Below, one piece after another: positions 1 to 46,143 of a DNA stretch of 46,143 nucleotides. The position numbers and the translations under genes are program-made. How positions within the stretch are numbered: position 1 is the first letter of the stretch; the number at the start of each line of letters is the position of its first letter. Under the pieces are notes generated by a model. The model was not told where the DNA came from, did not search any database, and worked only from the letters and a program-made list of their open reading frames with translations. Origin of the DNA: an uncultured Verrucomicrobiae bacterium (GTDB lineage: Bacteria > Verrucomicrobiota > Verrucomicrobiia > Limisphaerales > J093); contig CALJWR010000240.1 of the NCBI GenBank assembly GCA_937976685.1, positions 1 through 46,143 of the forward strand. The letters run 5' to 3'.

Positions 1-521
1 ACAAACTGCCGGAAGACCTCGTTGGCCACGGTTGTTTCTTGGGTGGCCCCAACTTCCACCAGCACGCCCACCTTCGCACCCGTGTGGATATAGGCGGCGA
101 TCAGTCCGTTACCCTGCACTTCGAGACGACGGGTGCGCGCAATGCGAATGTTTTCGCGGATGCGGGAAACGGCATCCGTCCGCAAGGCCTCGAGGTCGGC
201 CGCCGGGTTTTCGGCCACCGCCCTGGCCACCTGATCGGCAAAAGCGCGGAAGAGATCATTCTTGGCGACGAAGTCCGTTTCGCAGTTGACCTCGGCAAGC
301 ACCCCAACCCGGGCACCTGGCAGCACGGCGGCCGCGATGACGCCCTGGTTGGCTTCCCGGGTCGCCTTTTTCGCTGCGGTGGCGATGCCGCGCTTGCGAA
401 GCAAATCCATCGCGGCGTTGAGATCTCCGTTGCACTCGAGGAGCGCCTTCTTGCAGTCCATCATCCCCGCGTTGGTCATCTCGCGGAGCTTCATTACGGT
501 CGTTGCGGCAATGTCAGCCAT
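1..521 (-). CDS. tsf: Elongation factor Ts (3' part outside window)
   Basis: Not in the ORF track because it is open-ended. My translation of the minus strand from ATG 521 reads MADIAATTVMKLREMTNAGMMDCKKAL...EVNCETDFVAKN, the EF-Ts UBA-like N-terminus plus the ETDFV motif. It lies directly downstream of rpsB. Confidence 0.97.
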   Translation of the reverse strand, partial: MADIAATTVMKLREMTNAGMMDCKKALLECNGDLNAAMDLLRKRGIATAAKKATREANQGVIAAAVLPGARVGVLAEVNCETDFVAKNDLFRAFADQVARAVAENPAADLEALRTDAVSRIRENIRIARTRRLEVQGNGLIAAYIHTGAKVGVLVEVGATQETTVANEVFRQF

Positions 522-606
522 AGCAGTCGTTGGTTTCGGATTGGTGTCAGTGAAGGTGGGGTGCCGGCCGGCGGCCGGTGATTCAAATTCGGTTCACCCC
601 GGGGAA

Positions 607-1416
607 TCAGTTCGCCGTGTCGCCAGTCGCGGGCGCTTGGGTTGCCGCGCCGGCTTCGACGGCGGGCGCAGCCGCCGCGACCGGCGTTTCATCCTTCCGC
701 TCGTCTTTTTGGGCGCGGGCGGCGCGGGCCTCGTGTTCGGTGCGGCCGTGTGTCACGGCTTGAACGATTGCCGCCAGGATGACGCGGATGGATCGAATCG
801 CATCGTCGTTGCCGGCAATGGGGTAAGTCGTGAGGTCGGGATCGCAATTGGTGTCCACGATGGCGACCACGGGAATCTTGAGCCGAAGTGCTTCGGCCAC
901 CGCGTTCTTCTCCCGCTTGATGTCCACGACGAACATCGCTCCGGGCAGCGAATCCATCGCGCGGATGCCGTCCAGGTTCTTCACTAGTCGCGCCAACTCG
1001 CGGCGGAGCATAGACTGTTCCTGCTTGACGTAGCCGTTGATCGAACCATCCGCCTCCATCTTCTCGATTTCACGCAGCCGCCCCATCGAGCGTTTAATCG
1101 TCTTCATGTTGGTGAGCGTACCGCCCAACCAACGCTCGGTCACATAGGGCTGGCCGCAAGCCTTGGCCGCCTCTTTCACCGCTTCCTGCGCCTGCTTCTT
1201 CGTGCCGACAAAAAGCACCTGGCCACCCTTGGCCGCCAGCTTGGAGAGGAACTGGCACGCGGCATCGAGCTGGGCCACCGTCTTGCTCAGATCAATGATG
1301 TGGATGCCGTTCCGGGAATCAAAGATGAACGGTTTCATCTTGGGATTCCAACGCCGTGTTTGGTGTCCGAAGTGGACGCCGGCTTCGAGAAGCTCTTTGA
1401 GACCGATGCTGATCAC
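607..1416 (-). CDS. rpsB: 30S ribosomal protein S2 (GTG start)
   Basis: Motifs LLEAGVHFGHQTRRWNPKM, RWLGGTLTN and IAGNDDAIRSI; canonical rpsB-tsf order. Confidence 0.99.
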   Translation of the reverse strand: MISIGLKELLEAGVHFGHQTRRWNPKMKPFIFDSRNGIHIIDLSKTVAQLDAACQFLSKLAAKGGQVLFVGTKKQAQEAVKEAAKACGQPYVTERWLGGTLTNMKTIKRSMGRLREIEKMEADGSINGYVKQEQSMLRRELARLVKNLDGIRAMDSLPGAMFVVDIKREKNAVAEALRLKIPVVAIVDTNCDPDLTTYPIAGNDDAIRSIRVILAAIVQAVTHGRTEHEARAARAQKDERKDETPVAAAAPAVEAGAATQAPATGDTAN

Positions 1417-1590
1417 AGATTTCCTTTGGTTGTCAGCCTGGCTTGCTGGGCCAGACCATCCCGCGGATCACGGGATTCTGGTTCGATGTTGTTGTGGCCG
1501 GCCGGCGTCCACCCGGACGCGGCAGTTTGATGGCCGTTTTCCGCTTCCGGGATCCGGTTTGAAACGATTCCCCTCGGCAGGAGAGCGCGG

Positions 1591-1618
1591 AAGGTAACAA
1601 TGCCGTCCCGCACCGCAA
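1591..1618 (-). promoter_or_regulatory. Putative sigma70 promoter of rpsB-tsf
   Basis: The minus strand reads TTGCGG-N16-TACCTT with an extended -10 TG (TGTTACCTT), about 175 nt upstream of the rpsB start. Confidence 0.45.
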
Positions 1619-1676
1619 CAGTTATTTGTGTCGGCGCGCGGGTGAACGGGGGTTCCCCGGAGTCTCGAGCGCCCGG

Positions 1677-2666
1677 TCACTGGGGCAGAAGATCTTTGAC
1701 CATCTGCCGCTCTTCGGCCAGTTCCTGGACAGAGGCGTCAATCTTCGCGCGGGCGTGGCTATTCAAGTTGAGTCCCTGAACGATCTCCCAGCGCTTCCCG
1801 TCGCTGCGGACCGGGAACGAGCAGATCAGCCCCTTCTCGATCCCATAGCTCCCGTCCGAGCAGACACAGACGCTGTGCCAGTCGCCGTCAGGAGTGGGCT
1901 CGACAATCGAACGCACGCTGTCCACCACGGCATTGGCGGCACTGGCAGCGCTGGAGGCTCCACGCGCCTTGATGATAGCCGCCCCGCGCTGGCCGACGGT
2001 GGGAACAAAGGTGTTCCGCAGCCATTCCTCGTCTCGAATGACCTCGTAGGCTGGCACGCCGTTGATGCGGGCGTGATAGTAGTCCGGGAACATCGTGGGA
2101 CTGTGATTGCCCCAAACCGCCACATTTGAGACCTCGGTCACCTCTGCGCCGGCCTTCTTGGCGAGCTGGGTCTTGGCCCGGTTTTCATCCAGCCGTGTCA
2201 TCGCCATCCAGCGGTCGGCGGGGATTTCCTTCGCGTTGTTCATCGCGATCAGACAGTTGGTGTTGCAGGGATTGCCCACCACCAAGATCCGCACGTCGCT
2301 GGCCGCGTTACGCGCAATGGCCTGGCCCTGACCGATGAAGATCTTGCCGTTGATACCCAGCAGGTCCTTGCGCTCCATCCCCTGCTTCCGGGGAACGCTG
2401 CCCACGAGCAGAGCCCAGTTCACGCCCCGGAACCCTTCGTCCAAGTTGGCGGTGGGAATCACCCCCTTGAGCAGTGGAAAGGCGCAATCATCAAGTTCCA
2501 TGACCACGCCGCCGAGGGCCGGCAGGGCCGGCTCGATCTCGATCAAGTGCAAGACCACCGGCTGGTTCGGGCCGAACATCGCGCCGGAAGCTATGCGAAA
2601 CAAGAGGGCGTATCCAATCTGGCCGGCGGCGCCCGTGACCGCCACGTGGATGGGTGTTGTGTTCAT
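1677..2666 (-). CDS. mdh: Malate dehydrogenase (cytosolic/MDH type 2)
   Basis: Motifs [50 protein letters not shown] and [11 protein letters not shown]; ATG at 2666. Confidence 0.97.
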
Positions 2667-2835
2667 CAAGAATCCCGCCTCGCGGGAGCGGGATCATTGC
2701 GGGGAACGGGGGCCCGCGCAAGCACGGCCATCTGGAAAGAATTCGTTGGCCAAACGGATCGGGTTCAAACGACTTAACGGTTGTGGTTGCATTTCCGGCG
2801 ATGATTGACAACCCTCAAGGAGTCGGTTGCGTTTA

Positions 2836-5800
2836 ATGGATTCATCCGCACAGGTTGAGTTGGTGAGACGTTGCCAGCGCGGTGACAGCGCGGCGTGGGA
2901 AGAATTGGTTTCCGCCTTCTACGCCGAAGTGGGTCGTTTCATCTTTCTTCTGAATCCGGCCTATGCCGAAACTGAAGTGGAAGAAGTGGCGGCCGGTGTG
3001 TTCTTGGATTCGGTCCGGGCGGTGGCTTTCTTCGGCGGCCGAAATCCCGCGCGCGTTGGCTTGTTCTATGCCGCCCTGCGGAAAGCAGCCACCCATCATC
3101 CGCGGCGGGAAAGCAGGGTTCAGAATCCTCCGCAGCCAGCCGGTGGCGGGAACCCGAACGGGCGGTCCGGCCCCCCAGCCCATCTCGCGCTGTTTCTCGC
3201 CTTGGACCATCTCGGCGGACCCTGCCGGGATTTGATCGTCCTCCGATACTTTGGAAATTTGGAGTTGGCCGACCTGGCTCCCGAGTTCGAGGTGAGCGAG
3301 GCGACGCTCGCCATCAGAATTGCCAAGTGTCTCGGAACCTTGGGCGGACTGATGGCGTTGGAGGCCCCGGGCGGCGACCGGCAGGCTGCGGAGGAGGCCG
3401 AGGATGGGGCCTCCGCAGAACTGATTACTGCGGCGCTTCTGAGTTACCGCGAGTGGCGCCTTGGGCAACTGCCGCCAAGTCTCCAGCCTCCGGATTCCCT
3501 GCTCCCCCAAATTCGCGCGGCGCTTACCCGCTCGCCCGAAGCGCGGTCGCGCGTCGAGCTGCGCCGGGCGGCCCGGTTCGTTAAACCCGACATCGTGGCC
3601 AAGGCCATCGGTGCTGCCGCCGGCGTTGTCACCGTCGCCACAGGTATCGCGTTGGTCGCCAGCAGGACTGGGCGGGATGCCGGCGCGGGCGGAGGCTCGG
3701 CCCACGACAACCGGATGACGGGACTTGGCCTCAGCACGATAACGCCTCCCGGTCAGGAAACGAGCTTGAACCGCGGGACCGAGCGCGAGTTCGAGGAGTT
3801 TGTCAGCCGGCTGCTGCCGGTGAATCCCCTCCCTAGTCCGGCGCCGATTGCGGCCGGGGCTTCGACGGTCAACACCAGCGCACCGGAGCCGACGGAACCT
3901 TCTAGCGCTGGTGCCAGCTTGACCAGCCCATCCCCCTCTGCACCGACGGACGCGAAGCTGCAAGTCGCCAAGGACCCGTCTCGCAGCGCGGAAGCACCGT
4001 TGTCCAACAGTTCAGCAGCTACCCCAACGCTGACGACGGGCCGGGTAACCTCGAACGGCGACCCGACGGCGCCATCCGGAAGCGAGGCTTCTGGATTGAC
4101 CGTGACGGCATCCGGAGGTGCCGGCTCCAGCCAGCCACCGTGGACCGCCGAACAGGCGGAGGGGATGGCGCCCGCGTGGATGTTACGGGGATCCGGACCA
4201 GTCGCGCGTGCAGCGATGGAACTGCGGACGTTTGCCCATTACGGTGCCACCCCGCTGCTGGAAAATGTGCCGGCGACTTTTGGACGGGCTCTGAATTCTC
4301 CAGCGTTTCCGTTCGGTCAATCCGACGCCCAAGTGGCAGGGGGGGCGACCAACGTCCCCGCCGTCCCGAGCGCTCCCCGGAAGCCGGAGCCAATGCCCCT
4401 TTCCGCGGGGGACCAGCTTGCTGCCACCAAGGCGGAACCGGCCACCGGACCGGTTGGCGACTCGCTGGCCGCCGCCGTGGACGGAGTGGTCTCAGCGGCT
4501 GGCAGGCAACCGGATTCCGGCGGTTCCCCGGCCGTGGGAACCGGGGTTGCGGAGTTCTCAAATCAGACGGACTGGACGGTAGAAGTCGTCGCTGCGAGGC
4601 CCAGCGCCGGGGCTGCGGAGGTAGCGCCTCCAGAATTGACTGCGGCCTCCTCGGCGGCCACCGCAGCGGCGGTCAGCTCGATTGGGGAAGCGGCCCAAAG
4701 TGGCGACTCGGGATTGGCGTCTTCGCAAGCGAGGACCGACGTGGAGATTGCCCGCCAGCCGCTTGCGCCGAAGACCGACCGGAACGTGGAGACCCCGGAG
4801 CAGCTCGCAGCGACCGCGGCAGCCGAGTCCAACCTGCCCCAGGAGAACTCGCTCGTGGACGACTCGGTTCCCAAGACAGCGCCTCCTGATTCGATTGCGA
4901 CTGCAGTGGAACCGGTCCGGCGGCAGGAAGCGTCATCGCAGGCCTTCCAAATGCAGCTAGTCGCGGTCCCGGGCTCGAACAACGGCGGAAAGCGGGAGCA
5001 GAGTACCGACTCAGACGCTTCGCCACTCGCTCGTGCCGACACCCGTTCAAAGGTGGATTCTGACTCTGAGGTGGCGTTTTCAACTTCGGCTCCAAGTGAG
5101 GCAGAGGCGAAGCCGGCAGGCGGTCTCGCGTCCCGTCCCCTCATCGGGCTGAACCTGAACTTTCGCGTTCACCTGGGCGGCAAGCCGGTGGGTACCGTGG
5201 GTATCAGCGGTTCGAGGCCCTTCGCCGAGCCATCGGTTGCCGATTCACGGAATCCGACTTCCGGCGAAACCGGGGTTTCGGAGGGCGTTACTCTCGCTCC
5301 CGCTTCAGCGCCGAAGCCGATGCCAATCGCAGGCCGGGCGGAGAATTGGAACCGCCGGGTGACCCCGCTGCATCCGTTGGCGGAGCGAACCCACGCGTCG
5401 CGTCCCGCCCCGATCGCCTCGGCCTACCGATCGTCCGATCGCCCTTACCAAGCCAATCAGCCTCCCGTTCTGAGGGTTGCGAGTGTGAGGCCGGCAGCGG
5501 GCACGGCAAACGATTTTCTCTCAACCGATCCCGACGAGAAGGCTTTGGCCGCTGTCAATTCAGGGATGCTGCCGGAAACCGGAAGCGCGTCGGCGAAGTT
5601 CGTGAGGGAGGAGATCACCCGCAGCCTCCGAAGAAATCTCAACTCCCCGCCGATGCCCCAAGTCTTGGAGGAATTCCGCTTTGCTGACCGGGCCGGCCGG
5701 TTGGTGCTTCTTGACAGCGATGGGTCGGAGTTCCCGGTGGTATCAGAGTCAGGAGAGGAAGCGTTTGCCTCCCTCGCGTCGTTGGCGCGCACGCTTCGGA

Positions 5801-6027
5801 CGTTTGGCCTGCCGCTGCGGTTCTCGGCATCCGGCCTCAGCCTTTCCACCGGTGAAATCGTGACTTTTGAGGGCTGGGTGGAGCCGGAGGACGATTCGGT
5901 CTCCGAAGTTCCGCGCACCGCCAGCGAAGGCGGCCCCGAGGTTCTGGCGGCGGCACAGGTTCGCGGCGAGGTCCAAGTCGGCGCCCGGCAGCGCTTTCCG
6001 ATTAGTGCCACGAGCGGCCGGGATTGA
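2836..6027 (+). CDS. ECF sigma-70-like N-terminal domain fused to a TM segment, a long Ala/Pro/Ser-rich region and a small C-terminal beta domain
   Basis: The N-terminus LVRRCQRGDSAAWEELV...EVEEV is sigma region 2-like and ALDHLGGPCRDLIVLRYFGNL...TLAIRIAKCL is region 4-like. A hydrophobic stretch AIGAAAGVVTVATGIALVA is followed by roughly 600 aa of low complexity. Confidence 0.7.
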   Translation: MDSSAQVELVRRCQRGDSAAWEELVSAFYAEVGRFIFLLNPAYAETEVEEVAAGVFLDSVRAVAFFGGRNPARVGLFYAALRKAATHHPRRESRVQNPPQPAGGGNPNGRSGPPAHLALFLALDHLGGPCRDLIVLRYFGNLELADLAPEFEVSEATLAIRIAKCLGTLGGLMALEAPGGDRQAAEEAEDGASAELITAALLSYREWRLGQLPPSLQPPDSLLPQIRAALTRSPEARSRVELRRAARFVKPDIVAKAIGAAAGVVTVATGIALVASRTGRDAGAGGGSAHDNRMTGLGLSTITPPGQETSLNRGTEREFEEFVSRLLPVNPLPSPAPIAAGASTVNTSAPEPTEPSSAGASLTSPSPSAPTDAKLQVAKDPSRSAEAPLSNSSAATPTLTTGRVTSNGDPTAPSGSEASGLTVTASGGAGSSQPPWTAEQAEGMAPAWMLRGSGPVARAAMELRTFAHYGATPLLENVPATFGRALNSPAFPFGQSDAQVAGGATNVPAVPSAPRKPEPMPLSAGDQLAATKAEPATGPVGDSLAAAVDGVVSAAGRQPDSGGSPAVGTGVAEFSNQTDWTVEVVAARPSAGAAEVAPPELTAASSAATAAAVSSIGEAAQSGDSGLASSQARTDVEIARQPLAPKTDRNVETPEQLAATAAAESNLPQENSLVDDSVPKTAPPDSIATAVEPVRRQEASSQAFQMQLVAVPGSNNGGKREQSTDSDASPLARADTRSKVDSDSEVAFSTSAPSEAEAKPAGGLASRPLIGLNLNFRVHLGGKPVGTVGISGSRPFAEPSVADSRNPTSGETGVSEGVTLAPASAPKPMPIAGRAENWNRRVTPLHPLAERTHASRPAPIASAYRSSDRPYQANQPPVLRVASVRPAAGTANDFLSTDPDEKALAAVNSGMLPETGSASAKFVREEITRSLRRNLNSPPMPQVLEEFRFADRAGRLVLLDSDGSEFPVVSESGEEAFASLASLARTLRTFGLPLRFSASGLSLSTGEIVTFEGWVEPEDDSVSEVPRTASEGGPEVLAAAQVRGEVQVGARQRFPISATSGRD

Positions 6028-6034
6028 GGCCCCG

Positions 6035-6808
6035 TTAACGGGGAGGCGCGGCGCTGGCAACAATCACTTCGACCCGGCGGCTGCGGAGTTGCTCCACTAA
6101 CTCACCGGGCGCTCCCGCGTCGGTGACCACGGCGTGGACTTGCTGGAGGTCGCACACGAAGCCCATCGAGCGGCGCCCGAACTTGGTGTGATCCAGGCAG
6201 TAAATTACCCGCTGGGCAGCCCGCATCATCGCCACTTGAATCTCGATCAGCAAGGCGTGCGAGTTGGTAATTCCGTCCGTGGTGATGCCGCCAGCCCCCA
6301 TCACGGCCACGTCCGCGTGCATCTTCGAGAATGATTCCACGGCCAGCGGCCCCACCAAGACACCCAGCCGCGGATAGAGCACGCCCCCGGACAGCACCAC
6401 CTCGACCTGGCTGGAAGCCGCGTAGAGGTTCGCCACTGGCAGGGAATTGGTGATGATCTGCGGCTTCCGTGACTCCAAGTAACGGGCCGCGTGGTACGGC
6501 GTGGTGCCAGCGTCAATGATCACACTTTGCCCCGCACCAATCAGGTCCGCGCACGCGCGTCCAATCGCCTCCTTTTCGTCGAGCTGATGCGTGTCCCGGG
6601 CGTTAAACACAAACTCGTCCGAACGCGGATTCACCAAACGGGCCCCTCCGTGGGTCCGCCGTACGGACCCACCGCCTTCCAGCGCGGTGAGATCGCGGCG
6701 GACGGTGGACTGAGAAACTCCCAACTGGTTGGCCAGCTCCTCCAAGGAGGCGAATTCCACCTTTTGAAGGTATTCCTCGATTCGAGCTTGGCGTTCTTCG
6801 GCCTGCAC
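6035..6808 (-). CDS. DeoR/GlpR family transcriptional regulator (PVM locus regulator)
   Basis: HTH LANQLGVSQSTVRRDL, RTHGGA, and sensor-domain motifs IDAGTT and ITNSL; divergent from the BMC operon, as in PVM loci. Confidence 0.95.
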   Translation of the reverse strand: MQAEERQARIEEYLQKVEFASLEELANQLGVSQSTVRRDLTALEGGGSVRRTHGGARLVNPRSDEFVFNARDTHQLDEKEAIGRACADLIGAGQSVIIDAGTTPYHAARYLESRKPQIITNSLPVANLYAASSQVEVVLSGGVLYPRLGVLVGPLAVESFSKMHADVAVMGAGGITTDGITNSHALLIEIQVAMMRAAQRVIYCLDHTKFGRRSMGFVCDLQQVHAVVTDAGAPGELVEQLRSRRVEVIVASAAPPR

Positions 6809-6820
6809 GTTGGCAAATTG

Positions 6821-6860
6821 TTGGAAGATATTGAAAGATTATGCAAGAAATTTCTTGACG
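6821..6860. promoter_or_regulatory. Candidate DeoR operator / divergent promoter region
   Basis: AT-rich island with three tandem 10-bp units (TTGGAAGATA, TTGAAAGATT, ATGCAAGAAA) and a perfect 14-bp palindrome CAAGAAATTTCTTG (6844-6857) that overlaps TTGACG (6855-6860). Confidence 0.55.
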
Positions 6861-6894
6861 CAGCCAGCGGCCTATGGTCATTTGTCATCCAGAA

Positions 6895-7572
6895 ATGACT
6901 CCTCCCGGATCATCTCTGCCCCGTGCCGTGGTCGAACATCTGGTTCGGCAACTCGTGTACGAGCGTTTGGGAAAGCCGCTGCCCCGCGTGGCTTCGGCAC
7001 CGAACCCTCTGGTTGTCAACGTCAGCGCGCGCCATTGCCACCTCACCCAGGCGGCGGTGGAGGCGTTGTTTGGAAAGGGGCATCAATTAGGCGTCCACAA
7101 ATGGCTCTACCAGGACGGCCAGTTCGCCGCCAAGGAGACCGTGACGTTGATTGGTCCCCGGAGCCGCGTGATTTCGAATCTGCGAATTCTGGGTCCCTGC
7201 CGCAGCTTAAACCAGGTGGAACTCGCCTACACCGATTCCATTGCTCTGGGGTTCGAGATTCCGCTGAGGATTTCGGGTGACATCAAGGGCACGCCCGGCT
7301 GCATGTTGATGGGGCCGGCCGGTTTTTTTGAGATGAAGGAAGGCGTGATCCGGGCCTTGCGGCATGTTCACATGCATCCGGAGGACGCCGCCTTTTACGG
7401 AGTGAAAGCCGGTGACGCGATGAAACTGCGCATTGGCGGTCCCTGCGCCCTCACGCTGGAGCGCATGCTCTGCCGGGTGGACCCGAGCTTCAAACTGGAA
7501 GTCCACGTTGACACCGACGAGGGCAACGCCTGCAACTTGCAGCCGAACACCCCTTGCGAACTGATCAAATGA
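6895..7572 (+). CDS. pduL: PduL-type phosphate acyltransferase with N-terminal encapsulation peptide
   Basis: Motifs VSARHCHL, LYQDGQFAAKETV, ILGPCR, ALRHVHM and HVDTDEGNA; N-terminal amphipathic helix RAVVEHLVRQLVYERLG. ATG 6895 preferred as start. Confidence 0.95.
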   Translation: MTPPGSSLPRAVVEHLVRQLVYERLGKPLPRVASAPNPLVVNVSARHCHLTQAAVEALFGKGHQLGVHKWLYQDGQFAAKETVTLIGPRSRVISNLRILGPCRSLNQVELAYTDSIALGFEIPLRISGDIKGTPGCMLMGPAGFFEMKEGVIRALRHVHMHPEDAAFYGVKAGDAMKLRIGGPCALTLERMLCRVDPSFKLEVHVDTDEGNACNLQPNTPCELIK

Positions 7573-7600
7573 GAAACTGATTTCTCCTCCGTAGCGACTG

Positions 7601-7628
7601 ACTCCAAACTCCCAACTCCTGACACTTA
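7601..7628 (+). repeat. Short tandem heptamer repeat in BMC intergenic region
   Basis: ACTCCAA ACTCCCA ACTCCTG ACACTTA directly before the first BMC-H ATG. Confidence 0.5.
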
Positions 7629-7918
7629 TGAGCGAAGCACTCGGCATGATCGAAACCAAAGGCTACGTCGGCGCTGTTGAAGCCAGCGACGCGATGGTCA
7701 AGGCGGCCAACGTAACCCTCGTCAAAACCATCCCCATCGGCGGCGGTCTGATCACCGTCCTCGCCAAAGGGGACGTCGGCAGCGTCAAGGCGGCCGTAGA
7801 TGCCGGCTCGAAAGCGGCCGCGAAGGTGGGCGAACTCATCAGTTCGCACATTATCGCGCGCCCGCATGAGGACCTGCTCAAGTCGTTCCTGGGCGAATCC
7901 GCGCCAGCGAAGAAGTAG
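7628..7918 (+). CDS. BMC-H hexameric shell protein
   Basis: ALGMIETKG...DAMVKAANV...GDVGSVKAAVDAG...HIIARPH. Confidence 0.97.
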   Translation: MSEALGMIETKGYVGAVEASDAMVKAANVTLVKTIPIGGGLITVLAKGDVGSVKAAVDAGSKAAAKVGELISSHIIARPHEDLLKSFLGESAPAKK

Positions 7919-7957
7919 CGGCGACCGCAACCTCGACTCTCATCCCTCTCAAACTCT

Positions 7958-8236
7958 ATGGCACAACAAGCGATTGGCATGATCGAATGCAAGGGTCTGT
8001 GCGCGCTGCTCGAAGCCAGCGATGCCGCCCTCAAAGCCGCGAACGTCACCCTCGTCGGCTGGGAAAAGATTGGCAGCGGTTACGTGACGTCCTTCTTCCG
8101 CGGCGATGTGGCTGCGGTCAAGGCGGCCACCGACGCCGGCGCGGCGGCGGCGGCCCAAGTGGGGCAGGTCATCAGCGTACAAGTCATTCCCCGGCCACAC
8201 GAAGGTCTGAGCGCCCTCGGGAAGTGGCTGCAATAA
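7958..8236 (+). CDS. BMC-H hexameric shell protein
   Basis: AIGMIECKG...DAALKAANV...KIGSG...[13 protein letters not shown]...VIPRPH. Confidence 0.97.
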
Positions 8237-8330
8237 CCGAGCGTGCCAGCCGGCAGCGGGAGTTCAACGGATTTCGACCGCACGGTCCCCGCCGACTTCG
8301 AATGCTGGCGCCAGACATTGACTCAGCCCC

Positions 8331-9515
8331 TTGAAGATCCTCGTCGCCAACATCGGCTCCACTTCGCTGAAGTGGCGGCTGTTTGACTTCGCCAACGGCG
8401 GCGAAGCGATGCTGCACAAAGGCGGTTTCGAGCGGGTCAGCGACTATGCGGCTGCCATCGAGGATTGTCTGTCAGAGCTCAAACAAGCCGGAGTTCTGTC
8501 AAACGAGGCCGAGTTGGCCGGGGTTGGTTTCAAGACCGTCATTGCCAGGGACGTGACCGGTTGCGTCCGGTTGACGGAGGGCGTCCTGCGCGCGATGGAG
8601 GCCTACAACGGTCTCGCCCCGGCGCACAATCCACCGTACATCGCGGGCATTCGGCAATTCGCCCGGCGGATGCCGGCGACGCCGTTGGTGGGCCTCTTTG
8701 AGACCGCATTCTATCAGTGGGCGCCCGAGCCGGCGAAACGGTACGCGGTGCCCGTCTCGTGGCACGACCTCGGTGTGCGCCGCTGGGGTTTCCACGGTGC
8801 CAGCCACAAATTCATCGCCGAGCGCAGCGCCGAATTGCTCGGCCGGCCCGACGTGGCGCAGCGGGTGCAGAATCTTTATCGGGACGGGGGTGCCTCGCCG
8901 GTCAACTCTCCTGCGCTTCGCGTGATTTCGTGCCACCTGGGAGGCAGTTCCTCGGTGACGGGGATCCTGAACGGCGTGGCCCTCGGCAACAGCCTTGGCA
9001 TGAGCCCGCAATCGGGATTGCCGCACAACAATCGCGTCGGCGATCTGGACGCCTTTGCCCTCGGCTACGTGATGCGTTCGACCGGCCTGTCCCTCGATGA
9101 GGCGGAGCGCCTTCTCAGCAAAGAGGCGGGCCTGAAGGGATTGAGCGGTGGTTACGCCGACCTGCGCGATCTTCAGGCGCAGATCGCCGCGGGCAACCAC
9201 CGCGCCCGGCTTGCGGTGGACTTTCTCGCGCATGAGGCGCGGCGCTGGATCGGATCGTATTACCTCCAACTGAACGGACTGGACGCGCTCGTGTTCACGG
9301 CGGGCATGGGGGAAAACGAACCGGAGATCCGGTCGCTCATCACCGCCAACCTGGATCAACTGGGCATCCTGCTCGATCCCGCCAAGAACGCGACGGCCCG
9401 GGCCCGGGAGGCCGACATCAGCGCACCGGATTCCCGGGTCAAGGTGTGGGTCATTCCCACCAACGAAGAACTGGTCGTGGCGCGCGAAGTGCGACGCCTC
9501 CTGGAGGCGCAGTAA
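8331..9515 (+). CDS. ackA: Acetate/propionate kinase (TTG start)
   Basis: Motifs ILVANIGSTSLK, LAPAHNP, RRWGFHGASH, CHLGGSSS, VFTAGMGEN and IPTNEE. Confidence 0.95.
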   Translation: MKILVANIGSTSLKWRLFDFANGGEAMLHKGGFERVSDYAAAIEDCLSELKQAGVLSNEAELAGVGFKTVIARDVTGCVRLTEGVLRAMEAYNGLAPAHNPPYIAGIRQFARRMPATPLVGLFETAFYQWAPEPAKRYAVPVSWHDLGVRRWGFHGASHKFIAERSAELLGRPDVAQRVQNLYRDGGASPVNSPALRVISCHLGGSSSVTGILNGVALGNSLGMSPQSGLPHNNRVGDLDAFALGYVMRSTGLSLDEAERLLSKEAGLKGLSGGYADLRDLQAQIAAGNHRARLAVDFLAHEARRWIGSYYLQLNGLDALVFTAGMGENEPEIRSLITANLDQLGILLDPAKNATARAREADISAPDSRVKVWVIPTNEELVVAREVRRLLEAQ

Positions 9516-9519
9516 TCCC

Positions 9520-10236
9520 ATGCGATCGCTCCGTCATCTCTTTGAGAACAACCGGGCCTGGTCGGAGGACCTCCGGCGGCGCGATCCCCAATTCTTCGCG
9601 CGGCTGACGCGGCAGCAAAAACCGCAATACCTCTGGATCGGTTGCTCGGACAGCCGCGTGCCGGCCAACGAGATTGTCGGGCTGCTTCCCGGGGAGATCT
9701 TTGTACACCGGAATGTCGCCAACGTCGTGGTGCATACCGACCTCAACTGTCTGTCCGTGTTGCAGTACGCGGTGGACGTTCTGGGCGTGCGCGACGTGAT
9801 CGTCTGCGGACACTACGGTTGTGGCGGCGTGCTCTCGGCCTTGCGGGGAGACCGTTTGGGCCTGGCGAGCAACTGGCTGCGCCACGTCCAGGACGTCTAT
9901 CGGAAGCACCAAGCTCGCATTGACGGACTGGGCGGCGAGTCAGCGCGCTGCAACCGGCTCTGCGAGCTCAACGTGGTCGAGCAGGTCATGAACGTGTGCC
10001 AAACCACGGTGGTGGCGGAAGCGTGGGGCCGCGGTCAGCGCCTCGCGGTGCATGGCTGGATTTACGGCCTGCATGATGGCCTGCTGCGCGATCTCGGACT
10101 CTGTGTCACCGGCCCGGAGCAAATGGCTGCGGCCCTCGCGGCCGCACTGGCTCTCATCGGTGATTCCCCCGAAAAGATCTCACCCCGAGCCGGCCCCCCG
10201 GGCCACCCATTCTTGTCAACGACCTTAGCCCGTTAA
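9520..10236 (+). CDS. can: Beta-class carbonic anhydrase (Can/YadF-like)
   Basis: Zn-ligand motifs WIGCSDSRVP and VCGHYGCGG, plus FVHRNVAN, LCELNV and VHGWIY. Confidence 0.96.
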   Translation: MRSLRHLFENNRAWSEDLRRRDPQFFARLTRQQKPQYLWIGCSDSRVPANEIVGLLPGEIFVHRNVANVVVHTDLNCLSVLQYAVDVLGVRDVIVCGHYGCGGVLSALRGDRLGLASNWLRHVQDVYRKHQARIDGLGGESARCNRLCELNVVEQVMNVCQTTVVAEAWGRGQRLAVHGWIYGLHDGLLRDLGLCVTGPEQMAAALAAALALIGDSPEKISPRAGPPGHPFLSTTLAR

Positions 10237-10255
10237 CCTCATCCCAAAAAACATT

Positions 10256-10537
10256 ATGCCTCAAGCCATTGGAATGCTCGAAACCCGCGGCCTCGTCGCC
10301 CTGGTGGAAGGAACCGACGCCATGCTGAAAGCCGCGAACGTGGAACTCGCCGGCCCGATGACCCAGGTCGGCAACGCACTGGTCACCGCGGTCGTGGTGG
10401 GCGATGTCGCCGCCGTGAAAGCCGCCGTGGACGCCGGCGCCCAAGCCGTAAAGTCCATCAGCGGTGAGGTGGTCAGCGTTCACGTCATCGCCCGACCGCA
10501 CGCTGATGTTGAAGCGGTGCTGCCGAAGAAAAAGTAG
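10256..10537 (+). CDS. BMC-H hexameric shell protein
   Basis: AIGMLETRG...DAMLKAANV...[13 protein letters not shown]...HVIARPH. Confidence 0.97.
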   Translation: MPQAIGMLETRGLVALVEGTDAMLKAANVELAGPMTQVGNALVTAVVVGDVAAVKAAVDAGAQAVKSISGEVVSVHVIARPHADVEAVLPKKK

Positions 10538-10621
10538 GCGGACGGCGGAAGCCAGACGCCTGACCGTGGCCGCTGGGGCACCGTTCCAGACCTTGGCTTC
10601 TGAACCCTGACTTCTCCCGCC

Positions 10622-10939
10622 ATGTTCCTCGCCAAAGTCGAAGGTTCGGTCGTCGCGACAAAGAAGGACCCGGGCATGACCGGCCGCAAGCTGCTTCTGC
10701 TCCGCCCCATGCTCGTGGACGAGAAGGATCCGGCCAGGTTCCGCCCGGGGGCGAACACGATCGTCGCCGTGGACAGCGTGGGCGCCGGCGAAGGCGAACT
10801 GGTCCTGTTCTGCCAGGGGAGCTCGGCACGACTCGCGCCGGGACTCAAGGACTGCCCCGTGGACGCCGTGGTGATCGGCATTGTGGACACCGTGGATGTC
10901 CTCGGTCGGCAGGTTTTCAACGCCCGGACCCAAGCCTGA
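10622..10939 (+). CDS. BMC-P (EutN/CcmL) pentameric vertex protein
   Basis: MFLAKVEGSVVATKK...VAVDSVGAGEGELVL...GSSAR...DAVVIGIVD. Confidence 0.96.
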   Translation: MFLAKVEGSVVATKKDPGMTGRKLLLLRPMLVDEKDPARFRPGANTIVAVDSVGAGEGELVLFCQGSSARLAPGLKDCPVDAVVIGIVDTVDVLGRQVFNARTQA

Positions 10940-11010
10940 TGGCACGCTGACTCCTGGCCACTCGTCGAACCGCTACGCCGCATCTGGAACCCCCAACTCC
11001 CCCTCCCCGC

Positions 11011-12504
11011 ATGAGCACATCTCTCCCGGTCAACGAAGCCCTCATCCGTGACGTCGTCAGCGAAGTTCTCAGCCGCCTGGGCAAGGGCGCTCCCCCAGCC
11101 GCGTCGCCCGCGGTCAACCCCGCCTGCGGTTGTCCGACTGGCGCGAAGCCAGCCGCAGCACCGCCCCGCGGCACTTTTGGGGTTTTTCAGAACGCCGATG
11201 AGGCGTGCGCCGCGGCGCATGCGGCCTATCTGCAGCTTTCCGAAAAGGGGGTCGCCGGGCGGGTCAAGGTGGTGCAGATCGTCAAGGATCTCTGCTTCGC
11301 CCACGCCAAGGAGTGGGGTCGGATCGAACTGGAGGAAACGAAGATCGGCCGGCTGGACCACAAGATTGAGAAGCTCCTCGGGCAGCGAGGCATTCCGGGC
11401 GTGGAGTTCCTGAATCCCTACGGTCTCAGTGGCGACCACGGCATCACGCTCGAGGAGTACGCCCCGTTCGGTGTGATCGGCGCGGTGACGCCGAGCACGC
11501 ATTCAATTCCGACGATGGCCTGCAACATCATCAGCATGGTCGCCGCAGGCAATGCGATTGTCTTCAACGCGCATCCCGGAGCCTACAAGTGCGCGGTCAT
11601 GGCGGCGCGCGTCTTCAATGAGGCCATCCATCGCGAGCTGGGCATCGAGAACCTCGCCTGCATTGTGGATCCGCCAACCCTCGACTCCTTCAACGCCATC
11701 GCGAAAAACGAGCACGTCCGGCTCCTCTGCGTGACGGGCGGGCCGGGCGTCGTGAAGGCTGCCATGGCCAGTGGCAAGCGCGCCATCTGCGCGGGGCCGG
11801 GCAACCCTCCCGTGCTGGTGGACGGAACCAGTTGCCTTGCTAACGCGGCGCGCTGCGTCGTCCTAGGCGCCGCCTACGACAACAATCTGCTTTGCATCGG
11901 CGAGAAGCAGGTCTTCGTGTTGGAACCGTACTTCGACAAGTTCACGGCGGAGCTTGAGAAGGCAGGTGGCTATCGCCTCACGGACGCCCAGGTCGAACGG
12001 CTGACCAAGGCGGCGTTCGTGATTCCGCCGGGCACCGGCGCGGGCTGCGGTCATCCGGTGGTGAATCGCGATCTCGTGGGACGCGACCCCGAGGTGCTCG
12101 CCCGGGCGGCGGGGGCGAGCATCCCCGCCGGCACGCAACTGCTCTTCGCCGAAACACCCCCCGATCACCTGTTCGTGGACGAGGAGCAGATGATGCCGTT
12201 TCTGCCCATCGTGCGTGTCAAGACGGTCGAGGAGGGAATTGCGCACGCCAAACGGTCAGAGCGGGGCTACAAACACTCGGCCATGATTCACTCGCACGAC
12301 GTGGCGAACATGACGGCGATGGCCAGGGCCCTTGAGACCACGCTCTTCGTGAAGAACGGCGCCTGCGTGGCAGGCCTTGGCCATGGCGGCGAGGGCTATG
12401 CCAACTTCAGCATCGCCACGACCACCGGCGAGGGCATCTGCAACCCGCGCACCTTCACGCGCGTTCGCCGCTGCGTGATGGTGGACAAGCTGAGGATCTT
12501 CTGA
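11011..12504 (+). CDS. CoA-acylating aldehyde dehydrogenase (EutE/PduP-like) with N-terminal encapsulation peptide
   Basis: Motifs PFGVIGAVTPST, VTGGPGVV, AGPGNPP, catalytic DNNLLCIGEK, EQMMP and TTTGEG; N-terminal helix NEALIRDVVSEVLSRLG. Confidence 0.96.
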   Translation: MSTSLPVNEALIRDVVSEVLSRLGKGAPPAASPAVNPACGCPTGAKPAAAPPRGTFGVFQNADEACAAAHAAYLQLSEKGVAGRVKVVQIVKDLCFAHAKEWGRIELEETKIGRLDHKIEKLLGQRGIPGVEFLNPYGLSGDHGITLEEYAPFGVIGAVTPSTHSIPTMACNIISMVAAGNAIVFNAHPGAYKCAVMAARVFNEAIHRELGIENLACIVDPPTLDSFNAIAKNEHVRLLCVTGGPGVVKAAMASGKRAICAGPGNPPVLVDGTSCLANAARCVVLGAAYDNNLLCIGEKQVFVLEPYFDKFTAELEKAGGYRLTDAQVERLTKAAFVIPPGTGAGCGHPVVNRDLVGRDPEVLARAAGASIPAGTQLLFAETPPDHLFVDEEQMMPFLPIVRVKTVEEGIAHAKRSERGYKHSAMIHSHDVANMTAMARALETTLFVKNGACVAGLGHGGEGYANFSIATTTGEGICNPRTFTRVRRCVMVDKLRIF

Positions 12505-12654
12505 TGCGCGCACACGGTCCTTGGTTGGCGGTCCCCCGTCGGCCGCGGAAGACAACCCGCGGCGGCCTCGCCGGAGCTCCAGCCGGGAAGCTCCCGCGAC
12601 TGGCTGACGAAACCACCCGCCAGGAACGCGGACCCCAGAGCAACCTGTCAACCC

Positions 12655-12963
12655 ATGCTCCTCGCCCGTGTTGAAGGTTCGGTGATCGCCACCCGGAAGC
12701 ATCCCAGCTACGAGGGCTGGCGGCTGTTGATCTGTCAGCCGATCGCTGCTTCTGGTGAGCCCGAAGGAACGCCCCAGATCGCGATTGATCCCCACGGCGC
12801 CGGCCTGCACGAACGCGTCATCATCTCGTCCGACGGCATGGCCGCGCGTCTGGCGGTGGGCGATCCGAAAAGCCCGGCCCGCTGGATGATCATCGGGTTA
12901 GTGGATGAGCCCGAGTCGCTCGCCGCCGCTGTCCCGCAGACGTCAAGGAGTCCTGCAGCATGA
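12655..12963 (+). CDS. BMC-P (EutN/CcmL) vertex protein
   Basis: MLLARVEGSVIATRKHPS...IAIDPHGAG...ISSDG..AR...SPARWMIIGLVD. Confidence 0.95.
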   Translation: MLLARVEGSVIATRKHPSYEGWRLLICQPIAASGEPEGTPQIAIDPHGAGLHERVIISSDGMAARLAVGDPKSPARWMIIGLVDEPESLAAAVPQTSRSPAA

Positions 12964-13262
12964 GACTTGGCACCGTCATCGGGCGGGTGACGCTCAGCAA
13001 GACGATCCCTCCCTTCAAGGGGGGGCGCTGGCTGGTGATCAGTCCCTTCACGCGACAACATTTTCAGCATCGGCGCGAACCGCCCGTGGGCTTGAGTCGC
13101 GATCCTTCCTTGGTGGCTTACGACAGTCTCGGTGGCGGCGTGGGCGATACCGTCGGCTTCAGCGAGGGACGCGAGGCGGCCATGCCCTTTGACCAGCCGA
13201 CGCCCGTGGACGCGATCACGGTGGCGATCATTGACGACGTGTTCTATTCACCCCAGACCTGA
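12960..13262 (+). CDS. BMC-P (EutN/CcmL) vertex protein
   Basis: MRLGTVIGRVTLSK...AYDSLGGGVGD...SEGREAAMPF...PVDA..AIID; ATGA overlap with the previous gene. Confidence 0.93.
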   Translation: MRLGTVIGRVTLSKTIPPFKGGRWLVISPFTRQHFQHRREPPVGLSRDPSLVAYDSLGGGVGDTVGFSEGREAAMPFDQPTPVDAITVAIIDDVFYSPQT

Positions 13263-13293
13263 AGGCCGTGGCTCACGGCTCCATGCCTGACCT

Positions 13294-14361
13294 ATGAAGA
13301 AAGTCCTCAGTCAACGTGACGTGGAAGAGATGCTCCGTCAGGGAGCGGATCTCACCGCCATCCCAGCGGACACCATTCTCACACCGTCCGCCCGCGACCT
13401 GCTCCGCGACGTGCTGGAAAACGTCCGCACTCCGTCCAGCCTTACGACTCCGACCAGGGTCGCCGTCGCGGCCGCCAGTTCGACGCAGCCGCCGGCGAAG
13501 CCTCTGAACTCAAAGTCGCCCAAGGCCGAACTGGAGGCCTTCTTCCACTCGGCTCACGCCCTCGATCTCAAGCAGCAAATCTGCGAGATGGGCCGCCGTC
13601 TGTGGCAGCGTGCGTATGTGGATGGCAACGGCGGCAACATGGCCATCCGCGTTGGCGAAGACATCGCCCTTTGTACCCCGACGCTGGTCAGCAAAGGCTC
13701 GCTCAAGCTCGAAGACATGTGCCTCGTGGACTTCGAGGGGAATCAGTTGCTCGGCATCAAGAAGCGCACCAGCGAGATCCTGATGCACCTGCAAATCATG
13801 AAGCGGCAGCCCAAAGCCATCGCCACGTGCCACTGCCATCCGCCCTACGCCACGGGCTTCGCGGTGGCCGGCATCGTGCCCCCGACGTGCATGCTGCCGG
13901 AGTACGAGGTCTTTTGCGCGGTGGCCGTCGCACCGTACCGGACGCCCGGCACGCCGGAGATGGGCAAACTCGTGGCCGACCTCGTGGACCAGCACAACAC
14001 CATCCTCATGGCCAACCACGGTGTCGTCACGTGGAGCCACAACAACATCGAGGAGGCCTACTGGCGGATGGAAATCATCGAGGCGTACTGCCGCACCTTG
14101 ATGGTCGCGGCCCAGCTCGGCGTGAAGCCCAACACATTCTCGCCCCAGCAGCTTCAGGATCTGCTCAAGATCAAGCAGAGCCTCGGCTACGTGGACCCGC
14201 GTTACGGGCTGAAGGAATGCGAACTTTGCGACAATGACGAGTGGCGCCCGGGGGTCACCTGCCAGGTCCCGGCCCAATCCGAGACCACGACCGGCTACGA
14301 CGCCGAGGCGGAAGCGGTTGTCCAGGCCGTGACCGATCAGATCATGGCGCAGCTCAAGTGA
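13294..14361 (+). CDS. Class II aldolase/adducin family (fuculose/rhamnulose-1-P aldolase-like PVM signature enzyme)
   Basis: Motifs GNGGN, TPTLVSKG, TSEILMH, HCHPPYAT and LMANHGV; N-terminal extension; C-terminal helix EAEAVVQAVTDQIMAQLK. Confidence 0.93.
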   Translation: MKKVLSQRDVEEMLRQGADLTAIPADTILTPSARDLLRDVLENVRTPSSLTTPTRVAVAAASSTQPPAKPLNSKSPKAELEAFFHSAHALDLKQQICEMGRRLWQRAYVDGNGGNMAIRVGEDIALCTPTLVSKGSLKLEDMCLVDFEGNQLLGIKKRTSEILMHLQIMKRQPKAIATCHCHPPYATGFAVAGIVPPTCMLPEYEVFCAVAVAPYRTPGTPEMGKLVADLVDQHNTILMANHGVVTWSHNNIEEAYWRMEIIEAYCRTLMVAAQLGVKPNTFSPQQLQDLLKIKQSLGYVDPRYGLKECELCDNDEWRPGVTCQVPAQSETTTGYDAEAEAVVQAVTDQIMAQLK

Positions 14362-14413
14362 GCCTCGCGTCGCTCCAGTTCCGTCCCTGTTGCTGCTTGA
14401 TCCCTCCTTGCCC

Positions 14414-15340
14414 ATGAAAGTCACAATCATCGGTGGCGGCGGCCGCGTCGGCTCCTGCGCCGCCTTCGCCCTTCAGTGCGGCGGCGTGGTCGCCGAAATC
14501 CAGTTGATGGACGCCAACCAGGCGGCCGCCGAAGGCGAGGCGCTCGATCTGCTGCACGGCGCGGCATTCACGGCCGATCAACGCCTGTACGCGGGCGACT
14601 ACGCGCGGGCGGCCGACAGCGACCTGTTCCTCATCACGGCCGGCCTGCGGCGCAAACCCGACGAGTCCAGGCTCGACCTCATCAACCGTAACGTCGCGCT
14701 CTTCACCCAGATCCTCGACGCGATCAAGGCGGCCGGTTTTCGCAGGGACGCTCACGTGTTCGTCGTGTCAAACCCGGTGGACATTCTCACCCAGCTCGCC
14801 GTGGGGCGACTGGGTCTGCCTTGGTCGCAGGTCTATGGCTTGGGCACCATGCTGGACAGCGCCCGGTTCAGCTCCCTGATCGCGGACGAATTCAAGCTGG
14901 CCCCCACCCAGGTCAAAGCCCTCATCCTGGGCGAACACGGCGATTCGATGGTGCCCATCTGGTCCAGCGCCACGGTCAATGGCCTGCCGCTGGCGGGCCT
15001 GCCGCAGTTCACGCCGGGTTTTCAGAACGCGGTCTTCGAACGGACCAAGGGCAGCGGCGCCGAGGTGATCAAGCGCAAGGGCGGTGCGGGCTGGGCGGTG
15101 GCCGTCGCCATCCGGGACGTGATCCACGCCGTGGCGTTGAACCAGCGGCGGTTGCTGCCCGTGTCCTCCCTGGTGCAGGGCGCGTACGGCATTCGCAACG
15201 TTTGTCTCAGTGTGCCGTCGGTCGTGGGACGCGCCGGCGTCGAGAAGCACGTCGAGATCAAACTCTGGCCGAAGGAGATTACCGGCCTGCAGAACTCGGC
15301 GCGGGCCCTGGAGGACACCCTGGCCAAGGTCAGGGCGTAA
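14414..15340 (+). CDS. ldh: L-lactate/malate dehydrogenase family (PVM LDH)
   Basis: Motifs IIGGGGRVG, GEALDLLHG, ITAGLRRKPDESRLDL, VVSNPVD, LDSARF and LGEHGDS; ATG 14414. Confidence 0.92.
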   Translation: MKVTIIGGGGRVGSCAAFALQCGGVVAEIQLMDANQAAAEGEALDLLHGAAFTADQRLYAGDYARAADSDLFLITAGLRRKPDESRLDLINRNVALFTQILDAIKAAGFRRDAHVFVVSNPVDILTQLAVGRLGLPWSQVYGLGTMLDSARFSSLIADEFKLAPTQVKALILGEHGDSMVPIWSSATVNGLPLAGLPQFTPGFQNAVFERTKGSGAEVIKRKGGAGWAVAVAIRDVIHAVALNQRRLLPVSSLVQGAYGIRNVCLSVPSVVGRAGVEKHVEIKLWPKEITGLQNSARALEDTLAKVRA

Positions 15341-15343
15341 CCC

Positions 15344-16627
15344 GTGAAATCGCTCGACGCCAAGCTGGCTGAGATCAGGGCCAACCCCCGCTCGCGCGCC
15401 TTCATCATCGCGGACGCCAAAGACGCAGACATGGCCTTCGGCGTGAAGGCCCCCGGGCCCCGGTCCTATTTATCAGCGCAGGGCGCGCGGCCGGCGCAGT
15501 TTTCGCCCGAGGTGTGGACGCGCGAGGAGTTCGGCTACCGCAACCTGCCCGAGTTCCTCGACATCATCCGCGAAGTGACCCGCCAGGGCTTGGTGGACAT
15601 CATGCTCATGTCCGCCTACGTCAACGACCTCCTCACGATCAAGGAGGGCCTCTTCAAGGACTCTCACGTCACGCCTGCGGCCCGCGCCAACGACACCACG
15701 GACGTGTGGGCCGCCCGCCACGGGAGCTACACCAAGGAACCGGCGCAGCCTTTCCGGAGCGCGAGCATTGACCAGATCCAATGCGGGCGCGTGGAGTGCG
15801 ACCGGACGACCGAGGAGTTTCCCGGGGCCAACCTCGGCCTGTACAGCGTGACCTGGGTCAACGATCTCGAACAGGACCGCCGCACGCTGCTCGAGTACAA
15901 AGCCTTCCGCGATGAGGCCGAGCGAAAACGGTTCCGCCATTTCCTCGAAGTCTTCGATCCGAACGTGGACAGCGGCATTCCGCCGGAAAAACTCGGCGAG
16001 TTCATCAACGACCAGATCCTCCGCACGCTCGCCGGTGTGCCCGAGACCGGACGGCCGCTCTTTCTCAAGATCGTCTATCACGGTCCGCGCGCGATGGAGG
16101 AGCTCTGCCAGTACGACCCAAACATGGTCGTCGGCATTCTGGGCGGCGGGGCGGGCACCACGTACGATGCCTTCAAGCTCATCCACGAGGCGCAAAAGTA
16201 CGGCGCGCGGGTGGCGTTGTTCGGGCGCAAGATCAACCACGCCGAGCACCAGCTTGCGTTCATCGAGATGCTGCGGCTGATCACGGATGGCCACGTCACG
16301 CCGGAAGAGGCCGTACGTGCCTACCACGGTGTGCTTCAAGCCAAGGGCATCCAGCCGCATCGCCCGCTCGACGAGGACTTGGAACTCACCGACCAAGCCA
16401 TGAGCTACGGCGGTGGAGGGACGCGGACCACGGTGCAAATCCGGGCCAATCCCCTCGTCGGGCCGGCGCGACCGACGGTACCCAAAAGCGCAAGTGCGTC
16501 CGCGAAGGCGGAATTGACCGCACCCGTCTGGCCCACCCGGCCCGACGGCTCGCCTGACTTCGCCGCGATGAATTCCGCCCAGCGTGCGGCGTTCGATGCC
16601 TGGCGCCTCAAGCGGCGGTTCGGTTGA
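15344..16627 (+). CDS. TIM-barrel aldolase/decarboxylase-like protein (resembles OiaC 3-oxo-isoapionate decarboxylase)
   Basis: Starts 3 nt after the ldh stop and has strongly GC3-biased codons. Motifs FIIADAKDADM, RANDTTD, LGLYSVT, FLKIVY, GILGGGAGTT and GARVALFGRKIN. The family call rests on recollection of the motif series, not on a search. Confidence 0.6.
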   Translation: MKSLDAKLAEIRANPRSRAFIIADAKDADMAFGVKAPGPRSYLSAQGARPAQFSPEVWTREEFGYRNLPEFLDIIREVTRQGLVDIMLMSAYVNDLLTIKEGLFKDSHVTPAARANDTTDVWAARHGSYTKEPAQPFRSASIDQIQCGRVECDRTTEEFPGANLGLYSVTWVNDLEQDRRTLLEYKAFRDEAERKRFRHFLEVFDPNVDSGIPPEKLGEFINDQILRTLAGVPETGRPLFLKIVYHGPRAMEELCQYDPNMVVGILGGGAGTTYDAFKLIHEAQKYGARVALFGRKINHAEHQLAFIEMLRLITDGHVTPEEAVRAYHGVLQAKGIQPHRPLDEDLELTDQAMSYGGGGTRTTVQIRANPLVGPARPTVPKSASASAKAELTAPVWPTRPDGSPDFAAMNSAQRAAFDAWRLKRRFG

Positions 16628-16677
16628 ATCCCGGAAGTCAATCGGGCCAGCCCGCGGCCGGGGCAATCGCTGCCCGA

Positions 16678-16875
16678 TCAACCCAGTGAGCGGCCTTGAG
16701 CCGCCCACCCTCGGCGCATCAAGCCCAGCAAGTGCGCCAAGGCATCCTCATAGGCCCGTCCTTTGGCGGCAGCGAGCTGCCGGGCGCGTTTGTCGAGTTG
16801 GGCCGCCATCCCGGCGCATTTCGCCGCCGGACAGCCCATCACCGCGAGCAGTTGCGCGAGTTCGGCAAGGTCCAT
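16678..16875 (-). CDS. Small helical hypothetical protein
   Basis: ATG start, protein-like amphipathic sequence (MAAQLDKRARQLA...YEDALAHLLGLM), co-oriented with and downstream of the cyclophilins. Confidence 0.6.
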   Translation of the reverse strand: MDLAELAQLLAVMGCPAAKCAGMAAQLDKRARQLAAAKGRAYEDALAHLLGLMRRGWAAQGRSLG

Positions 16876-16925
16876 CTAACGAAGCATCCCGGGTGAGGCA
16901 CCCCGCCCGCGCCGGCAAGCGTCGC

Positions 16926-17426
16926 TTACCCCGCCTGCTCGGCCGGGACGATCTTCACGCTGACCAGCGTCTGTTTGGTGGTCGGACGATCGCCGGGTTG
17001 GGTGGGTGTCGTGGCGATCTTGTCGAGCACGTCGTCGCCCTTGATCAACCGGCCAAACGCCGTGTACTGACGATCCAGGAAACGGGCGTCGGCGTGGCAG
17101 ATGAAGAACTGGCTGCCGGCGGAATCGGGGTCCTGCGCACGGGCCATCGAGAGGACCCCGCGGACGTGCGGCCGGTCGTTGAACTCGGCCTTGATCTGAT
17201 AGTTCGGCCCGCCGGTGCCCCAGCGACGCTGCTGGGAATCGTCCCTAGTCAGCGGGTCGCCTCCCTGGATCATGAAACCCTTGATGACCCGGTGGAAGCA
17301 GGTGCCGTCGTAAAAGCCCTGCCGGGCCAGCTTCTTGAAGTTCTCGACGTGGCCGGGCGCGACGTCCGGCCAGAACTCGAGGACCATTTCGCCGGCACTG
17401 GTGGTGAGGATGGCGACTTCGTTCAT
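16926..17426 (-). CDS. Cyclophilin-type peptidyl-prolyl isomerase (cytoplasmic)
   Basis: Motifs FYDGTCFHRVIKGFMIQGGDP, LSMAR, SAGSQFFI and YTAFG. Confidence 0.97.
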   Translation of the reverse strand: MNEVAILTTSAGEMVLEFWPDVAPGHVENFKKLARQGFYDGTCFHRVIKGFMIQGGDPLTRDDSQQRRWGTGGPNYQIKAEFNDRPHVRGVLSMARAQDPDSAGSQFFICHADARFLDRQYTAFGRLIKGDDVLDKIATTPTQPGDRPTTKQTLVSVKIVPAEQAG

Positions 17427-17445
17427 GGGATGGATGGCTGGGTAA

Positions 17446-18180
17446 TTACTTGGTGGCTTCGGCGGGTAACAGGGTGACGGACTTGATGTAGTCCAGGTTC
17501 GGGAAGTCCTTCTTCAGGTAGGCGTTGCCCTCCATCTGGATGCGGCTCTGGTCCGGACCCCGGCCGCGGGGCGCGCCTTCGCCGTACTCGGCGTTGATCT
17601 TGTCCACCACGTCCATGCCCTCGACCACTTTGCCGAACTGCGAAAAGCCCATCGTGTCGAGCCGCGTGTTGTCGGCGAAGTTGATGAAAAACTGGGTGGT
17701 GCGGGTGTTGGGGCCTGCCATGGCGTAGGTCAGCGTCCCGCGTTTGTTGCTGCCTTTGACGGGGTCGTCCGGGATCGGCGCCCCGCGCCATCTGGCGGCT
17801 ACCTTCGGATCACCGTGAATCCCGAACTGGCACATGAAACCGGAAATCACCCGGAAGAACGCCATATCCGTAAAGTACCCAGCCCGGACGAGGTTGTAGA
17901 AGCGGTCCGCCCCGTTGGGCGACAAGGAGCGGGTGACCTCGACGGTGAACTTGCCCTTGGTGGTGTCGAACTGGACCCGGTATGTCTCGGGTGCCTTCTC
18001 GGTGAGCTTGGCCGGGTCCATCAGGTCGGCGGCAGGCGTGGCATTCGGAACCGCGCTGGCTTGCAGCTTCGGAACGGGCGGTGCGGGTGGCGCATCGCCC
18101 TTCGACGGAGCGTCGGCAGCGTGGCTCCACGCCGCCGTGAGGTTCAGGCAAAGAAAGGCGGTCAACAGCGTTTTCATCAT
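17446..18180 (-). CDS. Cyclophilin-type PPIase with signal peptide
   Basis: Likely start MMKTLLTAFLCLNLTAAWSHA (signal peptide), a Pro/Ala linker, then FFRVISGFMCQFG and AMAGPNTRTTQFFIN. Confidence 0.93.
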   Translation of the reverse strand: MMKTLLTAFLCLNLTAAWSHAADAPSKGDAPPAPPVPKLQASAVPNATPAADLMDPAKLTEKAPETYRVQFDTTKGKFTVEVTRSLSPNGADRFYNLVRAGYFTDMAFFRVISGFMCQFGIHGDPKVAARWRGAPIPDDPVKGSNKRGTLTYAMAGPNTRTTQFFINFADNTRLDTMGFSQFGKVVEGMDVVDKINAEYGEGAPRGRGPDQSRIQMEGNAYLKKDFPNLDYIKSVTLLPAEATK

Positions 18181-18335
18181 GCGCGGAAGGGTGACACAAG
18201 CTGGCCGGCTGTCACGCGCGGAGGTGTGTGAGCGGCCCACCTGTCGCTGCGCAGCCCTCCCGCGTCCGTCCTGCCGGGCGGGCTCCCCCACGGCGGGCGG
18301 TTTCGCCCGCCGATCGGCCCCGGTGCGTTCATCGC

Positions 18336-19355
18336 CTAATCCAGCCGGTAGAAGTCGTAGTTCAAGCGCCACGTGAACTCGGCCCCCGGCTCGATCCGCA
18401 TGGCGATGAAGGGCTCGATCGAGTGCGGCGCGCGGATGGTCCATAGCGCGACTTTCGCAAGCGGTCGGTCACCGGTGATCCGCAGGCCCACGCCAGTGTC
18501 GTGGCTCTCGACGCGGAAGTCGTAGTCCTTCGCGTCCGGTCCGAAACCGGATATCACGGTGTACACGCGTTCCTCACCGGCCAGCGGCTTCTTGAGGAGC
18601 AACTGGTTGCCGCGCACCTCGGCGAGCGCGGGATCCAGCGGCGGATCGGTTTTGATCGGGAAGCGGGTGGTGAGTGAGAGCCCGGGACCGGGCGGCTGCC
18701 GGTCGAGGTAGAGGAAGTTGTGGTTGTACACGCTCGTCTCGATCGTCCGGCGGCCGGTGTTGCGGAGGACATGGCCGAGAACCATCTGGGACTGTTCACC
18801 CGTCAGGGCCACCGTCTTGCGGTAGTCGTAGCCGTAACCCATGGCGGGGTCGGTCAGTTCATGTCGGAACTCCACCGCGTCGCTCCGCGACGAAACTGTC
18901 CAGCGGCCGCCGTTCACGATGGGATAGAGGCGGTACGGATCGTAGGGTTTGTCGTCCGGCCGCCGGAGCACACCCACGCCGATCTTGATGAAGGTGCCGC
19001 CGGGCGGAGCTTGGTCGAAGCCCAGCGCCTTGCCGTCCGCGACGAACTCCTCGGCTGGGCCGGTGATCGCCGTGCAGGGGCCGGCCACGATGTCTGGCCC
19101 GTCGTAGATGAAGTCGTGAACCTCCGCCACCCGCTGGAACCATGGTGCGTAGAACTCGCGCCCGGCGAACCGCAGACTGCCGACGACCCCGGACCAGTCG
19201 AAACGGGTGCCGTGGTAGAACCCTCGCTCGGCGTCGGGCAGATAGAGCTTCACCCGGAGCTGGCTGTTGGCGATTTCGACGGCGGGTGGATCGGCGGAGG
19301 CGCCGACGCCGGTGGCGAGCGGGACTCCGAGGACAAGACAGGCGGTGGTATTCAT
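18336..19355 (-). CDS. Secreted galactose-mutarotase/aldose-epimerase-like hypothetical protein
   Basis: Signal-like N-terminus, beta-rich sequence, [15 protein letters not shown] (cf. mutarotase NHxYF) and C-terminal IEPF. Confidence 0.6.
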
Positions 19356-19476
19356 AGGCGCGATCATGGACGAGCCCGCGCCCGGCGGCAATCCCGGCCT
19401 CCGCCCGACGAGCCAGCGACGTCCGGGACAGGCGACACTTGACGCTCGGCACCTCGTTCGCAACGGTCACGGCCGC

Positions 19477-20567
<1,091 letters not shown>

Positions 20568-20568
<1 letters not shown>

Positions 20569-21635
20569 TGACCGAGCTCATGGATGCTTCCGCCGATTTC
20601 ACCGCCAGTTGCCCGTTACCAATCGGCAACTATCCGCACGTCCTGCTGGCTCACGGTGGCGGGGGCCGCCTGATGCAGCAGCTCATTGACGGCGTCTTTG
20701 GCCCGGCCTTTGCCAACCCCGCGCTGGACGAGCGCCACGATGGCGCGCATCTGACGCTCGGCGGGCAACGGCTGGCGTTCACCACCGACTCGTACGTGGT
20801 GCGACCACTCTTTTTTCCGGGCGGCGACATCGGCGCGATGGCGGTGAACGGCACGGTCAACGATCTGGCCATGTGCGGCGCGCGCCCGCGCTGGCTGAGT
20901 GCCGGCTTCATCCTCGAGGAGGGACTGCCGATGGAGACGCTGCAACGCGTTGTCGCGTCCATGCAGACGGCAGCGGCGGCGGCCGGCGTCGAGATTGTCA
21001 CCGGCGACACCAAGGTGGTGGACAAGGGCAGGGGCGACGGTCTTTTCATCACCACCGCCGGCCTCGGAGTCATTGAGAGTCCCGGGCGGATTGGTCCGGG
21101 GCAGGTTCGGGTGGGCGACGTGGTGTTGTTGAGCGGCGACGTGGGCCGGCATGGCATGGCGATCATGTCCGTGCGCGAAGGGCTGGAATTCGAAAGCCCG
21201 ATCGAAAGCGATTGCGCGCCGTTGGTGGCGCCGGTGATGGCCTTGCTGGACGCGGGCGTGAAGGTGTCCTGCCTGCGCGACCTGACCCGCGGCGGATTGG
21301 TCGCGGCGCTGAACGAGATCGCGGACGCCAGCGGCCTGCAGATTGACATTGTGGAGTCCGCCGTGCCCGTGATCGAGCCGGTGCGGGGAGCGTGCGAGAT
21401 TCTTGGCTTTGACCCGCTCTACGTGGCGAACGAAGGACGATTCGTCGCGTTCGTATCCCCGGACACCGCCGAGTTGGCGCTGACGGTCTTGCAGCGCGCC
21501 CTGCCGGACATCCGCCCCGCCCGCATTGGCGACGTTGTCACCGGCCGGCCGGGCCTGGTTACGCTGCGCAGTGCGATCGGAGCGACCCGGATCCTCGATC
21601 TCCTGAGCGGCGAGCAGTTGCCGCGCATTTGCTGA
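20568..21635 (+). CDS. hypE: Hydrogenase maturation carbamoyl dehydratase HypE
   Basis: Motifs [42 protein letters not shown] and C-terminal PRIC; TGATG overlap with hypD. Confidence 0.97.
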
Positions 21636-21676
21636 GCCGCCCAGGGTCCGGAGGGGGGCGCCGAAGCGGCCGGTCC

Positions 21677-22351
21677 TTATCGCGGACCGTAGCGGAAGTC
21701 GTCGAACGCCACCACGCTGTCGGCCTTCGTCCACAAGCCGACATTCCCCGCCTCGGCAAAAGTTGAATCCTCCACCTCAAACAGTCGCTGCCCGTTGAGC
21801 GACACCGCGAAGCGAGGGCCTTGGAACTCGACGCGGAGCGTATTCCACACGTTGGCTGGCACGAGTGCGTCCACGCCGTAGCCGCCAATCCGTCCCAGGA
21901 TGTCGAGCGCCTGGCGTTTGCCGTTCTCCACTTTGTAGAGCACGACGTTGTCCTCCAGCGCATTGGCCCGGCAGATGTAGTAGTTGGCGGCGTCGCGGGC
22001 ACGCCACACCAGTCCAGCGGCCTGGTCAAGCTGGCCGCGGATCGTGCGGAACTTCACCTCCACAAAGCCGTCGCGCAGCATCGTGCCCCGATTCAGGCAC
22101 AGCGGGAAGGAAGGTTTCGGCACGGTGCCCGATTGCCGCAGGACGCGGGGAGGACTGGGAGCCAACGCATCCGCGACAACCTCCCAAATGGGGTTGCCTT
22201 CACCGGTAACGGTCGAGACCCAACCCGCCGGCAAACGGCCTTCCGCAGTCGCGTCAAACGTCTCCATCCCGGCGGAGGACTGCCGCGGCGGGCTGGCGCA
22301 GGAGCCAATCGCAAGGCACACCAAAGCGCCAAGGGAGCCGCGCATTGCCAT
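21677..22351 (-). CDS. Lipoprotein, concanavalin-like / DUF1080 (3-keto-disaccharide hydrolase-like) fold
   Basis: Lipobox-like LAIGSC; motifs DQAAGLVWR, NYYICRANALE, WNTLRVEFQG, GNVGLWTKADS and FDDF. Confidence 0.65.
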   Translation of the reverse strand: MAMRGSLGALVCLAIGSCASPPRQSSAGMETFDATAEGRLPAGWVSTVTGEGNPIWEVVADALAPSPPRVLRQSGTVPKPSFPLCLNRGTMLRDGFVEVKFRTIRGQLDQAAGLVWRARDAANYYICRANALEDNVVLYKVENGKRQALDILGRIGGYGVDALVPANVWNTLRVEFQGPRFAVSLNGQRLFEVEDSTFAEAGNVGLWTKADSVVAFDDFRYGPR

Positions 22352-22610
22352 CCGGAACCGACGCCTCGCCGCAGTCAATCGGACGGTCTCGCGGGGCGTC
22401 CCGGCGGAGGGTGATTTGCCGAGGTGTTTCGCGTTGGGTGGAATTTCGACAAGGCTACGGTTCATGCCAGCGGTGTGATGAGATGGTGCTTGGGCGTTGA
22501 TCGAGCATTCACCCATGCCCGGAAAAATTACCCGCGATGGCTCTGTGCGGAAGCCGGGAATTGCGGGATCTTCGGCGACCGACCTGCTGGGCGGATGCTG
22601 GTTCAGTGGT

Positions 22611-23963
22611 TCAGTCGCCCTTCACCTTGGCCATCACCTCGCGAATGGCAGCGAAGACGGATTCCTCGACCGTCTCGGCGAACGGTCCGGGCTGGCCGTA
22701 GTAAATCATGCTGTCCACCGCCTCGTAGCCACCCTCGCGCAAGACGCGCAGCGACGGGATGTAGCAGGCCACGTCGTGGCAGTAGGCGGCGACCACGACG
22801 TTTTCCGCCGGAAACTCCCCCTGGACGCGCAGTCCGTAATCAATGACAACCTCGCCGCCGAGGGCCAGGAGGGTGAGGCCCCGGCCGAGTCGAAGCGCCT
22901 GAACGGGCAGGTCAAGCTGGCGAACGGGCTGGCCCCGGTCATACGCCTCCAACATCAGTCGGGCGCGCCGTTGCTTGAAGAGGTTGGCGTCCTGTAACTC
23001 AGCTTCGAAGGTCTCCCGGGTGTGGGGAGCGAAGTCCAGCCGCGCTGTTTGGTGTGCCGCGCGAATCGGCGGACTGACTTGCACCAGCTCTTTTCTCAGC
23101 GCGGCTGCGACGGCGTCGGCGAGTTCGCGACCGTATTGTTCGACATGCTCGATCTTTCCTCGCGGATGGGGGTTTTGGTCGCCGCCGCAAAGCATGAGGA
23201 AAAGGGCGGTTGCGCCGGGGAATTCCCGTTCGAGATTTCTTTGCGCCGCGCCAGCGTGGTCGCCGTCCACTTCGTAAAAATCGCCACCCAGGGTGGTGTT
23301 GTGGCAGGCGTAACCGAACAAGACGGCGAGGAGCGAGCCGTCTGCCCGGCGGACGCGGAGGACCGGGACGGAGTGATCCACTGGGCCGTCGGGATTCACG
23401 CCCAGCCGCACGCCATCGGGCGTCGGTTGCCGGCGATTAACTGCAAAGCCCGCTTCGCCGCGCCCGAACGAAAGCGCCGCAGGCTCCAACCGCTTCAGGG
23501 CGTCGCCCGCCACCTGCCCCAATTGGTCAGTGAGGCGCAGCGCGTACTGCTTCACCCGTTCTGCCTCAGCGGCGGGAAAGTCGAACATCACGCGCAGGTT
23601 GGGCCAGATGGCCGGGCCCGCATGGGTATGGGACGAGTTCACAACGAGCGCCCCCCGCGGCAGGCGATGTTCCCGCGCCAGACTCCGGGCGACCGTGTCC
23701 GAGATTTCCGCCGGGAGCCCGATGAGATCCGTTGTGACGATGACCGCACGACTGCCGGTGCGGTCCTCCAGCGCGAGGGCCTTGGCCCACAGATCGGTGC
23801 GAATTTTCGGCGCGGGATTCGTGCGCGCCGCGTAGCCACTCAGCCAAAACGGCGTGGGCGGGGTGATTGGCACGCGGGCGACGCCGGCCTTGAAGTCCGC
23901 GGCGTGAATCAGGGAGGCGCAGGCGAGGAACACCGCAAGTGAACGGAGATGGATAAGCTTCAT
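22611..23963 (-). CDS. Secreted neutral/alkaline ceramidase-like metallohydrolase
   Basis: Signal peptide; motifs AGVARVPITP, LSGY, SHTHAGP, YACHNT and GGDQNP. Confidence 0.8.
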   Translation of the reverse strand: MKLIHLRSLAVFLACASLIHAADFKAGVARVPITPPTPFWLSGYAARTNPAPKIRTDLWAKALALEDRTGSRAVIVTTDLIGLPAEISDTVARSLAREHRLPRGALVVNSSHTHAGPAIWPNLRVMFDFPAAEAERVKQYALRLTDQLGQVAGDALKRLEPAALSFGRGEAGFAVNRRQPTPDGVRLGVNPDGPVDHSVPVLRVRRADGSLLAVLFGYACHNTTLGGDFYEVDGDHAGAAQRNLEREFPGATALFLMLCGGDQNPHPRGKIEHVEQYGRELADAVAAALRKELVQVSPPIRAAHQTARLDFAPHTRETFEAELQDANLFKQRRARLMLEAYDRGQPVRQLDLPVQALRLGRGLTLLALGGEVVIDYGLRVQGEFPAENVVVAAYCHDVACYIPSLRVLREGGYEAVDSMIYYGQPGPFAETVEESVFAAIREVMAKVKGD

Positions 23964-23994
23964 GGCGGGGTGGGAGGTGGATGGTTGGATCGCT

Positions 23995-25338
23995 TCAAGC
24001 GGACTTTGCGAGTTCCGCGGCGTGCTCGCGGATTTTGAGGATCGCCGCCGCGATCTGTTCCATGTCCTCGGCGGTGCCCAATAACAGGTTCTGCGCGAAC
24101 CAGACCGCTTCAGCGCACAGCCGGCGATTGGCGGGACACGCGGTGCGTTCGGCCCAGTGCTCGAGCAGGTCCGTCGGGAAGAGCCGTTGGTAGGCCCGTG
24201 TTCGCAGGGTCGCCCGGATGAAAGGTTCTTCGTTCAGAGGCGAATAACCCGGCGAGCACGGAATGCCCTCCGCTCTCAGCGCGTCGAGAAACCGCCCGCG
24301 CGGCAGCCCGGCAAAAGCTCGATTGTCATAGCGGAACATGAAGAGATGGCAGGCGTTGCGCGTGCAACCCTCGTACGATTTCGCCGGAATGATGCCGGGG
24401 ATCGCGCGGAGCAGGCGCGTGAGGCGGGCGGCGTTCTGCTCGCGGACCCGGCTTTGCGCCTCAAGCCGTGCCATCTGCGCCAGCAGGAGCGCTCCTTGAA
24501 ATTCCGTCAGCCGCAGATTCGCGCCCCGGCTGCCGAGATATGTGAAGTCGTAGCCCGCCGTGCCACGGCCGCGGCAGTTGTTGTGGAAGGCGTAGCATTT
24601 CTCGGCCAGTTCGGGATCGTTGGTCAAGACGGCGCCGCCCTCGCCGCAGTTGAGGTTCTTACTGGCTTGGAAACTGAAGCAGCCGGTCGCTCCCAACGTG
24701 CCCACCCGCCGGCCACGCCACTCGGCCAGGTGGGCCTGACAGGCGTCCTCGACCACGGGGATGCGGCGCTCGCCCGCCACAGCGAGAATGGTGTCGAGAT
24801 CGCAGGCGCTGCCGCCGAGATGAACGGGAATGATGGCCGTGGTCCGCTCCGTGATCGCCGCCTGCAGCCGACGAGCGTCCATCTGAAACGTCTCGGGATC
24901 GCTGTCCACGAAAATGGGCAGGGCGTATTGCAGCAGGATGACGTTCAGCGTCGCCACGAACGTGTACGGCGGAAGGATGACCTCGTCTCCGGGACTGATC
25001 CCGAGGCCACCCAGGGAGGCGAACAGCGCGCTCGTGCCGTTGGCGGTCGCGAGGCAATGCTGCGCGCCCATCAGGCGGCCGAACTCAGCCTCGAAGCGCG
25101 CCACCTGGCGCCCGCTCCCACGTCCCCAACGCCCACTGCGAAGCGCACCCGCTACCGCGGCCTCGTCGTGTTCGTCGAACACCGGCCAGCCTGGAAAGGG
25201 CGCGGTGCGGACGGGACGGCCACCCAACAGGGCCGGCTTGTCAGCGGCCGCGAGGAGCAGGTGCGGCATGCCGCCCAACAAGGTCGCCGACGAAACCACG
25301 GTCTTGACGAAGGCGCGTCGTGGCAGGACTGGAGACAT
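23995..25338 (-). CDS. DegT/DnrJ/EryC1/StrS PLP aminotransferase with twin-arginine signal
   Basis: Motifs [26 protein letters not shown] and PLP-Lys [12 protein letters not shown]; N-terminal PRRAFVK followed by a hydrophobic stretch. Confidence 0.93.
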
Positions 25339-25532
25339 GGGGCAAACAGCCTGCCGGGCTCGCGATGAAGTTCAATCATTTGTTCGCGACCGGCCACGCC
25401 TGCGATTCAAGACCGGGACCCGGGTCCACGCTTGCTGGTGGCGGCAGCCGCAGCGGCCCCAAAAGCGCCCGAGCCCCCCTGCGGCGGCAAGTGAAGCGGG
25501 CAAAGCCCGGGCCGGCTCGAGTTGGCGGCCGT

Positions 25533-27407
25533 TCAGTCGGCCTGGCGAACGACGTTGAGGCGACCGGCGACCGCGCCTCTCACCGACTTGACCTTCCCGT
25601 TGGGCCAGCGCACTTCGACGGAATCAATCCGCTCGCTGTTGCCGAGCCCAAATGTCACGGGCAACTCTGATTGGGACAGGTAGCCGCGGGTCGGCATCAC
25701 CGTCCGGTACATGGTTCGGCCGGCCGAAGTCAGTTTGATCTCGGCCCCGATGGCGTCGCGATTGTCCGGATTGCCAACGAGCCGGAAGCGCACCCACCGG
25801 TGCCCGAGCCGTTGATCATTGCGCAGCAGCAGCGGCGGGCCGCCGGTTTGCATCAGGACGACATCCAAGTCACCATCGCCGTCAATGTCCGCATAGGCGG
25901 ACCCACGGCCCACGATCGGCTGGAACAGGTCTTCCCCCACCTTGGCCGGTGGCACGGCCACGAAGCTGGGACCGCGCGCCCGTCCGGCGTTCCAGAATAG
26001 TTGCGCCGGTTGCTCGTACGTCTGGCTTTGCTGGACCTTGGCGATGTCCGTCTCCAGATGCCCGTTGGCCGCGAGCACATCGAGCCGGCCGTCGAGGTCG
26101 TAGTCGAAGAAGAAGATGCCGAAGGTCAGCAGCAACCGACTGGCCGGACCGATGCCCTCGGTGATCGCCTCGTCCGCAAAGGTGAGCGGTTGGACCTGCG
26201 ACACGTACAAGGCGGTCATTTCGTTGGCGAAGTTCCCGATGGCCACGCCCAAGGCTTCATCATTGCGAAACCGGGCCACATCAATACCCATGGCGCCCCG
26301 AGTCTGTCCGTAGGAATCGAAGGCAATGCCCGACAGGGCGCCAATCTCCTTGAAGGTGCCGTCGCGGTTGTTGTGGAAGACGTAGTTCTGTACCGTGTCA
26401 TTCGCCACAATCAGGTCCGGCCAGCCGTCATGGTCGAGGTCAGCCACCACCACGCCCAGCGACTTGGCTGCCGGGACGCCGGTGACCGGGTTTTTGACTT
26501 GGATGCCCGCCCACTTCGAGACATCCGTGAACGTGCCGTCGCCGTTGTTCTGATACAGGAAAGGGAAGGTGCCCGGAAAGTCCCGCGGCTGGCCGTAGGC
26601 GCGGCCGATCCCAACCAGCTTGTAGCCCACCTCAAAGTCAATCTCCTTGCTCCACTGGACGTAATTGACCACGAAAAGGTCGAGGTCCCCATCGCGGTCA
26701 TAATCGAAGAAAGCGCAACTGGTGCTCCAATCCAACCCGGAACCACCAACGCCAGCTTTCGCCGTGACATCCTCGAAGCGGCCCTCGCCGTGGTTGCGAA
26801 AGAGGCGATTGCCGTGGACCCCGCTGATGAAGATGTCCACGAACCCGTCGTTATCGTAGTCGCCGACCGCACAGCCCTGGCCGTACATCACGATGTCGAG
26901 CCCCGAGCCGGTGGTCACGTCGCGGAAGTGCCCGGTCCCGTCGTTTTCGTACAACGCCATGGTCGGCGGCTTGGCGCCTTCCGGCATCTTGCCGGGCCAA
27001 TAACATGAGTTCACAAAGAACAGGTCCTGGTCCCCGTCGTTGTCGAAGTCGAAGAACGCTCCGCCGCCGCCCATGGATTCCGGCAGCAATTTGTCGCCGT
27101 AAGCGCCGTTGACGTGGGTAAAAGTGATCCCCGCCTCGGCGGTGATGTCGGTGAAGCGCACGGCGGGGATTTCGCTGATCAACGAGGGAGGAACCTGCGG
27201 AGCCGAAAGCTGGGTCAACCGAGGCGTCGGGGCCGGCGACTGGCGTTTGAGCCACCAGAGAGCGCCTCCGCCAGCGACCACGAGAACGCCGAGTAACACC
27301 AGCGAGAAGCGGAATGCCTTGCCGATGACCGCGTCGTCGTAAGTCTCAACGTCCGGTGGCGCCGGCTGGTTGACGTTTTGTTCTTTCGCTTCTTCGTTCG
27401 TTCGCAT
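25533..27407 (-). CDS. CRTAC1-like FG-GAP/VCBS beta-propeller with ASPIC/UnbV domain, N-terminal TM anchor
   Basis: Repeated DFDNDGDQD / DYDNDGFVD / DYDRDGDLD / DLDHDGWPD motifs; C-terminal NRDAIGA...GYLSQSE..VTFGLG...VRWPNG. Confidence 0.9.
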   Translation of the reverse strand: MRTNEEAKEQNVNQPAPPDVETYDDAVIGKAFRFSLVLLGVLVVAGGGALWWLKRQSPAPTPRLTQLSAPQVPPSLISEIPAVRFTDITAEAGITFTHVNGAYGDKLLPESMGGGGAFFDFDNDGDQDLFFVNSCYWPGKMPEGAKPPTMALYENDGTGHFRDVTTGSGLDIVMYGQGCAVGDYDNDGFVDIFISGVHGNRLFRNHGEGRFEDVTAKAGVGGSGLDWSTSCAFFDYDRDGDLDLFVVNYVQWSKEIDFEVGYKLVGIGRAYGQPRDFPGTFPFLYQNNGDGTFTDVSKWAGIQVKNPVTGVPAAKSLGVVVADLDHDGWPDLIVANDTVQNYVFHNNRDGTFKEIGALSGIAFDSYGQTRGAMGIDVARFRNDEALGVAIGNFANEMTALYVSQVQPLTFADEAITEGIGPASRLLLTFGIFFFDYDLDGRLDVLAANGHLETDIAKVQQSQTYEQPAQLFWNAGRARGPSFVAVPPAKVGEDLFQPIVGRGSAYADIDGDGDLDVVLMQTGGPPLLLRNDQRLGHRWVRFRLVGNPDNRDAIGAEIKLTSAGRTMYRTVMPTRGYLSQSELPVTFGLGNSERIDSVEVRWPNGKVKSVRGAVAGRLNVVRQAD

Positions 27408-27425
27408 CGAGTGACAATTGCGGGC

Positions 27426-30290
27426 TTAAGGGTTGAAGGCCACCGTCGAATCCGGCCACCCGGTCGTCAATTCCGGTGCGCTGGACCGTTGCAGCGAGTA
27501 GATCACAATGGATTGAGCGGCATGGTCGGCCGCGGGATTGCGCCTTCGTTCCGCGGTAATTGCGCGATCCCGAGCGTTGTCATCCGGCCGGTATTTTTCG
27601 TGCAGCCGACGGTGCCGGTCGGCCGCTTCAGTGTCGCCGAGCTGCCGATAGATGAGCGCCAGATTGTAATGGGCGGCGAGGTTCTCCGAATCGAGTGTCA
27701 AGGTCTGGTTAAACCGTCGGACGGCCTCCCCCAGGAATTCCCGCTGGCGGACCGGGTCACCCCGCTCCGCTTTGGCGCGTTCGAAAAGTGTCTGCCCGAG
27801 TTCGTTGATGACCTCGTAGTCTTTGCCGAAATCAAAGCCCCGCGCGATCAGCGCGGGATCGCGATCCTCCAAAATGCTGGTGAATTCGCGGATCGCCTCG
27901 TCAAGAAACCCGTTCTGCTTGTTCACCAAGCCGGTGAACCACGCGACCAGCCATCGGGGCGCGGGCGGATCAAACCGCGCCGCGCGTTGGAGGGCGGCCA
28001 CGGCATCCTCCAGCCGTCCCTCCTTGAAGTACACGCGGGCCAGGTTCACGGAACCGTCCCAGCGCCCCAGCCGCTCGACCTCGCGAAACGCCTCCTCGGC
28101 CTGCCGGAGTTCCCCCTTTTCGCTTCCGCGGTCTCCCTCGAGGAACAGACCAATCCCGTAATCATTCCAGCGCTCCCACTCCGGAATGCCCGAGGGCGGA
28201 TTCGCCGTGGACACCTCTGCCGCCCCGGCGACCGGGAACACCACCACGTCGGACACGATCGTGGTGATCGGCAGATCGTTGGTAATCACGAACGGAATTC
28301 CATTGGTCCAACCCTGGCCAAGGAAGTAATTGACGTAAATCGTGTCGAACTTGCGGTACTGCAGCTTGACCTCGACTCGCACCGAATCGGCGGCGTTTTC
28401 CGGCACGGTGAATGAGTAATGCGAGACTCGGGCTGCCCCGGGATTGATCTGGTTGTTGTAAAGCGGCGTGAAAATGTCCTGGGGATTCCGGCGATCAATC
28501 CGGTACCCATCCTTGTCGAGCATGTACACGTTCAGGAAGTGGGCTCCCGGATCCACCTCCTTGTGCGGACCGAGCCCCCCGCTGCGACCGATGGTTCTCC
28601 CGCCGCTGACGGCCTTCACGTCGAGCCACGTCTCGTTCGAGTCCGCGGTTCCCTGCGTGTATTGATGCCCCAGCCCCAGCGTTCGCACGACGACCTCCAA
28701 CAAGTACGTCGCCCCGCGCTTGAGCGTCGGCACCTGTGGGCGCAACGGCGCGGTCAGCGGGCTGTCCACCGTGCCCCCTTCCTTGATCCCGAAGATGTCC
28801 ACCCGCAGCGAATTCGTCAGGAAGTCCTGGTGCCTTTTGATGATGTTCGTTTCGCCGCGCAAGTACGGCAGAGCGGTGTTGGCGGCGGGGAACAGGTGGT
28901 CATGCACGCTGAGCACCTTGTTGGTCGGGTTGAAAAACCGCGCGCCAAAATCCTGCGAAGGCTGCAACGGCATGTGGCAGTCGGCGCAATTCCCCTTGGC
29001 GTGGTCCGGGTAGTAGAAGCTGCGCGCACCGTGGCCAGAAACGCCGCTCAGGAGAAAGCTGTCATAGCTGTTCTGACCCCGAAGCCAGTCTTTGTAGTGA
29101 TTGAGCTCCTTGGGGACGCTGACCTTGTGGCAGGTCGAACAGAATTCAGCCGTTTTGTGAAGCGGCTTGAGGAAAGTCTTGTTGTGAAACGCCGGTTTCG
29201 CCTTCACGAGTTGCCGGTTGAGAAACGCCAGCGCCTTGTTTGTGCTGAAGGCGAACGGGTAGTGGACCGGCTCCTCGATGGTGTAGTCGGCGTTCCCGAT
29301 CGTGCTGTTCACATTCACGATCGAGTGGCACGCCGTGCAGGTGATGCCCGCCTGCGACGTGGGGTGGTTCTCCAGATCGAAATTCGGATCGTCGAAGGCA
29401 CCACTAAAAAACGGCACCGGGTCGTGGCAGCCCGCGCACCATCGCGAAGCGTTCACGTTGCCATCCCGGGCAAGGGCCACCGCTCGCGTCTCCTTGATGC
29501 TGAACAAATACGCCGGATTGTTGAATGAGCTAAACCGATGGGAACTGTGGAACCACGAATCGTACACGTCCGGATGACACTCCATGCAGTAACGGTCCAT
29601 CATGAGGGTTTCGGCCGGAATGAAATTACCCGTGGCCGTGCGCGCGGCGGACGGGTGGAAATACTTTGCGCCTTCCTCGGGTCCCCGTACGTTCCACGTC
29701 CGCGGGTCGGTCGTGTGCAGGGCCACCATCGCGCCCACCACCACCAGCATCGCCGCACTCCAAGCAAGGCCCACCTTCCACTTGATCTTCACGCCGGAGA
29801 GACGATGCAGAATGTACAACCACACCACCGCCACCGGTAGCACCACGTGCGCCCAGTACGCCACCGCGCGGGCGTTCGGGTTCTTCAACTCGAAGCCCTC
29901 CACGCGCATCAAGGCGATGCCGCTGACCAGCACCACGACGCTCGCCCAGAACACCCCCCACCCAAGGCGGACGGCCAAGCGGTTCTTCCGCCCGCGCGTG
30001 TTGCGAATATGAACGAAGCAAAAAACGATGAACGGCAGCAGCAGCACCAGCCCGAGGAGCAGGTGCGCGAGGAACATGAGCTGGTAAAAGTAATTCTGGT
30101 ACGACAGCCCGTTCAGCCACTCCAGGAAGCTGATCGCCAGCAGATACAACGAATTGGCGCCGAGGATCGCCACCAACCCGAAGAGGCAATAGAGCACCCA
30201 GCGGAGTTTTGGCCCGACCGCCCGCTGGTAAGGGCGACGGGCCCGCAGCGTGGGCGAAGTAACCTCCGGGGGTGAACTGCTTTCGGTCAT
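27426..30290 (-). CDS. Membrane-anchored multiheme c-type cytochrome (c554-like, 5 CxxCH) with C-terminal TPR repeats
   Basis: About 5 N-terminal TM helices; heme motifs CMECH, CAGCH, CTACH, CSTCH and CADCH; TPR-like C-terminus (AAHYNLALIY). Confidence 0.88.
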   Translation of the reverse strand: MTESSSPPEVTSPTLRARRPYQRAVGPKLRWVLYCLFGLVAILGANSLYLLAISFLEWLNGLSYQNYFYQLMFLAHLLLGLVLLLPFIVFCFVHIRNTRGRKNRLAVRLGWGVFWASVVVLVSGIALMRVEGFELKNPNARAVAYWAHVVLPVAVVWLYILHRLSGVKIKWKVGLAWSAAMLVVVGAMVALHTTDPRTWNVRGPEEGAKYFHPSAARTATGNFIPAETLMMDRYCMECHPDVYDSWFHSSHRFSSFNNPAYLFSIKETRAVALARDGNVNASRWCAGCHDPVPFFSGAFDDPNFDLENHPTSQAGITCTACHSIVNVNSTIGNADYTIEEPVHYPFAFSTNKALAFLNRQLVKAKPAFHNKTFLKPLHKTAEFCSTCHKVSVPKELNHYKDWLRGQNSYDSFLLSGVSGHGARSFYYPDHAKGNCADCHMPLQPSQDFGARFFNPTNKVLSVHDHLFPAANTALPYLRGETNIIKRHQDFLTNSLRVDIFGIKEGGTVDSPLTAPLRPQVPTLKRGATYLLEVVVRTLGLGHQYTQGTADSNETWLDVKAVSGGRTIGRSGGLGPHKEVDPGAHFLNVYMLDKDGYRIDRRNPQDIFTPLYNNQINPGAARVSHYSFTVPENAADSVRVEVKLQYRKFDTIYVNYFLGQGWTNGIPFVITNDLPITTIVSDVVVFPVAGAAEVSTANPPSGIPEWERWNDYGIGLFLEGDRGSEKGELRQAEEAFREVERLGRWDGSVNLARVYFKEGRLEDAVAALQRAARFDPPAPRWLVAWFTGLVNKQNGFLDEAIREFTSILEDRDPALIARGFDFGKDYEVINELGQTLFERAKAERGDPVRQREFLGEAVRRFNQTLTLDSENLAAHYNLALIYRQLGDTEAADRHRRLHEKYRPDDNARDRAITAERRRNPAADHAAQSIVIYSLQRSSAPELTTGWPDSTVAFNP

Positions 30291-30543
30291 AGAGTCGAAT
30301 CACTTACGCTATTGCCGAACCTTACTTATCACGAGAGCCGGCGCGCTCCCCTGCCGGCCGGGACCAGTTGCTGTCTCCTGGGGGCGAAATGCAGTCTTCG
30401 AGGGGCGAGAACGAATCACGTCGTCCGGAGGTGTCACGCTGCCACCCGCGCCCCGCGGCGCCAACCTCCGTTTCCCTTGGCCCGACGATGGCGCGGCTTT
30501 GGCTGGCAGATCCCTGATCCGCGGCTACTTTCCCCCGCTTTCG

Positions 30544-31602
30544 ATGAGCAAACAAGGCGTTCTCCTGGTCAACCTCGGCTCCCCCGATTCCCCGTCGGTT
30601 CCCGACGTGCGGCGTTACCTGCGCGAGTTCCTGATGGACGGCCGCGTGCTCGATGCGCCGTGGCCGATTCGCTTCGCGGTGGTCCATTTCGCCATCCTGC
30701 CCTCGCGTCCCAAGCAATCCGCGGAAGCCTATCACCAAGTCTGGACACCCGAAGGCTCGCCCCTGGTGGTCACGAGCCGAAAAGTCCAGGCCGCTCTGGC
30801 CGCCCGCGTGCCGGTGCCGGTCGAGCTGGCCATGCGCTACCAGAATCCGTCCATTACGTCCGCCGTGGAGCGATTGGCAGGGCAAGGCGTGGAGCGCCTG
30901 CTGCTCATTCCGCTGTTCCCGCATTTTGCGATGTCCAGCTACGAAACGGCGGTCGAACGCGTTCGCGAGCTGGTCGCCCGTGAGTGCCCTGGCATGACGA
31001 TCGAGGTTCAGGCGCCGTATTATGACCATCCGGACTATCTCGACGCCCTGGTGGAGAGCGCGCAACCGTACCTCGCTCGAGGCTTCGACCACCTGCTGTT
31101 CAGTTTCCACGGCATCCCGGAGCGCCACCTGCGCAAGTCGGACCCCACCCGTGGCCACTGCCTCCAGGTGCCGAACTGCTGCGAAGTCGCCAGCCCGGCC
31201 CACGCGACCTGTTACCGCGCGCAATGTCTGAAGACCGTAGCCGGATTTGTCCAACGCACGAACCTGCCCAAGGAGCGCTACTCGATTGCCTTTCAGTCAC
31301 GGCTCGGACGCGATCCCTGGCTGAAACCCTACACGGACCAGGAATTGGAGCGCTTCGGCAGGGCCGGCGTGAAGCGACTGCTCGTCATCTGCCCGGCGTT
31401 CGTTTCCGACTGCCTTGAGACCCTCGAAGAAATCGGCATGCGCGGCCGCGAGACGTTCCAGCACGCCGGCGGCGGCGAGTATGAACAGATTCCCTGCCTC
31501 AACGAACACCCGCGCTGGATTGCCGCCCTCGAAAGCATGGTCAAACGATTTCTCAGCGCCGCCCCCTCCACGCCAGCCCCGCCTCAATCGGTCATGCCAT
31601 GA
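30544..31602 (+). CDS. hemH: Ferrochelatase
   Basis: Motifs LLVNLGSP, YLREFLMD, LAMRY, FSFHGIP, FQSRLG..PWLKPYT and FVSDCLETLEE; ATG 30544. Confidence 0.97.
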   Translation: MSKQGVLLVNLGSPDSPSVPDVRRYLREFLMDGRVLDAPWPIRFAVVHFAILPSRPKQSAEAYHQVWTPEGSPLVVTSRKVQAALAARVPVPVELAMRYQNPSITSAVERLAGQGVERLLLIPLFPHFAMSSYETAVERVRELVARECPGMTIEVQAPYYDHPDYLDALVESAQPYLARGFDHLLFSFHGIPERHLRKSDPTRGHCLQVPNCCEVASPAHATCYRAQCLKTVAGFVQRTNLPKERYSIAFQSRLGRDPWLKPYTDQELERFGRAGVKRLLVICPAFVSDCLETLEEIGMRGRETFQHAGGGEYEQIPCLNEHPRWIAALESMVKRFLSAAPSTPAPPQSVMP

Positions 31603-32060
31603 AACTGCCTCGCACCCGAAGTTGCTTTGTTTGTGGCGTCGAAAACCCGGTGGGGTTGAATTTGGAATTTCAGTCGGCTGCCGACGGAGTCGAGACCACG
31701 GTGACGTTCCGGCCGGAACACGCAGGCTTCCGCGCGACCGTCCACGGCGGCCTGCTGGCAACCGTGCTGGACGAAGCCATGGTCTGGGCCTGCGGCGTTC
31801 AAGCCAGGGCCTTTGCCTACTGCGCCGAACTCACCACGCGGTTTGTTCATCCCGTCACCCCCGGAGTGCCACTGCGCCTCACCGCTCACCTCACGGCCAA
31901 CAAGCGAGGCCGCCTGTTTGAAGCAGCGGGGGAATTGCGGGCGGCGGATGGCTCGATTCACGCCACCGCCAGCGGCAAGTACCTGCCCATCCCCGCAGCC
32001 GCGCTCGAACCGATGCTGTCTGACTTTGTGGGTGACGTGAGTTGTTTCTTGCGGCGGTAA
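31599..32060 (+). CDS. PaaI-family hot-dog thioesterase
   Basis: Motifs CFVCGVENPVGL and VHGGLLATVLDEAM; ATGA overlap with hemH. Confidence 0.9.
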   Translation: MKLPRTRSCFVCGVENPVGLNLEFQSAADGVETTVTFRPEHAGFRATVHGGLLATVLDEAMVWACGVQARAFAYCAELTTRFVHPVTPGVPLRLTAHLTANKRGRLFEAAGELRAADGSIHATASGKYLPIPAAALEPMLSDFVGDVSCFLRR

Positions 32061-32157
32061 CTGCCGCGAAAACCCTGCCCCGGACCCCTCCGGTGCCCGG
32101 GTGGAGAGACCGATGAAAAACTGCCCGGCAAGCTCCGCGTCTGGTTGCCCTGGCCGC

Positions 32158-32973
32158 TTACACGCCCGCCAGGATTTCCCTCACTCTTTGCCACGCCGCG
32201 TCGCGGGCTTTCCGGTTCGCTTCGCTGGCATCGGGCGCTTCACCGGCCCGCATGAACCCGTGGCCCGCGCCCTCGTAGATGACGGGCTCGAACTTCTTCC
32301 CGGCCTTCTTCATCAACTCTTTCGTCTTGGGGAGCGTCGCATTCACGCGGGCATCGTTGCCGCCGTAGAAGCCGTACACGGGCGCCGTGATGCGGCTGAG
32401 TTCGGCCTCGGACTCCGGCCCTGATCCGTAAAAGACGAGGCCGGCTCTGATGGACTTCGAGTTGGTTGCGAAGCTAAAGGTCTGCAAACCTCCCCAGCAA
32501 AAGCCGACCACCACCACCTTGCCGTTGGCGGCCGGCAGTTTTCTCACGAAGTCAACGACCGCTTCGAGGTCCGCCGTAATCTGCGCGGGAGGCAGCGCTG
32601 AAATCGCGCGCCGTACCGCGTCGCCCGAGCCCAACTCCTCCGTCCCTCCGCCGCCCGGCGCCGTGCCGGACAGGAGATCCGGCGCGATGGCGATGTACCC
32701 GGCCTCGGCCAGTTGGTCGGCCACGCCCCGGACCCACTCTGTCACGCCAAGGATCTCGTGAATCACCACCACCGCAGTCGCCTTGTCCTTCACCTCCGGG
32801 AAAGCGATGAAGCACCGCACCTCCCGGTCTGCCTGCTTGACCTTCAGCCACTCCAGGTGTCGCGGGGAATTCTCGAGCCGCGGTTTAGCCCAATCCTGGG
32901 CCCGAGTGCCTGAGCCAGCGAAGGCGACCGCGGCCACGACGATTACACTGAAGCGCTTCATATTGGTTCGCAT
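32158..32973 (-). CDS. Dienelactone hydrolase family protein, secreted
   Basis: Motifs VIHEILG, GFCWGG nucleophile, DARV and GAGHGF; signal peptide. Confidence 0.92.
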   Translation of the reverse strand: MRTNMKRFSVIVVAAVAFAGSGTRAQDWAKPRLENSPRHLEWLKVKQADREVRCFIAFPEVKDKATAVVVIHEILGVTEWVRGVADQLAEAGYIAIAPDLLSGTAPGGGGTEELGSGDAVRRAISALPPAQITADLEAVVDFVRKLPAANGKVVVVGFCWGGLQTFSFATNSKSIRAGLVFYGSGPESEAELSRITAPVYGFYGGNDARVNATLPKTKELMKKAGKKFEPVIYEGAGHGFMRAGEAPDASEANRKARDAAWQRVREILAGV

Positions 32974-33166
32974 TAACGATGAGGTGTTCGCCTCGACATC
33001 GAAAGGTGCAGCGAATCAGCGCGTTGTCGAATGGAGGCCGTTCAACCCAGAACCAACAGCCAGCGCCGAATTAAAATGCGGTGTGCCGGCGCCGCCGGAC
33101 CTTGGCAACGCCGCTTGACCGCGGTCGCTTCAGACCTTTCAAATTGCCCGTCCACTGGCCGCCACG

Positions 33167-34624
33167 ATGCATCATCTTGCCGAAATGAACGCCGAACAGC
33201 TCTACCAGGAACGCCTCAGCCGTTACGTCGCGGCCATGCGCAACGAGAAACCGGATCGTGTGCCCATCCGCCCGTTTGTCGCGGAGTTCACGGCGCGGCA
33301 CGCAGGGTTTACCTGCCAGGAGGTCGCGCACGACTACACCAAGGCGTTCGAAGCGGCGATTCGGACGGCGAAGGATTTCCAGTGGGATGCGATCGTCCCG
33401 AACATGGTCTATGTGTGGACCGGCCTGGCCCAGGCCACCGGCCTGCGCTACTACGGCATTCCCGGCATCGGCATTCCCCACACCACCGGCTTCAACTACA
33501 TCGAACCGCCGGAGGGCGAGGCGTTCATGCGCGAGGACGAATACGACGCGCTCATCGCTGACCCCACGGGCTTCCTCTACGAAGTCTGGCTGCCGCGGGT
33601 TTCCACCGAGGTGTGCCGGATGGGCGTGCCCGCCAGCAAGCGCAACAACCTGGCGCTCGTGAAGAGTGCGATGGCCATGCTCTCGTACTTCTACGCCTTC
33701 GGCCCCCAGATCCGACGGATGCGTACCGAGTGCGGTTGCGCCTCGGCCATCGCCGGCATTTTCAAGGCACCGTTCGACATCCTCGCCGACAAACTGCGCG
33801 GCTACGTGGGGCTGATGATGGACATGCACACGCAGCCGGACAAGGTGCTGCGGGCCTGCGAAGCATTGATGCCGCATCTGGTCCACGTGGGTCTGACCAC
33901 CGCCGATCCCGCCAAACTGGTACCGATCGGCTTCTGGATGCACCGCGGCTGCGTGCCGTTCACCAACCCCAAACAATTCGAGTCCCACAACTGGGCCACG
34001 CTCAAGCCGTGCATCGAGGAATTCTGGAAACACGGCCACCAAACGCTCTTCTACGCCGAGGGCAAATGGCATCACCACTTCGACGCCTTTCGCGAGCTGC
34101 CCGAGCGCAGCATCGTCTTCCACTGCGACCAGGACGACATCTTCGAGGTCCATCGCCGGCTGCATGACCGTTTCGCCATCAGTGGGGGCATCCCGAACGT
34201 CCTGCTGAGCTTCGGCACGGAACAGGAGGTCCGCGACTTCACGGCGCGCGTGATGCGCGAAGTCGCGCCCTCGGGCGGCTACATCCTGGACGCCGGGGCC
34301 ATCATGCAGGACGACACCAAGAGCGAGAACCTGCGGGCCATGACCGAGGTGGGACGCGAACTGGGGCTCTATGCCACACCGGCCTACAACCCTGCCCTCG
34401 TGCCGCCGGCCGAACTGCCGTCGTCCGTCGAGTCGCGGCGGCAGGTCCAGGGAATGGCCGGCCGGCCCGTGCCGCAGCCGCGTCCCGGCGTGTGCTACCC
34501 GTGGGAGGACAAGGTCAAGGAACTGCCGGAGATCACGGGTGACAAGGACCTCATCAAGCGGGTCTGGGAGGACATTGACGCCTTCGGCAGCGTCTATATC
34601 TGGCAGTTGCTGCTGAGCTTCTGA
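33167..34624 (+). CDS. Uroporphyrinogen decarboxylase / MtaA-CmuA superfamily protein
   Basis: Motifs EKPDRVP, APFDILAD.LRG...MMDM..QPDKV, ISGGIP..LL.FGT..EV and GGYILDAG. Confidence 0.85.
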   Translation: MHHLAEMNAEQLYQERLSRYVAAMRNEKPDRVPIRPFVAEFTARHAGFTCQEVAHDYTKAFEAAIRTAKDFQWDAIVPNMVYVWTGLAQATGLRYYGIPGIGIPHTTGFNYIEPPEGEAFMREDEYDALIADPTGFLYEVWLPRVSTEVCRMGVPASKRNNLALVKSAMAMLSYFYAFGPQIRRMRTECGCASAIAGIFKAPFDILADKLRGYVGLMMDMHTQPDKVLRACEALMPHLVHVGLTTADPAKLVPIGFWMHRGCVPFTNPKQFESHNWATLKPCIEEFWKHGHQTLFYAEGKWHHHFDAFRELPERSIVFHCDQDDIFEVHRRLHDRFAISGGIPNVLLSFGTEQEVRDFTARVMREVAPSGGYILDAGAIMQDDTKSENLRAMTEVGRELGLYATPAYNPALVPPAELPSSVESRRQVQGMAGRPVPQPRPGVCYPWEDKVKELPEITGDKDLIKRVWEDIDAFGSVYIWQLLLSF

Positions 34625-34705
34625 AACGGCGGTGATCGTGAGGCGGGCCACCGACGGTCATTCCTCCCCCAAGCGGAACCGGGAGCGGTGGCCCGGGGAG
34701 CAGCG

Positions 34706-35194
34706 TCACCGTAAAGCCAGACCACCGGACAGGCTCCGGTTCCGGTAATGCAGGATGTCGAATTCCGGTGTCTGCCGCAGCGTGCCTACGAGTTCGAAGT
34801 CCTCTTCAAAAGACGGAAAGAAGGCATCCCCCTCGACCTCCCGTTTCACGAGGGTGAGGTAAAGATCCGCACATCGTGGCAGGGCCTGCGCGTACACCTG
34901 CGCTCCGCCGCAGATGAACACCGGTTCGGGCAGAGCGAGCGACTCCAGGGCCGCCCAGTCACTCACCGTGCGGATGCGCTCATCCGCAAAACCGCGGCGG
35001 CTCAGCACCACGGTGGTTCTGCCCGGCAGCGGCCTGCCGATGGACTCGTACGTCTTCCGCCCCATCACCAGCGAGCCTCCCATGGTCACTTGTTTGAACC
35101 ACTGGAAATCCTCGGGCAGGTGCCACGGAATCTGATTGCCTCGTCCGATCACGCGGTTCAGCGACATCGCCGCAATGGCTTTGAACTGTCTCAT
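34706..35194 (-). CDS. folA: Dihydrofolate reductase
   Basis: Motifs AIAAMSLNRVIG..NQIPWHLPED, VMGRKTYESI.RPLPGR, ICGGAQVY and GDAFFP; ATG 35194. Confidence 0.97.
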   Translation of the reverse strand: MRQFKAIAAMSLNRVIGRGNQIPWHLPEDFQWFKQVTMGGSLVMGRKTYESIGRPLPGRTTVVLSRRGFADERIRTVSDWAALESLALPEPVFICGGAQVYAQALPRCADLYLTLVKREVEGDAFFPSFEEDFELVGTLRQTPEFDILHYRNRSLSGGLALR

Positions 35195-36351
35195 GGCGGG
35201 TCCCCTGCCCCACCGCCAAATTGCGGCCGCCCGGCCCGACTGGCCTGGCCTTTCGGTGATTCCACGGCTCGCGCGGGTCGGCTCAATTCGCGCGCCTCGC
35301 GGACCAGCTTGTCCCATTGAAACGCCGGCCCCGGATCCACCTTGTCCATCTGAATGTGCCAGTGGCCGAGCAGGCCCTGATAGCGGCCCAGTTCCTCGTC
35401 CGGCAGCTTGACCGGCACCACCCGACCCGCGCTGTCGCGTGGGTAGTCGCACGTCAGCTTGGGGAAGATGCGACAGAGGGCGGCCGTCAGGTGCGCCAAC
35501 GCGCGGTATTGCTCTGGGGTGAAATCGTACTGCTCGAGCTCGACGCCCTGGATCCGGCCCCGCACTCGCTCGTGGCGGACAGGCCGCCCGACAAAGCCCG
35601 GCGTGCGCACCCCGCCGTCTCCGAAACGCTCAGGGATGGTGAGCCGGACCCTCCCATCCGGCTCTGTGTGGTACCACTCGTCCAGTACCTTGGCGCGCGT
35701 GGCCGGGTAGGCACCGATCTGGGCGATTTCGATCCCCACCGAGCGCGAGTTGGACGTGGTCGCGTGCCATGCGCGCTCCTTGAGATCGAGCGTCTGGTAA
35801 ATCGTGCCGTCCACATCGAGCAGGAAATGGACGCTCAAACCCCGCAGGTCGTGCAGCACCTTGAAACACTGGCGGCTGGTACCACAGGCGTCGAAGTGAA
35901 TGACGAACTGGTCCACCACGTTGGTCAGCAACGCCAACTCCCACCCGCCGCCGCGCACTTGTTCGATCTGCTCGGGGGTGAGCCGATCGCGCCGCAGTCC
36001 GTAGCGGTTCGGCGTTTCCAGGGCCTTCACCTCCCGCGCGGAGGATGCCCAGTCGGCGTTGGTCAGGGCACTGAAGCGCCGCTCGACCCGGTAGGCATCG
36101 TAGCCGCCGGCGTCGAGCCACGTTACGACCGGCGTGCCCGTGTGAAACAACTGGCCGGCCACGATGATTTCGTCGCCGGTCCGCTTGGCCCGGGAGCCCG
36201 GCACCGGAGTCGTCTGGCACGCCGTCAGAAGGATCAGGAGGGCAAGGCCGGTCAGGAGGCAAGGTACACCGCCGCGAACCGGCCAGCGCGAGCGCGGTAG
36301 TGTGCCGGCGCAATGGGAAGCCGGGGCGGGCAATTGAGGGCAGCGGATCAT
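35191..36351 (-). CDS. N-acetylmuramoyl-L-alanine amidase (Amidase_2), probable lipoprotein
   Basis: Motifs FVIHFD, SVHFLLDVDGTIYQ, AWHA, NSRSVGIEI and LGHWH..KVDPGPAF.W; lipobox LTAC. Start uncertain; ATG 36351 overlaps the upstream stop. Confidence 0.88.
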   Translation of the reverse strand: MIRCPQLPAPASHCAGTLPRSRWPVRGGVPCLLTGLALLILLTACQTTPVPGSRAKRTGDEIIVAGQLFHTGTPVVTWLDAGGYDAYRVERRFSALTNADWASSAREVKALETPNRYGLRRDRLTPEQIEQVRGGGWELALLTNVVDQFVIHFDACGTSRQCFKVLHDLRGLSVHFLLDVDGTIYQTLDLKERAWHATTSNSRSVGIEIAQIGAYPATRAKVLDEWYHTEPDGRVRLTIPERFGDGGVRTPGFVGRPVRHERVRGRIQGVELEQYDFTPEQYRALAHLTAALCRIFPKLTCDYPRDSAGRVVPVKLPDEELGRYQGLLGHWHIQMDKVDPGPAFQWDKLVREARELSRPARAVESPKGQASRAGRPQFGGGAGDPP

Positions 36352-37613
36352 GCCAACTCTTTCTTCAGTGCGTGGGCGAGACGTTCGTACTGGGGCAGCG
36401 AGTTGTAAAGCTGCGCGGAGATTCGCAGCAGCCGTTTGGGCGGTGCCGGCCACGGGATCACCGGGACTTCGATGCCATGCCGCGCCAGCAAACGGTCTTG
36501 GAGCGGATCGAGATACAGCGGCGACGTTGGCGGCGTCTCGCGCAGCGCATCCGGCAACGGCACGGCCGCCAGCGCGCCGATCATGCTGTCCGGGCATGGC
36601 AACGGAACCCCAAGGCGGCGGCACAACACCCGGCGGGCAGCCAGCGCGAGCTGTCGGTTGCGGCGGCGAATCGCCGGCCAGCCTCCGGGCACCAGTGCCC
36701 CGACCACCTCGATCGCCTTGGGCACCGACAGAAAGGCCGACGGATCGCCCGTACCGGTCCAGTCGAACTCGATCAGGAACCGCGAGCGGTCCGCGCGCGG
36801 CGAATTCGCCCCGTGGCTGATGATGAGCGGCCGGACTTCTGCCTGCCGGTCGCGGCGCACGTGCAGGAATGCCGCGCCTTTCGGCGCGCACAGCCACTTG
36901 TGGCAATTCCCCGTGTACCACGTCGCCCCCAACCGCCGCAGGTTGAGCGGGACCATCCCCGGCGCGTGGGCCCCGTCCACCAGCGTGTCCACCCCACGGT
37001 CGGCGAGTTCGCGTACGAGCTGCTCAATCGGCAGGACCAGACCGGTCTGGCTGGTGACATGATCCAGCAACGCCAGCCGCGTCTTCGCCGACACCCTCCG
37101 CAGTACCGCCTCGGTTACTTGGTCCGCATGGAGCAGAGGAAACGGGACGCGGGCGACCACCACCCGCGCCCGTGCTCGGGCGGCCACGAAGTCCAGGGCG
37201 TTGCGGCAGGCGTTGTATTCGTGGTCCGTCACCAGCAACTCGTCGTTCGCCCGCAGCCGCAACGACCGCAACGCGGTGTTCACGCCGGCGGTCGCGTTGG
37301 GCACGAAGACCACGTCTCGGGCATCTGCGCCCACGAATGCGGCCAGGGCGGAGCGCGCTTCGTCCAACAGCGCTTCGAGATCGCGCACGAAAAACTGCAC
37401 GGGCTGGCGTTCGAGCCGGTCGCGGAGGGTTTGCTGATATTCGAGCACCGGCCGCGGACAACTGCCGAACGAGCCGTGATTGAGGAACGTCACCCGAGGA
37501 TCGAGCGGCCAGAGAGAAACGCCCACGCCCGGTTCCGAACGGTCTGCCCCGGACAAGCGGGAGGCGGCCGGAAGTTTCCGTAACCTTTTTTGCTTTTGGC
37601 CGGGCTGCGTCAC
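36348..37613 (-). CDS. Class V PLP enzyme (isopenicillin-N epimerase / EgtE-like C-S lyase family)
   Basis: Motifs [34 protein letters not shown] and PLP-Lys [12 protein letters not shown]; GTG 37613 overlaps the thyA stop. Confidence 0.88.
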
Positions 37614-38404
37614 ACCGCCACGGGCGCCTTGATCGCGGGGTGGGAGACGTAGCCCACCAGTTCGAAGTCCTCGAATTCGTAGTCGTGGATCTCTTTGCAG
37701 GCGGGATTCAGCTTCATCGTCGGCAACGGGAACGGTTCCCGGCTGAGCTGCAACCGCGCCTGCTCGACGTGGTTCGCGTACAGGTGCAGATCGCCAAAGG
37801 TGTGGACGAAATCGCCCGGACGCAGACCGGTCACCTGCGCGATCATCAGCGTCAGCAGCGCATAACTGGCGATGTTGAACGGCACGCCCAGAAAGATGTC
37901 CGCGCTGCGCTGGTAAAGCTGGCAACTCAGTTCGCCCTCGCTGACGTAGAATTGGAACAAGGTGTGGCACGGCGGCAGCGCCATCGCCTCGAGTTCGCCG
38001 GGATTCCACGCGGTGACGATCAGCCGCCGACTGTCCGGGTTGCGGCAGATCTGATTGATGACTTCGTTGAGTTGGTGGATGGATCGTCCGTCGGCGGTCC
38101 GCCAGTCGCACCATTGCGCGCCGTAGATACGGCCCAAATCGCCATTCGCATCGGCCCATTCATCCCAGATGGTGACCCCCCGCTCCTGCAGCCAGCGGAC
38201 GTTGGTCTCGCCACGGATGAACCAGAGCAGCTCGTGAATGATGGACTTCAGGTGCAGGCGCTTGGTGGTAACCAGCGGAAATCCATCGGCCAGACGGTAT
38301 CGAGTCTGGGCGCCGAAAACCGAATAGGTGCCCGTCCCGGTGCGGTCGGCTTTGAACCGGCCGTGTTCGAGCACGTGGCGGAGAAGGTCGAGATACTGGC
38401 GCAT
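37610..38404 (-). CDS. thyA: Thymidylate synthase
   Basis: Motifs DRTGTGT, ELLWF, IWDEWA, SRRLIV, LPPCH and [18 protein letters not shown]. Confidence 0.99.
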
Positions 38405-38544
38405 CAGGTTGGCTCGCGTTGCGGCGTCCGTTTTGGGGGAAACCACCTTTGATGCAAGCGCAGATTCGCGCCGGGCCGGCTTTTTGGCCGGCCTTGCGTC
38501 CAGCCAGTCGGGCCAAGGGCGGCTCTGAAGTCCCCGACCGATGT

Positions 38545-40110
38545 TTAGGGCTTCGGTTGCGTCAGCAGCGGCCAGTCATCTGTGCGGAAGGGGGACACCG
38601 GCAACCCGTCGGCGCTGAAGAGATTGACGATTGGGTAGTCGGCCCACCCAAAGCGCACGGCCACCGGCTCCGGGATGTCCGGATGGCTGACGACCACCTC
38701 GTTGCCGATCAGCCTGGCCTCGGCGCGAACGAATTTTTGGTCCGGGCCGGCGATGACGAATCCCACCAGCCGGTCGCCGCGCACCACGAGCTCGCGCCCG
38801 ACGTTGGCGAAGCGGAGGACGGCCTTGCCATTCTTGAAGGTCGCCGAGTCGAACTCGGGACTCAAACCGTGAATCCGCTGGTGGTAAGCGATGACGCGTG
38901 CCGCCAGCGCCAACCGCTCGCCAACCGGACGCTTCTGCGGCGGGTGGATGTCATCCTTGTGGCCGACATCCGTGATCACCGCGTGCCCCACCCCCTTGAG
39001 CTTCTTGGCGACGATTCCTTGCGCCTCGCGCAATTCCGCCCAATCACTGGCCACCGGATCACTGAGGATCTGGGCGACGTTGCGGTTCTTGTTGCGGTCC
39101 CATGGCGCCAACTGCACGCCGAGGAAATAGAAGTCCGGCTGGTTCCAGTCACGACGCCAGTTTTCGATCAGGTCCGCGTACAGCCGGCGGTATTGCCAGG
39201 CCCGGCCGGCGTTGGACTCGCCCTGGTACCAGATCACGCCCTTCACCGCGAACGGCACCAAGGGTGCAATCATGCCGTTGTACAACTCCGAAGGCCGCCA
39301 CGGCTCCCGCGGCCGGCCCTTCTCGAAACGCTTCCCGGCAACCTCGGCGTCCGCCTTTTCCCTCTCCCACTGGGCGAGCGCCTCCTGATAGCGCGCCAGA
39401 GAGCCGGCATACGTGTCCACGATTTGCCGCCGATACTCATCATCGCCCCGTAACACATCCTCACTCATCCAGACCTCCGCCGGCGAACCGCCCCACGAAG
39501 TGTGAATCATCCCCACCGGCACCTTGAGCGCCGTCTGAAGTGCCCGCCCAAAATAGAATCCAACCGCCGAGAAACTCGGCACCGTGGCCGGGGAACACAA
39601 CTGCCACGAAGCCTTCACGTCAGCCACCGGCTCGCGCGCCTTGAGCTTGGGCACCGTGAACAACCGCAGATTCGGGTTTCCCGCGCTCGCAATGTCCGCC
39701 TCGGATGCCGCGGAGGCACTCAGGGGCCATTCCATGTTCGACTGGCCACTGCACAGCCACACCTCACCGACCAGGACATCCTTCACCTCAACGCGATTGC
39801 GGCCGGTCACCGTCAGGACAAACGGCCCACCCGCCGATGCCGATTTCAGCGTCGCATCCCACCGGCCACCGACACCCGGCGCCGCCACGACTCTTTGCCC
39901 GCGGAACTCGACCGTGACGCCTTCGCCTTCGTCCGCCCAACCCCAGACCTTGATCGGAATACCGCGCTGCAAAACCATGTGATCGCTGAACAGGGCCGGA
40001 AGGCGGACGTCCGCAAGGCCGCGAGGCGCGACCGCGGCCAACACCACACCGGCGAATCCCGCCACCAAGGCGGGTTGGAAACCGGGGAAAAAACGAGAAC
40101 GTGCTTGCAT
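38545..40110 (-). CDS. Sialate O-acetylesterase (SASA) family, secreted
   Basis: Motifs [35 protein letters not shown] and DIHP; signal peptide. Confidence 0.93.
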
Positions 40111-40280
40111 GGCCCGACTCCAACGGAAGTACGCGGTGCCGTCAACACCGGGTCTGGCCTTCCCCGGCGGCGGGATCAGGGTCGCCGTCCGCGAGGCGAT
40201 ATTGCTTTGCGGCCCACAGGGTCTGTGCTAGTAGAACGGCCCGTTTGTTCGAAACAGCGGGGAATAATCGCGACACTCTT

Positions 40281-40430
40281 ATGTCACAGCATCGTAGTTT
40301 GCGGGCCGCCAGCACGCTCGGAGCCAAGCGCAACGTCTTGAAGCGTTTCGAGCGCGTCGAGATTTTGAAGAAACGCGGCGAATGGAAGGACGGCGACCGG
40401 GTTACCGGTTTGCGCAAGACCAAGGCGTGA
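40281..40430 (+). CDS. PVC-superphylum signature small basic protein
   Basis: 49-aa Lys/Arg-rich MSQHRSLR...KRNVLKRFERVEILKKRGEWKDGDRVTGLRKTK, matching the RNVL.R.ER...G.W.....GL.K pattern of that family; ATG 40281. Confidence 0.88.
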   Translation: MSQHRSLRAASTLGAKRNVLKRFERVEILKKRGEWKDGDRVTGLRKTKA

Positions 40431-40554
40431 TCGGCCACTTGGCGCCACGCGGCGAACCGTCGCGCACCGGTCCGCCCTCCCGCTCCCGACTCCATTGGCG
40501 ACCGCCTTCCGGTTCGCCCCCCCCCGCACTTGGCTTTCCACCGCGCCCTGAACC

Positions 40555-41286
40555 GTGAGTTCAGACGCCGGCATACGCCTGCAGAAGTTCCTCGCCGAGG
40601 CGGGTGTGGCCTCCCGGCGCGCGGCGGAGAAGTTGATCCGCGCCGGGGACGTGACCGTCAACGGCGAGGTGGTCAAGGAGTTGGGCAGTCGCGTGGACCC
40701 GGTGCATGACGTCGTTCGTGTGAACGGCGCGCCCGTCCGGCCGAAACGCAAGCTGATCGTCGCGCTCAACAAACCGGTCGGCGTGATCTGTACGCGCCGC
40801 GATGAGGCCAATCGGCCGATCGTCCTGGACCTGCTCCCGACCGAATGGCACGGCCTGTACCCTGTGGGCCGGCTTGACCGGGACAGCGAGGGATTGTTGC
40901 TGCTGACCAACGACGGCGAATTGTGCCTCCACCTCACGCACCCGCGTTTCCAGGTTCACAAGCACTACGCGGCCCGGGTGCGGGGCAAGGTGTTGGAGCC
41001 AGAGCTTGCCCGGCTTCAACGCGGCATCCGGCACGATGGCGAGACCCTGCGCGCGGTGGCATCCCGCCTGATCTCGGCCAACGCCTCGCACAGCGTGGTA
41101 GAGCTGGAGTTGACCGAAGGACGGAATCGCGAGGTCCGGCGGATGTTCGAAGCGCTGGGGTACGAGGTCGAATCGCTGCGCCGCACGCAGATCGGACCCA
41201 TCAAGCTGGGCGAACTCAAACCGGGCCGGTGGCGCGTGTTGACGCCCTCGGAAGTCGCGACCCTCCGCCGGCTGACGGCGGATTGA
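40555..41286 (+). CDS. rRNA pseudouridine synthase, RsuA/RluB family
   Basis: S4 domain RLQKFLAEAGVASRR; motifs LNKP, catalytic GRLDRDSEGLLLLTNDG and EGRNREVRRMF. Confidence 0.96.
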   Translation: MSSDAGIRLQKFLAEAGVASRRAAEKLIRAGDVTVNGEVVKELGSRVDPVHDVVRVNGAPVRPKRKLIVALNKPVGVICTRRDEANRPIVLDLLPTEWHGLYPVGRLDRDSEGLLLLTNDGELCLHLTHPRFQVHKHYAARVRGKVLEPELARLQRGIRHDGETLRAVASRLISANASHSVVELELTEGRNREVRRMFEALGYEVESLRRTQIGPIKLGELKPGRWRVLTPSEVATLRRLTAD

Positions 41287-41395
41287 GCAACCCGAACCGC
41301 GGGTCGCTGCTCCCGCGTCCAGCCAGCGCCCGCCGGTCTGACTGCCGGCGTCGAGCGGGAGCCACGCACCCGCATCGCCTGGTCCCGGAACGCAT

Positions 41396-43717
41396 TCACC
41401 GCGCCGGAAACGAATGGTAGCGACCAGGAATCCGTTCCCCCAGTTCGACGGCGGCGCCCCCGACCGGCTCGATGCACAGCCTCACCGGCCCAGCGTTGGT
41501 TCCCAACCCGAAATGCACAACGCCAGACCGCTGGGACCGATGCGAGTCTCCTGCCAAAACCGCGCGGGGCGTTGAACGACCGCCCGCCGCCAGTTGGACT
41601 CGCCCCCCAAGGACGGGCGGAACGCCGATCGCCGTCCGAAGTCGTAATCCAATCCACTGGCCCGCGTCGGGTAGCCGGTTCTGCCAGACCTGCAGGGTCT
41701 GCTGCTTGCGAGGCCAGGCCTCAAAGGTGGTGAAGATCAGGTCCACCCGGCCGTCGCCATCGAAGTCGTCGGCCACCAGATTCCGCGAATCGGTTTCCAC
41801 CGCGACGCCCAACAGGTGGGCCACCTCCACGAAGCTCTGGCCGGCCAGGTTGAGGTAAAGCCGGTTCTTTTCGTAGCCGCCATAGGACATGCCGTGGCCC
41901 CGGGTGCGGCCCAGTTTGGAAGTGAAGTAGGCCAGCACGACGGGGTTCTCCTTCGAGTCGCCCACGTACATGTCATGCCGCCAGAACTCGGCGTCGTAGT
42001 CGCGGGTTTGATGCCGGGTTTCGTGGCCATTGGTGATGTACACGTCCAGGAAACCGTCGTTGTCGAAATCCGCCGCGGCGCAGCCCCACGACCAGCCGGA
42101 ATGCGCGATGGAGGATTGGGCCGGAGCGTCGCTGAATCGGCCGCTGCCCAGCCCGCGCCAAAGCCGGTTGCCCCGCACCATGGCCCCCCGCATCGCGGCG
42201 TAATCGGGGCGTTCGGGACGCGACAGCCCCAATGCGTCCAACCGCAGCGCGGTCGGGCAGTGCATCCCGGTCACCAGCAAATCGAGGCGGCCATCCGAAT
42301 CGAAATCGGCCAGGGCGTGGGACATGCCGAATACCTTCGGATCCGCCAGCCAGCGCGAGGTCACTTCTTCAAATCGGCCACGCCCGTTGTTGGCGTAAAG
42401 GTCCACGCCGGCGAAATCGTTCACGACGACCAGGTCGGCGTCGCCGTCCTCATCGAGGTCCGTCAATGATGCGCTGTAAGTGCGCCGCCAGCGCTTCGCT
42501 GCCAGCCCGGCCGCCTCGGTGGCATCCGTGAACCGGCCGCGGCCGTCATTCAAAAGCAGGTATGCGGGATGCCCGTCGTTGGCGTCATAGTAGGGCGTCG
42601 GCATTTGACCCCCGTCATAAGGGTTCTTGTATTGCCCGAGCCACACGTCGAGGTCGCCGTCGCCATCCACGTCCGCTGCCGTAATGACCTGGCCGTAACG
42701 CAGCCGCGCCGGGGCCGGCCACACGAATTCCGGCGCGCTCGAAAAGCCGCCGGTGCCATCACCGCGAAACAGGAACAAACCCTCAAAGCGGGCGCCCAGA
42801 AAATCATCCCGTCCATCGCCATCGAAATCGGCGATGGCGCCCGTGAAAATGAGGCCTGGTCCATCCGCGCAGAAGCGCGAGCGCACGAACTGCCCCCCGC
42901 GCCAGTGGAAGACGGCGTTGGCCGACGCGAGAATGATCTCGTTGGTGCCATCGCCATCGAGGTCGTGGACGATCAGCGGATCAATGAAATGGGATTTCGG
43001 CGGCGGCGCGACGACTTCATACAAAACCCGGCTGAACGCCGGCGGCCCATCGCGGGTCATGAGTTGCAGCCGGCGGGCGTCCACTCGGCGGACGCGCGGC
43101 AAGCCGTCCTCGTCCTGCTCCTCGCTCCACTCCACGTGAAGGTCGCCGGTCAGGCTGGCGCGCTGGATCAGCCGTTCGTTCACGAGATGGGCGGAGAACC
43201 AAAACCGGCTGCGACCGGGCCGGCCTTCGGCCGCGGGCTCGAAGCGGTTGTGGCGGAACTCACATTGCGCCATCTCCCAGCCTTCGCCGGCGAGTGCGGC
43301 GAGCCGTTCGCGCCAGTCCGATGCCGGAGGCGCCGGGAACTCCGGGGCCATCGGATCGAACATCTGAATGCCGTGCGGGAGTCGTTTCGGCGAGAGGAAG
43401 TCCGGCAACCACACCTCGCCCACCGCGAAAGCCACAGCCACCCCGAGGGGATCGGAACTCGCGTTTAGCGAGTCCCAGAGGCGCTCGAACACAGCCCCCG
43501 CCCGCTCAGCCATCATTTCGGGCGCCCAATAAGTCTCGGCCGCCTGCCGCTCGCGCGCCTCGAGCGCCGTCAGTTCGGTGGCCAGTTGGCGCAGTTGCTC
43601 GGGTGTCGGAACCGCCCCTCGGCCGTCGTCCGACGGGTGTTGCCGCCAGCGGGCAACCGCGATCAACCCGGCCAGCAGCACAAGCAGCAGAATCAGCCGA
43701 CAAGGGAAAGCGCGCAT
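41396..43717 (-). CDS. CRTAC1-like FG-GAP/ASPIC-UnbV protein with long N-terminal extension
   Basis: Multiple DxDGDG motifs, GWSWG..AADFDNDG.LD.Y..NG, and C-terminal SHRSQ...VHFGLG; N-terminal hydrophobic anchor. Confidence 0.87.
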   Translation of the reverse strand: MRAFPCRLILLLVLLAGLIAVARWRQHPSDDGRGAVPTPEQLRQLATELTALEARERQAAETYWAPEMMAERAGAVFERLWDSLNASSDPLGVAVAFAVGEVWLPDFLSPKRLPHGIQMFDPMAPEFPAPPASDWRERLAALAGEGWEMAQCEFRHNRFEPAAEGRPGRSRFWFSAHLVNERLIQRASLTGDLHVEWSEEQDEDGLPRVRRVDARRLQLMTRDGPPAFSRVLYEVVAPPPKSHFIDPLIVHDLDGDGTNEIILASANAVFHWRGGQFVRSRFCADGPGLIFTGAIADFDGDGRDDFLGARFEGLFLFRGDGTGGFSSAPEFVWPAPARLRYGQVITAADVDGDGDLDVWLGQYKNPYDGGQMPTPYYDANDGHPAYLLLNDGRGRFTDATEAAGLAAKRWRRTYSASLTDLDEDGDADLVVVNDFAGVDLYANNGRGRFEEVTSRWLADPKVFGMSHALADFDSDGRLDLLVTGMHCPTALRLDALGLSRPERPDYAAMRGAMVRGNRLWRGLGSGRFSDAPAQSSIAHSGWSWGCAAADFDNDGFLDVYITNGHETRHQTRDYDAEFWRHDMYVGDSKENPVVLAYFTSKLGRTRGHGMSYGGYEKNRLYLNLAGQSFVEVAHLLGVAVETDSRNLVADDFDGDGRVDLIFTTFEAWPRKQQTLQVWQNRLPDAGQWIGLRLRTAIGVPPVLGGRVQLAAGGRSTPRAVLAGDSHRSQRSGVVHFGLGTNAGPVRLCIEPVGGAAVELGERIPGRYHSFPAR

Positions 43718-43744
43718 GATCGGCCCTGCGGAGGCGGCCGGCGG

Positions 43745-45208
43745 TCATTGCTCCCGCGCGCGGAAGAAACGGTTGCCGCCCCCGCCGGTTACGTCGGCCA
43801 CCACGAAACCGCCCGGCACTGCGGTGTTCGTTGTGACAGGCTGCCAGGCGCCGAGGTCTTCCGACGCCTGCAATACGTACCGCCGGCCCACGATGCCGTG
43901 GAGCCGGACTTGGAGCGCCTCCGGCGAAAGGCGCTCGATCCGTACCTGGGGCAGATCGCTGTTGGACAGCAGGAAATTGTCTGACACGTAATTCCCGATT
44001 TTCTCGCCGCAGCGCTTGCCCTCCCGGTTGGCAAACTGAAAGTGGATGCCGCCATAGATGCGGCTCATGCCCACTTCGTCCGCGCCGGCGGCCAGACTGT
44101 CGAACCGCCGTACCACGCCCGGCAGCGAGTCCGAAAACGTGTCAAAGGTAATCGCGTCCGTGCCAAAGAAGCGGGTGATCACCTGCGCCGCAGCCTTGCT
44201 GAAAGTGCTGTGACCGCTGGTGTACTCGGGAAACGGCGGCGAGACGAGGTAGTGGTCCCAGTTGGGATCGGCCTCCGTGGCCGGATTGCCATCCTCAGCC
44301 GCGCGCTGAATAGCGGTCACCGGGCGCCACAGGTTGTAGCGATACTTGGCCTCCCAGCAAACGATGCCGCCGTCGGCCTGGGCGAGACTGACCAGCGCCA
44401 TCAGCCGGGCGCTGTCGGCCAGGGTCAGCCGCCGGTCGCGGGCAATATTGGCGGCGATTTCGTTCCAGTGGCCGGGCGGCATGGCCGTGTAGCTGAAGTC
44501 CGACCAGAAGACCGCGATCTGCGATTGCTCCGCCGAGCGGACCGCACTGTTCCACGCACCCAGCCTCTTCACCTCGTCGAAGTCCCGCGCATACTCCTCA
44601 CTGTCGAGCGGCGGCGGCGGCGGTGGCACAAACGGTTCGAGTTCGGGCAGGGTGAACAGCCTGACGTAACGCCAGTGCGGATCGAGCGGTGGCCGAAAAA
44701 ACGGCGGTGTTCGCCGCCAGGCTCCGGGCGCACTGCTGGGGATGTAAGGCACCTGGGTGTTGGCCCCGTCGTTGGCTCGCGCGAACAGCATGGCGTCGGC
44801 CACTGCCGTTCCCCAGGCCAGTCCGTTGGTGGTGGCCTCGGTGTTCGGCAACGCGGCGCGCTGCCAACGGAACAGCTCCTCCACCGCCGCGCGGAACGAG
44901 GGATACAAGGTGACGCAGATTCGATAACCTGCGGCGCTGGCAGCCGCCTCCGGCAAGGTTTCCGGCGGGGCGGGCGCGGTCACCTGATACGGCTGGTGGG
45001 TTCGGAGAATGCCGTTCACCGCGTCGTAAATCGCGCCGTGCAGCATGGCGAGGTTCCGGGAAGAAAGCGTGGGCGCCGAATCGTCGCCGCGGATGCAGCG
45101 CATCATCATGCCGTCCCAATCGAGGCATGGATTTCCTCGCGCCGCCGACACCACCCACGCCGCCAGTACGACCGCCAGCGCACGACAACACCTCGAAAGC
45201 CCGATCAT
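43745..45208 (-). CDS. Vanadium-dependent haloperoxidase-like / PAP2 superfamily secreted protein
   Basis: Vanadate/phosphate motifs K(YRYNLW)RP, PEYTSGHS and SRIYGGIH; signal peptide; C-terminal YVLQASEDL..W...RFFRA domain. Confidence 0.85.
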   Translation of the reverse strand: MIGLSRCCRALAVVLAAWVVSAARGNPCLDWDGMMMRCIRGDDSAPTLSSRNLAMLHGAIYDAVNGILRTHQPYQVTAPAPPETLPEAAASAAGYRICVTLYPSFRAAVEELFRWQRAALPNTEATTNGLAWGTAVADAMLFARANDGANTQVPYIPSSAPGAWRRTPPFFRPPLDPHWRYVRLFTLPELEPFVPPPPPPLDSEEYARDFDEVKRLGAWNSAVRSAEQSQIAVFWSDFSYTAMPPGHWNEIAANIARDRRLTLADSARLMALVSLAQADGGIVCWEAKYRYNLWRPVTAIQRAAEDGNPATEADPNWDHYLVSPPFPEYTSGHSTFSKAAAQVITRFFGTDAITFDTFSDSLPGVVRRFDSLAAGADEVGMSRIYGGIHFQFANREGKRCGEKIGNYVSDNFLLSNSDLPQVRIERLSPEALQVRLHGIVGRRYVLQASEDLGAWQPVTTNTAVPGGFVVADVTGGGGNRFFRAREQ

Positions 45209-45337
45209 AGGTACAGATTATGAGCCAGCCACCAGCGGGGCAATGGCAAAGCTCGCTCGCGGGCTCTCGCGAGACAGGCGTTTGAGAGGAAGCCTCCCGA
45301 ACCCACGGCAGCCCGTGGGAAACTTACCGAGTGGCTT

Positions 45338-46143
45338 TCAGCACCCGCCGCTCCCGAATTCCTCGGCGTGGTAGGAACTGCGAACCAGCGGACCGGAAGC
45401 GACATGGACGAAGCCCATCCCCCGTGCGGTGGCGCCCAGCTCCTCGAAACGCGCCGGCGGCACAAACTCCACCACCGGTAAATGACTTAGGGTAGGTTGA
45501 AGATACTGACCCAGCGTCAGAATCTGGCAGCCGACCGACCGCAAATCGCGCATCGCCTCGATGACTTCGCCGGGGTGTTCGCCGAGACCGAGCATCAGAC
45601 CGGACTTGGTGAAGATCTCCGGGGCGCGCTCCTTCACCTTGCGCAGCACAGACAAGGAGCGGTCATAGGTGGCCCGATGTCGCACCGAGGGGGCCAGACG
45701 ACGCACGGTCTCGAGGTTGTGGTTGAAGACCTGGGGCCGGGCGGCAATGACCTCCGCCAACGCCTCATCCCGATCGTTGAAGTCGGGCGTCAGCACTTCG
45801 ATGACGATGGACGGGTTGAGTCCTCGGACCGCCTCGATGGTCGCTCGAAAATGCGCGGCGCCGCCGTCGGGGAGATCGTCGCGGGCGACGGCCGTGATGA
45901 CAACGTGCTTGAGTCTCATCCGGCGGGCTGCTTCGGCCACGCGGCGCGGCTCGTCCGCCTCGAGTGGCAGCGGCTTGGCAGTATCCACGGCGCAAAATCC
46001 GCAGGCGCGCGTGCAGCGGTCGCCGGCGATCATGAACGTCGCCGTGCCCCGGCTCCAGCACTCCCAATGATTCGGACACTTCGCGCTCTCGCAGACGGTG
46101 TGGAGCCGCAGTTCTTCCAGCAGTCCCCGGGTGACCGCGAAGC
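45338..46143 (-). CDS. lipA: Lipoyl synthase (5' end outside window)
   Basis: The frame continues upstream of the listed ORF: LHTVCESAKCPNHWECW...CTRACGFC (CX4CX5C plus radical-SAM CX3CX2C); C-terminal RSSYHA. Confidence 0.97.
   Translation of the reverse strand, partial: FAVTRGLLEELRLHTVCESAKCPNHWECWSRGTATFMIAGDRCTRACGFCAVDTAKPLPLEADEPRRVAEAARRMRLKHVVITAVARDDLPDGGAAHFRATIEAVRGLNPSIVIEVLTPDFNDRDEALAEVIAARPQVFNHNLETVRRLAPSVRHRATYDRSLSVLRKVKERAPEIFTKSGLMLGLGEHPGEVIEAMRDLRSVGCQILTLGQYLQPTLSHLPVVEFVPPARFEELGATARGMGFVHVASGPLVRSSYHAEEFGSGGC

Follow-up and report, generated by a model that had tools for sequence, protein, structure and literature searches.

Gene content of the microcompartment locus

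The window analysed here, a 46,143-nt stretch of DNA from an uncultured Verrucomicrobiae bacterium, carries a microcompartment (BMC) locus at positions 6035–16627. Families were assigned by Pfam and NCBIfam profile searches with curated cut-offs, and every gene named in a first-pass annotation of this DNA proved to be present where it had been placed:

6035–6808, minus strand: DeoR-family regulator, divergent from the operon (PF00455 146 bits, PF08220 63.5 bits)
6874–7572, plus strand: PduL-type phosphotransacylase, N-terminal amphipathic helix then linker (PF06130 234.9 bits, residues 48–222)
7628–7918, plus strand: BMC-H shell protein 1 (PF00936 91.6 bits)
7958–8236, plus strand: BMC-H shell protein 2 (PF00936 98.4 bits)
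8331–9515, plus strand: AckA, acetate/propionate-family kinase without terminal extension (PF00871 291.6 bits; TIGR00016 283.7 bits, slightly below the cut-off of 293.4)
9520–10236, plus strand: Can-type β-carbonic anhydrase (CA), 238 aa (PF00484 176.7 bits; NF007756 282.5 bits)
10256–10537, plus strand: BMC-H shell protein 3 (PF00936 78.8 bits)
10622–10939, plus strand: BMC-P vertex protein 1 (PF03319 102.4 bits)
11011–12504, plus strand: CoA-acylating aldehyde dehydrogenase (AldDH), N-terminal amphipathic helix then linker (PF00171; NF011927 556.5 bits, cut-off 403)
12655–12963, plus strand: BMC-P vertex protein 2 (PF03319 89.5 bits)
12960–13262, plus strand: BMC-P vertex protein 3 (PF03319 58.4 bits)
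13294–14361, plus strand: class II aldolase (PVM signature enzyme), ~90-aa N-terminal extension, C-terminal amphipathic helix (PF00596 141.5 bits, residues 94–268)
14390–15340, plus strand: LDH/MDH-family dehydrogenase, known to be optional in PVM loci (PF00056, PF02866)
15344–16627, plus strand: class I aldolase-fold TIM barrel, 427 aa, terminal gene of the operon (AF2 model, Foldseek, family profile)

The gaps of 3–19 nt reported earlier were likewise recovered from ORF coordinates, at 4 nt between AckA and CA, 19 nt between CA and the third BMC-H gene, and 3 nt between the LDH/MDH-family gene and the 427-aa ORF.

PVM (Planctomycetes-Verrucomicrobia) loci are classified in Axen 2014 (PMC4207490) and Sutter 2021 (PMC8217296), and passages of the former give as their features a class II aldolase, DeoR, acetate kinase, PduL, AldDH, an LDH/MDH-domain gene and a BMC-P triplet. 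The window has every feature named in those passages. The signature aldolase lies directly 3′ of the BMC-P genes, the metabolosome core is represented by AldDH (PF00171 and NF011927), PduL (PF06130), AckA (PF00871) and DeoR (PF00455 and PF08220), and the shell set comprises three PF03319 genes, the BMC-P triplet, together with three PF00936 genes. Synteny matched the gene order of the operon in 63 related loci, and the DeoR gene keeps its position in most related loci whose flank extends far enough upstream. Judged by gene content and order, the operon is, CA aside, a standard PVM-type metabolosome operon; it differs from the described type in the Can-type β-CA gene that separates AckA from the third BMC-H gene. 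Every NCBIfam match of the class II aldolase falls below its cut-off, as does the LDH/MDH-family gene (found in 28/63 related loci) for LDH and MDH alike. No carboxysome-specific gene was seen among the annotated genes of the window, and the CO2-releasing step proposed in the first-pass annotation found no counterpart; by Pfam and NCBIfam, none of the enzymes encoded here has an assigned reaction in which CO2 is released or used.

In the published model for this fucose/rhamnose type of locus, whose steps are drawn from literature on Planctopirus and Limisphaera and not from the present organism, the class II aldolase would yield DHAP and lactaldehyde, and AldDH, PduL and AckA would convert the aldehyde through lactyl-CoA and lactyl-phosphate to lactate and ATP. 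Family membership predicts these steps, and likewise predicts that the aldehyde pathway would be enclosed in a shell of three BMC-H and three BMC-P proteins. BMCs are reported from rhamnose-grown Limisphaera in a section of PMC13608581.

The terminal aldolase-like gene

The 427-aa gene had been taken for an OiaC-like extra, and both halves of that description gave way: it is the last gene in 63/71 informative related PVM loci, and its product matches no decarboxylase family and shows a class I aldolase fold instead. Of the two extra genes originally proposed, CA stands as a true addition, while the 427-aa gene is, from its distribution among sequenced loci, a near-universal terminal part of the normal PVM gene set.

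The AF2 model of this protein (pLDDT 82.2) comprises a TIM barrel (residues 1–354), a disordered linker (355–391) and a conserved C-terminal helix (411–426), with a poorly modelled insert at residues 42–62. Its best Foldseek matches are LsrF, ADH synthase and archaeal FBP aldolase (E 3e-9 to 3e-8), with probability 1.00 to LsrF, ADH synthase and T. tenax FBPA and target-normalised TM-scores of 0.66–0.79; a search with the family profile also finds LsrF (E 1.1e-6). A profile lysine aligns to residue 177 of T. tenax FBPA, which we take to be the Schiff-base lysine, and K242 is present in 80/80 loci and 23/28 diverse relatives. The protein also carries sugar-phosphate-type motifs, and its C-terminal Gly-Gly/Gly-Arg region aligns with LsrF. 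It thus shares its TIM barrel and a lysine at the Schiff-base position with the DhnA/FbaB-type class I aldolases (E. coli LsrF, M. jannaschii ADH synthase, T. tenax FBP aldolase), but is 10–15% identical to them and differs in having the insert, the linker and the conserved C-terminal helix. Because it matches no Pfam family at E ≤ 0.001, and so not PF01791, presumably the family of the DhnA/FbaB/LsrF group, we file it on fold and profile as a distant relative rather than a member.

Its sole NCBIfam match is a sub-threshold one to ADH synthase (15.9 bits, cut-off 241), and no decarboxylase match appeared in Pfam, NCBIfam, PDB sequences or the listed Foldseek matches. Outside BMC loci, the gene follows a ketohexokinase gene, directly upstream of it, in 2/5 annotated contexts (L036 and L039). 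Most likely it encodes a second ketose-phosphate-cleaving enzyme, as predicted from these relationships, and not a decarboxylase; what had looked like an exotic decarboxylase would then be a core, still unnamed aldolase-like PVM enzyme.

The carbonic anhydrase and its distribution in the order

The earlier description of an intact β-CA as an unusual PVM addition was borne out. The NF007756 match is full-length (residues 1–204) and above its cut-off of 251, PF00484 far exceeds its cut-off of 25.7, and the translation has C42, D44, R46, H98 and C101, presumably the zinc ligands and the Asp-Arg dyad of the zinc site. As far as the translated sequence can tell, the gene is intact and of Can type. 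E. coli Can-type (type II) β-CA shares NF007756 over residues 1–204 and has the Cys, Asp, Arg, His and Cys at the same numbers; the window's gene differs in lying within a shell-protein operon and in a C-terminal tail that exceeds that of most orthologues in the order by ~20 residues.

We surveyed 400 genomes of the same order; at an orthologue threshold of E ≤ 1e-40, 142/401 genomes of the order held one CA orthologue each. CA lies inside the PVM locus in 17/140 orthologues with flanks examined, plus the window's own genome. Three different insertion positions occur: 14 of the 17 are arranged AckA-CA-BMC-H (position 1), and one each as Aldol-CA-terminal gene, Aldol-CA-LDH-terminal gene and Aldol-CA. 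Genomes with CA in the PVM locus carry 11 family codes, and the position-1 rows span 8. The remaining orthologues lie in unrelated contexts, where the commonest neighbour, read by eye, is dapA. At least seven changes (gains or losses) are needed on the tree of CA, and at least seven on that of the loci; CA is lost in nested relatives. Its absence from relatives' orthologous loci, a point raised in the first-pass annotation, holds for most of them, including close relatives and the nearest distinct locus (L006), and fails for some. CA is dispensable; L006 is without it. The single Can-type orthologue per genome at E ≤ 1e-40 suggests that the gene moved and was not duplicated. A metagenome sample gave CA in the PVM locus in 1/80 cases. 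The AckA/BMC-H slot is occupied in 8 loci by a glyoxalase/VOC gene.

In public data, DNA contigs of two further runs span AckA-CA-BMC-H with ~97% identity; among the public contigs searched, no RNA contig spans either CA gene junction. We found no description of this arrangement in the main-text literature covered, and in the portions covered of the two PVM classification papers (PMC4207490, PMC8217296), CA is mentioned for carboxysomes only. On the evidence of gene neighbourhoods and trees, CA is the sole true addition to the operon, and its move into PVM loci was repeated several times in the order. Within this one bacterial order, a catabolic microcompartment operon has several times, and at differing positions, acquired an ordinary Can-type CA. 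Such repeated recruitment into a shell operon would fit a role in the lumen as well as one outside it, a point against placing the enzyme outside the shell.

CA length is 233–253 aa in 15 rows (the 14 position-1 loci and L092), against a median of 214 aa in the 122 other orthologues listed, a weak comparison in that the 15 rows represent two or three lineages only. The position-1 tails are rich in Lys, Arg and Pro, conserved inside the main position-1 clade and unlike between the two lineages; four position-2 CAs, at 210–223 aa, are without the extension. The added length could itself be a non-canonical targeting tail, which would speak against a position outside the shell. The window's own genome has two additional PF00484 matches.

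Possible roles of the carbonic anhydrase

Encapsulation peptides, as treated in part of PMC4594438, are terminal amphipathic helices of ~17 residues separated from the enzyme by a poorly conserved linker. Reading termini by eye, we found helices with linkers, interpreted as encapsulation peptides, in PduL, AldDH and the class II aldolase, and no canonical helix and linker in CA, AckA or the LDH-like protein; CA ends in its native C-terminal helix followed only by the Pro/Lys/Arg-rich tail. Piggy-backing is another way to pack BMC cargo, so that absence of a helix is compatible with encapsulation.

We favour, with a probability of about one half, a standard PVM operon with an aldolase-fold terminal gene and a recruited CA co-expressed as an accessory outside the shell. 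The enzyme would be co-transcribed with the operon yet remain outside the shell, as AckA probably does, and would speed CO2/bicarbonate equilibration while the pathway operates. Its bicarbonate might serve the carboxylation of pyruvate or PEP derived from the lactate and DHAP; alternatively, CA might help the cell bear an acid load. Anaplerotic bicarbonate is needed by every sugar pathway, and why the PVM operon specifically should gain CA is left unexplained by such a benefit, an observation that tells against the outside-shell position. The working analogy is CynT of the E. coli cyn operon, a β-CA in a catabolic operon that acts as a bicarbonate-managing accessory, with cyanase as the bicarbonate-consuming step; CA here is likewise inside a catabolic operon, but one without a known step that uses or releases inorganic carbon. 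A position outside the shell is most likely on sequence features: the missing helix and linker, the variable tails, the VOC gene in the same slot, the lack of CA in L006 and the two other PF00484 matches. If CA is outside, the locus would show clearly, in a natural setting, how an operon can recruit bicarbonate management, and would suggest that high fucose/rhamnose flux through the organelle strains the inorganic-carbon or pH balance of the cell.

That the enzyme is instead true cargo of the metabolosome lumen, with its longer tail as a non-canonical targeting signal, seems unlikely to us, although its gene stands in the midst of the shell genes, 4 and 19 nt from its neighbours, has been recruited repeatedly at three positions and, in the 14 position-1 loci and L092, encodes the longer protein, with a tail conserved within the main position-1 clade. 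It would convert lumenal CO2 to bicarbonate that leaves via the pores, or buffer protons from the AldDH step. Against this, CA lacks the helix and linker seen on PduL, AldDH and the aldolase; its tail differs between the two position-1 lineages and is unextended in the position-2 CAs; none of the enzymes encoded in the locus has an assigned reaction that releases or uses CO2; and close relatives do without CA. Packing into a catabolic metabolosome specifically through the basic, proline-rich tail is more doubtful still. Carbonic anhydrase is viewed as an enzyme of carboxysomes, and the window resembles loci for carboxysomal CAs (CsoSCA, CcaA, CcmM) in having the gene among BMC shell genes; it differs in its CA, which is of the ordinary Can type, and in its locus, which is catabolic and aldehyde-processing. 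Were CA inside, accepted metabolosome chemistry would require an extra step, whether to trap CO2, to supply bicarbonate or to buffer protons, and these lineages' PVM organelles would be the first microcompartments of the aldehyde-processing kind to have a lumenal inorganic-carbon step. Limisphaera-like strains that can be cultivated, and that form BMCs on rhamnose, make the location testable. Very improbable, by comparison, is a PVM variant acting on a decarboxylated substrate, in which the 427-aa TIM barrel is the decarboxylase and CA handles its CO2. Schiff-base enzymes can decarboxylate β-keto acids, and among NCBIfam families the class II aldolase best matches a decarboxylase one, OxoTetrPhDc, albeit at only 106.4 bits where the cut-off is 250. 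However, the supposed link between the two genes does not hold, as most loci without CA have the 427-aa gene, CA occurs in only 5 of the 63 loci ending in it, and five CA-bearing loci end at the aldolase, with the 427-aa gene on another contig; moreover, the closest structures of the 427-aa protein are sugar-phosphate aldolases and LsrF, its gene follows that for ketohexokinase elsewhere, and no family search ties it to a decarboxylase.

CA could also be a neutral passenger: a housekeeping gene that settled in an intergenic slot tolerant of insertion, has no functional tie to the microcompartment and is retained only because a CA must be encoded somewhere. Its apparent movement without duplication, its minority status (17/140 in the order, 1/80 in the metagenome sample), its loss in nested relatives and the acceptance of an unrelated VOC gene by the same slot would all suit such a history. 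We nonetheless think it improbable, since three insertion positions and at least seven changes on two trees point to a repeated, retained association, and the position-1 arrangement persists over rows with 8 family codes. Placing a sole housekeeping CA under a sugar-inducible operon would also be costly, yet the window's own genome has the two further PF00484 matches.

Gene content of the PVM operon

Thirteen co-oriented genes, with a DeoR gene in divergent orientation, make up the operon at 6035-16627; Pfam and NCBIfam searches identified 12 of the thirteen.

Co-oriented genes of the operon, in order
1: PduL
2: BMC-H
3: BMC-H
4: acetate-kinase-family gene (AckA)
5: beta-carbonic anhydrase (CA), 9520-10236
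6: BMC-H
7: BMC-P
8: acylating aldehyde dehydrogenase (AldDH)
9: BMC-P
10: BMC-P
11: class II aldolase
12: LDH/MDH-family dehydrogenase, 14390-15340
13: 427-aa ORF (terminal gene), 15344-16627, no Pfam match

The genes largely agree with those of the first-pass annotation, as do its short gaps: by ORF coordinates the CA gene is preceded by 4 nt and followed by 19 nt, and the terminal gene is preceded by 3 nt. Axen 2014 (PMC4207490), in the part of its text available, names for PVM loci an aldolase signature enzyme, DeoR, acetate kinase and a gene with LDH/MDH Pfam domains, and the gene set here matches the locus type as given there. A scan of 5900-17500 returned no promoter-like and three terminator-like sites, fewer than in shuffles.

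The CA is real and intact, scoring 282.5 bits on the Can equivalog NF007756 (cut-off 251) and retaining C42, D44, R46, H98 and C101. The locus is also represented in contigs from two other public DNA runs: one aligns without a gap over 7150-11000, showing 112 differences, and two more cover 7717-9745 and 9716-10877. Because these independent contigs carry the AckA-CA-BMC-H order, it is no assembly artefact of this record. Evidence at the RNA level comes from two metatranscriptome runs, which hold only ~6% of sampled words and yield contigs 90-95% like the window over parts of several PVM genes, including a 434-nt contig within the CA gene (~90% identity); at this level of coverage no contig from these runs bridges 9515/9520 or 10236/10256. 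Of the sampled words of 6800-16700, 28-37% occur in public DNA runs described as metagenomes of hot springs and microbial mats, and of the two runs compared it was the hot-spring run that gave a long contig ~97% identical to this stretch.

The dehydrogenase at 14390-15340 scores under the NCBIfam cut-offs for both L-LDH and MDH. It has Arg at the position presumed to discriminate lactate from malate, which we take to be Gln in lactate and Arg in malate dehydrogenases, so its substrate may not be lactate or pyruvate. The 14-residue motif around this Arg is identical in 23/30 orthologous matches, and the Arg itself is kept in 29/30. We considered and rejected a tie between the CA and this gene: among CA-bearing loci, the two occur together only in the window and two related loci (L001 and L123). 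The class II aldolase has a ~90-residue N-terminal extension (13294-13570), its Pfam domain match beginning at residue 94.

The window has ~65% G+C. Outside the operon it encodes ribosomal protein S2, a second LDH/MDH-family gene (1677-2669, minus strand), cyclophilins, hypD, haem genes and cell-wall genes; no more sugar genes appear among those annotated there. Upstream of DeoR lies a 1066-aa open frame (2827-6027, plus strand) with no Pfam match, which failed the third-position G+C filter for likely genes and may be no real gene.

The terminal 427-aa gene

The 427-aa gene is a near-universal, aldolase-like PVM gene. The first-pass annotation had treated it as an addition to the operon, yet it proves to belong to the core: among 80 genome loci retrieved with this protein as query, onto each of which the window's proteins were mapped, it is preceded by PVM genes in 63. 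Directly upstream in these 63 lies the aldolase (33), the LDH-like gene (28) or the CA (2). Eight of the 80 loci lack any PVM gene across 3 kb or more of upstream DNA, and in nine the upstream DNA is too short for judging. Across the order, 234/401 genomes have a match at E<=1e-60.

More widely, a word-indexed search placed 8000/8000 scored candidates at E<=0.001; among the matches listed, relatives are 75-100% identical, and those with names are each called "hypothetical protein" of Verrucomicrobia. A full HMMER search of 50%-identity representatives found 1099 relatives, many of them 320-350 aa long and spanning only residues 1-355. These short relatives have no linker or terminal helix, and the long ones have a common conserved C-terminal motif. 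Five contexts without BMC genes were annotated, and in two of them the immediate upstream neighbour, on the same strand, is a prokaryotic ketohexokinase gene (PF25270).

Homologues of the 427-aa gene behind ketohexokinase, outside BMC loci
L036, 8684-9979
L039, 8744-9919

In the second of these loci the neighbourhood further includes a GH95-domain gene on the upstream side and, downstream, a glpX-type FBPase.

Structure and profile comparisons point to an aldolase-like protein. The AlphaFold2 model (mean pLDDT 82.2, 28-sequence alignment) predicts a (beta/alpha)8 barrel, disorder over residues 355-391 and a confidently modelled helix at 411-426. Its best PDB matches in Foldseek are E. coli LsrF, M. 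jannaschii ADH synthase, T. tenax FBP aldolase and tagatose-bisphosphate aldolases (E 3e-9 to 8e-7, identity 10-15%). The single sequence gave only a chance match against PDB chains, and an alignment profile was needed; the family profile matched the PDB sequences of LsrF (E 1.1e-6) and ADH synthase (E 3e-4). A conserved lysine of this profile aligned to residue 177 of the T. tenax enzyme, which we take to be its Schiff-base lysine, and K242 of the 427-aa protein is present in 80/80 loci and 23/28 diverse relatives. The proposed decarboxylase identity found no link in Pfam, NCBIfam, PDB-sequence, profile or Foldseek searches.

Distribution and phylogeny of the CA in PVM loci

PVM operons with a CA are a real variant, one that recurs but is restricted to certain lineages. 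Across 401 genomes of the order, the window's own and 400 others, 142 had one CA match each at E<=1e-40; this tally includes one genome (G311), flagged as unpublished, that is left out of all later counts. Examining the flanks of the other 140 CA orthologues and mapping PVM proteins onto them placed the CA inside PVM loci in 17/140.

Positions of the CA in the 17 PVM loci (G, genomes of the order)
AckA-CA-BMC-H, as in the window (position 1), 14 genomes: G075, G056, G258, G014, G329, G285, G308, G190, G005, G097, G066, G151, G350, G063
Aldolase-CA-terminal gene (position 2), one genome: G020
Aldolase-CA-LDH-like gene-terminal gene (position 2), one genome: G027
Aldolase-CA (position 2), one genome: G068

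The scan of 80 loci added a further position-2 locus (L037) and the locus L001, whose identity to the window is 96-100%. The 18 genomes with the CA in a PVM locus, counting the window's, span 11 family codes, with a single family (f15) accounting for eight of the genomes. Within the window's own family, the CA lies elsewhere in all four other CA-bearing genomes. The CA-bearing locus stops at the aldolase in G075, G258, G014, G285 and G056, with the 427-aa gene on another contig. Among the best 80 CA relatives from metagenome contigs, one has a PVM context. Outside PVM loci the commonest CA neighbours, both named by eye, are dapA (15/123) and dapB (13/123), and no recurrent carboxylase or transporter partner was found among the neighbours of these 123 orthologues.

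Phylogenetic trees suggest a history with several changes of context. For the CA we used a quick maximum-likelihood search on 125 rows, having dropped 18 rows, 17 with a stop codon inside the aligned piece (including the position-1 row L090) and one that was short. Twelve position-1 CAs and that of L092 form one main clade (SH-aLRT 100), and a second group (support 93) unites the window with L001 and G075. The four position-2 CAs lie scattered over the tree; for one of them the sister is a non-BMC CA from its own genus (support 99). At least 7 changes into or out of the PVM context are needed, and 7 are needed as well on a locus tree of AckA and AldDH (61 rows, being the loci with both proteins at >=85% coverage). 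Here the main position-1 loci make up a grade, above which a clade of eight CA-less loci is nested, each position-2 locus lies beside CA-less sisters, and the nearest distinct relative of the window (L006) has no CA. Such quick trees cannot tell gains from losses because bootstraps and an inferred root are absent; the three different CA positions nonetheless imply more than one insertion. The long-tailed CA of L092 (G074:C219:184-3861, 236 aa) falls within the position-1 clade with no PVM genes within 1.5 kb on either side; it may have moved back out of the locus, or the contig may be misjoined.

Location and possible role of the CA

Whether the CA is shell cargo or a soluble accessory enzyme bears on its role. 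Both PduL and AldDH have an N-terminal amphipathic helix and, after it, a linker rich in Pro and Ala, while the aldolase has such a helix C-terminally (all by eye); these termini fit the encapsulation-peptide pattern given in the available part of PMC4594438. Inspection by eye of the termini of the CA, AckA and the LDH-like protein found no such element. The CA does carry extra residues: it is 233-253 aa long in the 14 listed position-1 CAs and L092, against a median of 214 aa in 122 other listed orthologues (three of which reach 233 aa) and 210-223 aa in position-2 CAs. Lys, Arg and Pro abound among the added residues, which are conserved within the main clade but differ there from those of the window's group. 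In eight main-clade loci a glyoxalase/VOC-family gene (PF00903, 43.5 bits) lies between the CA and BMC-H, so this slot gathers accessory genes.

VOC-family gene between CA and BMC-H
L008, 5685-6074 (plus strand), 129 aa; also in L065, L119, L120, L124, L125, L126 and L107

The window has no such gene. Judged from sequence, a soluble accessory CA appears favoured over a cargo CA by roughly 3 to 1.

The best-supported account would be the standard PVM pathway with a co-expressed CA, which would keep CO2 and bicarbonate equilibrated during lactate, pyruvate and DHAP production. The need for it would arise from some step that we infer to use bicarbonate or to produce acid. CynT of the E. coli cyn operon is a precedent for a CA in such a role. 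The first-pass annotation had envisaged a CO2-handling organelle pairing the CA with a decarboxylase; what survives is the CA as an unusual addition, the supposed decarboxylase being the terminal aldolase-like gene. In their available portions, Axen 2014 (PMC4207490) and Sutter 2021 (PMC8217296) mention CA only for carboxysomes. Full-text searches yielded no published account of a metabolosome locus, PVM or other, that includes a CA; such a variant might be tabulated in supplementary locus tables. BMCs are reported in rhamnose-grown Limisphaera in the accessible part of a 2026 paper (PMC13608581), from which the word "carbonic" is absent.

In the window's own genome assembly, which is 80% complete, PF00484 is matched twice more, on other contigs. 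A second beta-CA domain (G000:C9:15848-16297, minus strand, 125.7 bits) lies within a 594-aa open frame that may encode a fusion protein.

Follow-up and report, generated by a model that had tools for sequence, protein, structure and literature searches.

A Can-type β-carbonic anhydrase with a predicted disordered C-terminal tail in a PVM-type metabolosome operon of an uncultured Verrucomicrobiae bacterium

Introduction

Escherichia coli Can (YadF) and Haemophilus influenzae HICA are "type II" β-carbonic anhydrases (CAs). Another β-CA, CynT, is encoded in the E. coli cyanate operon and is thought to balance CO2 and bicarbonate while the pathway runs; the cyanase reaction consumes bicarbonate. 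β-CAs are also tied to bacterial microcompartments (BMCs), as in β-carboxysomes, where CcaA carries C-terminal tails past its fold that bind the scaffold CcmM through the γCAL domain of the latter, according to the portion of PMC8580825 covered here. Microcompartment-locus catalogues, in the parts covered, treat CA as a hallmark of carboxysomes.

The Planctomycetes-Verrucomicrobia (PVM) metabolosome loci, as described in the covered portions of PMC4207490, supplement file 4 of PMC8217296 and PMC8857213, comprise a DeoR regulator, PduL, three BMC-H proteins, AckA, three BMC-P proteins, an aldehyde dehydrogenase (AldDH), a class II aldolase and an LDH-like protein. The pathway would lead from a fuculose- or rhamnulose-phosphate aldolase through lactaldehyde, lactyl-CoA and lactyl-phosphate to lactate, and its steps, in the covered portions of PMC8857213 and PMC4207490, neither use nor make CO2 or bicarbonate. 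In the searched text of PMC4207490, PMC8217296 and PMC8857213, "carbonic anhydrase" or PF00484 is mentioned for carboxysomes only. PMC8217296 counts 285 PVM loci. BMC encapsulation peptides are predicted amphipathic α-helices of 15–20 residues, with a linker of low conservation between them and the enzyme domain (PMC4594438).

Here we analyze a stretch of 46,143 nucleotides (the window) from an uncultured Verrucomicrobiae bacterium, in which the PVM-type operon, unlike those in the descriptions above, includes a CA gene. A preliminary description proposed either that the hydrophobic helix and Pro-rich tail at the C-terminus of the CA act as an encapsulation signal, or that the gene is a recent insertion whose tail is captured intergenic DNA.

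Results

An intact Can-type carbonic anhydrase in a complete PVM-type operon

The gene set of a PVM-type metabolosome is complete within positions 6035–15340, with all operon genes on one strand (Table 1). Neither promoter-like sites nor + strand terminator-like sites were found in 5800–16000. Canonical encapsulation peptides were recognized at the positions given in PMC4594438: PduL begins with an amphipathic helix of this type followed by a Pro-rich linker, AldDH begins with a similar helix and linker, and the aldolase ends in such a helix. The last gene matched the NCBIfam L-LDH model at 7.8e-83, which is under the cut-off. A role of the aldolase as a decarboxylase that releases CO2 found no support: its best NCBIfam match, 3-oxo-tetronate 4-phosphate decarboxylase, scored 106 bits, near its FucA scores and far below the cut-off of 250.

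Table 1. Features of the PVM-type operon and of its carbonic anhydrase gene, in window coordinates
Feature	Position	Strand	Basis
DeoR-family regulator, divergent from operon	6035..6808	-	Pfam DeoRC 1.3e-42, HTH_DeoR 1.5e-17
PduL-type phosphotransacylase	6874..7572	+	Pfam PTAC 6.4e-70, domain from residue 48
BMC-H shell protein 1	7628..7918	+	Pfam BMC 3e-26
BMC-H shell protein 2	7958..8236	+	Pfam BMC 2.2e-28
Acetate kinase family gene (ackA)	8331..9515	+	Pfam Acetate_kinase 9.5e-87
β-CA catalytic core (residues 1–198), Can type	9520..10113	+	Pfam Pro_CA, NF007756, Zn ligands, structure model
CA C-terminal helix (residues 199–214), normal Can-fold element	10114..10161	+	Model and alignment to Can/HICA
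Pro-rich tail (residues 215–238) and stop	10162..10236	+	Predicted disordered; C-rich, G-poor DNA
G-free spacer, 19 nt, before BMC-H3	10237..10255	+	Base composition
BMC-H shell protein 3 (BMC-H3)	10256..10537	+	Pfam BMC 3e-22
BMC-P vertex protein 1	10622..10939	+	Pfam EutN_CcmL 1.9e-29
Aldehyde dehydrogenase (AldDH)	11011..12504	+	Pfam Aldedh 5.9e-22
BMC-P vertex proteins 2 and 3	12655–12963, 12960–13262	+	Pfam EutN_CcmL 2.1e-25, 1.1e-15
Class II aldolase, PVM signature enzyme	13294..14361	+	Pfam Aldolase_II 3.7e-41
Lactate/malate dehydrogenase family gene, last of operon	14390..15340	+	Pfam Ldh_1_N, Ldh_1_C

The CA open reading frame (ORF; 9520–10236, + strand) encodes 238 aa and follows the ackA stop after 4 nt (TCCC). 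Its Pfam Pro_CA match (5e-52) covers residues 37–188, and with 282.5 bits it passed the cut-off (251) of the NCBIfam equivalog NF007756 (carbonate dehydratase), the family that also holds Can and HICA. E. coli Can was matched at 1e-78, and identity to Can and HICA was 52–53%. The Zn-binding Cys/His/Cys set and the Asp-Arg dyad (C42, D44, R46, H98 and C101) were invariant in alignments of 26 and of 121 homologs, as were W39, R64 and Y182, which we take to be the equivalents of HICA Trp39, Arg64 and Tyr181, the non-catalytic bicarbonate pocket. The structure model (pLDDT 86.9) superposed on E. coli Can (1i6o_A) with a TM score of 0.94 and an rmsd of 1.7 Å over 213 columns; for Can and HICA structures together the ranges were 0.93–0.94, 1.6–1.7 Å and 208–213 columns. 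Sequence and model together indicate that the ORF is an intact β-CA of the Can/HICA kind, with predicted catalytic activity.

Among the 50 window ORFs scanned with Pfam, none matched a RuBisCO family, CsoS2, CcmM/CcmN or other carboxysome genes, and RuBisCO_large was not found in the assembly of the host (80% completeness). The compartment is of the catabolic type, unlike that of CcaA, which the window CA resembles in being a β-CA tied to a microcompartment and in bearing a C-terminal tail past the fold. A second β-CA gene of the host adjoins an SbtA-type bicarbonate transporter gene, suggesting that cytosolic inorganic-carbon handling is a normal theme in this genome. What the preliminary description had stated about the close spacing of the CA gene to ackA (4 nt) and BMC-H3 (19 nt), the intact Zn ligands, the C-terminal sequence and the absence of RuBisCO from the window was borne out in each case.

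The hydrophobic terminal helix belongs to the Can fold

Residues 199–214, which include no charged residue, were modeled as a helix (pLDDT by block 96 and then 84) and formed a contiguous part of the fold. The CA alignment reached the terminal helix of solved structures (HICA 3–212; 6yjn 8–218), superposition placed the helix on that of solved Can/HICA structures (213–214 columns aligned to Can/HICA chains), and the helix was found in all CA homologs aligned, including those from CAs with no BMC link. The earlier remark that ordinary Can proteins likewise end in a helix was hence correct. The hydrophobic moment of the CA C-terminus (best 14 residues) did not exceed 0.44, compared with 0.70 and 0.61 for the encapsulation peptides of PduL and AldDH in the same operon. 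Both hallmarks of an encapsulation peptide were lacking, namely an amphipathic α-helix, the tail being non-helical, and a linker between enzyme domain and helix, the Pro-rich, linker-like stretch lying after the helix. Alignment and modeling thereby identify helix 199–214 as the ordinary Can terminal helix and not an encapsulation peptide, and the helix part of the encapsulation-signal proposal falls away.

The tail is predicted disordered and spacer-like in composition, with constraint in the sister clade

The 24 residues following the helix set the window CA apart from Can and HICA. They include five prolines, and the model assigned them no secondary structure, with pLDDT dropping from 52 to 33. 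The tail DNA (10165–10233) is 46% C and 19% G, compared with 31% C and 34% G in the CA core. A G content as low as this occurs in just 0.17% of the operon's coding windows of 69 nt (n = 2356). The operon spacers are likewise C-rich and G-poor, in keeping with the resemblance first noted between them and the tail DNA. In 13 of 16 CAs at the ackA position, the tail was at least 5 percentage points poorer in G than the core. From 10217 on, the tail (about its last nine codons plus the stop) was homologous to the ackA/BMC-H spacer of G001, a genome of the same genus that has no CA in this locus; upstream of 10217, DNA similarity to that spacer was not above that of shuffled sequences (483 of 1000 reached the score). 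These results suggest that the tail is a disordered extension made from C-rich DNA of the spacer kind, distinct from canonical encapsulation peptides.

Tail length differed with gene position. All 16 ackA-position CAs were long (233–253 aa), whereas CAs not linked to PVM genes had a median of 214 aa (range 190–236, n = 120), only three of which reached 233 aa, one being a displaced member of the ackA-position clade. The three CAs encoded after the aldolase (210–223 aa) have no tail. In 11 members of the clade of the window CA, down to 69% identity, tail length was kept and S216, K219, P222, G228 and T235 were invariant; pairwise identity was 49% in the tail and 55% in the preceding helix. The closest relatives, in genomes G002 (97% identity) and G099 (70–72%), are both in PVM loci, ten tail-bearing proteins (P0003–P0012) were 70–80% identical to the CA, and contigs of four metagenome runs covered the CA and its tail without indels. 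Seven close sequences of the sister clade gave a tail dN/dS of 0.18, and the combination of high pS (0.52) and low pN (0.14) implies constraint on the peptide and not on the DNA. The sister-clade tail is under purifying selection, which would be unexpected were the appendage functionless.

The tails are nonetheless diverse. Sister-clade tails share 32% identity, three members being unrelated in sequence, and tails also differ between the two clades; no tail in the clade of the window CA is less basic or more diverged than its own. CAs of family f13 bear shorter, basic, K/R/P-rich tails, and a PVM shell-gene ortholog was found in none of seven f13 genomes sampled. Complex prediction for CA residues 195–238 and BMC-H3 (three chains) yielded no answer, with a score of 0.00 and a mark of 0.32, and is evidence for neither side. 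The preliminary description would have given up the encapsulation signal if the tail were not conserved and the closest homologs lay outside BMC loci; since the tail is kept in the closest relatives and these are in BMC loci, this test does not refute it. The tail part of that proposal is favored by conservation of the tail in BMC loci, but is weakened by the Pro-rich, predicted disordered nature of the tail, by its absence after the aldolase and by the basic Pro-rich tails of f13 CAs.

Recurrence and mobility of the carbonic anhydrase gene

We sampled 401 genomes of the order of the host (labeled Limisphaerales, Pedosphaera or Verrucomicrobia). A BMC-H3 ortholog was present in 249, and in 18 of these, counting the window, the PVM locus holds a Can-type CA, placed between ackA and BMC-H in 15 and after the aldolase in three. 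The carriers are bacteria of soil and water. Among 139 Can-type CA genes whose flanks were inspected, 14 lay between ackA and BMC-H3 and three directly after the aldolase, and no PVM gene was present in the flank fetched for the other 122. In each genome with a CA-bearing locus, the locus copy was the only Can-type gene found with the CA query. In searches with the window CA, one of 80 loci among the metagenome matches listed (at most 68% identity) was PVM-linked (L262, of the sister-clade type), and in a species-wide genome scan three of the best 80 loci were, all on contigs of the existing set.

In a careful CA tree, the after-aldolase CAs fell in three separate places and the ackA-position CAs formed two clades (support 98/92 and 100/100). 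Position labels required six changes on this tree, compared with a mean of 18 after shuffling, and well-supported branches force at least three origins of in-locus CAs. Whether the ackA position was entered once or twice depends on a branch with 62/55 support that parts the two clades; an AU test did not reject one clade (p 0.97), the constrained tree having scored better than the quick free tree used in that test. The tree indicates that fucose/rhamnose metabolosome operons have recruited Can-type CAs on several occasions and at two positions.

The ackA/BMC-H junction is variable. In 20 loci without CA, the spacer measured 6–57 nt in 16, 151–206 nt in three and 505 nt in one, and a glyoxalase-superfamily gene is additionally inserted at this junction in eight CA-bearing loci. 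Methylmalonyl-CoA epimerase, an identity that would have tied the CA locus to a carboxylase pathway, was rejected for this extra gene, which gave only generic Glyoxalase superfamily and weak bleomycin-binding matches.

The window ackA was 81% identical to that of G099, a CA-bearing genome of another family, and 68–73% identical to those of 11 genomes of its own family, whereas BMC-H1, BMC-H2, PduL and the aldolase were closer to the host family than to G099. The trees agreed, that of ackA placing the window gene sister to G099 (90/84) inside a set of six sequences (98/97). In G001, ackA is followed after about 175 nt by BMC-H3, with no CA; low-identity contigs in two metagenome runs, which belong to other community members, also joined ackA to BMC-H3 without CA. 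The G001 spacer gave no clear sign of being a CA deletion scar: its match to the first 21 nt of the CA gene after the ackA stop was reached by 24 of 300 shuffles; matches to the CA interior were not above shuffles either, clear homology beginning only with the last 20–27 nt or so of the ORF. As judged from these sequences, recombination between PVM loci seems to have brought the CA and ackA jointly into the genus of the host. The grouping of ackA with a distant CA-bearing locus and the existence of a CA-less genome in the same genus mark the CA as a mobile, dispensable accessory. The proposal of a recent insertion holds in that the module was gained or lost within a genus, but not as a singular event, since the placement recurs in other genomes; capture of intergenic DNA is likewise supported by the spacer-like composition and the match of the last nine or so codons to the G001 spacer, and opposed by purifying selection in the sister clade.

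Discussion

The likeliest reading of these data, which we hold with a confidence only slightly better than even, is that a soluble CA is co-expressed with the PVM operon and is located outside the shell. The CA would be transcribed as an accessory gene of the operon, forming part of a module that is gained and lost at the junction of ackA with a BMC-H gene and is present in a minority of the PVM loci of one order. Produced each time the organelle is produced, a soluble CA would let CO2 and bicarbonate interconvert faster, and may thereby supply bicarbonate for carboxylating three-carbon products (DHAP, lactate/pyruvate), buffer against acid that the pathway forms, or both. As a β-CA inside a catabolic operon, CynT offers a model for such a soluble, operon-coupled role, although its setting differs in that no bicarbonate-consuming step is known in the PVM pathway. 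Since the described pathway has no step involving CO2 or bicarbonate, the physiological link of the CA is conjecture. The tail-less CAs after the aldolase and the second host CA beside the SbtA-type gene count against a need for encapsulation. The presence of the tail on every ackA-position CA, its selective constraint and the conservation of its length and five residues count against a purely soluble enzyme, as does the finding that the in-locus CA is the sole Can-type gene found in each carrier genome.

It is possible, although we consider it somewhat unlikely, that the CA is cargo or shell-associated, with the disordered tail acting as a non-canonical targeting peptide, that is, a short linear motif with a shell protein or other cargo as its binding partner. 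The restriction of long C-termini almost entirely to ackA-position CAs, the PVM setting of the closest relatives, the conserved tail length and residues, a tail identity close to that of the helix, the low dN/dS and the indel-free metagenome contigs all favor such targeting, for which the tails of CcaA provide a precedent. However, the tail forms no amphipathic helix, linker-like sequence follows the helix instead of preceding it, tails differ between and within clades, with that of the window the most diverged of its own, and the after-aldolase CAs have none. Basic tails also occur on the f13 CAs, and no CcmM-like partner was found among the 50 window ORFs scanned. A narrower claim seems improbable to us, namely that a catabolic metabolosome has the CA as a true component, retained by a short linear motif in the disordered C-terminus and not by an amphipathic encapsulation peptide.

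We think it unlikely that the CA is a housekeeping can gene in a permissive spot of the operon, whose tail is functionless read-through into former intergenic DNA, any conservation of the tail DNA then stemming from its additional use as an unstructured, G-poor leader for the gene that follows. The outlying composition of the tail DNA, its G-poverty in most ackA-position CAs, the variable junction (spacers of 6–505 nt, glyoxalase-superfamily inserts) and the alignment of the tail end with the G001 spacer fit this explanation; the CA was lost or never gained in G001 and is therefore dispensable, and a single Can-type gene per carrier genome is as expected for a relocated housekeeping gene. Yet chance placement in a locus of about 9 kb in a genome of 4–5 Mb would be expected for an estimated 0.2–0.5% of genes, whereas 17 of 139 Can genes are in PVM loci, at two positions and from at least three origins; in addition, the sister-clade pS and pN values point to constraint on the peptide, and the tail shows no similarity to the G001 spacer above shuffles upstream of 10217.

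As a whole, repeated recruitment of the CA, its movement with ackA and its loss within a genus argue for a real, conditional benefit of fast CO2/bicarbonate equilibration during operation of the pathway, a benefit that the published schemes of the PVM pathway, in the portions covered here, do not predict. If the CA acts in the cytosol alone, these findings amount to a modest point of annotation, namely that PVM loci of this order may carry an accessory CA, in some cases with a glyoxalase-superfamily gene, at a variable junction. If the CA is a component of the metabolosome, this would be the first microcompartment other than carboxysomes to have a carbonic anhydrase, CO2/bicarbonate or proton handling would matter within aldehyde-processing organelles or on their surface, and targeting tails could arise from operon spacer DNA, the CA tail being a natural case for how new cargo signals arise.

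A carbonic anhydrase gene within the metabolosome operon

The window contains a Planctomycetes-Verrucomicrobia fucose/rhamnose metabolosome (PVM) locus with a divergent DeoR regulator gene and the plus-strand order PduL, two BMC-H shell genes (H1 and H2), ackA, beta-carbonic anhydrase (CA), BMC-H3, BMC-P, AldDH, two BMC-P genes, class II aldolase and an LDH/MDH-family gene. What the preliminary description had observed of the CA gene was borne out in every particular, including its placement, with the ackA stop 4 nt upstream and BMC-H3 19 nt downstream, and the absence of RuBisCO, which was found neither in the 50 window ORFs scanned nor in the 80%-complete host assembly. A site search of positions 5800-16000 revealed no sigma-70-like promoter and no terminator-like site on the plus strand; the CA is therefore likely to be co-transcribed with the PVM operon. 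Operon spacers are mostly C- or A-rich and G-poor, without an obvious Shine-Dalgarno sequence, and the motif CTCATCCC recurs in the H1/H2 and CA/BMC-H3 spacers and in the ackA/BMC-H3 spacer of genome G003. Approximately 4 kb downstream of the operon lie two hydrogenase maturation genes, hypD and a HypE-like gene.

Features of the window and of fetched loci (L) from sampled genomes (G; contigs C)
Feature	Location	Strand	Remarks
Complete PVM-type metabolosome locus	window 6035-15340	+ (DeoR divergent)	Pfam
CA ORF	window 9520-10236	+	238 aa
Operon spacers	window 7573-14389
BMC-H3 C-terminus	window 10499-10537		ends ...DVEAVLPKKK
1066-aa ORF	window 2827-6027	+	no Pfam family; first ~170 residues with weak ECF sigma-factor-like matches (NCBIfam E 4e-6 or weaker, far under cut-offs)
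ORFs of 427 and 297 aa	window 15344-17477	+	right behind the operon; no Pfam/NCBIfam family; may be non-genic, given the high-GC DNA
hypD and HypE-like gene	window 19267-21635	+	hypD, Pfam 3.4e-154; HypE-like, AIR-synthase family
Second host beta-CA and Sbt gene	L002 (G000:C9) 486-3210	-	Pfam Sbt_1 7e-117
G098 CA	L030 (G098:C219) 1651-2412	-	sister clade; degenerate basic tail
Glyoxalase-superfamily gene	L039:5727-6116	+	Pfam PF00903 7.6e-11; weak NCBIfam bleomycin-binding matches
G001 ackA/BMC-H3 spacer	L357 (G001:C38) 2549-2726
G044 ackA	L141 (G044:C51) 1760-2975		matched in two pieces; may be a frameshift
G108 extra ackA fragment	L353 (G108:C169), region equal to L175 374-508		additional match to residues 1-45 of ackA, ahead of the full gene

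The enzyme and its C-terminal helix

The CA scored 282.5 bits against the NCBIfam equivalog of the E. coli-type carbonate dehydratase (curated cut-off 251), and its nearest protein cluster is a "carbonate dehydratase" from a Verrucomicrobia bacterium MAG. The zinc ligands are intact as previously described and, together with the Asp-Arg dyad (C42, D44, R46, H98 and C101 in all), were invariant among 121 homologs. Likewise invariant were W39, R64 and Y182, which we take to be the second, regulatory bicarbonate site of the Can subclass. The AlphaFold model (pLDDT 86.9) matched E. coli Can with a TM score of 0.94 and an rmsd of 1.7 Å over 213 columns. Since the host has other beta-CAs, one adjoining an SbtA-type bicarbonate transporter gene and a divergent third, the operon CA would be an additional, conditionally expressed enzyme. 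The second CA lies directly upstream of the Sbt gene, with its Pro_CA domain at residues 421-570 of the longest ORF, which may have a later true start or an unrecognised N-terminal part.

The preliminary description had proposed the C-terminal hydrophobic helix as a possible encapsulation signal. This reading was wrong: residues 199-214 were confidently modelled as a helix that aligns with the last helix of Can-type enzymes of solved structure (HICA, 3-212; 6yjn, 8-218) and is equally present in homologs without BMC linkage, indicating from model and alignment that it belongs to the Can fold. The encapsulation peptides of the operon, N-terminal in PduL and AldDH and C-terminal in the aldolase, are positioned as in the consulted parts of PMC4594438 and PMC8217296 (supplement file 4); by the definition in the former part, the CA has none.

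The C-terminal tail

Residues 215-238 were predicted to be disordered (pLDDT falling from 52 to 33) and have no counterpart in the solved structures compared. CAs between ackA and BMC-H3 ("ackA-position") were all 233-253 aa long (16/16), those directly 3' of the aldolase ("after-aldolase") 210-223 aa (n = 3), and complete CAs with no PVM gene in the flank (non-linked) 190-236 aa (median 214, n = 120). Within the window's CA clade (13 sequences, ten of them metagenome proteins of unplaced context), mean pairwise identity fell from 83% for the core to 55% for the helix and 49% for the tail; among close relatives the tail is conserved in length, and S216, K219, P222, G228 and T235 were invariant in 11 aligned members. 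The sister clade has strongly basic tails (net +5 to +12) that are just 32% identical, three being unrelated in sequence. Among seven close sister-clade members, whose pairs are non-independent, dN/dS was 0.18 in the tail, 0.15 in the helix and 0.07 in the core, with high synonymous divergence in the tails.

The likeness of the tail DNA to the operon spacers held, both being C-rich and G-poor. The ackA/BMC-H3 spacers of 16 CA-less loci consisted of A 36, C 35, G 8 and T 21%; the G content of the tail lay 5 or more percentage points under that of the core in 13 of 16 ackA-position CAs; and the Pro, Ser, Thr and Lys make-up of the tails is what such DNA encodes. Composition and dN/dS thus fit a tail that would have been born from spacer-like DNA and then come under some selection on the peptide. 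CA residues 216-222 read S-x-E-K-I-L-P in the window's clade (SPEKISP in the window), and the five-residue resemblance to the BMC-H3 C-terminus may be due to chance.

Recurrence and origin of the arrangement

The window's CA had matches in 154 of 401 sampled genomes of the order, and BMC-H3 had orthologs in 249. For 139 Can-type matches (leaving aside an unpublished genome, a split gene, a fragment and weak matches of ~32-36% identity), flanks of up to 5 kb on either side were searched with the thirteen locus proteins of the window. Fourteen CAs lay between ackA and BMC-H3 (families f15, with eight, f6, f22, f57, f64, f67 and f76) and three directly after the aldolase (f21, f28 and f69); the fetched flanks of the other 122, some on short contigs, held no PVM gene. 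With the window counted, 18 of the 249 shell-gene genomes (7%) have a CA within the PVM locus, and G002 of the same genus adds a further case; each carrier genome had this single Can-type match. Outside the order, a species-wide genome scan found PVM linkage at none of 77 other best loci, and 1 of 80 metagenome loci was linked among the matches listed.

The ackA/BMC-H3 junction (window 9516-9519 and 10237-10255) is variable: among 20 CA-less loci (L162-L181), 16 had a spacer of 6-57 nt and three had one of 151-206 nt, while that of L179 reached 505 nt and may enclose a small ORF. A second accessory gene, of ~129 aa and the glyoxalase/bleomycin-resistance superfamily, lies between CA and BMC-H3 in 8 of 16 ackA-position loci (L024, L029, L039, L041, L042, L045, L047 and L048) and is absent from the window.

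In the careful CA tree (n = 107; near-identical non-linked sequences thinned at 85% identity, those under 195 aa dropped), the window's CA grouped with those of G002 and G099, a genome of another family (98/92), and the other 13 ackA-position CAs formed a second clade (100/100). The latter includes the CA of G098, whose 6.4-kb contig has no PVM gene; either this copy has been displaced or the contig is mis-binned or chimeric. The two clades are adjacent, their sole separating branch having 62/55 support, and one origin of ackA-position CAs was not rejected (AU p 0.97). The after-aldolase CAs fell in three separate places, one of them with non-linked CAs from the same family (99% SH-aLRT, quick tree). 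Position labels needed 6 changes, at least 3 of them forced by well-supported branches, so a Can gene has become joined to PVM loci repeatedly. Near-identical CAs (branch lengths 0.00-0.05; L024, L029, L039, L041, L042, L045 and L047) occur across families f15, f6, f57 and f67, which suggests recent locus transfer or inconsistent family assignment of assemblies.

Apparent arrival and loss in the genus

Between the window and the carrier G099 (f76), ackA identity is 81%, against 68-73% for eleven own-family genomes; H1, H2, PduL, BMC-P3 and the aldolase are nearer to the own family. Correspondingly, the window's ackA is sister to that of G099 (90/84), in a starred six-sequence set (98/97) without the main family clade, whereas its PduL (95/94) and aldolase (100/99) fall in starred family clades. 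These affinities suggest that ackA and the CA were passed between PVM loci as one cassette.

G001 is the third genome of the genus; its ackA shares 88% identity with that of the window and is separated from BMC-H3 by ~175 nt, with no CA. Clear homology to the window resumes at 10217, within the last tail codons (87.6% over 323 nt), and one frame of the spacer ends in a peptide and stop matching the window's last nine codons. The spacer opens with a stretch in which 18 of 21 nt agree with the start of the CA gene, a similarity whose score was reached by 24 of 300 shuffles; the spacer may be a deletion scar. Since the tail is shared with the far more distant G099, loss from G001 is the simpler reading, the scar itself being weak evidence. 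Whether lost or never gained there, the CA is dispensable in this genus.

Function of the operon CA

The PVM pathway, as given in the consulted parts of PMC8857213 and PMC4207490, converts fuculose or rhamnulose phosphate to DHAP and lactaldehyde, and the latter through lactyl-CoA and lactyl phosphate to lactate, with propanediol as an alternative end and no CO2/bicarbonate step. Considering that after-aldolase CAs have no extension, the benefit of a CA to the operon seems not to need the tail, which favours a soluble enzyme. We consider it somewhat probable that such a CA would be made when the organelle is induced, and would supply bicarbonate for carboxylation of three-carbon products or else buffer acid formation. 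That the CA is instead cargo or shell-tethered, the tail acting as its short linear motif, has a precedent in CcaA, which is recruited via its C-terminal tail (consulted part of PMC8580825). In family f13, however, whose seven sampled genomes yielded no BMC-H3 ortholog, CAs also bear basic, K/R/P-rich tails, though shorter ones, which counts against a BMC-specific role; an encapsulation function of the tail is unproven, and we regard tethering as unlikely. A functionless passenger seems less likely still; the chance of a single gene falling inside a locus of this size would be well under 1%.

The full-text literature searched, in which locus diagrams are unsearchable pictures, does not mention PF00484-type CAs for PVM loci, nor do the consulted parts of PMC4207490, PMC8217296 with its supplementary text files, and PMC8857213. 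The CA-containing PVM locus is thus, as far as searched, an undescribed variant of a known locus type, and the arrangement is real and recurrent.
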